DNA of 64,000 bases, from NCBI GenBank assembly GCA_002269645.1, contig NIVC01000725.1, positions 186,296-250,295 on the forward strand, read 5' to 3'. Shown here piece by piece: positions 1 through 64,000 of the stretch; position 1 is the first letter of the stretch, and every line of letters starts with the position of its first letter. This stretch comes from Macrostomum lignano (taxonomy: Eukaryota). A program made the translations under genes and the position numbers. A model generated the notes under the pieces. The model made no database searches, was not told the origin of the DNA, and worked only from the letters and a program-made list of their open reading frames with translations.

Positions 1-882
1 GGGCCTAAGGAACGAGGTGTCGAGTCGATTCGAGTTAGTTTAGATGCCATATTACAGTGCATCATCAATAAGTCAATAAATGCCTACATAGCTATTGCAG
101 ATATCATGTTTGGCTATTTAACAGTGCCAGTGGAAATTTAAGATACCCACCCTGTTCAGGTGTCTTAATTTATACTCGTAGCTTGTAGTCAAGAACTTCT
201 GGCCCAGGTGTGTCTATTAAAATGTTCATTAAAAATTGACCTAACGCAGGTATCAGACAACCAACTAGTTATAAGAAATTCTGCTTGGAAAAACCGCTGC
301 AAAGCTCGCACCATCGCACTGTGTTTTTTTTTTTAGCAACCGGCAGTTAATCATGAAACGGTATAAATCTGCATCGAGTTTGTTTTTTTCTAATTGAATC
401 CCATATTGCGGCGTTTTTTATTATCGGCATGTTGCATGTTTAATTTGCTTAGCTACAAAGAGTCTAAGTAGACATCATAGAAATTCCGGTTATTGCAAAA
501 ATTTAATGTTCTGCAATTCACCCAACTACTTGCCATCTCAGAAGATTTTTTGCACTTTAATCTTTACTAACGCAAGAGTGAGGGCAAGCTGCAAAATGAG
601 CGTCTGCTGACTGACAAAACTTGGCACTAATGGTTGCAAAATATTTTAAACACACCTTGAAAAAAAATTTTTACTGGAGTTTGCTAGGGAGTACATGGCG
701 AAGGTAGGTAGGTAGATGAGTAGAGGCGTGAGTTGGGTGAAAGGGTGAGATGGGCTGACAAGTGAGTTAAGCAGATTAAGACGGAATATCTGTAGATTTT
801 CAAGTATCTCAGGTATTTTTATTGAACGCACTAAATATAGCTAATCTACCTACGTTATAAAACTTTCGAAAAACAATTGTAG

Positions 883-3800
883 TCGGAAAAAGACAGCCTC
901 TGCCTGCGTCTTGAGCCCTCCACCTGGCACGTCGCTCAGGCATTCAGTGACTTTCTTCAAGAGTTCAACTGGGAGAAGGCGACCCTGATTGTGTCAGAGA
1001 ACCTGCCCGGCCACGCTGAAATGATTCAGCACATGAAAGAGTCGGCGGAGTCTTCGCAGCGACTCACTGACTCGAGCGCTTTCAAGTGAGGAGTCGTAAT
1101 CGTATTTTCATTTGCCTAGCTGCCACGTATTGGCGAGCCCATTACGACCCCAGCTTGAGCCATAGACTAATCTAGCCAATGACCATGGATAAGCTGCTTT
1201 TCTGCCAAAATATTCACCCTGTATCAATTCAGCAGCTGCCGAGCAGGCAGAGCTTAAGACAGAGAATTCAGGTCAACTGCCATCCAATGTGAAGTCGCTG
1301 ACAGAAACTTGGCCCAAGCAGCGAACGCTACAACGCAGCGAACCTCTCTCTCTTCGTGTGTGTTAGTACTGTTCAGTTCATTCACTCCTAAATTGATTCT
1401 AATAAAAAGTTTTCTCCGGCAAACTAGGTCGCAGTTTTGGCAAAATAAACTACGGTTTTTAGAGATTAGATCGCAAAAAGATATAGCACCGGTATAGTAC
1501 CGACTTTTGTTGACAAATGCTCCTCTTTATTACAGGTTTGAAATCACCAGGGTGCTGAAGTTTCCCGGAATCAATAAATTAAGCGAAGTTCGAACTTGCC
1601 CAGAAGACAGTCGCTGCATCTGGCGATACAAATCAATTTTGAGACAGCTATACAACACAGAGGAGCGAATTTTCATTTTATACGGCATGAGGTGAGACGT
1701 CCCCAAATTTTTCAATTAAAACCACATTCAGTAGTTCACATAGTGCCACTCGATGCTTCCATTCTCTCAGCTCTGATCTCATGCTGCTCTACAAAGCGGC
1801 CAAGGACACCGGGCTGCTGCACCTCTTTGGCAACGAATACGTCTGGCTAATTTCTCCGCCTGCCATCGTTAGTCCGTCGGAAAATATCAAGGACGGCTTC
1901 ACCACTGGCTTGGAGAAGGAGCACCTGCCGGGCTTGTTCGGTATGGACTGATTAGCGCTAGACTCGCAAGTATCCAATAACTAGTAAATGCTTTCTAAAC
2001 AATAATCTGATTTCACGACAGGCTTCTATTACACGCCCGACATCAGCAAGGCTGCAGAAGCGGCCGCTATGTGTGGTACGAGGCGATGCGCAAGTACAAG
2101 GGCCAGCTGCTCAATTCTAGCAGATTAGACGAGTCAACCGTCTTGGGGCGACTGCATCCCAATTTCACGTATAAGCATAGCGATTATCGCAGACAGTTCT
2201 GGGAGTATGGAAAGCACATAACAAAGTAAGTATCTAAATACCTGCTACTACTTCTTACTACAGCTTGTCTGTCTTCGGTTGATCTTTGCTTCATTTGATG
2301 TAAAATTCTTTGAGCGCTCTACGAAATACAGAAACACCAAACATTAATAGTCCATATTGAATGAAGTTTGTAAGAGTAAGTTGACAAATACGAGCAATTT
2401 CAGATTGGCCAAGACTGCAGGCCACTGCTATAGGTGCGACGATATCGAACGCAGAGAGTACATTGGATTCAACAGCAATGGTGTGATTAACACCACACAG
2501 TTTGTTCTGGTAAACAGCCAAATTAAGAAAAATCAAACTCGCTGGTTTCCGGTGGGCAGTTGGAGCATGAGCAGCCGGCACGAGTCGCCCAGTCGCACCA
2601 GCTTCAGAATCGACAGCGTCATCTGGCCGGGATATTCGAAGACGCCACCGATCGGCCGGCCGAAGAAGTATCTCATGCGAGTGGCCACTCTCGAGGAGGA
2701 CCCGTTCATCACTTACAGACCGCTAGAGGCGGACGGCCGCTGCGGCGAGACGTCGCTGAAATGTCGCGTAGTAATGAGCAATGCTAGCGAGTTTCATTGG
2801 TCGAACGCTGACAATATCACTAAGCTGGACGGATCTGGCCGCTACCAATTCAACTGCTGCTCCGGCCTGTCTATTGACCTACTCAGAGAGCTGATGAAGG
2901 ACCTGGACTTCGACGTGGATCTGTTTGAGGTGCCGGACAAAAAGTGGGGCGGCTGGACGGTAAGTAAACTTTAATAAAAGTGCCTTGAAATTCCAAACGT
3001 GCATAGCTTGAAAGATTAGGGATGCGGTTCTACTTACTAAATTTGCTCTAGATGTAAAATCTAATAAAATATCAAAGGAAACAATGGCCCATCTTGGAGA
3101 GAGCATCTTTGTACCTTATACTTCCTCGAAAAATACTACAGGAAAACAAAACTATTCCGTGAGATTTTAACACCAAAACAACCAAGAGCACTTTTAACCT
3201 TGCCCTTAGAAACATCTGAAACTTGTAGCTCTTAATATACGCATTTTCGATTAAACAAACTTCTGTACAGGCGCAGGGTTGGAATGGGCTGGTCCGCGTT
3301 CTGTTGGAGGGCAAGGCTGACATGGTGCTGACTGCACTGAAGATCACACCGAATAGGAGCGAGCAGATCGAGTTCAGCGTGCCCTACCAACGCACCGGCA
3401 TCACCATCTTGGTAGCGCTGAGAGAGGGCGCGATCTCCACTAGGGCTTTTCTCAGTGAGTTTCAAAAACAGAACCAAACTGTGGAATGTTACAATGCTTC
3501 TGTCTCAATTCTTGAGACTGGAGCGTATACTGACTGTCAACCACTGTTGCAGAGCCGTACGACTATCCATCCTGGTGTTTAATCCTGGTGTTCTCCGTGC
3601 ACGCGTGCGGAGCAGCTCTGTTTCTGTTTGAGTGGCTCAGCCCCCAGGGCCTCGACAGAGGCAACGTGCCGCCCAGAGGTGAGTGATGACTTCTTATTGG
3701 AGTTCAAGCGTCGAGCAGTACTGCCGATTAAAAGACTATATAAATAATTTCGCGCTGTCAATCAAAAATGAAGCTCTCCACAACAGAAACCAATTTCTAA

Positions 3801-6800
3801 GCTACAATACCAATGCCATCTCACCACATCTGCTTCTTAAGCACCGATATTCGACACACAACCTCTGATGCAACTACCTAATCATCAATACCACCATTTC
3901 TGCACAAATCCTACAATCATAGCAGTTTCGAAACCAATCCACGAAACACTCTGTCAGAGCACAAGTTCAGCCTGTTTCGTTCCCTATGGCTCATCTGGTC
4001 GATGCTTTTCGGCGCCGCGGTGAACGCCGACAATCCCCGCGGCGTAGCTAGCCGTTTCCTTGGCAACATCTGGGCTCTATTCGCCCTGGTATTCCTGGCT
4101 TCCTACACGGCCAACCTGGCGGCATTTATGATAGCTGAAGAGTCATACTACGACCTGTCTGGCATCAATGACTGGCGTCTCATGGAGCCTGGCATGCACA
4201 GACCGCCATTCCGATTCGCCACTGTGCCGTCCGGAGCCACCGAGGAGAATGTGAAGATGAACTTTCCGCAAATGGCCGAATACATGCGAAACTACAGCAA
4301 GAGCAACTTGGACGAGGGTATAAAGGCGCTGAAGAACCAGTGAGTGATTTATTTTTGTTTGTTTGGTATCCACGTATATGGTAGTTAAAGGATCCGCAAA
4401 CTTCTTTATCTAAAGGGCCAGATAAAAACCGAGCTCATGGTTGCAAAGGAGAGAGGAAAGGAAAGGGAATAGAGGAGATAGAAAAAGAGGAGACGAGAAA
4501 TGAGAGATGAAAGGAGAGGGGAGAGGGAAGAGGAGAGAGGAGAGAGATGAGAAGAGCCATAAACCCTGAGCCGATCGCTATTGTTAAGTTTTAAGGCCCG
4601 ATGGATAGAGCTGGATAGAGATGATTCGCATGGGTTGGATGTGGCCCGCGACGAGGGAGTTTGCGGACCCCTGTCAGGTATTTTTAATGAAAGCCAGAGT
4701 TGTTGTTATGGGACGGTTTCGGCTTGTGAAGGGTGAGTTGGTGCAACAAGGAGCCCAAACTCGAGGTGAACTCCAGTTCGTGGGACAGAAATGAGAGCGG
4801 GCATCCCCAAAATTGAGTGGAATGCAATTAGTTCAGCAGTATTGGCCGTTATGAAGCGGAGAGGCGCTCCAACGTGCTCTGTGACAGTAGGATGCAACAG
4901 TATCCTAAGCTCGTAATTGGATGAAAGTTCGATTTCCCAGGATCAGCTGCCGTCGAGCCGCCGCGCTGTATGCATGCATAACTGTCATTCGTATTTCGTA
5001 AATGCAGGAACTACGAGTAGTTCTGGCTACTATATTATTATGCATAAAAATTGGAAAAGTCCCTGAGCATAGCCAGCTATAGCTATGAGCCCATGCATGC
5101 TTCAAAGTCCCACACATTTGAGAGGATTTCTGCTTTCATAGGGGCCGAATAAAATCCTCATCTGGTATCCCATCCCATTTTATCCCTCTTTGATTGCAAA
5201 GCTTTTCGGGTGTTTATTTTGACGTATCTATTTCGGATTGTGAAGCTCTCGGACACAGATGTGACCGTGTTTCTACGTGTGGGCCTTGCCCCCCGCAACT
5301 CGTAAAAGTTCAATTAAATGCATCTCTAAATTTTAACGCAGGTCTAGGTTGAATTCAGGTCCCAGTAAACAACTATCTATGCATCTGCATGGATTTTTTG
5401 CTGGCAAATATGATAAAACCGCTTAAAAATGAAATCAAACATTTGCAGCGAAATTGACGCCTTCATCTACGACGCAACTGTACTGCAGTACCGGGTCGGG
5501 AAAGACAAAGACTGCAAGCTGAAAACTGTTGGTAACTGGTACTCAATGACTGGCTACGGAGTTGGATTTCCCAAAGGCTCTGAGTGGAAGCCCGACATCG
5601 ATAGTCAGATTCTTATCTACAGAAAGAACGGTGCGTTCTTTGCTGCCTAAGCAGAGGTCGGGTAGACTCGCAGATAAAACCAACTTATGTTGAGAGGTGG
5701 CAAAGTAAGCTCGGTGGTAACACGTTTTACTCTCTATAAAAGCATCAGAGTACCAAAGTTGGCTTTGGTCTTGTCGCGAAAGAGAAATGAAGGCAGAACC
5801 ATGGCACAATGTTGTGCATGCGTTCCTCCTTACTGGTTGCGGGTCGACTGATCTATAGTAAGGCTAGTAGTTGTCAAAAAATTCACCCGTCGAGCTAACT
5901 ATAAAATAAAAACAAAAACTAAATTTTTTAGGCCTGCTGGAGCGCTGGAGCAAATACTGGTTCACGGGCGCCTGTCAGCAGAGCGGCCGTCTGCGAAACT
6001 CCAACCAGACGTTGGGCGTGAAAAACTTCATCAGCGCGTTCATCCTGTTGATCGGCGGGATGCTTCTGTGTTGCCTGCTGCTATTGCTGGAGCACTGGTT
6101 CTACCGCTACATGCGGCCTAGACTAAAGGATTTCGACAAGTACGGCTGCTGCGGCTAGTGTCTATAGTGAGTAAAAAATGACCTATTCTGGTCCTTTGTT
6201 CCTACCCTTCAACTTTCACTAGTCTTTGTTTAATTTACATGTAAGATTTTTAGACTATCGCAACTTGTGGTGCAACTAGCCCGCAAACTATTTGGATGTT
6301 TGCTGATACAATATTTTCCTTCGTATTCAAAGCGCATGTCTGCTTTTACTCATTGCTCCCGCGCAGACAGGCTAGAAAGGTCCGGAGAGAGACAAAATTC
6401 ACAAATTTTAACACGTAATTATTCCCAAGCCGGAAGAATTCGCGGCAACAGTCGACTTGGCAATATCTGGGTCCGAAAAAGGATGAGAGCCGGCTGCAGT
6501 TTCACTGGCTTTTCCCTGAGCTGCAGCGGATGGAGGCCCGGTCGCTGGGGAATATGCGCTTCCAGGTTGGCAGTCTCATTAGCATAACCAGCAGTTCCGC
6601 ATCCCACCGTGTCACTACTTGCACTCTCGCCCTCCCCGCCACTGTCCCGCCCAGTCACTCCGCCCGAGCCTTTCCTTTCGGGCATAAGAGGCGGGGCGAC
6701 CATGCAGCAGGAGGCGAGCTCAGGGCGGGAGCGACGCTAGAGGGCTCATAAATTTAATGCTGCCTGCTTTTGAGGTCAGCTGGATAATTGGGAAGAGAAA

Positions 6801-9800
6801 AAGACCGACTGGCAGGCAGTTCGAGGGGCGGGGGTGAGCAGCATTCCCGTGATGCAAGCTACATCTCATGGGAGGGAGTGGCAGTGTGTTTGCCTGAACA
6901 TCCCGAATGAAGTCGCAGTTCCGGAGACAGGCGCAGCTGCAGCCCAGGCTTTAAAATAGGCCCTGTTCTCCCTTTCCCATGCGCCATGTCCATCAAGAGG
7001 CCTCGAAAGCCAAGACAAACCAGTTTCACCGCCTGCTCAGGTGGCGCAGATGGCCCAAGCCATATCGAGTTTATTGTCGAAATAATTCAAACAAATTTCA
7101 TTTGAGGGCACATGGCACTATATAAGCACACCTTTGACTTTGGATTTTAATGCGGAATTTATTCGCTGGGTGCCAGTTTTATAAAGCGGTGTGAAAAAAA
7201 ACGGTAGTAAAATCAGATGAATATAGCGGTATGCTGATTATTTTTATTTTAATAATACCATTATATATTAATCAAGAATATATCAATAATTAATAATTAT
7301 TAAGAGGTCGTAGCTCAGTGGTTAGAGCGTCGGACTCACGACGTGAAGGTCGGGGGTTCGATTCTCGATCCTACTGGAAAATTTGTGTCCTTGAGCAAGA
7401 CGCTTAAATCTGCATTGTTCTATGGCCCACCCGAGTCTTAATGATTGTCCAAAAAACGCCATTATTTTAGGCTTCCAAAGCGAATTTAAACCATAGACAA
7501 AACTTGGTGAATAATCAGTTAACAGTTTATTTAACAAAAGTGACGATAGATACAGTAGGCAATTGAGAATGGCATAAATAGATATGAAAAATGCGTACAG
7601 GCACAACAAACAATGATATAATAACGCAAACTATGCGTAAATTTTGTATTTTGAAATAAATTTGATTAGGAGGGTGTCATTAAAGAGATTGGAAGATTGT
7701 GACTACTAGAATTGAAAGAGTGGGATTCCTAGTAGTAGGATATTTGGATTCCTAGCATTGGAAGATTAAGATTTTAAGAAATTAGAAGATTCAGATCGGG
7801 ATTAAGCATTGACAAACATATCATTCAGAAGAAAAAGTGGTCTCAAAAGCAAACTTTGTCACTGTCCACATACGAAGTCCAATGTCGAAGCCTAACTTAT
7901 TATAAATTAAAAGTACAATTAGAAAAGCTACAGTTGGCAAACATCGGCTGACGCACTGCTGTACTCACATCCAATTGTTGTTGCGCTACTGAAACGGCCA
8001 CTGTGCTACCGGCTGGTGAAGTAACAAACGAAGTACCTGCTAAATTGTTGAATTGTGTAGTCAACGAACTATCCAGCGTGCTGTCACTTGCAGCTGGCAG
8101 ACTTTTCACATCCGACACGTCACGTTGAAGACTAGTGCTGACAGCAGTCACGTCACGTTGAAAACTAGTGCTGACAGCAGTCGCGACCTTTTTCAATGCT
8201 CTATCCCTTTTGCGCGATAAGTAACGGCGCACAGTAGCTTCACTACGTTGTCCCGTAACGGCCATTATCTCGTCCATGCTGTGACCGCTGTCATATAGGT
8301 CCGAGATGCGCGTGACGCGAATGCAATGGTTCGTGTATCGCTGCGAAAGCGAACACACTTCACTGAGATGTCCCATGAATGAGCACAACCAGTTGACGCC
8401 ACGCACTTGGCGACTAGAAAACCTCAAGACTCCATTAGAAGCATTAGCGAGTGGTCGTGGAAAGAAATTGTCGACTCCTTCTGGCAACAATGACTGGTAG
8501 TGAAGAATAAGATCTCTCTCAGCTCCATAGATGCGACTCTGCTTTGCAACGTTGCCCTTGCACTTTGTCGGATCCGAAGACTGGTTTTTAGTTGGCAAAG
8601 GCGGAAGCTTCAGGTAGCTGTGCCCATCCGCGTCTTTACAATCTAGTAGTGTCCCACGTTTTCGAATCGACTCCAAATGTTCCTGGCCTCTCTCTCCTAG
8701 AGTATAGAAAATTACAAAAAATTACCTCATCTTGAAGTTTTTCTGCGGTCGATCTGTCAAAATGCTGCCTGATTTTTCGAAGGTCTCCGTCCTCAATAGG
8801 TTGAAACTGTTGAACAACTCCACCCTCAGCGCTGAACTGACGAACTTTCACTCGAAGCATTCTGTTAGCCGCTTCAAACTCTGGCCCATTCATAATGTCT
8901 GTCTGCATCTTGAGTATCATTCTTAGGTAACGCTGCACACCAGCTCGAATGCATACAAGGGTAGCAGGCGAATACAGACTTCCATCAGATTTCTTTAGTC
9001 CAAAATAATAGAAACGAAGATACTCTCCTAGCTTCTCGTTGGTCATGCTTTGTACTTCTTCAGTCGTATGCTTGCGCATGAAGGCAATGAATCGACCTCC
9101 CTGTTGCATCATTTGTTCTTGGGTGGAGCGCGGTAGCGAGTCTAACTCGACTTGGTCCATGTCGGCAGCCACAGACTCAGGTAATTCTGGCAATTTGACT
9201 CCGGAAACATAATCTTCCGAGTTAGCCTGCAGATCCGTGAGGAAGCCAATAAAATTCTGCAGATCGGTGTCGTCGTGGTGATCAGTATAACTTAGCGCAG
9301 TAATAAAGCTTAGTTCACTGTCGCTAACTCCATCCAACGATTCGCAGGGAAGATGTTTCCAATTGATCAAAGCCATTTTAAGACGAGCGTAAAATTCCTC
9401 TGGTCTTGCCTTAGAAAACAGACCCTTTAAAGAGCCTTTAGTCAAGGAAAATCATAGTCTATGGTACCCTCCAACTCTTCCCTCAAGTCTTTTCACCCAA
9501 GATTAAAAATTGTCTATGGCCTGTTCTTCGAGAAATTCTAAGCGGTACGCAATGAAAACATCTATGCGGTACGGAATGATCGGTACGCAATGATCGCGGG
9601 ACTCGTTTAGGCCATAGAACAATGAGCGTGTGTAGTATGTATTATCCTTGAATAATGATCGACAGCCACTCGTGGCTTCGCCACTCGTGACAGCGATCAT
9701 TATTCAAGGATAATACATACTATACAATCTACCATTGCTTCAGTTCACCCCGTTGTAAAATGGGTGCCAGCATTAGCTGGGGTAATTGAGGGTGTGTGGC

Positions 9801-11860
9801 GACCCCCCAGTCCTTGGACTGAACAGCCGTACGCAGCCTTCAGATGCGCCGCGCAATAGCTGCGGCTGAGCTGTCGGTTGCAAAACTGCCCATTAGGGCA
9901 GGTGTAATCAATTATTATTATTTTAATACCATTAAAGTATAGCTAATAGTAGGTAACTAATGCATTATCAATCGGTTCCTGAAGTGTGCCAATGAACTAG
10001 ACTCGTTAATGTATAGTTATTCCCGCAAAGATATTCAATCTGATTTAAATAAATAGCCAAACAAATCAGTCTATTCCCGGTCACTTTTACAGAGTATGGG
10101 CCAGCTATTGTCATTTGAGCAGTCAGTGAACCAAACCGTAGACCTGATGAAGCACCACAAATGCAAGAATCCAATTTGCGAGACTCAGCAATGGAAACTT
10201 CGACACGAGTTGGAGACTTCCAGACGGCGGCTGCAGAAGCTTGAGACCCTGCTGATGATGCAGCAGCAGCAGCAGCAACAGCATCAACATCAGCCAGGGG
10301 GTTGCGTCACCTGGGCTGATCAGCAGTCGCCTGTACAATGCGGCAGCGGTGGTCTGAATGGTTCGAGCCGGAGACGCAAGGGCGAGCCTGCTGGTGGCGG
10401 CGGCGGCGGCTACCTGGAGATTTCCGCTAACAGGTCTGCTTATCGGCTGTATAAGTGCATGCTGACTTCCGATAATAATTTCTTTTCTTTTAATTAACTT
10501 CTCTAGAAACTGAATTTGCCCAGATAAGATATCATAAAAATATCGTACTACTTTCTTTTGAAGAATTAAAAAAATTGAACTTGCTTATGGCAGGGGTTGG
10601 CAATTTTTTTACCTTAAGGGCCAGATAGAGAACGTAGAGAATGACTGTGGGCCGGAGGAGGGAAGAGAGGAGAGGGAATAAAGAAGAGAAAAGGGAAATA
10701 AGAGAAAGGAGAGGCGAGAGAATAAAGGAGAAGAAAGAAGAGAGGAGAGAAGAGCACTGAGAAGAGATGTCTCTCGTAAACATTGAGCGGGCCGGATAGC
10801 TATTGCCTATTGGGATGCTTCAAAAGACCCGAGGGCCGGATAGCTATTGCCTATTGGGATGCTTCAAAAGACCCGAGGGCCGGATAGCTATTGCCTATTG
10901 GGATGCTTCAAAAGACCGAGGGCCGGATAGCTATTGCCTATTGGGATGCTTCAAAAGACCCGAGGGCCGGATAGCTATTGCCTATTGGGATGCTTCAAAA
11001 GACCCGAGGGCCGGATAGCTATTGCCTATTGGGATGCTTCAAAAGACCCGAGGGCCGGATAGGGAGGCTCTGCGGGCCGCATGTGGCCTGCGGACCGGAG
11101 TATTTGAAGGTTTGATTTAACCTGAAAACAAACCTGCCGGATTAAAACTCTTCACTTTCTTAACACTAAATTGGAAAAACATTTCGAAGTTCGGCTTTTG
11201 TAATCCGCCTGACTGACGGTGCCAAAACATGAAGCGCTTGAGACCAAACTGACGCTAATTAACCAATGAACGGACCTTAGGACCAATTCAGTCCGATCAG
11301 CAGCAAAATTCGTTTCCGGAGGATTTCACTTTTTTCTTTTGTTATAATGACTGACTCCCACCCGCAGCTCCGAGGCCGAGCTGTCTCGTCGCCTGCAGCC
11401 GGAGCAGCAGTTCTCAACCCAGGTCGTCCCAGTGCAACAGCACTGCCAGCCGAGCTCCCAATCGTCAAAGTTGATGCCAGGCCCTGAAACTGCTTTGCCT
11501 AACTGCCACCAGCGCCGTCGGCAGCCCCAGCCTCAGCATTCTCATCCTCATCTACATCAGCAGCAGCAGCAGCACCACCACCACCACCATCAGCCGCTGA
11601 TCGATCACCGGTTTCCAAGAAGCCCGAACTCCAGCTACCAGTTAAGCCCGGTGTCCAATCTGGAACGGCCTCCTTCGTCGCAGAGATCAAACGAGATTCT
11701 CTACAAGCACCCCAGCATCCGGAGCTCGCCATCGGGATCTGCCCTCATGACCTACTCGATGCCGCTGCCAGCTGCGCCACCGCCCCCAACGGACAGCGGC
11801 GCTCGAGATGATGCAGCTACCGAGAAAGAGGCTTTAGTTGTCAAGGAGTCTGTGCTGTAG
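883..11860 (+). CDS. GRIN2: NMDA-type ionotropic glutamate receptor subunit 2 (GluN2/Nmdar2-like), multi-exon, 5' end upstream of window
   Basis: GT-AG exons read manually: 883-1085, 1536-1691, 1771-1940, 2022-2225, 2404-2959, 3271-3454, 3553-3678, 3958-4339, 5449-5630, 5932-6166, 10093-10433, 11368-11860. Motifs: VATLEEDPF, CCSGLSIDLL, YTANLAAFMI, FIYDATVL, C-tail SMG..HKCKNPICETQQWKLRHEL and a terminal ESVL PDZ ligand. Two apparent 1-nt deletions (~2067, ~6156). Confidence 0.95.
4388..4673. mobile_element. Non-autonomous hAT-like MITE with AG-rich interior
   Basis: Imperfect terminal inverted repeat AAGGATCCGCAAAC ... GTTTGCGGACCCCTG; shares AAGGGCCAGATA and ATGTGGCC motifs with the copy at 10591. 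Confidence 0.5.
7304..7417 (+). mobile_element. 5' half of a tRNA-headed CORE-type SINE (interrupted)
   Basis: A/B-box head (GTAGCTCAGTGG...GGTTCGATTC) followed by CCTTGAGCAAGACGCTTAAATCTGCATTG; colinear with the intact copy at 59904-60017. Confidence 0.85.
7418..9732 (-). mobile_element. Crypton-type tyrosine-recombinase DNA transposon (DUF3504/KCTD1-related family), 2315 bp
   Basis: Inserted into a SINE with CATTG on both sides (7413-7417, 9733-9737); carries a YR reading frame and structured ends. Confidence 0.85.
7900..9376 (-). pseudogene. Tyrosine recombinase ORF (~490 aa if repaired), frameshifted at 8689-8692
   Basis: ORFs 8636-9445 and 7900-8676 join if GAGA is removed, giving RRGQEHL. 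Motifs: YSPATLVCIRAGVQRYL, TKN, YTNHCIR, TGQRSEATVRRY, and a C-terminal FSNCTFNL. Confidence 0.85.
9733..9925 (+). mobile_element. 3' half of the interrupted CORE-type SINE
   Basis: CATTGCTTCAGTTCACCCCGTTGTAAAATGGGTGCCAGC... is near-identical to 60013-60198 and ends in an (ATT)n tail. Confidence 0.85.
10591..11104. mobile_element. hAT-like MITE containing a 44-bp tandem array (~10786-11060, about 6 copies)
   Basis: Starts CAGGGGTTGGCAA..AAGGGCCAGATA and ends GGGCCGCATGTGGCC; unit GAGGGCCGGATAGCTATTGCCTATTGGGATGCTTCAAAAGACCC. Confidence 0.55.
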
Positions 11861-12984
11861 CCTCATCAGTACAAACTGACTTCGCAAATATTTCGTTAGT
11901 CTTCCGCTCCATTTTTTCGTGTACTTTCAGCTTCCCATTTCGTTCAGTGAGATCGGTAGCATCAGTTTTAAAGTGTCTTTGATCTTCTGTCTTTGAAAAC
12001 AGGATCTCATTAAAAACAATTGAAACAGAGAATTAATTTTTTTCCAATTTCAAAATTTGGCATAAGGTGGGAATGATTCATGAATGAGTTGAGATCGCCA
12101 TGGCCCTTACAGGTCATCCGTACAGTCCCACTTGGTCATGGCAATGAATGGACTTCGCAGTTCTAATTGCTTGTATTGCTTAAAGCCTCTTAAAAGAAAA
12201 GATTTTGTGATATCATGAAGAACTTCCCATTTCTATAGCTGTGGTACCGCATTATTTGTTTGCGCAAGCTCAACACATTAAGGATTTTTTGGCCTCGTGT
12301 AAACTCTGACTTGAAGTTCCGAGTTCTTTTAGCAGAATTACATCAAATTACCAGCATATTCATTAATTAATTATCCAGAATTCCAAAAATGATATTTCTA
12401 AACAGCCTTTGACAAATGCCAAGGTTTGTGCATTCAGATACAGTATATAGTTACTTCAAATGATAATTTAAAAAGAAAAGTGGCATGGTACCTTATAGTT
12501 GTTTTTTGGAATTATTAATAGTAGCGGATACGAACGTAAGCTTACTGAACTATAGCTAGAAATAATAATAGCTACTAAAAATTACCAGGAACAAATATAA
12601 CTTGAGCACAGTTTTAACACGAAACAATGCAACGGTTTACAAAAAAATTAAAACTTAACTTTGTATAATGCTTTCAAGATTATCTTCATTTTTTGATTAA
12701 AAATCAAGCAGGCTGGATAAAAACAGTAATGCGGTAAAACAAAAGTTAACATTAACTGATCCTTAACGAGGAAAACGTTAAAACACGGGATAGGGGGGGG
12801 GTCATCAAGACAATTTGCCGTTTTTCAGAAATGTTCAGTGCTTGCAGTTCAACATTTACTTATTATCATTGCAGGCCTGGTCTCGAGCCCGTAAACAGGC
12901 ATTATAGGGGCAAGGTCAATACGCAAGGTATTAAAATTTACTTTGATGGGAGTCTAACTTCAACCGCTGAGCTCTTCTGCCTCT

Positions 12985-13645
12985 TCACCTGCGCTCAGCC
13001 GGCAGCCGAAGCTCGAGCCAGCCGTCCTGCTTCAGGTTGGTGGTCATCCGGCTACTGTTAAAGCCCATCGGCAGCGGCGCTTCGAATTTGACATATCGAT
13101 GAAGCCGACGCCCGTCCAGCTGCCAATCGAGCCGTTTAGCGCGCACCAGCAGCCTTGCGTCGTCCTGCGTGACGCTGGCGCTGATGTCTTCCACGCCGAA
13201 GTCGCGCACGCTGACACGAATCTGCGGTGCAGTTGGGATGCAAATGGCAGTTCAGGTTTTACGACCCTCGCGATCTGACACCGATGAGACCCAAATTACA
13301 TGCTTTCATACTCTACCCAAAAGAATGGTCGAGACAATTCAACAGACAAACGTATCATCATCTTAGCCCCTCACCAGTAGAAAACGAGGTTGACCCGTCT
13401 CAGGATCCCGGACGGTCTCCATGGTGGACAGCGATGTCTGAGTTGAATGTCGATCCTCTTGGGCTCGCAATGGGGCCCGCACAATGAGCCAGCCATCTCT
13501 GGAGAATCGAGATTTCACATTTTGATTATCGGCCTCCCTGGGCAGGCACAGTGTGCGGCGAACTTCGGTGAGATCTTCGCCCAGCTGGCGCTTGGCGTGA
13601 ATGCGGATTAGCCGGCCGTCGACGCAAATCTGGATGTCCTCAGGC
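12985..13645 (-). CDS. Small heat-shock protein with two alpha-crystallin domains (p40-like); 3' two exons only
   Basis: Exon 13375-13645 (PEDIQICVDGRLIRIHAK...SRFSRDGWLIVRAP) splices in frame to exon 12985-13221 (IRVSVRDFGVEDISASV...LKQDGWLELRLP). Upstream exon(s) not resolved. Confidence 0.8.
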
Positions 13646-16595
13646 CTGTCAAGTGGGGGGGGGGGGCGGATTCCAACTCTTCTTTTTTAATACGGCTTGC
13701 TTGATCTTGAATGACTTAAATCCAATAAGTGTCAAACATGTTTTGTACTTTGGAACATTTTGATCCCTTAGTCTATATTTTTAGTAAATTTTCGGAACTT
13801 GCATGTGCACTTTAATCAAGCAAAATAGTTTTATGGCCTTTGATACAATACAATACATGTAAATATCCCAATTTAGCAGTAGATTGTAGAACTACAAAAG
13901 GGGGATTCACCCTGACAATTTTTTGCTGCGCCGGAACGAAGCAACGCAGGCGCACGAAATTCAAGAACACTTTTTGTTGCGCTGCACCAACTCTTAAACA
14001 AAAACCAAGTTGCCAGCCCTTCGGATCGTCAGATTATTTAACCATTATGCCAACCTCTACTGCTGGACATCCTCAGCTATAGTCCATAGTCCCCTGGTGT
14101 CATTTATGTTGAAGGTGCTGACGGCGTCGGAGTGATGATGGAATGCTTGAAAGACTAGCAGAGGATGCCCGGCAGTTGAGGTTTGCCCAATGTCGAGGCT
14201 TGATCACTGAAACTAGAGAAATTTGCAACAGTAGGGTGCCCTTAGTCACCTGGTGCTACCTGTTGAAGGTCCAGAAGCTCCACCTGGGTGAAAGCCAGTG
14301 ACCAAAGAAGTCAAAGCTGAAGCAGACACATGTGGTCGACGTGCTGATGAAATTTGGGGGCTTGGCAAGGCTGATTAGCGCACAGGGGTGCATTGAATGC
14401 ACTGGCGCTTATAGGAAGAATCTGACCTTCTGAGTGACAGAATCGCTGAATACCTCGACGGTCCGAAGGGCTGGCAACTTAATTCTTGTTTGAGAAGGTG
14501 TGCAGCAAAAATTTGGTCTGTATTCTTGAATTTCATGTACCTGCGTTGCTCCGTACCGGCGCAGCAAATTTTTTTCAAAATCTTCGTTTCGTGTTGGCTT
14601 TCTAATCCATCTAAAATGGCTTTCTATTCCTACTGATAAGCGGTTAGACTGGACCAGCTAAAAAAGTTTTTACCCTGGAATAACTAGCATGGTTTAGGCA
14701 CTAAAATTATAAGAAACTGCTCCGCCTACGCCTCTGGTCTGGCTCAATTAGATGCTTAATTAGCTGATCTGAGAAGTATCGTTCTGCAAGATAAGATACG
14801 AGAGTAAGATAATATAATATAAATAAGATAAGATAAGCTAAGACAAGATAAGATAAGATAAATTTTCGTTTTTCAGCCTTGCGCGCATGCGCTCGCAGAA
14901 CAGATAAATAAAAAGATATGATAAAAAATAAGATGGAGATGGAGATTTGATAAGATCTATTGTTGACTGCACATTCAATATAAATAACTTGAAGTTATTT
15001 AAGTAAAAAAGCAAAAAAAATTACCGAAAGTCCTGCAGCCGAACTGACTCACAAAAGTACGAATTAAAGTCTTCGTCCATACTAATTAATTGCCCTGCTT
15101 AAAAAATCCGAGCAAAACAAACTTTAAATAATAAAAAATAAGAACGCGGAAAAGCTGTCTAAAACTTATCGATCGATCGAGGATAAGTCCAATCGTCCTT
15201 ATAAGTCTTGGGGGACTCCGTCTTGCTTTAACGAAGACTTGCCAGATTAGTTGTAAAACTTCGCCCGGTCATGGCTTTGTCTAGGGCTTGGTTGGGTAAG
15301 AAAGGACACGCTTAGAGAGGTTCGGATCTAAGGCCTAAGGCCTCGGATCTAAGTGCTCTCATTGGCTGAGGGGAGAAAGGCCAGTTTCTCTGCCCTGCGT
15401 TGGCGTGAGTGTACATTTAATAACCCCCACCCCTCCCTCCGCTTTACTTGATCGCTTTTGTTTTTTCCAGTTAGACTCTGTGTGAGAGAAGCAAAGGCAT
15501 TTGTACGTGTAAAGGCAGAGCCAAAATGACGTTTTCTTCTGTCACTTCAGTCAGTCTGCAGTCACGTGTCTGCTGTTGTTTACGTCTCTCGTACAAATTA
15601 GTAAATTACGACACCAATTAATTGATAAGCTAGGCTTTTTATTATTGCATTTTTGACAGACTAACACTCGAGTGTTGGTAGTTTTTATTGTACTTGCAAG
15701 TACATTGCCTGCCTCTGCAAATATTTAAAAAGGGACTTAAGCTAACTATGTTAATTTCTAAGGCGGGTAAAAATTACATTAAGTGCGATAGTGGTCCCAG
15801 TTCCCGGATCCCGGATTTTGGAACTTCTATATGCTATACTAAAAGTGTTGCACATCGTTTTCAGAGTATTATACAACGCTAACGATTACTAATGACTGAA
15901 GAAGTTCTAAGAAGTTCTTTGAACCGTGCGCCATGAGAAAAAATCAACCATAGTATTTTTACATTTCGGTATTCTTTGCGTTTTTCATTTTCGCGAACGG
16001 CCCAAGCATTGTAAGCGAAACAAAAGTGATGATAGGTTTGCTCGATTCTTGCATACCATGCAGTTGCAGTTCGGCTATGTATAGCCAAATGCCAATTTAT
16101 CCCATTGCTCTACTTTTCCATGCGCTGCGTTCTGTTTATAACAGTTCCGTCAATGCCTACATGCCTACATCCTATATGTTGAAACTTGAAACCATTCCCT
16201 GCTGTCAAATGGCTGGTGACGAATGTACGCAGAAGCAGAGTTGACCGAGTTGACACGCTCAGCAATGTTTACGAAAAAAATTTCTGTTTCCATAGAAAAA
16301 TTAACAATCTAAAAATTATTGTCTGAAAACTTGGTTGAAAATATGAATTTAATCCCGAATTGTTAACTTTATTTTAATGGACGGAGAGAGGGGAAATTTA
16401 ATGGAATCGCTATCTAACAAAAAATATCATCACAATTAAAAAAACGGTCTTACATAATAAAATAAATAACAATAAAACATGGATTAAAAATCACAAAAAA
16501 TTTCGATAGCTAAAATCGTTCAAAAAATAGACACCACACGAGCAACAAAAAGCACAGTCGCAAAGGCCGCAGTCAGCTAGATCCGGCTCGATCTT

Positions 16596-19500
16596 CTAGG
16601 CGATGCCGCTCAATTGGCTGAACAGCCTGCAGGCGGCAGCGTAGAGCAGGCGGTACTGCTCCAGGCTCACCCGGGCCCCGGTCTGTCTGGCGATGCCCTG
16701 CACCAGCTCGGGAAGGGAGACCGCCGGCCGCTGCTGCTGTAAAATGGTTAATTAATAAATGCATGTATGACAGTCCTACTGGTAAACTCTTTTTCGATAC
16801 ATATCGGCATGCTTAAGATATGGCTGGTGAATCGCAGGACAATCCACCGGGAAATTTTTGTGCAAGAGCCGTAAGGTCTGGACGTTTTACCACTGAGTTT
16901 CTCTGAGCAATAGCCAATGTCACCAAGTTAATGGAGCATAAAATGGTACTTGAGACTGATCCTGCAGCCACGTGTCGATTCAGGCTTTTCTCAGGAGAGG
17001 AACAGCTGATTTGGATTTTCGGCCTCTCAAAAGGGTCTTATTGACCTAATTTCATTTGTTTCGCTTCAAACTCTTTTCAAACTTTCAACAAATATAAACA
17101 CTTGCTTCCTATGTATAAAAATACTTTCCGGAGTTAAAAAAGTCAGCCCAAGGACAACTAAAGCAACGTATATACAGGACGCGACACTCAGGTTTTACGG
17201 AAAAAGTTTTGAAGGCCACTTTTCGCCGAAAAATACACTACGGAGATAGGAAGTTTTCATTTTTTCAGCAAAATAAATCGTTATTGCTTTCGATAGGAGG
17301 CAGAGGTCAGCAAATAATGGCTTTAGTAGTCCTTGTGTCACCCTAGTTCTAGTCGAATACACAACAACTATGCATAAATGCACACTGCTAGTTTAGAAGG
17401 TGAGAAATTGACACAGCTAAGTGCTAAAATTGGAAAATTCCTATGCAGCCAGCGCATTTTCGAAGTGAAATTGGGCCTTTCAAAAAGCTCGCCAATTTTG
17501 AAGAGTCCCACCCTCTTACTAAACCATTAGTCATCCCAATTATCCTAATATTTATTTTTCAATCAATTGCATAACACTCCAACTAAAACTCTTGAAATAA
17601 GCATGAGGAATACCAGCTTCCAAAAAGGTTTTACACGGTGCCTAAAAACGCATTGGACCGAAATCCTGGCCTGTCAAGTCAGATCGAATTAACCTCCCAA
17701 CCAGAGTATAGGAAAACAAGAATTCTGTCGCCTGTGGCCTGATTAGCAATCTGCATTAATAAAATCTAGCCGTGGCTCCGGGGATTGAAGCGTATGAGGG
17801 CTGCATGGCCCCATAAATTTGGCAGCACAGCCGCTGGGGGGGGGGGGGGGGGCAGGGGGCGTCACAACCCGAAACGAAGTGATGCGAGCTGGCAAGCAAG
17901 ACCCATTCGAGAAAGTATCGAACAGCAGCACACACAGCTCGTGGAATCCAAGGGCTGGAAGGATCCCGAAACTCGTTGCTTCTCGTGTTAGTGGAAATCG
18001 ATTAATATCCTAGAAGCTGCTCAGTGTCCACTTGGCAGGTCAGGAATAAACCTTTTCAGAAAAAAAGTAAAAAAAGGTCGCATACTATTCTAGGTTTTGA
18101 AAATGTTATGTCATTTGGTATAATTGAGGTCTCAAATTCGAAATTCCAGAATTTCGAATCATAATGTCATAATGTAATCAAAATCATAATGTAATCAAAT
18201 CAAATCAAATGTAAAATCATTGGCAAATCTAGCACTTTAAAAATTGGGACAGGAGGGTAACCCAGTTTGGAAGATAACAGAGCAAAAGTCCTAGCTACAC
18301 TACTCTGTTAAGGCATACATTTCGATTTCTATTTATAAATAAAAATTCTTCCTGGGTCAGAAAGATGGTTGGCAAGAACTGTGGGCGTGAGGTGGCTGCA
18401 GAACGGAGGGTCCGGATTGGATAGGACAGGGTGTGAGGTAGCTGCAGAACGGAGGGTCCGGATTGGATAAGACAGGGTGTGAGGTAGCTGCAGAACGGAG
18501 GGTCCGGATTGGATAGGACAGGGTGTGAGGTAGCTGCAGAACGGAGGGTCTGGATTGGATAGGACAGGGTGTGAGGTAGCTGCAGAACGGAGGGTCCGGA
18601 TTGGATAGGACAGGGTGTGAGGTAGCTGCAGAACGGAGGGTCCGGATTGGATAGGACAGGGTGTGAGGTAGCTGCAGAACGGAGGGTCTGGATTGGATAG
18701 GACAGGGTGTGAGGTAGCTGCAGAACGGAGGGTCCGGATTGGATAAGACAGGGTGTGAGGTAGCTGCAGAATGGAGGGTCCGGATTGGATAGGACAGGGT
18801 GTGAGGTAGCTGCAGAATGGAGGGTCTGGATTGGATAGGACAGGGTGTGAGGTAGCTGCAGAACGGAGGGTCCGGATTGGATAAGACAGGGTGTGAGGTA
18901 GCTGCAGAACGGAGGGTCCGGATTGGATAGGACAGGGTGTGAGGTAGCTGCAGAACGGAGGGTCCGGATTGGATAGGACAGGGTGTGAGGTGGCTGCAAA
19001 ACGGAGGGTCCGGATTGGATAGGACAGGGTGTGAGGTAGCTGCAGAACGGAGGGTCCGGATTGGATAGGACAGGGTGTGAGGTGGCTGCAAAACGGAGAG
19101 TCCGGATTGGATAGGACAGGGTGTGAGGAGTGCACAGGGAATGGATGTGACTGTAGAATAGGATTTTATTGGACAAGACAGGGAGTAAGGTAAGTTCTGG
19201 GGAATGACGTGGCTGTAGAACGGTGGGTTTTGCTTTGATAGGACAATGGGGAAGTGGGCTGGGTCAGGTCGATGCACTTACCATCGCTGCCTCGCCGTCC
19301 ACATCGCCGTCGCTCACGCCATCAACGAGCAGCAGCGCGCCGGCCTCCAGCGAAGCCATCAGGTGGGTCAGGGCCAGGCACACGGCTGCCATACCATCAA
19401 ATTTTCTTCGACCACCTGGCTGACCGACCGCCACGGTGGACACCAGTAACGGCGGCGAGTGCTGCGTCGTTGGTGTCCGGCTAACACCGCCACCGGGCAG

Positions 19501-22500
19501 GGCACCAGCCAGCTGCCAGGCGCAGGCGGCGGCGGCGGCTAAATCGGCGGCGGCTGCGCGCAACCGGACGCCGTCGACGGACGGCAGCGGAGTAGAGAAG
19601 TCGACGGCGAGGGGTTGGACAACAAATAGGCGGGAGGGGATTCGGCCGCCGGGCCGGCGAATGCGAAGGCAGTGGAGCGCGAAGTCGCGGTAGTTGCGGC
19701 ACTCGAGGAGTTGGACGACCAGCTCGTCTGGCGGCGGGATTTGAGGTTAGTGGAGTTGAGGATTTGGAGTGACAGCTTCCAGGATACGGAGTGACAGATG
19801 CTAAGATACGGAATGACAGGTTCTAAGATACGGAGTGACAGATGCTAAGATACGGAATGACAGATGCTAAGATACGGAGTGACAGATTGTAGGATATGGA
19901 GTGACAGATTGTCAGATGTGTAGTGATAGGTTCTTGAAGGGCAGAGATAAGTTTAAAATATCAAGGCTAAGTCAACACAGAGCATTTTAAGCATACACCA
20001 GGAAAAGTAAAACTCGCACCTTTGCCCTCGCCGTAGCCGACTTCGTCTCCGGGTCTCTGCGGCCACAAATTCACTGCATCGCTGGCTGACGCGAGCAGCC
20101 AGAGGACCCCGCAGCCCGAGTCAGCTACCCGGCGCCAAAACTCGCGCCGTCGCTCAGCAGAGGCCGCCGGGGGCGCCAGCATCGCCGGGTAGCCCCGCTG
20201 GAGTCGTCGCTGCTGGCCGCTCAGCGTCACAGTTATCGGCCCGATGTCGTCTGCACCCGGACCAGCGTCGGCACCTTCAATGGCGGCGAAGTCGGCTTCA
20301 ACCTGGGCGAACTCGGCGCCAAGTCTCGGCGCGCTGCCTGCCAGCGCTTCGAGCCGCGCCAAAGTCCGTCTGGATGCCGCCGAGGCCGACCCATCGAGCG
20401 CGTAGACGGAGCCGGCGCTCACGCGTGGCCGGTGCAGTCCCGCGGCGTCCACGTCGTTTTGGTGCAGCTCCGACAGCGGCGCTGCGCTCAGCAGCAGGTG
20501 CCCTGCAGTCAGCGGTTGCCGCTGCTTGTCGCCTCCAGCGACGGGCGTTGACCTGTCCGACGCGGACGCCGACGCCATCGAGGCACGCCGGTCCGCGGCT
20601 GCGGCCATCGCGATGGACGCCGCCGCAGTCGGAAGAGTAGCGTCTCCATCGTCGACAATGACGCCGGCCTCCGCCAGTTCCTCAGGCGCGAAGATGCCGC
20701 TGGACTCCATGATCGACGTGTCGGCGTCGTCCTGGGCGAGGATTGGGCATTGGATTGGAGATCGCGGGATGTGGATTGGGAACCTTTGGGATGTGGATTG
20801 GGAACCTTTGGGATGTGGATTGGGAACCTTTGGGATGTGGATTGGGAACCTTTGGGATGTGGATTGGGAACCTTTGGGATGTGGATTGGGAACCTTTGGG
20901 ATGTGGATTGGGAACCTTTGGGATGTGGATTGGGAACCTTTGGGATGTGGATTGGGAACCTTTGGGATGTGGATTGGGAACCTTTGGGATGTGGATTAGG
21001 GATAGTGGGATGTAAATTAGGGATCATGGGATCTGGATTGGGGATCATGGGATTTGGATTGGGGATCATGGGATTCGGATTGGAATCCGACGGATCTGGG
21101 ATTCAGAAAAATGTCTCTGGGATTCGGGATGTCGTTTTGAATCAGATTTGAAACTTACCAAGGCATAGCTGGGTGGAGTATCAAGACAGGAGATTGCGAA
21201 GCACATTTTACTATGGGACTATTCGTTGGGGATTAGGAATTAGGAATCAGATCGCTCACCCGGGACGTGAGGGACTCGATCTCCGTCTCCTCGGAAATCC
21301 GGTTGTCGCCGCCCGACCCCGGCAGACCCAGCGAACCGCGGGTCAGGGTCAGGTCAATCTCGTCAAGGTGGTCGCACTGGCGTAGCATTTCATTCACCTG
21401 CAATGGGGCGAAGTGGAGCAATTAGAGCAATCAGCTGCCCCACCGTCCGCCTACCGAGCGCCCCAACATCCGCCTACCGAGCGCCCCACCATCCGCCCAC
21501 CGTCCGTCTGCCCATCCGCCCACCGTCCGCCCCACCATCCGCCTACCGTCCGCCTACCGTCTGCCCCACCATCCGCCCACCGTCCGCCCACACACCTGTT
21601 CCATGCTCGCCCCAGCGCTCAGATCGCAGTCTCCAACCCGCAGCAGACGGTCGCCAATTCTAACAGAAGCCAGGGCGGGCGGCGCCTCCCCGTCTGCGGT
21701 CGGCAGGACAGCCAGCACGCAGACGCCGCCACTGGGCAAGTCGCCAAGCTGCAGTGGCAGCGGTCGGGAGCCGTCAGCTTCTCGCGGCAGCGGCACCAGC
21801 ACTGAGTAGGCAGCCGCCGACTGCGGCAGGTACGGCGACCTTAATTAGGCAGGTTGGGTGAACTGGGGTTGTGGGTGAATTGGGGTGGTGGGTGAATTGG
21901 GGTGGTGGGTGGATTGGGGTGGTGGGTGGATTGGGGTGGTGGTGAATTGGGGTGGTGGGTGGATTGGGGTGGTGGGTGGATTGGGGTGGTGGGGTATTTA
22001 GGGTGGTGGGTGAATTGGTGTTGTGGGTGGATTAGGGTAATGGGTGGATTGGGGGTGGGTGGGTGAATTGGGGTGGTGGGTGAATTGGGGTGGTGGGTGA
22101 ATTGGTGTTGTGGGTGAATTGAGGTGGTGGGTGAATTGAGGTGGTGGGTGGATTGGGGTGGTGGGGTATTTAGGGTGGTGGGTGAATTGGTGTTGTGGGT
22201 GGATTGGGGTAATGGGTGGATTGGGGGTGGGTGGGTGAATTGGGGTGGTGGGTGAATTGGGGTGGTGGGTGAATTGGTGTTGTGGGTGAATTGAGGTGGT
22301 GGGTGAATTGAGGTGGTGGGTGGATTGGGGTGGTGGGTGGATTGGGGTGGTGGGGTATTTAGGGTGGTGGGTGAATTGGTGTTGTGGGTGGATTGGGGTA
22401 ATGGGTGGATTGGGGGTGGGTGGGTGAATTGGGGTGGTGGGGTATTTGAGGTGGTGGGTGAATAGGGTCGCGGGTGAAATGGGCCTAGAAAGCCTAGAAA

Positions 22501-25500
22501 GCCCACCTGGTCGCAATGCTGATTCCCACACCAGTGCTGCCGTCGTCGCTGAATGAGTCGCCGGCCTCGGAGCCGGTGGCGCCGCTGACAGCCGCCGCGG
22601 CCTCCGTCTCGTCCTCCTCTAGGATCTCCTCGTCGTCGGTTGGCGCGGGGTCGAACTCGCGCAGCACGCGGATCCGAACGCGGCGCGGGGCGGCCCGCAG
22701 CGCCTCCACGCAGTCCTCGTGACGCATCCGGGATACGTCGGTGTCGTTGACGGCCAGCAGGCGGTCGCCCGGGCGGAGAACCCCGTCTGACAGGGCCGGG
22801 TCGCGCACGATGCTGCGGATGTAGCAGCCGCCCGTGGTGTCCTGGCCGCCTGCGACCAGGAAGCCCAGGCCGCCGCCGCTGACCTCGTCCTGCATGAGGA
22901 TGAATGAGAATGCGCTTGAGTACAGACCAACACAGACATTGAGCACTGCAGACCTTGAGCATCACAGACCTTGAGCATCACAGACCTTGAACATCAAGGA
23001 AATGAAAAGCCCACAGCTTTAGGCCAGGACACTTTGTACAATTGAAATCAGCACACACCTTGTACAGCACCATCACACACCTTGTACAGCACCATCACAC
23101 ACCTTGTACAGCACCATCACACACCTTGTACAGCACCATCACACACCTTGTACAGCACCATCACACACCTTGTACAGCACCATCACACAACTTGTACAGC
23201 ACCATCACACACCTTGTACAGCACCATCACACACCTTGTACAGCACCATCACACACCTTGTACAACACCAGCACACACCTTGTACAGCACAGTCTCCACC
23301 AAGCCAGGCGCCTCCTTGGCGTCGATCTCAGCCAACCGTCGGGTCATTCGATCGATCAGCGAGTCCTCGTCTATCGACGTAGACAGCCGCAGAGAGTCAG
23401 TGGTCGGCGCACCTGCCGCCGACGCCTCCTCAGTGGGCTCTGGGCTGAGCAGCAGTGGCACCCGGGGCGTGCGATGTACAACCGCATGGGACTCGGCGCC
23501 GACCGCAGCATGGCAACAATGTCGCCGTGGCTCCGGCCGTACACCGGCTGATCGGCGATCTCCAGCAGCAGGTCGCCCTCCCGCAGCAGCCGCTGCACGG
23601 ACTCGTGGCTGTGCTCCAGCACGCGCTTCACTCGGCCAAAGTGGCGCAGCGTCGAAACTCCGGCAAGGCCGTCGTCAGAAGAGACGCTGTCCCCGGCGCC
23701 AGATGTTGAGATGCCGGGATGGTAGCCGCCTGACACCTGCCCGGTATGATAGATTTCATTAATTTTCTAATCAAAAAGTTTGTGAATAATTCATAAGAAG
23801 ATGGCCAGATGCCAACTTTTTAAAAGCAAAGAGCAAAGAATCATTTACTAGTATATAGATAACCATAGGGAAATTATCGATGACGTAATTTGCTATTTTT
23901 AGAACGAAACATCCATTCTATTTTTAGCTACAAAAAGGTCAATTTCATGATGACGTAAGTTGCTATTTTTAGAACGAAAAAGCTATTCTATTTTTAGCTA
24001 CAGATGGGTCAATTTTATGATGATGTAAGTTGCTATTTTTAGTTATAGACCAATCAATAGATGATGACTTATATTGCTAGTTTTAGAAGAAGAAAAACTG
24101 CATTTTTCAACCGGCCTAATAAATCAGTACCTGAATGCCCACACTGCCACCGTCGGTCTTGTACACCGTAACCGGCAGGCAGTCGCAGTGGCTACTCAGC
24201 TGGGGGAAGGCCTCTTCAAGCCGTTTCCGGCCGGCCAGAACGGAGGCCGAGTCCAGCAGGCTGGAGTCCGGCGAGCCGACGCTGACGCCGACGCCTCCGC
24301 TGCCAACGCCGCCGAGGCTGTCACCGCCGTCTTCCGTTGTTGTCGGACTATCGGGCGGCGGCGGCAGCGCCTCGGGCGGCTGCGAGGACTGGCCGCGCTG
24401 CAGGTGGAACACGGAGATCTCCGGGGCGGACAGCAGCGTCTCCATGGCAACCTTGTGCGTCACCCGTTCCAAGCTGACGCTGTTCACCCACAGTATTTTG
24501 TCGTTGATACGCAATCGGGCGTCCAGATCGGCGGCGCCGCCTTTGGCGATGGACTTCACGTAGATGGCGCCACCCTCCAGGTTGGTGTTGGTGCCACCCT
24601 GCAGATGATTGATGGGGCTTCTATCTAACTTCATTGCAAGCCCAACCAGTTAGAATAAGTTTCGCATTCTTTACTTTTTTACTGTACGTCTTATTCTAAG
24701 AAAATTGCCACTCACCCAGACGTAAAAGCCGAAGCTGTCGTCCTTCTTCCTCAGCGTGACCTTGAACCGGTCGCCGGGCAGCAGGTCCCGGACGCCGCCG
24801 CTGCTCACTCGGCTGAGCTGAGAAGCTTTCCTATCCAGCTCCAGCTGGTGCCTGCTCTTCACGATGATCGTGTCCTGCGTGGAGGCCGTGCCCTCCGAGG
24901 AGCCTGGCGCAGTATGGGGGTTGGCGGACTGTGAAGAGTCACTTAATCACTCATTTACTCATTTACTCACTCACTCATTCACTCTCTCATTCATTCACTC
25001 ACTCACTCACTTACTCACTCGCTCAATCACTGACTCGCTCACTCAATCACTCACTTATTCACTCACTTAATTAGTCAATCACTCACTCACTCACTCACTC
25101 ACTTGCTCACTCAATCACTCACTCACTCACTCACTCACTCACTCACTCACTCACTCACTCACTCACTCACTCACTCACTTACTCGCTCACTCACTCACTC
25201 GCTCACTCACACTCACTCACTCACTCACTCACTCACTCACTTCACTCACTCACTGACTCACTCATTCGCATTCGCTCACTCACCGCCATCATCGTCGCCC
25301 GGCCCGGCCACGGCAGGCGTGACAGTGAAGGTGGGCAGCGTGGGATTGGAGGCCCATCGCCGCCCGCTGCCGCCAGCCCCCGGAGTCAGTTTAGTCGGCG
25401 ACGCGGAAGTTGCAATCTGCGGCGGCGGCGGCCGGAGCGGCGGCACCGGCTTCGTGAACGCAAAGCCGACGGCGCCCGCCATCTCCTGGTCCTCGGCGCC

Positions 25501-28500
25501 ACCGGCATCATCCGGTGACGTCAGGTCAAAGATGTCGCTGAGGCTGCCCGAGGCCCCCGCGCCGCGGTCGAGCCGTCTGGAGCGGCGCCTACGCTGCGGC
25601 GACCGGCGGTCCTGACGTCGCCGACGGGCCGACGAAGCCGTGTCGTCGTCTTCAGCCTCAGCCTCGGCGCCGCCGCCGTCGGAGCTGTAGGAGGCGGAGC
25701 CGGACGAAACTGTCGGCGCGCTGCCACCGCCGGCGCCTACGCTGTCCATGTGCAGGCGCGCTAGGCCGGAGCTGTCGGTGGCTGCCGACACCGGGTTGAC
25801 GTCGTCATCAACATCCTCGCCGTGCACGAATGTGTCGCTGTTGTCGCCGAGGCGACTCAGCATCGAGCGAACGCGGACGGTCGAGACGGCGGCGTTGGCT
25901 GCGCCGGAGGTCGCCTGGGGCCGGCTGTGCCGCAGTCTCGGCTGAACCGCCACCGAGGAGCTGAGAAAAAGTGAGTGAGTGAGTGAGTGAGTGAGTGAGT
26001 GATTTAGTGAGTGAGTGAGTGATTGAGTGAGTGATTGAGTGAGTGAGTGAGTGAGTGAGTGAGTGAGTGAGTGAGTGAGTGAGTGAGTGAGTGAGTGAGT
26101 GAGTGATTGAGTGAGTGAGTGAGTGAGTGAGTGATTGAGTGAGTGAGTGAGTGAGTGAGTGAGTGAGTGAGTGAGCGAGCGAGTGAGTGGGTGAGCATCG
26201 ACAATCATGTTTTTTTCCGAGTAAGATAAAACTTGCGAAGCCAACTCATTCATCAGAAACTTTATGGGGTTTAAAATGCGATTCAAAAATACCTATTAGT
26301 AATGAACTGATATGTTAAGGTATAGATACGATGACTGTAAGATTGATTTGATTTGATTTGACCACTGTAGCATCTCCAACTCCTTGGCAAGTATTGAAGC
26401 TTCACTAAAAAGCACTGGAAGCTTCCCCTAGTAACACCGATGCTACCTTAGCAACCGGTAACCAATCAAAAAGCCGCAAACCTGGCTCTAGCAGGTCCAG
26501 AAGCCACCATTCGCTGCTGCTGCCCCTGCCCAGTACCGCCGCCTCCGCTGCTCAGAGTCTGCGAAGCCCAGCGCTGCACGCCGCCGGACGCGGACTCGGA
26601 CAGCTCCGGCCAAGAGGCGCGCATCCGGCCGGACCAGTCGTGCAGCTGGCTACACAGCGCCGCCAGATACTTGCCGAGTTTGGCGCCGCTCAGCTGGAAG
26701 TTCAGCCGGCCCAACTCGCGACCGTTGACGCGCAGCGAAGTTGTGGAAGCTACGACTAGCTTGGCGCCTTTGAAGGACACCTTCTCGGCATCCTGCCAGG
26801 CCAGGCGGTGCAGCGGCGGCGACACCGGCTGGCGGCGGCGGCTGCCCGAGTCTCCGGCCGCCCTGGCCACCAGGAGGCCGCGCAGCGACACTCCGAGCAG
26901 CAGGGGGGCCGCAGGCTCCGTGGCGGAGGCGGCGCCGGCCATGGCGAACAAATGGAATCCGTAATGAGGCAGCGCCATCGCGGACATGCAGAATTGGCGA
27001 CCGCTGAGCGCGCGCGACGAAGCGTTGAACGTCGAGACGCGACGCCATTCGTTGACGAGTTTTGCTGAGAGATCCGCCTGCTGCTGCTGCTCGAGCAGTG
27101 GCTTCGGCATGTACTGCTCAAGTCTGGTGGTTATTTTAGGTACATGCAGGCTTACCGACTGATGGTTACGTCAGTTAACTAGCTTACTAACTAATGATGA
27201 CGTAAAAGGATTTAGTTAGAAGCTAGCTAACTCACGGACGATGACGTAAGGGGCTATTTTTAGAAACTAGCTTATTAACTGGTGATGACGTAAGGGGCTA
27301 TTTTTAGAAACTAGCTTATTAACTGGTGATGACGTAAGGGGCTATTTTTAGAAACTAGCTTATTAACTGGTGATGACGTAGGTGGCTATTTTTAGAAACT
27401 AGTTTATTAACTGGTGATGACCTAAGCGGCTATTTTTAGAAACAAGCTTATTAACTGTTGATGACGTGGGCGGCTACTTTTAGAAACTTGATTAACAAAA
27501 ACAACGTCTTCAAAACTTACTTGAACGGGGGAGCGGCCGTGCCGTCTTCTGCCGCTGACGGCGCAGGGGCCGCGCCCAGCTCCTGGTGCAGCGCCAGGCC
27601 GGCCAGCTGGATTGTGGCCGCCTCTTCAGCTGGCAGCGTCGCATCAAGCAGGGCTCGACGAAGCAGCAGGTAGAGCAGGCGGCGGGAGCCGGCGCTGTTT
27701 GTGCGGGCGGGAGGGTGGGCTGCTGTGACTTCTGAGTTAGCGAATTGAGGCTGTAAGCGAAATATCATTTGTCACTCTTGAGCCTTTCATTTTGTCAGTC
27801 TCCTTTCACTCTCAATCTCAAGTCTTAGAGCTTGCCTTAGTAACCCTTGAAGATGCCCCTAGCGACCCTTGCAGCTTCCCCTAGCAACCATTTGATCTTC
27901 ACTTAGCAACCCTTTGAGCATTCCCTAGCAACCATTTAATCGTCACTTAGCAACCCTTTGAGCATTCCCTAGCAACCATTTGATCGTCACTTAGCAACCC
28001 TTGGAGCATGCCCTAGCAACCATTGGATCTTCCCTTAGCAACCCTTGGAGCATGCCCTAGCAACCATTGGATCTTCACTTAGTAACCCTTGGAGCTTCCC
28101 CTAGCAATCCTTGGAGCTTCCCTTAGGAACCCTTGGAGCTTCCCCTAGCAATCCTTGGAGCTTCCCTTAGGAACCCTTGGAGCATGCCCTAGCAACCATT
28201 GGATCTTCACTTAGTAACCCTTGGAGCTTCCCCTAGCAATCCTTGGAGCTTCCCTTAGGAACCCTTGGAGCATGCCCTAGCAACCATTGGATCTTCACTT
28301 AGCAACACTTGGAGCATGCCCTAGCAACCATTTGATCTTCCCTTAGCATCCTTGGAGCTTCCCCTAGCAACCTTTTCATCTTCCCTTAGCACCCTTGGAG
28401 CATGCCCTAGCAACCATTTGATCTTCACTTAGCAACCCTTTGAGCATTCCCTAGCAACCATTTGATCGTCACTTAGCAACCCTTTGAGCATTCCCTAGCA

Positions 28501-31500
28501 ACCATTTGATCTTCCCTTAGCACCCTTTGAGCTTCCCCTAGCAACCTTTTCATCTTCCCTTAGCACCCTTATAGCATTCCCTAGCAACCATTTGATCGTC
28601 ACTTAGCAACCCTTTGAGCATTCCCTAGCAACCATTTGATCTTCCCTTAGCACCCTTATAGCATTCCCTAGCAACCATTTGATCGTCACTTAGCAACCCT
28701 TTGAGCATTCCCTAGCAACCATTTGATCTTCCCTTAGCACCCTTTGAGCATGCCCTAGCAACCGTTTATCTTCCCTTAGCAACCCTTGGAGCATGCCCTA
28801 GCAAACGTTTATCTTCCCTTAGCATTCTTAGAGCATACCCTAGCAACCGTTTATCTTCCCTTAGCAACCCTTGGAGCATGCCCTAGCAACCGTTTATCTT
28901 CCCTTAACACCCTTAGAGCATGCCCTAGCAACCGTTTATCTTCACTTAGCAACCCTTTGAGCATTCCCTAGCAACCATTTGATCGTCACTTAGCAACCCT
29001 TTGAGCATTCCCTAGCAACCATTTGATCTTCCCTTAGCACCCTTTGAGCATGCCCTAGCAACCGTTTATCTTCCCTTAGCAACCCTTGGAGCATGCCAAA
29101 ACAAATTTAATTGTCTTCACCCTTTGTCATATGCAATTGCAGCTTATCACACTCTTCCTTTTTCACTCAAAACGACTCAACGAGCTGCCGGTCACTCACG
29201 GCACCAAATCGACGCTCTCAGGATAAAATTTGAGTCGCAGCGTGAGCTGCAGCAGGGTGCCACCGCGGCCGCTGCCTCCTTCGCCGCCGCCACCGGCGCC
29301 ACCGCCAGATCTTTTCAGAGAGGCGGAGCGCGAGGACGCGCCGAGCCAGTCTTTGGGCGCCTGTTTGGCCATGCGGACGTTCTCCAATATGAATCGGTTT
29401 TCGCCGTCTAAAATTAAAAAAATATGTCAATATTCGCATATTCGAGTTTGCTACTATTAGTGATAAAAATAAGAGGAACGTATTTTTGACATCTATCGGC
29501 CGCTATCGTCCTCACCGACTAGCATGGTCAGTCCCAGCAGGTGGTCGATGCCGGAATTGACGTAGTCGAACACGCAGCGGATGAGCTCGCGGCCCAGAGT
29601 GTTGGCCGAGCAGGTCAGGGCGAGCCTCTCGCCAGTCGGTAGGTGAACTCTGACCTCCCTGTTCAGTTTGTTCTGATCTCGCTGTTAAGCAGATCCCAAG
29701 TTAAGCAGAGTTAATAGTGGTTAGTACACAACTAAATGTTTCGTCCATTAAGGAAACAGTCATAATCAATTCTACTTCTCAAACTCACCGACAATCGCAA
29801 CGGAGATTTCGACGAACTCCCTGCCACAGTGGCCGATGATGTCGATAGGGCGACAGGTGTCGGCGCGTTGCCCTGGTGGGCTGTAAATTTAGCGCCTGTG
29901 AACTCGTCGTCAAAGCCGCCGATATCCTCAGTGTCGGCCTCCAAATGGAGCAGCGAAGTGTCATCGATTGCATCGTCGTTGACGTTGAGAGCCCTGGCAG
30001 CGGCGACCGTCCCGGTGTCGCCAGTCACTGCCGCCTGCGGCTGCTGCTGTTGCTGCTGCTGTAGCGGCGGTGCCGACATCGGCAGTGTCGGCAGTCTGCG
30101 CCGCGCGCTCGGCGAAGATTTCGGCGACGATGACGGTAGCGGCGGAGTGGGCAGCTTAGCGGGCTGCGACGAAGGCTCCGCAGCTGGGATCGGCGGTGTA
30201 AAGGCAGCCAGATCGGCGCCGGTGTCGGTGCCGACGTCCAGGGTTTGCTTCAGCGACGGTTCGAGCACCAGCGGCTCGGTGGCTTCGTCGACTGTTGCGC
30301 ATCTGCATGACATAGCATTTTTTAAATTTAGTCTTAAAAATATGAACAAAAAATGCCTATTTGCCTACTTGTTTAATAAGTAGCTAAAAAGTCAAATTAC
30401 TAAGAGTATTCACCTAGCCGTGACGACCAGAGCTTCAACGGCTTGGTCTGGAATCGTTGATAGACTTGGCATATTTAGTAGACCGGAACCGCTGCTTTCC
30501 AAGGCAACTGTAGATGCGTTCAACTCGCACTGAACAGAGCTGTCTGTGACTTCGGGATTCATAGGATCAGCCTTTGACTGACCGCTGCCGGAATCATCCA
30601 GCGGCATATGCGTCGGCGGTTTTGATGCTCTCGACTGTGCGTTAACTTCATAGTCTATTGAAATTCTGTAGCTGAAAAAATATTCAGCGTAAAAATAGGT
30701 AAAATAGTTGGTTTGCGATTGTCATCTACTTATAGTAGACATATTGAACATTCTTTTAACAATCGTACGAATCATGTAATAAGAAATTACATCGAACTTC
30801 ATTTTTTGTATCTTTGCTCACCATAGTCCACCAACTCCAGTAATTGCTCCATCAGCGAGCGCACAAGCGTAATCATACATTGTCATGAGCTGCCCATCAT
30901 CCCTATTGGTCATATTGGTCTGCGACTTGTCCGGGACGTACAGTTTGTGATCAGCGATGGACACGAGTAGGTCGGCGTAGTTTGGCAAAGGACTTAGATA
31001 AGGAAAAGGAAGAAAGAAGAAAAATTACCAGTAAATGAATTTTTACGCTATTCACGTTTTAGCCTTTTTTGGCTTTGGTTGATGGCTGTAGACGAGCATA
31101 GTGCAAACAAACAGCCTTGTTAAGATTTTTACGCAACATATCGGCATCATTAAATATGAATAAAACATCAAGTTCGGAGTATTTTTTAAAGAGGGGAACG
31201 AAATACGTTTGGAAAAAAATTAAAGTAAAAAAGCTTGCGTTGCTTTTGTGCGCAAAAAGGAGCTGTAACAGCCAGGTCCCACCGAGATTCGAACTCGGGT
31301 CGCTGGATTCAAAGTCCAGAGTGCTAACCACTACACCATGGGACCTTAAACGAGCCGAAAAGACTGGAATCTATTTAAACCCATGACGGTAGAGCAAATG
31401 AATGAGTCCCTTATAATAGTAAGGTCGCTATTCATTTACAGCTCTTCTAGCTCGTATTTCTACCTATTATTCTAACAATATAATCTTCTTCGACCTTCAA

Positions 31501-34500
31501 CGAGTTCAGGATAGGGGTTAACTAAACATAAATAGGTATGAATTATTCTTTTATAATTTTCTGCTTTTTAGTTTGTTTAGAATACGTAAACGTACGTTGT
31601 GTTCAAGCTACTAAAACCGTAGCTTAACGTATGAAATATGAAGAATCATTCACTAAAATATGCTATAATAGGCCCGTCTCGATGATTCATTGGTTCTTGA
31701 TTACCTGAAGCAGACGTAGTTAGGTCTTCACCAATAAATGATAAAAAACTACACTACTTCTCATCTATTGTAAGTAGACACTGAGGACATGACTGCTCAA
31801 AAAATATGTGGACATACTACAATATAAAAAAATTACCCCTCATATGGGTCCAAACGCTTGGCGATCAAACCGGGATCGCCATTTTGATGACGCGTATCCA
31901 TGGCAACTAAGGCGAATAGCGTCGACAAGGTTGGACAACAGATTTGCTGCAGATGCGGCTTGAAGTCTAAACAGGACTGAAATGTTTGTTTATTAGATAA
32001 GCTAAATAGGAAGTCCTTTGACATCACTTTCATATTGCAAATGGGTGACTTACATTGATGAAGAACTCGGCATCAAGCAGTTGGCGATTTTCAATTTCAG
32101 AGCACAGAGAAGCAATCAAAGTGTCAAGTTCGTCACTTGGAGCCTGCGACTGGGCAGAGAGTGGGAGAAAGTATGCGGTGTAATGTGGGTTGACAGCAGG
32201 TGAAGGCCTGTCTAACAGGTAAGTAACAGATTGGCGCCTATCTAACAGGTAAGTAACAGATTGGCGCCTATCTAACAGGTAATTAACAGATTGGCGCCTA
32301 TCTAACAGGTAAGTAACAGATTGGCGCATATCTAACAGGTAAGTAACAGATCGGCGCCTATCTAACAAGTACGTTACAGATTGGTGCCTGTCTAACAGGT
32401 AAGTAACAGATTGGCGCCTATCTAACAGGGTAGTAACAGATTGGCGCCTATCTAACAGGTAAGTAACAGGTTGGCGCATATCTAACAGGTAAGTAACAGA
32501 TCGGCGCCTATCTAACAAGTAAGTAACAGGTTGGCGCATATCTAACAGCTAAGTAACAGGTTGGCGCCTATCTAACAGGTTAGTAACAGGTTGGCGCCCA
32601 TCTAACAGCTAAGTTACAGATTGGCGCATATCTAACAGGTAAGTAGCAGGTTGGCGCCTATCTAACAGGTAAGTAGCAGGTTGGCGCCTATCTAACAAGT
32701 ATGTAACATATTGGCGCCTATCTAACAGGATATAACAGATTGGCGCCTATCTAACAGCTAAGTTACAGATTGGCGCCTATCTAACAGGTTAGTAACAGAT
32801 CGGCGCCTATCTAACAGCGGGGCTGCTCACCGCGGAAACGGCCTTCACAGCAGACAGCGTCACGCCCAGCGAGAACAGCAGCACCAGCTCCAGGCTACGG
32901 CCGGCTGCTGACTCGCCCGAAAGCGCGGCATTCAACAGGCGGCGAAGCTCGGCCAGCGAAGGCACCTCCGGCGGCAGGTAGTCCTCCAGCTCAGGGTCGT
33001 CCGCCGAGCCGGACAGCCAGGCTCGCTCGGACAGACTGGCCGATGGCCGGTTGGAGAACTGCACCAGGCCTGAGCTGGTCAGCTCGCAGCTGTCAGGGGT
33101 GATCAGCTGGCAGCGGGGGCCTCTGGGGCTGGCTGGAGCGGTTAAGTTGGATTCTTGATTGGGCTGAGGGACTCGCCAGTTGGGTTGACTGGGAGCTGAG
33201 GGACTCGCCAGTTGGGTTGACTGGGAGCTGAGGGACTCGCCAGTTGGGTTGACTGGGAGCTGAGGGACTCGCCAGTTGGGGTGGCTGGCTTGAGGCTGAG
33301 GGACTCGCCAGTTGGGGTGGCTGGCTTGAGGCTGAGGGACTCGCCAGTTGGGGTGGCTGGGAGCTGGGGGACTCGCCAGTTGGGTTGACTGGGAGCTGAG
33401 GGACTCGCCAGTTGGGTTGACTGGGAGCTGAGGGACTCGCCAGTTGGGTTGACTGGGAGCTGAGGGACTCGCCAGTTGGGTTGACTGTGAGCTGAGGGAC
33501 TTGCCAGTTGGGTTGACTGGGAGCTGAGGGACTCGCCAGTTGGGTTGACTGGGAGCTGAGGGACTCGCCAGTTGGGTTGACTGGGAGCTGAGGGACTCGC
33601 CAGTTGGGTTGACTGAGCTCAGGGACTCGCCAGTTGGGTTGACTGAGCTCAGGGACTCGCCAGTTGGGTTGACTGGGAGCTGAGGGACTCGCCAGTTGGG
33701 TTGACTGTGAGCTGAGGGACTCGCCAGTTGGGTTGACTGGGAGCTGAGGGACTCGCCAGTTGGGTTGACTGTGAGCTGAGGGACTCGCCAGTTGGGTTGA
33801 CTGGGAGCTGAGGGACTCGCCAGTTGGGTTGACTGGGAGCTGAGGGACTCGCCAGTTGGGTTGACTGGGAGCTGAGGGACTCGCCAGTTGGGTTGACTGT
33901 GAGCTGAGGGACTCGCCAGTTGGGTTGACTGGGAGCTGAGGGACTCGCCAGTTGGGTTGACTGAGCTCAGGGACTCGCCAGTTGGGTTGACTGAGCTCAG
34001 GGACTCGCCAGTTGGGTTGACTGGGAGCTGAGGGACTCGCCAGTTGGGTTGACTGGGAGCTGAGGGACTCGCCAGTTGGGTTGACTGTGAGCTGAGGGAC
34101 TCGCCAGTTGGGTTGACTGGGAGCTGAGGGACTCGCCAGTTGGGTTGACTGAGCTGAGGGACTCGCCAGTTGGGTTGACTGGGAGCTGAGGGACTCGCCA
34201 GTTGGGTTGACTGGGAGCTGAGGGACTCGCCAGTTGGGTTGACTGTGAGCTGAGGGACTCGCCAGTTGGGTTGACTGGGAGCTGAGGGACTCGCCAGTTG
34301 GGTTGACTGAGCTCAGGGACTCGCCAGTTGGGGTGGCTGGCTTGAGGCTGAGGGGCTCGATGCGCTACAAATATCACAGCACAGCAGTCACATATGCACA
34401 CAAAAGCCTTACATTTAATGACCCGTTGCAGAGCGCAGCTGGAGCCATAGAGCAGGCACCAGAGCTCGTCCTCAGTGACGTCATTGGCCTTGTACTTTAG

Positions 34501-34539
34501 CAAGTCGTTCAGACTGATCGACTGGGCAGATGACGTCAT
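16596..34539 (-). CDS. PTPN13: PTPN13-like scaffold: KIND-FERM-4xPDZ-degenerate PTP domain, 21 exons
   Basis: Phase-consistent exons: 34413-34539, 32831-33132, 32054-32143, 31837-31976, 30822-30992, 30414-30671, 29789-30302, 29516-29681, 29200-29407, 27521-27694, 26482-27123, 25284-25960, 24716-24903, 24131-24598, 23279-23736, 22507-22889, 21596-21839, 21260-21397, 20020-20731, 19282-19727, 16596-16736. KIND start ISLNDLL..TEDELWCLL; FERM LRLKFYP; PDZ GLGFLVAGG; terminal EQYRLLY. One apparent 1-nt deletion at ~23461. Confidence 0.85.
18378..19128. repeat. 46-bp intronic minisatellite
   Basis: Unit GTGTGAGGTAGCTGCAGAACGGAGGGTCCGGATTGGATAGGACAGG, about 16 copies. Confidence 0.95.
20770..20998. 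repeat. 22-bp intronic minisatellite
   Basis: Unit GGGATGTGGATTGGGAACCTTT. Confidence 0.9.
21855..22460. repeat. G-rich intronic minisatellite
   Basis: GGGGTGGTGGGTG(A/G)ATT variants fill the intron. Confidence 0.9.
23049..23290. repeat. 22-bp array containing the splice donor
   Basis: Minus-strand unit GTGCTGTACAAG|GTGTGTGATG. Confidence 0.9.
24940..25283. repeat. (TCAC)n microsatellite
   Basis: Direct reading; on the minus strand it starts at the GTGAGT donor. Confidence 0.95.
25970..26195. repeat. (GAGT)n microsatellite
   Basis: Direct reading. Confidence 0.95.
27185..27490. repeat. 44-bp intronic minisatellite
   Basis: Unit GATGACGTAAGGGGCTATTTTTAGAAACTAGCTTATTAACTGGT. Confidence 0.9.
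27830..29095. repeat. Intronic minisatellite built on C(C/A)TAGCAACC subunits
   Basis: Recurrent CCCTAGCAACCATTTGATCTTCCCTTAGCAACCCTTGGAGCATG variants. Confidence 0.9.
31274..31345 (-). tRNA. trnQ-TTG: tRNA-Gln (anticodon TTG), intronic
   Basis: GGTCCCATGGTGTAGTGGTTAGCACTCTGGACTTTGAATCCAGCGACCCGAGTTCGAATCTCGGTGGGACCT: 72 nt, paired acceptor stem, downstream T5 terminator. Confidence 0.95.
32210..32815. repeat. 30-bp intronic minisatellite
   Basis: Unit GGCGCCTATCTAACAGGTAAGTAACAGATT. Confidence 0.95.
33165..34352. repeat. 32-bp intronic minisatellite
   Basis: Unit GGGAGCTGAGGGACTCGCCAGTTGGGTTGACT. Confidence 0.95.
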
Positions 34540-35135
34540 GCTGCCGAATGTTTTATAGCGCGTCCCTCCGCAGGTTTTACGCAGCTGGAGTGTAATTGGG
34601 ACAAATAGGGACAGATGAAGGCATGTGCCATAGATCCTGACCCCCCCTAGACATGCTGCAACTCCCTATAGAGACTCTGACCGCCCCCTAGACATACTGA
34701 AACTCCCTATAGAGATTCTGACTGCCCCCTAGACATGCTGCAACTTCCTATAGAGACTCTGACCGCCCTTAAAAACCCATACGGACTTTAAATACAAATG
34801 ATCCCCCACTATATTTAAAAGGAAATAACACGGAGAATTTGTTAATTCATTACTCATACAGATGTCAGATTTTAAATGTTGAGATGTTGCAGTAAATTTT
34901 GGTAAAACAGCCTATTATTGTCATTACTAAAATTAATGTAGTCTATTGCATTGTCTGTAACCAAATAAACAGAGTAAACAACTTCAGCCAATGAGTAAAA
35001 GAGATAAAGAGGAGGAGATAAACATTTTGGCACACTATTGGAATAATATCGAAGTTGCTAAAATGAGTAAAACTGGCATTTTCAGACAATCGACTACTTG
35101 TACTTCTACTACAAGTAGGCAGATTAGCAAAAGAA

Positions 35136-36549
35136 CTACAGCTCCGGCTTGACGCTATCAAATTTCAGGTCCAATTTCTGCCTGCCGGACGCCACAACTG
35201 GATCGATTGGCGCCACAAAGTCGAGCGCCAATTGCTCGGCGGTGCACACCGCGGCCACCTCGGCGCAGAGCCACGCCTCCAGCTGTCGCGGCCGCTGCAC
35301 AGCCTGGCGGGCGACGGCCTCCTCGCGATCGTCCAGCAGCTCCTCGCACCGCATGCGCAGCCAGTTGCCGAGGCCGGGATCGGCGTCGATCTGCTCCATG
35401 TCCACCGGCTTGCCATCGTCCCTGGTCATTGTGACGAGGCCCCACCTGCGAGGGGAGGTACACGCGGGTGCTTAATTTGAAAATGTAACATTTCGAATAT
35501 TCAGTAACATTTCATAATTGCCCTTGGATGTACACGTATAATCAATCTATTAGCTCATTTTATTCACTCCTTCCCCCTTTAGGTGTATATTGTCCCTTAT
35601 CTATCTGTTCCATTGATTCCTTCCCCTTTAGGTGTACATCTGTCCCTTATCCATCTGTTCCATTGATTCCTTCCCCCTTTAGGTGTACAATGTCCCTTAT
35701 CTATCTGTTCCATTGATTCCTTCCCCCTTTAGATGTAAATTGTCCCTTATCTATCTGTTCCATTTATTCCTTCACCCTTTAGGCGTACATCTGTCCCTTA
35801 TCTATCTGCTCCATTGGTTCCTTCCCCTTTAGGTGTACATTGTCCCTTATCTATCTGTTCCATTCATTCCTTCCCCCTTTAGGCGTACATCTGTCCCTTA
35901 TCTATCTGCTCCATCGGTTCCTTCCCCTTTAGGTGTACATTGTCCCTTATCTATCTGTTCCATTCATTCCTTCCCCCTTTAGGCGTACATCTGTCCCTTA
36001 TCTATCTGCTCCATTGGTTCCTTCCCCTTTAGGTGTACATTGTCCCTTATCTATCTGTTCCATTTATTTCTACGCCAATAATGCACATGGTCCTCATATA
36101 AAGATCTGCTAAGGATCGAGTTTTTTCGATACAACCCTCATAACTTTCCTAATATGGAGTACACGGACCTCGTTCGCTCTTTTCACCGTCTTAGAAATAT
36201 ACATGTACGCTCGAACGCTGACCCTTACCGGTATAACTGTTCTACTATAGGCCTCAGCGTACAGTATACTGTACAGCTCAGAATACCTGTCCTGTTTCTC
36301 CTGATGCTGCATCCGGCCGTAGATCGGCAGATGTCGGCACACTCGCTCCACAGCGTCGCTCAACCGAGCAAATTTCGCCTTGTCGTCCTCCGCCTTCGGT
36401 GGCGACTTGGCCGTCTCGATCGCCGTCAGAATGGCGCGAGAGACGGCGCGGCAGGCGGAGCAGTTCAAGTCTGCAGACTTGCTTGAGTCACCGCTCGCCT
36501 GAGCTGCTGGCAGAAGCAGCGGCAGCAGCAGCACTTGCATCAGGTACAT
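35136..36549 (-). CDS. Canopy/saposin-like ER protein (signal peptide, KPEL C-terminus)
   Basis: Exons 36287-36549 and 35136-35445 join in phase; hydrophobic N-terminus, CSACRAV, VERVC, CEELLDDREE, C-terminal KPEL. The intron holds a ~50-bp array (35545-36065). Confidence 0.75.
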
Positions 36550-36729
36550 TTAGGCACGTTCTAACAAGGTTTGAGCCAGGCGCTTTGTAGATGTAGATTG
36601 AAATTAATCGCATTGAATTCTTATTCTAAACATTTGATGGAATTTGCAGTGTACTGAGACATCATTTGAACACTCAGGATTCAGGTACTGTACACTGTGT
36701 GTATGTACATTTTCAAGTTATGTCTGTTC

Positions 36730-37520
36730 CACCCCTACTCCCTCTGATCCTCCGCTGTTCCGCCCCTACTCCCTCCGATCCCCTGCTGTTCCGCCCCTAC
36801 TCCCTCTGATCCTCCGCTGTTCCGCCCCCTACTCCCTCCGATACCCTGCTGTTCCGCCCCTACTCCCTCTGATCCTCCGCTTCTCCACCACCTACTCCCT
36901 CCGCTTCTCCACCCCTGGTCCCTCCGCTTCTCCGCCCCTACTCCTCTTGCTACTCCCTCCGCTTCTCCACCCCTGGTCCCTCCGCTTCTCCGCCCCTACT
37001 CCTCTTGCTACTCCTCCGCTTCTCCACCCCTGGTCCCTCCGCTTCTCCGCCCCTACTCCCTCCGCTACTCCTCTTGCTACTCCCTCCACTTCTCCGCCCC
37101 CTCCGATCCTCTGCTGTTCCGCCCCCTACTCCCTCCGCTTCTCCGCCCCCTACTTCCTCTGCTTCTCCGCCCCTACTCTCTTCGCTTCTACGCCCCCTAC
37201 TTCCTCTGCTTCTCCGCCCCCTACTCTCTTCGCTTCTACGCCCCTACTCCCTCCGCTTCTCCGCCCCCTCCGATCCTCTGCTGTTCCGCCCCCCCACTCC
37301 CTTCGATCCTCGGCTGTTCCGCCCCCTACTCCCTCCGCTTCTCCGCCCCTACTCCCTCCGCTTCTCCGCCCCCTCCGATCCTCTGCTGTTCCGCCCCCTA
37401 ATCCCTCCGATCCTCTGCTGTTCCGCTCACTACTCCCCCGATTTTCTGCTGTTCCGCTCACTACTCCCCCGATTCTCTACTGTTCCGCCCACTAATCTTT
37501 CAGTTCCCTGCTGTTCCGCC
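36730..37520. repeat. C/T-rich degenerate minisatellite
   Basis: CCGCCCCTACTCCCTCCGCTTCT variants. Confidence 0.85.
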
Positions 37521-38549
37521 CCCCGTTTTTTCAATCGAATCAGAGTTTTCGCAGGTGTTAACTCACCGAATCACAGAACTAACAGATAGATAAAATATCG
37601 AACGCGGGTGAGAATTATGTTATGCATTAAATCCAACGCTGAACAATCGACCCGTGTTATAAATATATGTACACGCATGTAAGAAACGCAATAAATACGA
37701 ATTAAAAGCCACGCAAATTATGTGCTAAATCATTTTATTAATTTTTTATAGTTTCACACGAGTCTGTTACTATAATGTGGTTAGCAATTTTGATTTGATT
37801 AATGGTAATATTACTAACTACAATAGTTAAGTCATGTCAGTGTTATATGAACTTACATTTTTTGTAACCAACGAGAGATTTGTCGACTTTTTCTCGGGCT
37901 TCAATTTGAAAGAAGCAAATGAAATGGCGTTTAACAGCTGTAGGATATGCCGTCTGCTAATAATATGCCTCGAGCATTTCATTTATGTCTTTCACGTGGG
38001 GGCGGGGGTTGGTAGAAAGTTCTAGAAGATTATTGACCACCTAATCAGATCGATAAGGGACAGAATTCTGGGATAGACGAGCACAAACTGATTTTTTTAG
38101 TAGAAAATGCTAAGCATACTACTCAATTTAAAGTGAGAAGTAAAGGAATACAAATATTGCGTCTGCAATTTACAGGATCTGCTGAGAAGTCATAAACTGC
38201 ATAATATTATATTTATTGAACTTATTAGCAACTTTATACACGTATTTAAACCAGAAGGCACAGAAAAAGAAATTAGCTTCTACTGTCCGCAGTTATTTCA
38301 TAGGGAATAAATTGTAGAAAAAGAACAGTTTTTATTTAGTATCGATTGATTTACCTTAAGATCAGATGCGGTCAAAGAAGGTCAAATAATTGAGAGCCAA
38401 GTCCGTACAGCAATTATCATTCAAAGGAATGGCAATGAAAACTGCATCAGTAATTATTTTACACTTGTTAATAATTGAATTCTGTAAGCAGACTGGAGAC
38501 CTGTGCAAGTAGGAAGTACTTTTTAATGGTAAAAATGACTTGATAAGGT

Positions 38550-39200
38550 CAAGTGACCCCTCAACACACTATCCCAGTTCAACTGACCTCTACAAGTCAG
38601 CTACCGAGGTTAAGTGACCCCCACAAATCAGCCGGTCAAGTGACCACAAATCAGCTACCGAGGTCAAGTGACCCCCACAAATCAGCTACCGAGGTCAAGA
38701 GACCACAAATCAGCTACCGAGGTCAAGTGACCCCTACAAATCAGCAACCGGAGTCAAGTGACCCCCACAAATCAGCTACCGAGGTCAAGAGACCTCAAAT
38801 CAGCTACTGAGGTCAAGTGACCCCCACAAATCAGCTACCGAGGTCAAGAGACCTCAAATCAGCTACTGAGGTCAAGTGACCCCCACAAATCAGCTACCGA
38901 GGTCAAGTGACCCCCACAAATCAGCTACCGAGGTCAAGAGACCTCAAATCAGCTACTGAGGTCAAGTGACCCCCACAAATCAGCTACCGAGGTCAAGAGA
39001 CCTCAAATCAGCTACTGAGGTCAAGTGACCCCACAAATCAGCTACCGAGGTCAAGAGACCTCAAATCAGCTACTGAGGTCAAGTGACCCCCACAAATCAG
39101 CTACCGAGGTCAAGAGACCTCAAATCAGCTACTGAGGTCAAGTGACCCCCACAAATCAGCTACCGAGGTCAAGTGACCCCCGACAAATCAGCTACTAAGG
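38550..39200. repeat. Two-unit alternating minisatellite directly 3' of SMIM15
   Basis: GAGGTCAAGTGACCCCCACAAATCAGCTACC alternates with GAGGTCAAGAGACCTCAAATCAGCTACT. Confidence 0.9.
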
Positions 39201-39232
39201 TCGTGACCCCTCCCGCCAGTTCAAACAAACGC

Positions 39233-39571
39233 TCAAGAATCTTTCTTAGCCCGAGACCGTTTAATATTGACCTCGCGCCGCTGCTTCCGCTTCTGGTCTT
39301 TCTCTTTGCTCTCGATGTCCTTGGCCAGCTTGTAGGCGCAGATGGCGCTCAGGATAAACAGGGGCGACAGCGCCAGCAGCACGTAGTACACAAACGACAT
39401 CGGGTTCTGGGCGGCGTACAGCAGCACCAGGCCGATGTTCTTTTTGGCCCAGCCGCTCCACGTAGAATCGTCGATGGCACTGAACAGCTTGCCCAGCTCG
39501 TCAGCGGCCTTCAACGGGTCGATACCGCCGGAGGCGCCGCCACCGCTAGCGTCTGATTGGCTTTCCGACAT
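39233..39571 (-). CDS. SMIM15: Small integral membrane protein 15 homolog, single coding exon
   Basis: YAAQNPMSFVYYVLLALSPLFILSAICAYKLAKDIESKEKDQKRKQRREVNI matches the SMIM15 family pattern (WAAKDPYGFL..LALTPLFLAS..WKLAKMIEAREKEQKKK). Confidence 0.9.
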   Translation of the reverse strand: MSESQSDASGGGASGGIDPLKAADELGKLFSAIDDSTWSGWAKKNIGLVLLYAAQNPMSFVYYVLLALSPLFILSAICAYKLAKDIESKEKDQKRKQRREVNIKRSRAKKDS

Positions 39572-39599
39572 GCCCACCGGCGCTGAGGGAGCGGCGGAG

Positions 39600-39795
39600 A
39601 AGAGGTCACGTGACCTCACGCGATTAGTGTCTGACCCGCCTAAATAAGTGAGGTCACGTGACCAACAAGAATAGTGTCTGACCCGCCTAAATAAGTGAGG
39701 TTGAGGTCACGTGACCAACAAGAATAGTGTCTGACCCGCCTAAATAAGTGAGGTCACGTGACCAACAAGAATAGTGTCTGACCTGCCTAAATAAA
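39600..39795. promoter_or_regulatory. ~47-bp repeat carrying four GGTCACGTGACC E-box palindromes upstream of SMIM15
   Basis: Palindromes at 39604, 39652, 39705, 39752. Confidence 0.5.
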
Positions 39796-40424
39796 TGAGA
39801 TTAGGCTGTATAGTGACTCCTATCTGGCCTAGTCAAGGGAGGACGACTGACCCCTCACTAAAAAGGCATAAAGTCAACGCAGAATGTCCGAAGACGCCAG
39901 GAATTGAACATGGCTTCAAATGTTTTTTTTTATTAGAAAAGCAGATAAACATATCGATAAATATTATACAAAGCAATGAAGCAGCTAGAATATACAGCAA
40001 TAAAAGACGCTGTATTTAAAAAAGCAAAAAATGATAACGTTAGAAAAGAACGCACTTATACTACATATTTATATTACTGCTGCTGCTGCTGCTGAGACAA
40101 TGATCCACCGATTAGAGTCGATGAGCAATTTCAATTCCAATACGAGTAAATCAGCACTGTAAACAATTGTAAATTATTATCATATAGAGAACAAGTCTAA
40201 TTACAGTGATACAACTAGTGTCAGAGGGCCAATTCTACATGCGGTTAAGCCTTGAATAGTTTGCTAATAAAAAGTGGTTAAATAACAAAATAAACTGATG
40301 CCTATTACGGCGGACGACATGCTTAAAAGTAATAATTTTAATTTAAAGTTAACAAAAAAAAATCAACAAACGGGAAAAGGACTCCGCGCACTTTATTAAT
40401 CTCTTTAACTGTCAAAGTGTTTCT

Positions 40425-41500
40425 ACATTCTGGGGCAGAGAATTTGTAGGGTTGTGACTGGGGCGGGTGTACATCCTGGGGCAGAGAATTTGTAGGGTTT
40501 GACTTGGGCGGGTGTACATCCTGGGGCAGAGAATTTGTAGGGTTGTGACTGGGGCGGGTGTACATCCTGGGACAGAGAATTTGTAGGGTTTGCGACTGGG
40601 GCGGGTGTACATCCTGGGGCAGAGAATTTGTAGGGTTGTGACTGGGGCGGGTGTACATTCTGGGACAGAGAATTTGTAGGGTTTGCGACTGGGGCGGGTG
40701 TACATCCTGGGGCAGAGAATTTGTAGGGTTGTGACTGGGGTGGGTGTACATTCTGGGGCAGAGAATTTGTAGGGTTTGCGACTGGGCGGGTGTACATCCT
40801 GGGGCAGAGAATTTGTAGGGTTGTGATTGGGGCGGGTGTACATTCTGGGGCAGAGAATTTGTAGGGTTTGCGACTGGGCGGGTGTACATCCTGGGGCAGA
40901 GAATTTGTAGGGTTGTGACTGGGGCGGGTGTACATTCTGGGGCAGAGAATTTGTAGGGTTTGCGACTAGGGGCGGGTGTACATCCTGGGGCAGAGAATTT
41001 GTAGGGTTGTGACTGGGGCGGGTGTACATCCTGGGACAGAGAATTTGTAGGGTTGTGATTGGGGCGGGTGTACATTCTGGGACAGAGAATTTGTAGGGTT
41101 GTGACTGGGGCGGGTGTACATCCTGGGACAGAGAATTTGTAGGGTTTGCGACTGGGGCGGGTGTACATCCTGGGGCAGAGAATTTGTAGGGTTGTGACTG
41201 GGGCGGGTGTACATCCTGGGGCAGAGAATTTGTAGGGTTTGACTTGGGCGGGTGTACATCCTGGGGTGGAGAATTTGTAGGGTTGTGACTGGAGCGGGTG
41301 TACATCCTGGGGCAAAGAATTTGTAGGGTTGTGACTGGAGCGGGTGTACATTCTGGGACAGACAATTTGTAGGGGCTGTGACTGGAGCGGGTGTACATCC
41401 TGGGGCAAAGAATTTGTAGGGTTGTGACTGGAGCGGGTGTACATTCTGGGACAGACAATTTGTAGGGGCTGTGACTGGAGCGGGTGTACATTCAGGGGCA
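40425..41500. repeat. ~46-bp G-rich minisatellite
   Basis: Unit CTGGGGCAGAGAATTTGTAGGGTTGTGACTGGGGCGGGTGTACAT(C/T). Confidence 0.95.
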
Positions 41501-42594
41501 GCGAATTGAAGTGTTATTGAGGCGCGTGTAAATTCCGATGGGCGACAACACAACTTAACAAATAAAAAGAGCTTTTTATTAAATTGAAAGTCAAATGAAC
41601 ACAGAAAAATGGATATAACAGTGAAGAAAAGTTATTTTAGATATCTTTAAAACACCGGTTAACATGGATAGTGTTATTATAATATTATTACAAAGCAAAC
41701 ATAAAAGTTTAAGGATAGAAAATATTTGTATTAGTACAGAGTCTATCTGCAAATAAAGATATAACATAACGCTGAGAAAGATTATAGCGAGAGGACTAGC
41801 ATGTTTTTTCATAAGAATGTTATTTAAGATATTAGAAACCGAGTCCTAGTTTCTAAAAATAGAATAAACAACATGTGCACGCGCAGGGTTTTGGGCCTGA
41901 GCGAATGAGCTAAAATTACGTTCTATAGTCATTCTTAAACTTGAATATAGCCTTCCATCATTGACGACTTTTAGCAGCAGACACAAGTACGCTCGTAAGA
42001 AAAGATTCCGATGGGGAACAGGATGTGAGGGTGTGGGGAAGATTGCGATGGGGAACAGAAGGGTGTGGGGAAAATTTCGATGGGGAAGAGGTGGCAAGAA
42101 TGGATAACAAAGATGCAGGAAACAGGGATGCAGGAAAATATGAAAACAAGAGTTAATAACAACAGGGGCATCAGATTCAGAACAAGCACAAAAAGGAAAT
42201 GATTGCAATTAGCAAACCAGTGAGATCAACTAACAATTGGGCGTGAAATGATGATGGCATGTCATGAGAGGTGCAGCAATTATTGTTAATAACTCATACA
42301 CAAATCTGTAAGTCAAGCGTTAGGGAAACCCAGATTATTGATAATAGTAGCTTACACAGTAATCAACAAGAGCAGCAACAATGTGCATAATACTGACATA
42401 AAGGAAGCCGAACAGGACTACTCAAAATTGTAGGCAAGTCTCGAGCTGCCTGTGGAAACTCAAACCTAACCCAGGAAATGAAATTCTTTGCATCGGCAAG
42501 GAAAACAAAACTTGGTTGTCAAAGCGTAAAAAACCGTGAACTACTGTATACTACTGAGATGACTTTTATTCAGTAGTACTTTAACACAATTATG

Positions 42595-43250
42595 TGGCAG
42601 TGTACAGTGTGGGGTGGCGGGGGAGGGCGGGGTTACTCTGAGGGTCGAGTGTACAGTGTGGGGTGGCGGGGCAGGGCGGGGTTACTCTGAGGGTCGAGTG
42701 TACAGTGAGGTGCCGGGGCAGGGCGGGGGTTACTCTGAGGGTCGAGTGTACAGTGTGGCTTGGCGGGGCAGGTCGGGGGTTACTCTGAGGGTCGAGTGTA
42801 CAGTGTGGGTTGGCGGGGCAGGGCGGGGGTTACTCTGAGGGTCGAGTGTACAGTGTGGCTTGGCGGGGCAGGGCGGGGGTTACTCTGAGGGTCGAGTGTA
42901 CAGTGTGGCTTGGCGGGGCAGGTCGGGGGTTACTCTGATGGCCAGTATACAGTGTGGGGTGCCGGGGCAGGGAGGGGTTATTCCTGAGGGCCGAGTGTAC
43001 AGTGTGGAGTGGCGGGGCAGGGCGGGGGTTACTCTGAGGGTCGAGTGTACAGTGTGGGGTGCCGGAGCAGGGCTGAGTTACTCTGATGGCCAGTGTACAG
43101 TGTGGGGTGCCGGGGCAGGGCGGGGTTACTCTGATGGCCAGTGTACAGTGTGGGGTGCCGGGGCAGGGCGGGGTTACTCTGATGGCCAGTGTACAGTGTG
43201 GGGTGCCGGGGCAGGGAGGGGTTATTCCTGAGGGCCGAGTGTACAGTGTG
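42595..43250. repeat. ~48-50-bp G-rich minisatellite
   Basis: GTGTACAGTGTGGGGTGCCGGGGCAGGGCGGGGGTTACTCTGAGGGTCGA variants. Confidence 0.9.
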
Positions 43251-43299
43251 ACCTCGGTCAGCTAAATCTAAAAAAAATAGAGAGCAGAGAGCAGTGAAG

Positions 43300-46200
43300 C
43301 TACAGCCGGTGCTGGTTGTTGGACCCCAGGCGGCCCCGTGCTTGGTTCAGTGGGGGTGGCGGCGGCGGCGGCGCTGGCGGCTCCGGAGGCGGGGGAGGTG
43401 GAGCGGGCAGCTGCTGTTGCTGCGCGGCAGAGCCCTGGCTGGAGCCGCTGTCACTGGAGATTCTGTGATGCTCCAAGCCAGCAGGGTCGGGCAGCATAAC
43501 TATGCTGTTGACTTTCTGCTTGAGCTCCGAGTCGCTCAGGCGGATTTTGGTCAGGTCCAGCAGGTTCATAGTGTTGCGGGCTCGGCTACTCACGCAGTAG
43601 GCTTCGATCACCTGAGGTGCGGGCGGCGGGTACATGAATCTCAGGGCATAGACATCTCATATTAAGAACACGAATCTCACCGGTCACCCCTAGGACACAA
43701 ATCTCATCTTTAGAACACGAATTTCCCCCTAGGACACAAATCTGATCCTTAGGACACAAATCTAATCCTCAGGACACAAATCTCATCTTTGGAACACGAA
43801 ACTCACCCCTAGGACACAAATCGCATCCCTAAAACACGAATCTCACCCCGAGGATACAGATCTAATTTTTGGAACACGAATCTCACCACTAGGACACACA
43901 CTCATCTTTAGAACACGAATCTCACCCCAAGGACACAAATCGCATTCCTAAAGCACGAATCTTACCCTAGGACACAAATCCCATCTTTAGAATACGAATC
44001 TCACCCCAGGACGCAAATCTCATTTTTAGAACACGAATCTTACACAAATCTTATCTTTAAAACATGAATCCACCCCTAGGACACAAATCTCACCCTTAGG
44101 ACACAAGTGTCTAATACTAAGCCAAGCCAGCCCATACGCATGAGAACGCACCTGCAGAATTAGCATATCGTCTTCCAGAGCCTCCTTGCTAGCCTGAGCG
44201 GCCAGCATGTGCTGCTGCAGCTGCTGCTGATCCGAACTCGCCAGCCTTGCCGACTCTTTTCGCGACAGCTTGCGGGACGACCTGGTCAGGGGAGGGCCAA
44301 ATGGTGGGGATGCATGACATACTGCTAGTATTTTATCTCTGTAACTACCGATATGTATTGAGTTAAACAGTAGAAAGTTTCACCGCATAAGAAATTATTG
44401 AATGCGAATCATTATTAAAATTTTATAATAATTCAAGCCGCAATCTGATGTTGACAACAGGATTTTACCGCGTTTCGGCCTGTCTTATCTTTAACATCTC
44501 ACCCATCAGGACACGAATCAAAGCCATCGGGACACGAATCTCACCCATCGGGACACGAATCTCACCCATCAGGACATGAATCTCACCCATCGGGACATGA
44601 ATCTCACCCATCAGGACACGAATCAAAGCCATCGGGACACGAATCTCACCCATCGGGACACGAATCTCACCCATCAGGACATGAATCTTACCCATCAGGA
44701 CATGAATCTCACCCATCAGGACATGAATCTCACCGATCATGACGCGAATCTAACCCATCGGGACACGAATCTCACCCTTCATGACGCGAATCTCACCCAT
44801 CGGGACACGAATCTCACCCTTCATGACGCGAATCTCACCCATTGGGACACGAATCTCACCCTTCGTGACGCGAATCTCACCCATCGGGACTCGAATCTCT
44901 CACACCCGAGACACGATCTCTCAAACCCGAGACACGAATCTCTCACACATGAGACACGAATATCTCACACACGAGACACGAATATCTCACACGAGACACG
45001 AATATTGCACACGAGACACGAATATCTCACACGAGACACGAATATTGCACATGAGACACGAATATCTCACACGAGACACGAATATTGCACACGAGACACG
45101 AATATCTCACACGAGACACGAATATTGCACACATGAGACACGAATATCTCACACGAGACACGAATATTGCACACGAGACACGAATATCTCACACGAGACA
45201 CGAATATCTCACACACGAGACACGAATATCTCACCCAGAACACGAATATCTCACACACAGGACACGAATATCTCACCCAGAACACGAATATCTCACACAC
45301 AGGACACGAATATCTCACACCCAGGACACGAATATCTCACACACAGGACACGAATATCTCACACACAGGACACGAATCTCAAAGCTAATGACATAAATCT
45401 CACACCTAAAGAGACAAATAGAAAACTAAGGATATATCTCACACCTAGGTCTCATATCGAATAATTGAATTTAAATGAAGTTTTAAAGAGTGCCCAAACT
45501 ACAATGCGCAGCTCTTATTATTAATATTCATTTTCTCTCATTATAATAATGACAGCGAACAATCAGTGCGAAGATATCTAAATAACAAGTCGAGCAACCA
45601 GTCCATATAGTTTAATGATAAGTTGTCTTGCTTACAAATTGGCGACAATCACTTCCTAATCTCTAGCCATTTGGCAGCTGCGATTTTGTATTAGATGATA
45701 GTGTAACAGCTGAAAACAAAAGCTGAATCATGCAGGTGTCAGATGAGAGGCTACAGTGCCAATGCCTCTAGGTTAAGCTGCATGTGAGGTCTGCTTAATT
45801 AAATATGCATAATCAATTATTTTGACAAATACTGATTGCAAAATAACTAAACTAGCACAACACTGACCAACGCCTTGGATTTCTGAAATCAATAAATCAA
45901 GGAAATAATAGCGCTATTTGTCATATAATAACGAGTAACAAAGCTACAGTGTAGCCACCCCTGCAACTGGGGATCTGGGATCAGCCTGGGGATCTGTGAT
46001 CAGCCTGAGGATCTGGGATCAGCCTGAGGATCTGGGATCAGCCTGAGGATCTGGGATCAGCCTGAGGATCTGGGATCAGCCTGAGGATATGGGATCAGTC
46101 TGAGGATCTTAGATCAGCCTGAGGATATAGGATCAGTCTGAGGATCTTAGATCAGTCTGAGGATCTAGGATCAGCCTGAGGATCTTAGATCAGCCTGAGG

Positions 46201-49071
46201 ATCTGGGATCAGTCTGAGGATCTGGGATCAGCCTGAGGATCTGGAATCAGTCTGAGGATCAGGGATCAGTCTGGGGATCTAAGATCAGCCTGAGGATCGG
46301 GGATCAGACTGGGGATCTGTGATCAGCCTGAGGATCTGGGATCAGCCTGGGGATCTGGGATCAGCCTGGGAATCTGTGATCAGCCTGGGGATCTGTGATC
46401 AGCCTGGGGATCTGGGATCAGCCTGGGAATCTGTGATCAGCCTGGGGATCTGGGATCAGACTGGGGATCTGTGATTAGCCTGGGGATCTGTGATCAGCCT
46501 GAGGATCTGGGATCAGCCTGAGGATCTGGGATCAGCCTGGGGATCTGGGATCAGCCTGGGAATCTGGGATCAGCCTGGGGATCTGGGATCAGCCTGAGGA
46601 TCTGGGATCAGCCTGAGAATCTGGGATCAGTCTGGAGATCTGGGATCAGCCTGAGGATCTGGGATCAGTCTGGGGATCTGGGATCAGTCTGGGGATCTGG
46701 GATCAGCCTGAGGATCGGGGATTAGTCTCGGGATCTGGGATCAGTCTGAGGATCTGGGATTAGTCTGGGGATCTTAGATCAGCCTGAGGATCTGGGATCA
46801 GTCTGAGGATCTGGGATCAGCCTGAGGATCTTGGATGAGCCTGAGGATCTGGGATCAGTCTGGGGATCTGGGATCAGTCTGGGGATCTGGGATCAGTCTG
46901 AGGATCTGGGATCAGTCTGAGGATCGGGGATCAGCCTGAGGATCGGGGATCAGTCTGGGGATCTGGGGATCTGGGATCAGCCTGATGATCTGGGATCAGC
47001 CTGAGGATCTGGGATCAGTCTGGGGATCGGGGATCAGTCTGAGGATCGGGGATCAGTCTGGGGATCTGGGATCAGTCTCAGTCTCACCTCGGGGACTCGC
47101 GGATGGCTGCTGCAAGTTTGGGCGTCACAGGCGGTGCCGGCCGCAGCTGAAGGTTGCCGCAGCTGCCTCCGCCGACGGGACGGTAAGGCGACGCTCCGGC
47201 GGCCGCCGTCGAGGAGGCAACATGGTTGCCATGGTGATGTCCATGCTGTAGCTGCTGTTGATGCTGCCGGCCGCCGCTGCCAACACCCCGAGCTGCTGGC
47301 AGCTTGGCGCCAGAATCCGCAGCGCTGCTGTGGCTCCGCTCAAGGCTGTGGGAGCCGCCGGCGCCGCGCGGCAAGCTGAAGGACTGGTACGATACCACGC
47401 CGGCGCCGTTGCCTCCGGCGCGTCCGCGCGACGCAGCGTCGCCAGCGGAGTTGTCCACGCCCGGCAGACTCTGACAGCTCTGGATGGTGCTCAGCCACTT
47501 GTCTAGCCAAGCTTTGGACGGGCAGACAAACACCTGCCGGTCTGAGCTGTCGTATACCTGTTGGTTGTTAGCCGATATGTAGTGCAACTTCAGCCGGGAA
47601 AATATAGCTGGGCATTTTAAGCTACTAAGTAAGTAGTATATGTGATAAAAAAGTAGCGAGATGTGTTCAGCTCACCGGATCTTCGTCCGCAGCCGACACG
47701 ACCTGGAATGCGTTTTCGATAGCGTCAACCCTGGCAACGCCGATGCTGGCCAGATGGAATTTGGTGTCGAAGGAGCAGCTGCGCAGGTCGCCGCCGCTGC
47801 CAACGGCCAGCACGATCAGGTGCTTAGAGAACAGCAGCAACAGCCGGTCTTCGAAGGTGCCGTCTGGGGTGAACCGCCTGGCCACTCCCGTCACCAGCGG
47901 CTGGCCGAGGCTGCTTGGCGGCGGCAGGTCCGACGGCCAATTGGACGGTTGTCGGCCGCGGACAAGCAGCTCGGCTTCGGCCTCCTTGAGTCGGCGAGCC
48001 TCGGAGCAATCGCGGGACAGCTCAGCGAGTGCAGCCGCGGCGGCACTGGTGGCCTCTCTGTGCGGAATTTTGGAATTGATTTATTAATAAGGATGTCGAT
48101 GGGAATGTGTCAGTTACGATTTCGATGGGAATGTCGGTTAGGATGTCGATGGGAATGTCGGTTAGGATGTCGATGGGAAACTGTCGGTTACGATGTCGAT
48201 GGGAATGTGTCGGTTAGGATGTCGATGGGAATATGTCGGTTAGGATGTCGATGGGAATGGGAATGTGTCGGTTAGGATGTCGATGGGAATGTGTCGGTTA
48301 GGATGTCGATGGGAATGTGTCGGTTAGGATGTCGATGGGAATGTGTCGGTTAGGATGTCGATGGGAATATGTCGGTTAGGATGTCGATGGGAATGTGTCG
48401 GTTAGGATGTCGATGGGAATGTGTCGGTTAGGATGTCGATGGGAATGTGTCGGTTAGGATGTCGATGGGAAACTGTCGGTTAGGATGTCGATGGGAAACT
48501 GTCGGTTAGGATGTCGATGGGAACATGTCGGTTAGGATGTCGATGGAATTGTTTCACTAAAATGCTAAATCCTTTGCGAATGATGAGAGTGATATAAAAA
48601 TTAATGTGCACCTGTCTGGGTGGCCCTCCTCCAGATACTTGTACAGCTCGGCCAGCAGAGGCTGGTATCTCTCCAGCGTGTGCAACGGCCCGGCCAGATA
48701 AGCTCTTAAACTGGCCAGAGTGAAGGTGAACGAGCAGGTGTGAAACAGGTGATTGAGGCTGGACTGTTCCAGGTTGGCGCTGACCAGGGGCAGCAGTCGG
48801 TGGTAGGCCAGGTAGTGCTGGCGGACTGCTGCACAGGCGGTCAGCAGCTCGCGGCCGGCCATCCGTCTGGCGATCTTCGTTCGGCCGGCCGCGTCAAAGG
48901 CGGTAGCGAGGCCGTGGTGGACAGAGTGCATCGCCTGCGGAGGCGGCGGCAAGGTGGGAGCGGGGTTGTGAAAACAGACAGACAAACAGACACACAGAGA
49001 CAGACAGAGACAGACAGACAGACAGACAGACACAGAGCCAGACAGACAGACACAGAGACAGACAGACAGAC

Positions 49072-49134
<63 letters not shown>

Positions 49135-49135
49135 C

Positions 49136-49188
<53 letters not shown>

Positions 49189-49189
49189 A

Positions 49190-49232
<43 letters not shown>

Positions 49233-50598
49233 GACAGGCAAGAGCAGCCGCAGAGAGCTGGCTATTACCTGAACGCACTCCCGCAGTCGCCGGAAAGGCT
49301 CGGCAAGGCGGGCCAGCAGCTTGTCAATCAGCTCCTGCAGACAGGCGGACAGGCAGTAGAGCTCGGCGCAGTAGCGGCGCTCCTGCTCGGCGAGATTTTG
49401 AATCACCACAGAGTGGCATTCCACCGCCTGGCTGGTGGCGCGGGAGGCCCGGGACGGCTGCTGATTTGATCGATTTGAAGCGATTTCCGCACCTACACTA
49501 CTGTTAGTAGCGGAGCAGTGGGGGGATTGATTATGACGACTTTTGACGACTTGGAAAGGCATGGGGGCATTAGTGAAAAAGTAGATGTGTCTCATAGAGA
49601 TCCTGGCAGGGACGGTAGGGACAGTGGAGAATGCCGGGAAGAGACAGTGAGAATGCCGGGTAGAGACAGCGAGAATGCCGGGTAGAGACAGTGGAGAATG
49701 CCGGGTAGAGACAGTGGAGAATGCCGGGTAGAGACAGTGGAGAATGCCGGGTAGAGACAGTGAGAATGCCGGGTAAAGACAGTGAGAATGCCGGGTAGAG
49801 ACAGTGAGAATGCCGGGAAGAGACAGTGGAGAATGCCAGGGAGAGACATTGAGAATGCCGGGTAGAGACAGTGAGAATGCCAGGGAGAGACATTGAGAAT
49901 GCCGGGTAGAGACAGTGAGAATGCCGGGTAGAGACAGTGAGAATGCCAGGTAGAGAAGTGAGAATGCCGGGTAGAGATAGTGAGAATGCCAGGTAGAGAC
50001 AGTGAGAATGCCGGGTAGAGACAGTGAGAATGCCGGGTAGAGACAGTGAGAATGCCAGGTAGAGAAGTGAGAATGCCGGGTAGAGATAGTGAGAATGCCA
50101 GGTAGAGACAGTGAGAATGCCGGGTAGAGACAGTGAGAATGCCAGGTAGAGAAGTGAGAATGCCGGGTGGAGACAGTGAGAATGCCGGATAGAGACAGTG
50201 AGAATGCCAGGTAGAGACAGTGAGAATGCCGGGTAGAGACAGTGAGAATGCCAGGTAGAGACAGTGAGAATTCCGGGTGGAGACACCTACCCTGCCCGAT
50301 TGTCGCCTCTATCGTCCAGGAGCGGCGGTGGCGGCTGCGGCGGCTGAGCTGACAGGTGACTGAGGGCGTCCAAACGAGTCACATAGTTAGAGGGAAACCA
50401 GCCAGTTCTGCCGCCTGAGCTGCCCTCCCACCAGCCGCCGTCCATCATGCAGGTGACAGTGATGATATCGCCGCCTCTGAATGACAATTCGTCAGTGTGT
50501 GTGGCGGTGAAATCAAATAAAGCGGAGACTTGAAGAGGCTGTTGCAGCGGCTGATGTTGCTGTTGCAGCCGTTGGAGCTGGTGATGCTCGGATGTCAT
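43300..50598 (-). CDS. ARHGEF7: Beta-PIX-like RhoGEF (SH3-DH-PH-GIT-binding)
   Basis: Exons 50291-50598 (SH3: [28 protein letters not shown]), 49269-49602, 48612-48934 (DH: [11 protein letters not shown]), 47676-48057, 47088-47587 (PH; LRPAPP), 44152-44281 and 43300-43611 ([16 protein letters not shown], the PIX GIT-binding motif). One junction (47088/44281) is out of phase. Confidence 0.85.
43670..45450. repeat. Related ~20-21-bp intronic arrays on both sides of a small exon
   Basis: GGACACGAATCTCACCC and CACGAGACACGAATATCTCA variants. Confidence 0.85.
45965..47085. repeat. 20-bp intronic minisatellite
   Basis: Unit GATCAGCCTGAGGATCTGGG. Confidence 0.95.
48090..48545. repeat. ~26-bp intronic minisatellite
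   Basis: Unit GGTTAGGATGTCGATGGGAATGTGTC. Confidence 0.95.
48975..49240. repeat. (GACA)n microsatellite
   Basis: Direct reading; another (GACA)-rich tract lies at 55240-55600. Confidence 0.95.
49620..50285. repeat. ~22-bp intronic minisatellite
   Basis: Unit GAGAATGCCGGGTAGAGACAGT. Confidence 0.95.
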
Positions 50599-53500
50599 GT
50601 CAATTTACCAAGCAATTAGAGCTGGTTAAGTAGCAAGCTATATGTCAGAACAGGGGCCACCAGTAAAACAACTTGACCACCAAGGATTTTAAGAGGCTGA
50701 AAAAATGCAAATAAAAATAAGTTAAACTTACTATGACAGGGACTGAGTGGCTTCTATCATTTACATTTATAATTATATTAATTTATTACAAATTACAAAG
50801 TTAGACAAATACAACAGTAACTTGCTGAGATCTCAAAGATTATAGGGGAATTGTTAGAATGTCAAGGCTTGCTGGGGGAACTGCTGGGATGTCAAGGCTT
50901 ATAGGGGAGTTGCCAGGGTATTAAGGCTTACTAGGGGAACTGCTAAGGTGGCAAGGCTTATTGGGACTATTGCTAACATGTCAAGACTTATTGGGGAACT
51001 GCTAAGATGTCAGTACAAGTAGGATTCACATGAAAAAATGTGCCTTGCTATTTTGCTTATTGGCCACCCTAAAAGGAGGGCACTAGATTACTAGTGACTA
51101 GTTAAAAAATTGCCTATATGTATTTTTCTATAATTTTTATTTTCTTATTATTTCAATACTTCAATATATTACATATTATTAGGTTATTAGGTACTTATTA
51201 GATATTTATTAGGTTTAAAAAATATAATTTTTCCAGTCATATATAATTTTTTTTGACAAAAATTGAATTGGAAATGTTTTAATGATTAGAAAAAATGCTT
51301 TTAATGCTTTAAATTGGCATTCTATTTAAGTTTTTCAATTTGAATACCCCCATGGGAAGGGAGCTAGTATGCTAGTCTTAGACTAAAAATAAATAGCAAC
51401 AACCTTTTTTGGTCACATTGGCCAGAAGTTTTATTTAAAACAAATTGCAATAACCTTTCTCTATGTATTATTGACTAGAATAGATTATATAAAAGGTAAA
51501 TATCTTATGTCTGAGTCTAAGTAGACATTGATAAAAAAATTAGTTTAAGCAAATTGTAATATTTTTGTTTTATCCTTGATACATATATTGATTTGTTTGT
51601 TTTTTTGTATATTTATTTGCTTTTTTTATTTATCTATCTTAGTTAGGTACTTTTTTATTTTACCTTGTTCTTTCTTAGTTCTACCTTGATATATCTTAGT
51701 CTAGGCCTACTGTACTTTCATAATTACACTAATTATATCTAGCTTTAGGTTACTAAAAAAAAGAAGAATAGCAATGCTAGAAGATTGGTAGCTCTATCTT
51801 AATACCAATAGCCAGTAATAGCTACGGCAGTATTAGTTATGCACCTTAAATTCTGCATTGAAATATGCAAAATATATCAATATGGAATTTGACACCATTT
51901 TTAATATGTGGAAGCAAAGTTGCACATGTCACTTTTTATATTAGACATGAGACATTATGATTTTTATCTTTGATATGACTCTTCTTCATGTTTTACATGA
52001 TGCTTTTTTAAGTTTTTTTAAGAGCAATTATAGGCTACTCAGTCTACTAAGACTATTGCCAATAGGCCAATACCAAGTGTTAAATAGTTATAGGGGGCCT
52101 ATCCATGATTGTCATCAAAATGGACCAGATTATCCTAGGCCTAGTCTATTATTAAAAAACTAAAAACAAAAATAAGCAAAGCCAAAGGCAAATTCCTGAT
52201 AATAAAGAATCCTATTTAGACTATGATTATCAGATTATTTCAATTACTGTTTTGATAGGCCTACCTTGACTGGCTTGAGGTTGAGAATAGAATAAATGGT
52301 TGAAAATGAATAGGCCTAATGCTGAGAATACTAGATTAAAAAAACACCCAGAACCAGACTAGTATATTGTAGTCCTAGGTGGTAGGCCTAGGCCACTTTT
52401 GACTTAAATTTAAGTATAATTAATATTATAATTTAATTACTTTTATTGATATTATGTCAATTTACATGTTAGGTGTTACCGTGTTAGGCCTTGGATAGGA
52501 TTTAAAATTATAAGTGAGATCATATTTATACATCATGATTCATGTTCCTAAAGTAATCCTTATATATGTGTGTGGAAAAAATAGTCTTGACAAGCTAGAG
52601 TCCTAGACGGAATTGAGAGAAGTGTCAGGATCGGAAAGGTTGCTGAGTAACTTGAATGAATGAATGATTCCCACTTTTAAATCGAGTGAATCACCACCTG
52701 TCGGAAAAATATATTAAGCTTTAGGTAATTCATAAAAAATAAGTTTAATTTTTTACCTTGTTCGAATAAATAGCCACTAGTGTTTTTTTGTATCGTATAT
52801 AGGTGTAGGCTGTAGGCTACTTGTTCTAACAAGCACAAAAATTAAATTTTAAACTTTCTAAGACACCCAGACGGAAGGTTTCCATTGAAGAAGGTCCGCA
52901 AGCTTATATTCGTCACCATCCTATATTAATTGAAGTATCACTGTGTTAACTATGTGTTAACTATTTGTAACTGAGAAGCTTAAAGCTTTCACAATGCGCT
53001 TTTTACAATATAAGCTGATCTTAAGTATTACCAGTACCAATCACTGTAGTAGTGACTAGTGACCGATGTAAATGCCAATGTCCAATGATGCAATGAATGG
53101 AATGGCCAATTTGTTAAGGGCTACAGTCTTGTCTATTGACTTGGGTGCACTTAAAGTGTATGTATAAATATCTAATTGATGATCTAACTTTAAGCTGCCA
53201 GTATGCATGTGTAAGCTGCAAGGCAAATTTGAATAAAAAATAGCAATATATATAGGTTTGCAAAGGTATAACTTTCCAAATCCAATAAAAACGCACTAAA
53301 TAAATAGTAATTAGGAATTAGAAAGAAAAGAAAAATACTCTTTTCATACAGAAAAACGATTTATACATATTTAATGGGTTTTAATTTGGATGATAGCAAA
53401 CTATGTTATATTTTAATAAAAAAGTTAATAAAAATTCTACCTCATTAAATTTTAGTTTAGTACTTTTGTCTTCATTTTTAAACTAAAATTAACAAAAAAA

Positions 53501-54940
53501 AATATAAAATAACATCAAAGGTAATTATAAAATATATAATATAGCCAACTAAATATATTTTTCTAATCTTTCTTTACTAACATTTTAGTGATTTTTAGCA
53601 GGTTTTATTTTGTTGCTTTCCTATTAGAAAACAACTTTTAATGTGTAGAATTATATATATTAAAGAAGATTAACTAAGTTAAACCAAAAAGTATAAAGAT
53701 AAATATTCTACTAGTAGATTCCCATTATATATTTTGGCTTTGATTGACTTCTATAAAATCTTGTTGGCAGTTGCATAGGTTTTGGCTTTTGATTATATTA
53801 GTTATATTTACTTTTTATAATAATAAATAGAAGCAAATTTTACCTATTGAGCATAGACATTATTTTAGCAATTGAAATATATAATAAAAATATTTGAACA
53901 AAGAACAAATTTAAGCAAAAATGATCAAAGTACTTAATGAGCAAATTGTATTTGGCCTTAAAAAGTTATAAAATTAAAAGTACAAAAGGTGTTTTTTCTA
54001 CTTTGTATTATTTGACCAATTTTTATAAGTAAGATGCCTTTCTACCTACGTAATTTTTTTTATTTGAATAAAGAAAGGGAAGACTGAGGGAAGTAGACAT
54101 TTTAACTTTAAATGTCTGATATCTTATTGGAGCCTTTATATTCATGCTGCTTATTGCCTATATCCTTATCTAAGTAATTAGAGAAATTCGCTTGCCTTAA
54201 TAATCACTTTAGAAATTATTTATCTAATCACTAATCAATAATGTCTTATTTATTTATTGTAAAAAAGAATGGTTGACTGTATTCATCTTAACCATAGCCC
54301 CAACTAACCCAATCACACTATTCATATTGCATAATAAATCTCTATTGCTTTGAGTCTCCAATGCTAGGGACTTAAGAGTTCCCATTATAAAGCTTTAAAA
54401 CAATAAAAATTTCAATATTAATTCATCTTTATTGCTCTCCCCATGAAGTCAAAGGCTCTACTGGTCTTTTAAGTTACATTTATTAAGTGGCTTATATTAC
54501 TAGATATGAAAAATATGTTCTCATAGCCTAACTATATGTATGTGTTCTGCCTAAAACATCTATCCATATTTTCCTTTAGCCATATCCATAACTATGGTGG
54601 AACTCTACCCAAAACTCTGGGATCCTAGCAAACATTTGAATCTTGATTTCAACAAATCCCAAAAATGTTGATCCTATTGAACTTATACCATAGACTAGAG
54701 TCATAGACAAAACAACTTTCTGATGCTTTTAAGTCTATAGTTAAAGCTTATGAAAACAGTTATTTTCCATAGATATAGCAAAGTTACAATGTAAACCTAA
54801 TCTATCTTTTTGCATGATCACAAGATTATTCATCAGTAAAATATCCCACTTTCAGCCTGAGCTCTCTCTATTCATAAATTATTTGGCACACTAAAACTTG
54901 GCGAGTCAGTCATAAGCAAATTAAATAGCAATTCTTCACA

Positions 54941-56182
54941 ATGGAAACAACAAAGTACGAGGCAAGGACCACTACCACTGTTTCCGAGGGCCCTGGCATT
55001 GGCTTTGATCGCAGCTACCTGACTTCTGTTCTTGGCATCCTGAATGCCATCATTGTGCTCGCCGCCTTCTGCATGGGCGTCTCCTGCTCTGTGCCGACAC
55101 TATTCTGGAGCTTCACCTCTGCCGCCGCCTATTCCAGCTTTGTTGCCTGGCAGATTCTCGTTGTCTTCATCATCATCTACCTGTTCTATATGCTGCGCAT
55201 CCTGCCCAAGATCCCCGGCCCCATCGGACTGGCGGTGAGCAGACAGAGCTGAGGCGCTAAGACAGACAGGCAGACAGACAGACACTTAGACAGACAGACA
55301 GACAGACAGACGGACAGACAGACAGAAACAGGCAGACAGACAGACAGACACTGAGGCGCTAAGACAGACAGGCAGACAGACAGACAGAAACAGGCAGACA
55401 GACAGACAGACACTGAGGCGCTAAGACAGACAGACGGACAGACAGACAGACAGACGGACAGACAGACAGAAACAGGCAGACAGACACTGAGGCGCTAAGA
55501 CAGACAGGCAGACACTAAGACACTGAGACAGACAGACAGACAGAAACAGGCAGACAGGCAGACAGACAGAAAGAAACAGGCAGATAGACAAACATTCAAA
55601 AAGACAATAGGACGTATTGGTACATAGACACTCAGACAGAAAGAAACAGAATAACAGACATGGTCTCAAGTCACAAGTCAAGTCAGTGACCCAGACAAAT
55701 ACTCATTACCTGAATTCAATTGAACATTTCCCGCAGATGCTTATTTACCTGCTAATCAACTTTGTTTTTCTGTTCATCAGCATCGTGCTGTGCGCCATCA
55801 ACATTGAGATATTTAAGGGCCCCGCGGCCTCCGCTATGGTGAGAGTCTGGAAGCTTTGCTTCAACCAAGTTGAATAGATTTAATAATTGCTCCTAAACTG
55901 CGCTATGAGAATTTTCATTAAAAAATGCCAAGGTTCGCCCTAAGCTCCAATTTCTAAGCTTTTGCTGCAAAAATAGTAAAAAACCGTTTATTACTACTAA
56001 CCATCCGGCAGGTATTCGCCCTAATCGTTATCGGCGGCCATTTCGGCGTCGGCTTCCTGCTATTTCAAAAGTGGCGCGCTTCCGGTCACTACTTTCACAA
56101 GGGCGAGTGCGGTCACACTTTCTCTAGCAGCACCGCTACCGCCACCGCCACGGCCCAGTCTGGGGAACCCGGCCGTTATTAA
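54941..56182 (+). CDS. MARVEL-domain membrane protein (plasmolipin/CMTM-like)
   Basis: Phase-0 exons 54941-55234, 55737-55838, 56012-56182; four hydrophobic segments; N-terminal FDRSYLTSVLGILNAIIV. Confidence 0.75.
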
Positions 56183-56344
56183 CTTGGTGTTCTGACTTGG
56201 TGTTAGACTGGCTGGGTATTTTCATCTGGCGTTGTGTCTAATAGTTAATTTATTATACCGTCTAGGTATTTTGTTGTCTATGTAGGTGAGTGCAAATTTG
56301 ATCAGGTGACCTATAGTACCTTAGGTACTGTGTAAATAATACCA

Positions 56345-56800
56345 GATTAGTGACCGGAAGTAGGTAAATGTGACCTGATCAGTGACCAGAAGTAGATAAC
56401 AACCTTATCTACTGTAACCGTAACCGGAAGTTGATAACTGTAGCCTGATCAGTGACCGGAAGTATTTGCCTGTGACCTGATCAGTGACCGGAAATAGATG
56501 ACTGTAACCTGATAAGTGACCGGAAGTAGATAACTGTAACCTGATCAGTGACCGGAAGTAAATGACTGTAGCATGATCAGTGACCGGAAGTAGATAACTG
56601 TAGCCTGATCAGTGACCGGAAGTATTTGCCTGTGACCTGATCAGTGACCGGGAAAAGATGACTGTAACCTGATCAGTGACCGGAAGTAGTTGACTGTAGC
56701 CTGATCAGTGACAGGAAGTAGATAACTGTAACCTGATCAGTGACTGAAGGTAGGTAACTGTGACCGGAAGTAGATGACTAACCTGATCAGTGACCGTCAG
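56345..56800. repeat. ~33-bp tandem array with CCGGAAGT in most units
   Basis: Unit GTGACCGGAAGTAGATAACTGTAACCTGATCA. Confidence 0.9.
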
Positions 56801-57619
56801 TGACGTACCATTGACCACAATTTTCAAGATTTTAGCCATTCCCTTTTGATACGGTCATATAATTACCAACTATCCATTGCATGTTTTAATGTTTTCCATG
56901 TTGACTATCTCCGTGACTGGCTTCATGAGCAGATAATATATTATATTATTTTTACAGGGAACAAATTATTAATCTTTATCTCTATATTTCTAACCGTAGC
57001 TGTGGTCCAAAATGTTCTCTATTTATTAGCCTGTGAGTTTCCTGTGCAAATTGATAATTATTTACAAGTCTATACTTTCTGCGCTCAATCTATTTTTGGC
57101 TTTGATTGAATTTACGTTCAAACTACAAAGTATAAGTTGCAGTATAAGTTGCAATACTGATTTCTACAACCAAGTCACAGATTTTCTGCAAAAAGTTTGT
57201 GCAATACATATAGTCACATATCTCTAGTACAATAGCGCCTGTCGCAATGCCCAAATCAGTTCTTGTTTTTTATTGCCCTCTGCCAAATGCGTTCATTCCG
57301 AAAAATATAAAAATATACGTTTATTATTGCAGTCCAAATTTTGTCGTTTTTTACGCTTTCGTCCATCGGTTCGATTTGGTTCATTTGAAAAATACTTTTG
57401 TTATTTTGTCATTTAATTTTTTTGGATATCTTCAGGACAACAGTAAATAGGCTCAATAGACTGAAATTTTGATTTCCCTAGGTTGTACTAAACCCAAGGA
57501 ATGCCAATACATCTTCAGCACAAAACAGCTTCTTAAATTTTAAGACAAACCATAGCGTCATTGCTTACCTGCCTACTGATAGTACAGTGGCAAGGAATTC
57601 GCAATTCGAATCCGATCAG

Positions 57620-58255
57620 AAGCCAACCAGCAGCCAGCCAACCAGCAGCAAGCCAACCAGCAGCCAGTTAATCAGCAGCCAGCCAACCAGCAGCCAGCCA
57701 ACCAGCAGCCACCCAACCAGCAGCCAGCCAATTAGCAGTCAGCCAACTAGCAGCCAGCCAATCAGCAGCCACCCAACCAGCAGCCAGCCAACCAGCAGCC
57801 AGCCAACCAGCAGCCAGCCAACCAGCAACCAGCCAATCAGCAGCCACCCAATCAGCAGCCACCCAATCAGTGGCCAGCCAACCAGCAGCCAGCCAACCAG
57901 CAGCCACCCAACCAGCAGCCACCCAACCAGCAGCCAGCCAATCAGCAGCCACCCAACCAGCAGCCGCCCAACCAACAGTCAGCCAACCAGCAGCCAGCCA
58001 ACCAGCAGCCAGCCAATTAGCAGTCAGCCAACTAGCAGCCAGCCAATCAGCAGCCACCCAACCAGCAGCCAGCCAACCAGCAGTCAGCCAACCAGCAGCC
58101 ACCCAACCAGCAGCCACCCAACCAGCAGCCAGCCAATCAGCAGCCACCCAACCAGCAGCCGCCCAACCAACAGTCAGCCAACCAGCAGCCAGCCAACCAG
58201 CAGCCCGCCAATCAGCAGCCAGCCAACCAGCAGCCAGCCAATCAGCAGCCAGCCA
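57620..58255 (+). repeat. 15-bp repeat in frame with SLC25A19 copy A (SSQPT)n
   Basis: Unit CAGCAGCCAGCCAAC, about 42 copies, no in-frame stop. Confidence 0.9.
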
Positions 58256-60475
58256 ATGGGCGGAGGTCGTCGAGCTCCAGACGCGGTGTCGGCCTACGCC
58301 GGCTTCCTCAGTGGCGCTACGGTTCGCGCGCTGCTGCAGCCGCTGGACGTGATCAAGATCAGGTGGCAACTGCAGCTGGAGTCCATCAGCAGACGGGGTG
58401 ACGGCGGCACCTACCAGAGCCTGCCGCAGACTGTGGGCCGAATCCTACGGGAGGAAGGCGCTCGAGCACTGTGGAAGGGTCACGTGCCCTGCCAGGTGGT
58501 GTCGGTGCTGTTCAACTCGGTGCAGTTTTACACCTTCGAGCGCAGCGGGCCGCCAGTTCGGGAGCTTCTTGGAGGCGGCAGCGACTTTGGTGCAGACTTT
58601 GTGTGCGGCGGCATCTCTGGGGTAGCGGCGGCGCTGAGCTGCCACCCGTTCGACACCTTGCGGACACGGCTGATTGGGCAGAGCGAGAAGAACCGCGTGT
58701 ACTCTGGTCTGGTGCACGCTGTGACCCACATGTGGCGGTCGGAGGGTCCGCGTGTGTTCTTCCAGGTGAGTCACTGATTAGTGTGTTTTTCCAGGTGGGT
58801 CACTGACTGGTGTGTGTTCTTCCAGGTGGGCCACTGACTGGTGTGTGTGTTCTTCCAGGTGGGTCACTGATTGGCGTGTGTGTTCTTCCAGGTGGGCCAC
58901 TGACTGGTGTGTGTGTTCTTCCAGGTGGGTCACTGATTGGCGTGTGTGTTCTTCCAGGTGGGTCACTGACTGGTGTGTGTGTTTTTCCAGGTGGGTCACT
59001 GATTGCTGTGTTCGGTCACTGAGTCAAAATTTTGTTACATAACTTCAGGGTACAATTGCATTTTCAAATCACAAATGCCAGTCAGTTTGCCTCATCAATT
59101 TCCCCGCTCCATCTGCAGGGCCTGAATTCGAATCTGTGCATGACGATGCCGCAGGCGGCTAGCCGGTTCGCCTTCTACAAGCTGCTGTTCGGCCCCCTGG
59201 CCGACCGTTCTTCGGCGTCAGCCGCGGCCGCCGGCTCCGGCTTTCTGTCCGGCGTGCTGTCCAAGGCCCTCGTCTACCCCTTCGACGTCATGAAGAAGCG
59301 CCAGCAGGTGCGCGGCTTCGAGGCCGCCCGACGCGCGTTTGGCCGCGTGCAGGTGAACATGCTGACACCCTTTAGGACTGTCTGACACCCTTTAGGACTG
59401 TCTGACACCCTTTAGGACTGTCTGACACTCTTTAGGACTGTCTGACACCCTTTGGGACTGTCTGACACCCTTTGGGACTGTCTGACACCCTTTAGGACTG
59501 TCTGACACCCTTTAGGACTGTCTGACACCCTTTAGGACTGTCTGACACCCTTTGGGACTGTCTGACACCCTTTAGGACTGTCTGACACCCTTTGGGACTG
59601 TCTGACACCCTTTAGGACTGTCTGACACCCTTTAGGACTGTCTGACACCCTTTAGGACTGTCTGACACCCTTTGGGACTGTCTGAAACCCTATAAAACTT
59701 TCTGACACCCTAGTTAGGACTCTCTGACACCATTTGAACCTGTCTGACACCCCTGGCACTGTCTGAAACCTCCCTTTTAATGTCAAATGTTTCGTAATAA
59801 TTTCTGACACTTTTAACACATTAATAATGTCTGACACCTCTAGGACACGTCAACTACCCAGACTGTCGCCTGACACTCCTAACAGGTACTCCATGACACT
59901 TCAGGGCTGTAGCCTAGTGTTTAGAGCGTCGGGCTCACGACTTGAAGGTCGGGGGTTCGATTCCCGATCGCACTGGAACAGTTTGCGTCTTTGAGCAAGA
60001 CACTTAACTCTGCATTGCTTCAGTTCACCCAGCTGTAAAATGGGTGCCAGCATAATTGAGGGTGTGTGGCGACCCCCCAGTCCTTGGACTGAACAGCCGT
60101 ACGCAGCCTTCAGATGCGCCGCGCAAATAGCTGCGGCTGAGCTGTCGGTTGCACATCTACCCAATTAGGGCAGTTGTAATCAACTATTGTATATTATTAT
60201 ATGACGCTTCAGCATATCGTCTCGCATATCTGTTTCCCTCGGACTACCTCCGCCACCAATGCCCTCTCACGCACCCTACACAGCCCCGCTCCCCGCAGGA
60301 CTCGGGCAGCAGCCGGACCATCGCAGCCTGCGCCTCCTTCATCTGGCGCAACGAAGGCCTTCGCGGGTTCTACAAAGGCCTGGGCCCGTCAATGCTGAAG
60401 GCTGGCCTGTTCACGTCCACCACTTTCTACTTCTTTGAACTTTACCGCTCGCTAATTCTGTCCGCTTTGTACTAA
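58256..60475 (+). CDS. SLC25A19: Mitochondrial thiamine pyrophosphate carrier-like, copy A (reading frame possibly extends to 57482)
   Basis: Exons 58256-58765, 59119-59352, 60299-60475; three carrier repeats [39 protein letters not shown]; WKGHVP; GFYKGL. Confidence 0.9.
58750..59015 (+). repeat. ~26-30-bp array made from the exon end plus donor; equivalent array at 62750-63205
   Basis: Unit GTGTGTTCTTCCAG|GTGGGTCACTGA(T/C)T. Confidence 0.9.
59365..59690. repeat. 20-bp intronic minisatellite
   Basis: Unit CTGTCTGACACCCTTTAGGA. Confidence 0.95.
59904..60198 (+). mobile_element. Intact tRNA-headed CORE-type SINE
   Basis: tRNA-like head, then TTGAGCAAGACACTTAAC...CTTCAGTT...CTGTAAAATGGG resembling the MIR/CORE domain, then an AT-rich tail. 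Confidence 0.85.
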
Positions 60476-60914
60476 ACGCTAAAAATGCTCATATTGCTAC
60501 TTCTATTGGCCAGGCTTTCAGTAGTACACGCGCGCATTTTTTGCTATTCTAACAACTGTACGAAATGTACTTAAGAATCGCATCAATTCAAAATTTGTGT
60601 GCAATTCAATTGTATTCGGATCGTCAACTACAGTATTGATCCTGTTTTGCTTACATATGAATGTTTTTGCTCTTATTTTCCATTATGTTCTGGATTAATG
60701 TTCCGTTTACTCAAGCTTGCTGCAATAAAAGTAGAAATATGTCTGCTTAATGCAGTCTTGGTGCTTTTGTGTGCCTTGTTTAATTATTATTTTCATTCTT
60801 CCTTTCTTTTTGTCTTTACACTTTGAGTTTTTTTCGCTGGCTGCACACGTCTAAAAGCCGTTTAACTGTGCACACTTGATTGTGTTATCAAGCCAATATG
60901 GTGTGAATGTACTT

Positions 60915-61580
60915 GTAGGGTAAGAGATTTGCTTTTCTAACCCTGAATGTACATACATACATTATTGTTTGCAAGCCGTAGAGTAAGAACGTACATTCTG
61001 ACAATGTACATTGCGGGGTAAGAGATTTGCTTTTCTAACCCTGAATGTACATTCATACTTTATTGTTTGCAAGCCATAGAGTAAGAACGTACATTCTGAC
61101 AGTGTACATTGTGGGGTAAGATATTTAATTTTCTAATCCCGAACGTACATTCTGTCTGTGTCATTCATGGGGCAAGAGATTTGCTCCTGTAACCCTGAAT
61201 GTACATACTTTATTGTTAGCAAGTCATAGAGTAAGAACGTACATTCTGACAATGTACATTGCGGGGTAAGAGATTTGCTTTTCTAACCCTGAATGTACAT
61301 TCATACTTTATTGTTTGCAAGCCATAAAATAAGAACGTACATTCTGACAGTGTACATTGTGGGGTAAGAGATTTAATTTTCTAATCCCGAACGTACATTC
61401 TGTCTGTGTCATTCATGGGGCAAGAGATTTGCTCCTGTAACCCTGAATGTACATACTTTATTGTTAGCAAGTCATAGAGTAAGAACGTACATTCTGTCAG
61501 TGGTAAGAGATTTTCTCCTCTGCCCCTGAGCGTACATTGATTTTTTGTTAGCAAGTCACTTGCGTAAATGTACATTCTGT
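60915..61580. repeat. Satellite with higher-order ~248-bp period
   Basis: GTACAT-containing subunits; the block at 61021 recurs at 61269. Confidence 0.75.
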
Positions 61581-62255
61581 CAGAGTAACATTAGAAAATT
61601 CGTATTGTTCCTTTTAATGGTTAAAAAATCTTTAATTAATTTTTATTCATTTGTTCTGCTGCTTTTAACATTAATTTTCTAAATAACAAAATCTACTGCA
61701 AGAAATCTTACCATGCCCTGTCGCGTGTACTTTTGCAACAATTATATCACCAACCAGCGGTAACGACCGTCGACCAACCATCCTTTGCCCCACTACGAGT
61801 AATGCATTTTTGATACTATTGATAAATATAAAGTCCTGTGGTAATCTTTATTGATTTATTTTGTCGAAATTAATATCATTGAGTGGATGTTTAAAGATGT
61901 CAAAAAACGCTTTTATTAAATTACTCTGCCACTACGGTCTGACTCATTCAGAGCTGTTTAGAAATTGGCTGAATTTACCTTGCAGCTCGAAGAACCAGTT
62001 GCCAACAATAAAAAGCTCCAGCAGCCAACCGGCAGTGGCGGTGAAAACCGTCTGAAACTGCCCACTCATAGTGGCGTGGCGGAGACATCGCAGTCAAAAT
62101 TGTTTGAGGCAGAGAAGTCAGAGCAGGGCCAGCCAACCAGCAACGTTCAAACCAGCAGCCAGCCAATCAGCAGCCAGCCAACCAGCAGCCAGCCAATCAG
62201 CGGCCAGCCAACCAGCAACCAGCCAATCAGCAGCCAGCCAACCAGCAGCCAGCCA

Positions 62256-63576
62256 ATGGGCGGAGGTCGTCGAGCTCCAGACGCGGTGTCGGCCTACGCC
62301 GGCTTCCTCAGTGGCGCCACGGTTCGCGCGCTGCTGCAGCCGCTGGACGTGATCAAGATCAGGTGGCAACTGCAGCTGGAGTCCATCAGCAGACGGGGTG
62401 ATGGCGGCACCTACCAGAGCCTGCCGCAGACTGTGGGCCGAATCCTACGGGAGGAAGGCGCTCGAGCACTGTGGAAGGGTCACGTGCCCTGCCAGGTGGT
62501 GTCGGTGCTGTTCAACTCGGTGCAGTTTTACACCTTCGAGCGCAGCGGGCCGCCAGTTCGGGAGCTGCTCGGAGGCGGCAGCGACTTTGGTGCAGACTTT
62601 GTGTGCGGCGGCATCTCTGGGGTAGCGGCGGCGCTGAGCTGCCACCCGTTCGACACCTTGCGGACACGGCTGATTGGGCAGAGCGAGAAGAACCGCGTGT
62701 ACTCTGGTCTGGTGCACGCTGTGACCCACATGTGGCGGTCGGAGGGTCCGCGTGTGTTCTTTCAGGTGGGTCACTGATTGGCGTGTTCTTCCAGGTGGGT
62801 CACTGGAAGAACACTGAATGGGTCACTGATTAGTGTGTTCTTCCAGGTGGGTCACTGACGGGTGTGTGTTCTTCCAGGTGGGTCACTGATTAGTGTGTTC
62901 TTCCAGATGGGTCACTGATTAGTGTGTTCTTCCAGGTGGGTCACTGATTAGTGTGTTCTTCTAGGTGTGTCACTGATTGCTGTGTTTTTCCAGGTGGGTC
63001 ACTGATTGTTGTGTGCTCTTCCAGGTGGGTCACTGATTGATGTGTGTTCTTCCAGATGGGTCACTGATTGGTGTGTTCTTCCAGGTGGGTCACTGATTAG
63101 TGTGTTCTTCCAGGTGGGTCACTGATTAGTGTGTTCTTCCAGGTGGGTCACTGATTAGTGTGTTCTTCCAGGTGGGTCACTGATTGCTGTGTGTCTTCCA
63201 GGTGTGACACGGATCGGTGTGTACTATGTTTCGTTGGCTTTCCACGTTACATACTGGCCCTGTAGGTCAGAGTGGCCCTGTGCCGTAGCAAATCTGCAGT
63301 CTAATATCTTGCTCCATCACTTTGCCGCAGGGCCTGGGCCCCAACCTGGCCATGATGGCCGGTCAGTCCAGTGTGCACTTTGCCGTCTACCACGGCCTGC
63401 GCCGCCTCCTGAACGACGTCGATGGCAGCGTCGGAAGTAGCGGGGGCGACGCCCTGACGGCGGGTTTCGCGGCCGGCGTGGCAGCCAAGTCGGTGGTTTA
63501 TCCGCTGGACGTGCTGAAGAAGCGCCAGCAGGTCCGTGGCTTCGAGGCTGCCCGACTCTGCTTTGGCCGGGTGCAG
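62256..63576 (+). CDS. SLC25A19: Mitochondrial thiamine pyrophosphate carrier-like, copy B (3' exon outside window; frame possibly extends to 61986)
   Basis: Exons 62256-62765 (protein identical to copy A) and 63331-63576 ([18 protein letters not shown]). Confidence 0.85.
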
Positions 63577-63599
63577 GTGAGGCTGGAGCTGGTATGGTA

Positions 63600-64000
63600 G
63601 TCATATCCCAGTCGCATCCAAGTCACATCTCAGTCACATTCCAGTCACATTAGAATAACACCCTAGTCACATGCCAGTCACATATTAGTCACATACCAGT
63701 CACATCCCAGTCACATCTCAGTCATATCCCAGTCACATTCCAGTCACATCACATTACAATAACACCCTAGTCACATGCCAGTCACATTCCAGTCGCATGC
63801 CAGTCACATCAATCACAGGTAGGCCATATCCCAGTCACAGGTAAGCTACATCCCAGTCACACCCCAGTCACAGATAAGCCACATCCCAGTCACAGGAAAG
63901 CCACATCCCAATCACAGGTAAGCCACCTCCGAGTCACAGATAAGTGACATCCCAATCACAGCTCAGTCACATCGCAGTCTCAGATAAGTCACATCCCAGT
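63600..64000. repeat. ~11-bp CCAGTCACAT degenerate array
   Basis: Direct reading; runs off the window end. Confidence 0.85.

What the first reader, a model, noticed from the sequence alone, without database searches (positions are those of the whole stretch)
7304..9925. Crypton-type tyrosine-recombinase element whose exact ends are revealed by a split SINE
Seen: a SINE 5' half stops at ...AAATCTG-CATTG (7417), and its 3' half resumes at CATTG-CTTCAGTT (9733). The intact copy at 59904 has a single CATTG there. The 2315 bp in between encode an R..K..HxxR..Y recombinase. Established: this protein type matches Crypton transposons, the source of the DUF3504 domain in KCTD1/ZMYM/QRICH1, which are thought to move via circles and are bounded by short direct repeats. 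Inference: this is a near-complete, recently mobile animal integrase element with a 5-bp crossover core CATTG, sitting in an NMDA receptor intron. Base-pair-resolved ends are rarely available for such elements.
Basis: partly seen in the sequence, partly recalled or inferred. Interest (0 to 1): 0.9.

Follow-up and report, generated by a model that had tools for sequence, protein, structure and literature searches.

The report
Flatworm Crypton transposon with split-palindrome ends
A 2.3-kb mobile element that encodes a Cre-like tyrosine recombinase has inserted into a SINE at a shared CATTG, and its two ends, once joined, would form a long structured palindrome that seven related element families also have and that I did not find described for animal Cryptons.

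Summary
One SINE is split at 7417/9733 by a 2,315-bp insert (7418-9732) with CATTG on both sides. Joining the flanks with one CATTG restores a SINE that lines up with the intact copy at 59904-60190.

The insert carries a single minus-strand ORF (9376-7900) for a tyrosine recombinase with the full R-K-H-R-Y set. One extra base near 8722 breaks the frame; it is not an intron. The closest proteins are from Macrostomum lignano. More distant relatives carry the DUF3504, QRICH1 and Phage_integrase domains. An intact relative models as a two-domain Cre-like fold. There is no reverse transcriptase. It is a CryptonA-type element.

- A 25-nt inverted repeat pairs the 3' end, CATTG included, with an internal site at 9600-9624.
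- A 33-bp-stem hairpin (9629-9726) lies at the 5' end.
- Joined, the two ends would fold into a ~150-nt palindrome with the crossover core in the stem.

I found the same layout in seven other families (27-56% protein identity). One family has four different insertion sites, all bounded by ACAATA. One contig of that family joins end to start with a single ACAATA.

Not shown: that the element is recently active, or that it lies in an NMDA receptor intron.

The parts
7304..7417 (+). SINE 5' half: a tRNA-like head, then the body up to and including the left CATTG (7413-7417)
   Evidence: 87% identity to positions 6-118 of the intact SINE. Weak tRNA match at 7304-7373, 24 bits against a gathering score of 29.
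7413..7417 (.). Left copy of the 5-bp core CATTG (CAATG in gene orientation), at the element's 3' junction
   Evidence: Read directly. The core is single in the intact SINE at 60013-60017.
7418..9732 (-). The inserted Crypton element, 2,315 bp, with its gene on the minus strand
   Evidence: Absent from the intact SINE copy. The joined flanks restore the SINE.
7413..7437 (.). Outer arm of the 25-nt inverted repeat. It is the element's 3' terminus and includes the core.
   Evidence: Pairs with 9600-9624, 88% complementary. The 15-mer CATTGTTCTATGGCC occurs only at these two places in the window, against 0.1 expected.
7900..9376 (-). Tyrosine recombinase ORF. Frame A runs 9376-8723, there is one extra base at about 8722, and frame B runs 8721-7900 including the stop. 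Catalytic residues are R229, K263, H350, R353 and Y385. Gln replaces the usual His/Trp before the Tyr.
8716..8722 (-). Site of the +1 frameshift, in or next to a T run on the coding strand
   Evidence: Homologues are colinear across this point. A 29-nt GT..AG 'intron' is not needed and would delete conserved residues.
8108..8173 (-). In-frame 33-nt tandem duplication in the C-terminal tail of the ORF
   Evidence: Absent from P0002.
9543..9593 (.). Three subterminal copies of CGGTACGCAATGA, each holding a core-like CAATG or GAATG
9600..9624 (.). Inner arm of the inverted repeat. It carries an inverted copy of the core (CAATG on the + strand, 9620-9624).
9629..9726 (-). 5' hairpin. Stem arms are 9629-9661 and 9694-9726 (33 bp). 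The 32-nt apex holds a tandem GA/GA internal loop and a GCGAAGC mini-hairpin on the sense strand.
   Evidence: The apex 23-mer is identical in the M. lignano element L001.
9733..9737 (.). Right copy of the core CATTG, at the element's 5' junction
9733..9916 (+). SINE 3' half
   Evidence: 90% identity to positions 110-285 of the intact SINE.
59904..60190 (+). Intact paralogous SINE copy that serves as the empty-site reference (CATTG at 60013-60017)

Best explanation
This is a CryptonA-type DNA transposon of a Macrostomum flatworm. It is one 2.3-kb unit with a single gene for a Cre-like tyrosine recombinase.

It most likely entered the SINE by conservative site-specific recombination. The two element ends, joined in a circular or head-to-tail form, carry one copy of the core (CAATG in gene orientation). 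The recombinase exchanged strands between that core and an identical CATTG in the SINE. This leaves one core at each junction and duplicates nothing else.

The attachment site is not a simple short site. The 3'-terminal 25 nt, including the core, are repeated in inverted orientation about 110 bp inside the 5' end, and a conserved hairpin fills the space between them. Only when the ends are joined do these parts make one continuous palindrome of about 150 nt. The crossover point then sits in its stem, next to a small bubble (GTAGATT opposite ACGCT).

Repeated TCTATGG and xAATG motifs at both ends are probably recombinase binding sites.

This copy is now dead because of a 1-nt frameshift.

- **Shown:** the insertion, its exact ends, the 5-bp repeat, the recombinase and its catalytic residues, the inverted repeat and hairpin, their conservation in seven other families, and one end-to-start junction contig in a relative.
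- **Inferred:** the circular intermediate, the strand exchange within the core, and any role of the palindrome.
For: **Split SINE and empty site:**

**Recombinase:**
- The best hits are M. lignano proteins: P0001, 79% identity overall, and P0002, 56%.
- The catalytic columns are invariant.
- Homologues match PF00589, PF12012 and PF25561.
- A profile of the family hits XerA, Tn1549 Int and Cre by sequence.
- The AlphaFold2 model of P0002 (pLDDT 74) matches Cre over about 325 columns, E 8e-10, TM 0.6.

**Architecture in the window:**
- Inverted repeat and hairpin.
- The joined ends fold at -63.1 kcal/mol, z = -13.5.

**Same layout elsewhere:**
- L001 has an identical apex sequence, and 11 of 32 stem pairs show compensatory changes.
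- The layout is also present in L004-L009, L014-L016, L010-L013, L017, L018 and L019.

**Ends in relatives:**
- L004-L007 diverge into four different flanks exactly at the element ends. The 3' end is always ACAATA. The 5' end is ACAATA three times and ATAATA once.
- L008 reads ...GATAG-ACAATA-TATGAA..., end to start with a single core.
- A constant, element-specific repeat argues for a recombination core rather than a target-site duplication.

**Motif:** 6 of the window's 13 TCTATGG sites lie in the 2.3-kb insert, where about 0.25 would be expected.

**Published precedent:** an active CryptonF in Chlamydomonas inserts and excises at a 5-bp core (PMC9977147).
Against: - Only one copy of this exact family could be examined at the DNA level. 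Its boundaries are therefore fixed by one insertion plus analogy with relatives.
- No circle, empty allele or excision footprint was seen for this family.
- The junction contigs (L008, and probably L010) could come from tandem copies rather than circles. I do not know whether those runs are DNA or RNA, or which organisms they come from.
- The window protein's own Pfam matches are below threshold (PF25561 E 0.0014, PF00589 E 0.077). Its assignment to the DUF3504 group goes through homologues.
- No intact protein of this family appeared among 5.8 billion clusters, so current activity is doubtful.
- In L001 the two flanking pentamers differ in one base (TAATG/TAATT). L016 shares a 5' flank with L014 but has a different 3' flank. 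Neither is explained.
Confidence: 0.78

Rival explanations
1. The recombination substrate is a folded single strand, either as the att site itself or as a self-splint. In this reading the sense strand of the joined ends folds into the long hairpin. The recombinase then acts on the folded site, as XerCD does on CTXphi attP(+) and IntI does on integron attC. Alternatively, hairpin arm 2 plus the inner repeat arm acts like the DIRS1 internal complementary region and holds the two ends of a linear single strand side by side. This is a refinement of the best explanation rather than a contradiction of it.
For: - In the sense-strand fold, 7 of 8 families have tandem GA/GA internal loops and 7 of 8 have G(N)1-2A apex loops. 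On the opposite strand these would be TC/TC mismatches.
- These unpaired positions stay constant while the stems around them change by compensatory substitutions: 11 of 32 pairs between the window and L001, and 16 of 30 pairs among five other families.
- The left GAGG and right CCGAA are not inverted copies of one duplex site, so two equal protein-binding sites do not explain them.
- Loop orientation is the same in every copy seen, with no flip/flop variants.
- Tandem sheared G.A pairs and d(GCGAAGC)-type mini-hairpins are known to be unusually stable in single-stranded DNA (my own knowledge, not tested here).
Against: - With DNA energy parameters the sense strand folds only 0-5 kcal/mol better than the antisense strand.
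- No single-stranded intermediate is known for any Crypton.
- Inverted protein-binding sites also co-vary, so the repeat arms alone do not discriminate between the models.
- The hairpin could act as RNA or as a promoter or origin element instead.
Confidence: 0.3
2. The CATTG pair is an ordinary 5-bp target-site duplication made by a transposase supplied in trans, for example a DDE enzyme, and the recombinase gene is only cargo.
For: With a single copy, a 5-bp direct repeat cannot by itself be told apart from a target-site duplication.
Against: - There is no other ORF in the insert.
- One arm of the inverted repeat is about 110 bp internal, so the repeat is not terminal at both ends.
- In the P0018 family the flanking hexamer is the same at four different sites and occurs once in the end-to-start junction.
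- The cores of eight families share xAAT(G/A).
- The inner repeat arm carries an inverted copy of the core, so the core is part of the element.
Confidence: 0.04
3. It is a remnant or non-autonomous derivative of a DIRS/Ngaro-type tyrosine-recombinase retrotransposon.
For: The inner region (hairpin arm 2 plus the inner repeat arm) is complementary to the joined ends. Formally this resembles the inverted-terminal-repeat and internal-complementary-region logic of DIRS1.
Against: - There is no reverse transcriptase, RNase H or methyltransferase ORF.
- All eight families are single-ORF units, about 2.0 kb end to end where both ends are defined and 2.3 kb in the window.
- Homologues carry DUF3504 and QRICH1 domains, the Crypton-derived signature (PMC3212892).
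Confidence: 0.04
4. The 98-nt hairpin is an unrelated foldback element or MITE that landed next to the Crypton end.
For: The hairpin is compact and self-contained. It weakly resembles miRNA precursor models, 34 bits against a gathering score of 62.
Against: - It sits at the same position relative to the gene and the inner repeat arm in eight families.
- Its apex is identical in two Macrostomum families that are only 56% identical in protein.
- It lies inside the insert as delimited by the SINE.
Confidence: 0.02

Closest known systems
CryptonA elements of animals (Kojima & Jurka 2011, PMC3212892) and their fungal branch, the Glomhoppers (PMC13465315)
   Same: Both have a single ORF for a tyrosine recombinase related to the DUF3504 and QRICH1 domains, no reverse transcriptase, a size of about 2 kb and a low copy number.
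   Different: Those papers report no terminal repeats, direct or inverted, in animal Cryptons and could not define boundaries. Here the ends are exact. There is also a 5-bp core, a terminal/subterminal inverted repeat and a conserved 5' hairpin. Platyhelminthes is not among the six animal phyla listed in 2011.
CryptonF-1_cRei of Chlamydomonas (PMC9977147)
   Same: Insertion at a 5-bp core shared by the element end and the target (CACCG/CAYCG). This fits the Goodwin circle model, and one mismatch in the core is tolerated.
   Different: It belongs to a different Crypton group with a different core. That paper, as far as I read it, does not mention a hairpin or split palindrome. Activity was observed directly there and not here.
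DIRS1-type retrotransposons (inverted terminal repeats plus an internal complementary region)
   Same: An internal segment is complementary to the joined ends, and a tyrosine recombinase is the integrase.
   Different: DIRS elements encode reverse transcriptase, RNase H and a methyltransferase, and they move through RNA. This element has none of those genes.
Folded single-strand sites of bacterial tyrosine recombinases: CTXphi attP(+) with XerCD, and integron attC with IntI
   Same: Two inverted copies of site-plus-core, about 100 nt apart, can fold into a stem that carries the crossover site, with conserved unpaired bases.
   Different: Those systems are bacterial, and their single-stranded substrates are proven. 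Here only the folding potential and a strand-specific pattern of conservation are seen.
Domesticated DUF3504 genes (KCTD1, KIAA1958, ZMYM2-4, QRICH1, WOC)
   Same: They share ancestry with the recombinase fold and with the N-terminal QRICH1-type domain.
   Different: According to PMC3212892, the domesticated genes have lost most catalytic residues and are syntenic host genes. This protein keeps R-K-H-R-Y and sits in an insertion.

Membership tests
Crypton (class II tyrosine-recombinase transposon) | A tyrosine recombinase is the only enzyme encoded; no reverse transcriptase | tested here: met
   There is one ORF of 491 codons. All other ORFs in the insert are under 100 aa, and most overlap the recombinase ORF. 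The same holds in seven related families.
Crypton (class II tyrosine-recombinase transposon) | Catalytic R-H-R-Y tetrad (plus Lys) present | tested here: met
   R229, K263, H350, R353 and Y385 are invariant or nearly invariant. The relative P0002 has a Cre-like predicted fold.
Crypton (class II tyrosine-recombinase transposon) | Short (4-6 bp) direct repeats at the termini that match the target and occur once in the empty site | tested here: met
   CATTG is at 7413-7417 and 9733-9737 and is single at 60013-60017. ACAATA plays the same role at four sites of a related family.
Crypton (class II tyrosine-recombinase transposon) | No terminal inverted repeats and no long terminal repeats | tested here: inconclusive
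   There are no long terminal repeats and no classical terminal inverted repeats. There is a 25-nt inverted repeat with one terminal arm and one arm about 110 bp internal, plus a hairpin. This departs from the published description.
Crypton (class II tyrosine-recombinase transposon) | Circular excised intermediate | not testable with these tools
   Only an end-to-start junction contig in a relative was seen (L008). A circle cannot be told from a tandem array.
CryptonA group | Recombinase related to DUF3504 (PF12012) | tested here: met
   Ten of 19 homologues match PF12012 and 9 match PF25561. The window protein itself gives only PF25561 at E 0.0014, below the cut-off. Membership therefore rests on homologues that match the window protein with E 1e-36 to 1e-54.
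CryptonA group | Placement inside the CryptonA clade in a tree with reference Crypton A, I, F and S sequences | not testable with these tools
DIRS/Ngaro retrotransposons | Reverse transcriptase and RNase H ORFs between the repeats | tested here: not met
   No such ORF exists in the 2,315-bp insert.
Domesticated DUF3504 host gene | A fixed host gene that is not an insertion and has usually lost catalytic residues | tested here: not met
   It is an insertion relative to a paralogous SINE, it is frameshifted, and its catalytic residues are kept.
Folded-DNA tyrosine-recombinase sites (attC / CTX attP(+) type) | A single-stranded folded substrate is used in recombination | not testable with these tools
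   Only folding potential (z = -13.5 and -14.7) and strand-specific GA/GA loops were shown.

The most novel reading that the evidence does not exclude
A widespread clade of animal CryptonA transposons uses a structured attachment site that exists only when the element's ends are joined. The site is a ~150-nt palindrome with conserved sheared-G.A loops on one strand. It would be recognised as folded single-stranded or extruded DNA, or would work as a DIRS-like internal splint that brings the two ends of a single strand together. This would be the first eukaryotic counterpart of the folded att sites of integrons and CTXphi, and a structural bridge between Cryptons and DIRS retrotransposons.
Probability: 0.3. 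Interest if true: 0.8.

Novelty: new variant of a known kind. Interest (0 to 1): 0.6.

Why it matters
Cryptons are the least understood class of eukaryotic DNA transposons. For the animal groups, the source of the DUF3504 domain in ZMYM2-4, QRICH1 and KCTD1, the literature I could search reports no terminal repeats and ill-defined boundaries (PMC3212892 in 2011; PMC13465315 in 2026).

This window gives one exact insertion. The related contigs then give a general rule for finding ends: core, 5' hairpin, inner repeat arm, gene, outer repeat arm, core. They also give a consensus core, xAAT(G/A), and a junction sequence. That makes three things possible:
- Annotation of these elements from sequence.
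- Design of a defined donor-and-target recombination assay for a eukaryotic Cre-like enzyme.
- A test of whether the conserved palindrome acts as folded DNA.

The internal complement of the joined ends also gives a concrete feature to compare with the internal complementary region of DIRS1.

Tried and rejected
- **Intron at 8693-8721.** A 29-nt GT..AG intron was considered. It was rejected because homologues are colinear through a 1-nt frameshift.
- **Other copies in the window.** I looked for other copies or solo ends of the element. There are none.
- **More copies of the same family.** The only close protein (P0001) has no contig on record. No M. lignano genome search tool was available, so copy number and the other flanks remain unknown.
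- **Circular contigs.** I looked for terminal overlaps in the short contigs. There are none. Contigs break at the hairpin instead.
- **Rfam scan of the element.** It gave only sub-threshold miRNA-precursor and tRNA matches, which I took as a generic hairpin and the SINE head.
- **Sense versus antisense folding energy.** The difference is too small with DNA parameters to decide which strand folds.
- **Extended donor-target similarity beyond CATTG.** AGATT lies one or two bases from the core in both the donor and the target. This is too weak to claim.
- **L002 and L003.** These contigs from other sequencing runs lack the ends and look like transcripts or truncated contigs, so they say nothing about termini.
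- **P0014's contig.** It could not be fetched because the sample file was too large.
- **TCTATGG cluster at L001 781-886.** It lies inside an unrelated element with 46-nt terminal inverted repeats. I did not pursue it.

Full report
**1. The observation**

The sequence is as described.
- A tRNA-derived SINE starts at 7304 and runs to ...AAATCTG-CATTG, with CATTG at 7413-7417.
- Its continuation, CATTG-CTTCAGTT..., starts at 9733 and runs to about 9916.
- A second, uninterrupted copy at 59904-60190 has a single CATTG at 60013-60017.
- BLASTN of the intact copy against the window returns exactly the two halves: SINE positions 6-118 and 110-285, at 87% and 90% identity.
- Joining the two flanks with one CATTG gives a sequence that aligns with the intact SINE with no gap at the junction.
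- The bases next to the pentamer differ on both sides, so the repeat is exactly 5 bp.
- The insert is 7418-9732, 2,315 bp. It occurs once in the window.

**2. The gene**

The only long reading frame is on the minus strand, from the ATG at 9376 to the stop at 7900. It changes frame once, near 8722.

A 29-nt GT..AG interval could be drawn there. Six Macrostomum homologues and several distant ones run straight through it (...LQDEV.F....Y.LGERGQEH...). The interruption is therefore a single extra base, not an intron.

The joined 491-residue reading carries R229, K263, H350-x-x-R353 and Y385. All five fall in invariant or nearly invariant alignment columns. The His/Trp that usually precedes the tyrosine is Gln in all Macrostomum members and His in the others.

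**3. Host and family**

- **Closest proteins.** The best hits are from Macrostomum lignano. P0001 is 79% identical overall and about 93-96% where the two align without gaps. P0001 is itself broken and fused to an unrelated gene model. P0002 is 56% identical and intact. Several others follow.
- **Pfam.** Of 19 homologues, 14 match Phage_integrase, 10 match DUF3504 and 9 match the QRICH1 domain. The window protein on its own reaches only sub-threshold scores.
- **Structure.** A profile of the family finds XerA, Tn1549 Int and Cre by sequence. An AlphaFold2 model of P0002 (pLDDT 74) matches Cre over both domains (E 8e-10, TM about 0.6 normalised to Cre).
- **Family size.** The profile finds 1,644 clusters (50% identity) at E <= 1e-30 and about 18,000 at E <= 1e-3.
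- **Classification.** Kojima and Jurka (PMC3212892) showed that DUF3504 derives from animal Crypton recombinases. With no reverse transcriptase and a 2.3-kb single-gene body, this is a CryptonA-type element and not a DIRS or Ngaro element. It is an insertion relative to a paralogous SINE, so it is not a domesticated host gene.

**4.

In gene orientation the element reads as follows:
- core CAATG;
- GTAGATT;
- a hairpin with a 33-bp stem and a 32-nt apex (9726-9629);
- ACGCT;
- an inner repeat arm, CATTGTTCTATGGCC... (9624-9600);
- three CGGTACGCAATGA repeats, then the 5' leader;
- the ORF and its 3' trailer;
- an outer repeat arm, ...GGCCATAGAA-CAATG (7437-7413), which is the 3' terminus and includes the core.

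The 15-mer CATTGTTCTATGGCC occurs only at these two places in the window. TCTATGG occurs six times in the insert, where about 0.25 would be expected. Five of the six are in the non-coding ends.

If the two ends are joined as the circle model requires, the outer arm, the hairpin and the inner arm become one palindrome. That palindrome folds at -63.1 kcal/mol (z = -13.5). The core pairs with its inverted inner copy, and the junction lies next to a GTAGATT/ACGCT bubble.

**5. The same architecture in relatives**

- **L001** (P0002, M. lignano, NIVC01002014.1) has the same order of parts. Its apex 23-mer CACGAGTGGCGAAGCCACGAGTG is identical, and its 5' start is the same, AATG|GTAGATT. The stem sequences differ but the pairing is kept: 95% of cells are paired and 11 of 32 pairs changed on both sides.
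- **Six more distant families** (27-32% identity), found on short metagenome and Logan contigs, show hairpin, then inner arm, then gene, then outer arm at the 3' terminus. These are P0018 (L004-L009), P0015 (L014-L016), P0013 (L010-L013), P0010 (L017), P0012 (L018) and P0009 (L019). In L019 the contig ends inside the outer arm, so its terminus is not seen. In the P0013 family the inner arm is not on the contigs.
- **Shared hairpin.** Five of these hairpins align with each other: 30 consensus pairs, 16 with compensatory changes.

**6. Ends and junction in relatives**

In the P0018 family, four contigs from different samples share the element and diverge into four unrelated flanks at the same two points. 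Each 5' boundary is flank|ACAATA-TATGAAT..., with ATAATA in one contig. Each 3' boundary is ...GATAG-ACAATA|flank.

A fifth contig (L008) runs from the 3' end straight into the 5' end with a single ACAATA. That is the product expected of a circle or of head-to-tail copies. L010 does the same for the P0013 family, although no 5' flank is available there to fix the core.

The cores of the eight families are:

| Family | Core |
|---|---|
| window | CAATG |
| L001 | TAATG / TAATT |
| P0018 | ACAATA |
| P0015 | GAATG, with AAATG (L015, 5') and GAATT (L016, 3') |
| P0013 | ACAATAT |
| P0012 | ACAATAT |
| P0010 | CAATA / TAATG |
| P0009 | not defined (5' boundary not determined; the contig ends inside the outer arm) |

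All share xAAT(G/A). A repeat that is constant for a family, is part of the element's own inverted repeat, and is single in the junction is a recombination core and not a target-site duplication. This matches the active CryptonF of Chlamydomonas (CACCG element end, CAYCG target; PMC9977147).

**7. A strand-specific signature**

When the sense strand is folded, 7 of 8 families have tandem GA/GA internal loops. There are two per hairpin, 22-23 nt apart, in five families, and one per hairpin in the two Macrostomum families. Also, 7 of 8 apex loops are G(N)1-2A (GAA, GTA, GTAA, GTTA). The Macrostomum apex is the GCGAAGC mini-hairpin.

These positions stay fixed while the surrounding stems change. 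On the other strand they would be TC/TC mismatches. As duplex DNA, the left GAGG and right CCGAA are not inverted copies of one site.

From my own knowledge, not tested here: sheared G.A pairs and GNA loops are classic stabilisers of single-stranded DNA hairpins. The computed sense-versus-antisense energy difference is small (0-5 kcal/mol), so this is suggestive only.

Hairpin arm 2 plus the inner arm is the complement of the joined 3' and 5' ends. Formally this is the arrangement of the DIRS1 internal complementary region.

**8. Mechanism**

*Best supported (about 0.78).* The element moves by the Goodwin-type Crypton pathway. It is excised to a circle or another joined-end form. The Cre-like recombinase then exchanges strands between the element's single core and an identical CATTG in the target. 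The repeated TCTATGG and xAATG motifs would serve as binding sites.

*A refinement (about 0.3).* The joined-end palindrome may work as folded DNA, either as the att site itself or as a self-splint. No tool here can test this.

*Rivals that fit poorly.* A target-site duplication made by a trans-acting transposase, a DIRS remnant, and an independent foldback insertion are each contradicted by specific evidence (see the rival explanations).

**9. What is not supported**

- **Recent activity.** This copy is frameshifted, the only other family member found is also broken, and no intact protein of the family is in the databases searched.
- **Intron location.** GluN2-like glutamate-receptor exons with Lig_chan and SYTANLAAF motifs lie at 2351-6155 on the + strand and end with the fourth membrane segment. 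The element is 1.15 kb further downstream. I could not show a receptor exon beyond it.

**10. Novelty**

The literature available to me says that animal Cryptons have no terminal repeats of either kind (PMC3212892). As late as 2026, CryptonA boundaries could not be defined (PMC13465315). I found no paper linking Crypton to Macrostomum.

The literature search on hairpins and palindromes was weak. It required any two of five terms, and no Crypton paper on a hairpin or palindrome appeared among the 20 papers it listed. I could not consult Repbase or Dfam entries, which may already hold such consensus sequences.

I therefore rate it a new variant of a known kind. It is an ordinary CryptonA by its protein, with a conserved and apparently undescribed end architecture.

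Noticed in passing
window 7900-7935 (-), and the C-termini of P0002, P0004, P0009, P0010 and P0012: The last residues of the recombinase carry a conserved motif, N-C-x-F-x-x-C-x-F (NCSFSNCTFNL here). It is kept across families that are otherwise only about 30% identical. It lies beyond the catalytic domain and after a low-confidence linker in the model.
   Followed up: partly
window about 8252-8254 (-), residue Q376 of the joined reading: The His/Trp that normally precedes the catalytic Tyr is Gln (TGQRS/TGQKS/TGQQS) in all Macrostomum family members. It is His (TGHK) in the other families.
   Followed up: partly
hairpin stems of all eight families, e.g. window 9656-9662 and 9693-9699; L018 117-125: The inner hairpin stem always contains a core-like xAATG/CATTx. 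Core-like sites therefore occur at the terminus, in the inner repeat arm, in the hairpin and, in the window, in three subterminal repeats.
   Followed up: partly
L016 compared with L014: Two contigs share the same 5' flank of the P0015-family element but have different 3' flanks, and L016 reads GAATT instead of GAATG at the 3' core. This could be a recombinase-mediated rearrangement, as reported for Chlamydomonas Cryptons, or an assembly chimera.
   Followed up: no
L017 1-163: The 5' flank of this marine-metagenome element is a tandem array of (C/T)AATTGTT units. The array is full of reverse-complement core-like AACAAT sequences.
   Followed up: no
L014, about 280-330 nt downstream of the element's 3' end: The 3' flank contains a tRNA-like T-arm (GGTTCAAGTCCCTC). 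This insertion may also lie in or near a tRNA-derived repeat.
   Followed up: no
L001 199-969: An unrelated element with 46-nt terminal inverted repeats encloses a cluster of TCTATGG/CCATAGA motifs (781, 808, 880), like those of the Crypton ends.
   Followed up: no
window 57587-58777 and 61965-62777 (+): Two nearly identical ORF segments, each with a serine/proline-rich repeat followed by a conserved domain (...[41 protein letters not shown]...), lie about 4.4 kb apart. This looks like a tandem gene duplication. The intact SINE lies between exon-like ORFs of the first copy.
   Followed up: no
window 18295-19277, 20509-21151, 21841-23762, 32030-32539, 36644-37589, 40338-41553, 44465-45464, 48557-50286: Many long tandem arrays of short units are open in several frames. 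They make up a large share of the window.
   Followed up: no
window 31273-31346 (-): A tRNA-Gln (TTG) gene, the only tRNA that ARAGORN called in the window.
   Followed up: no
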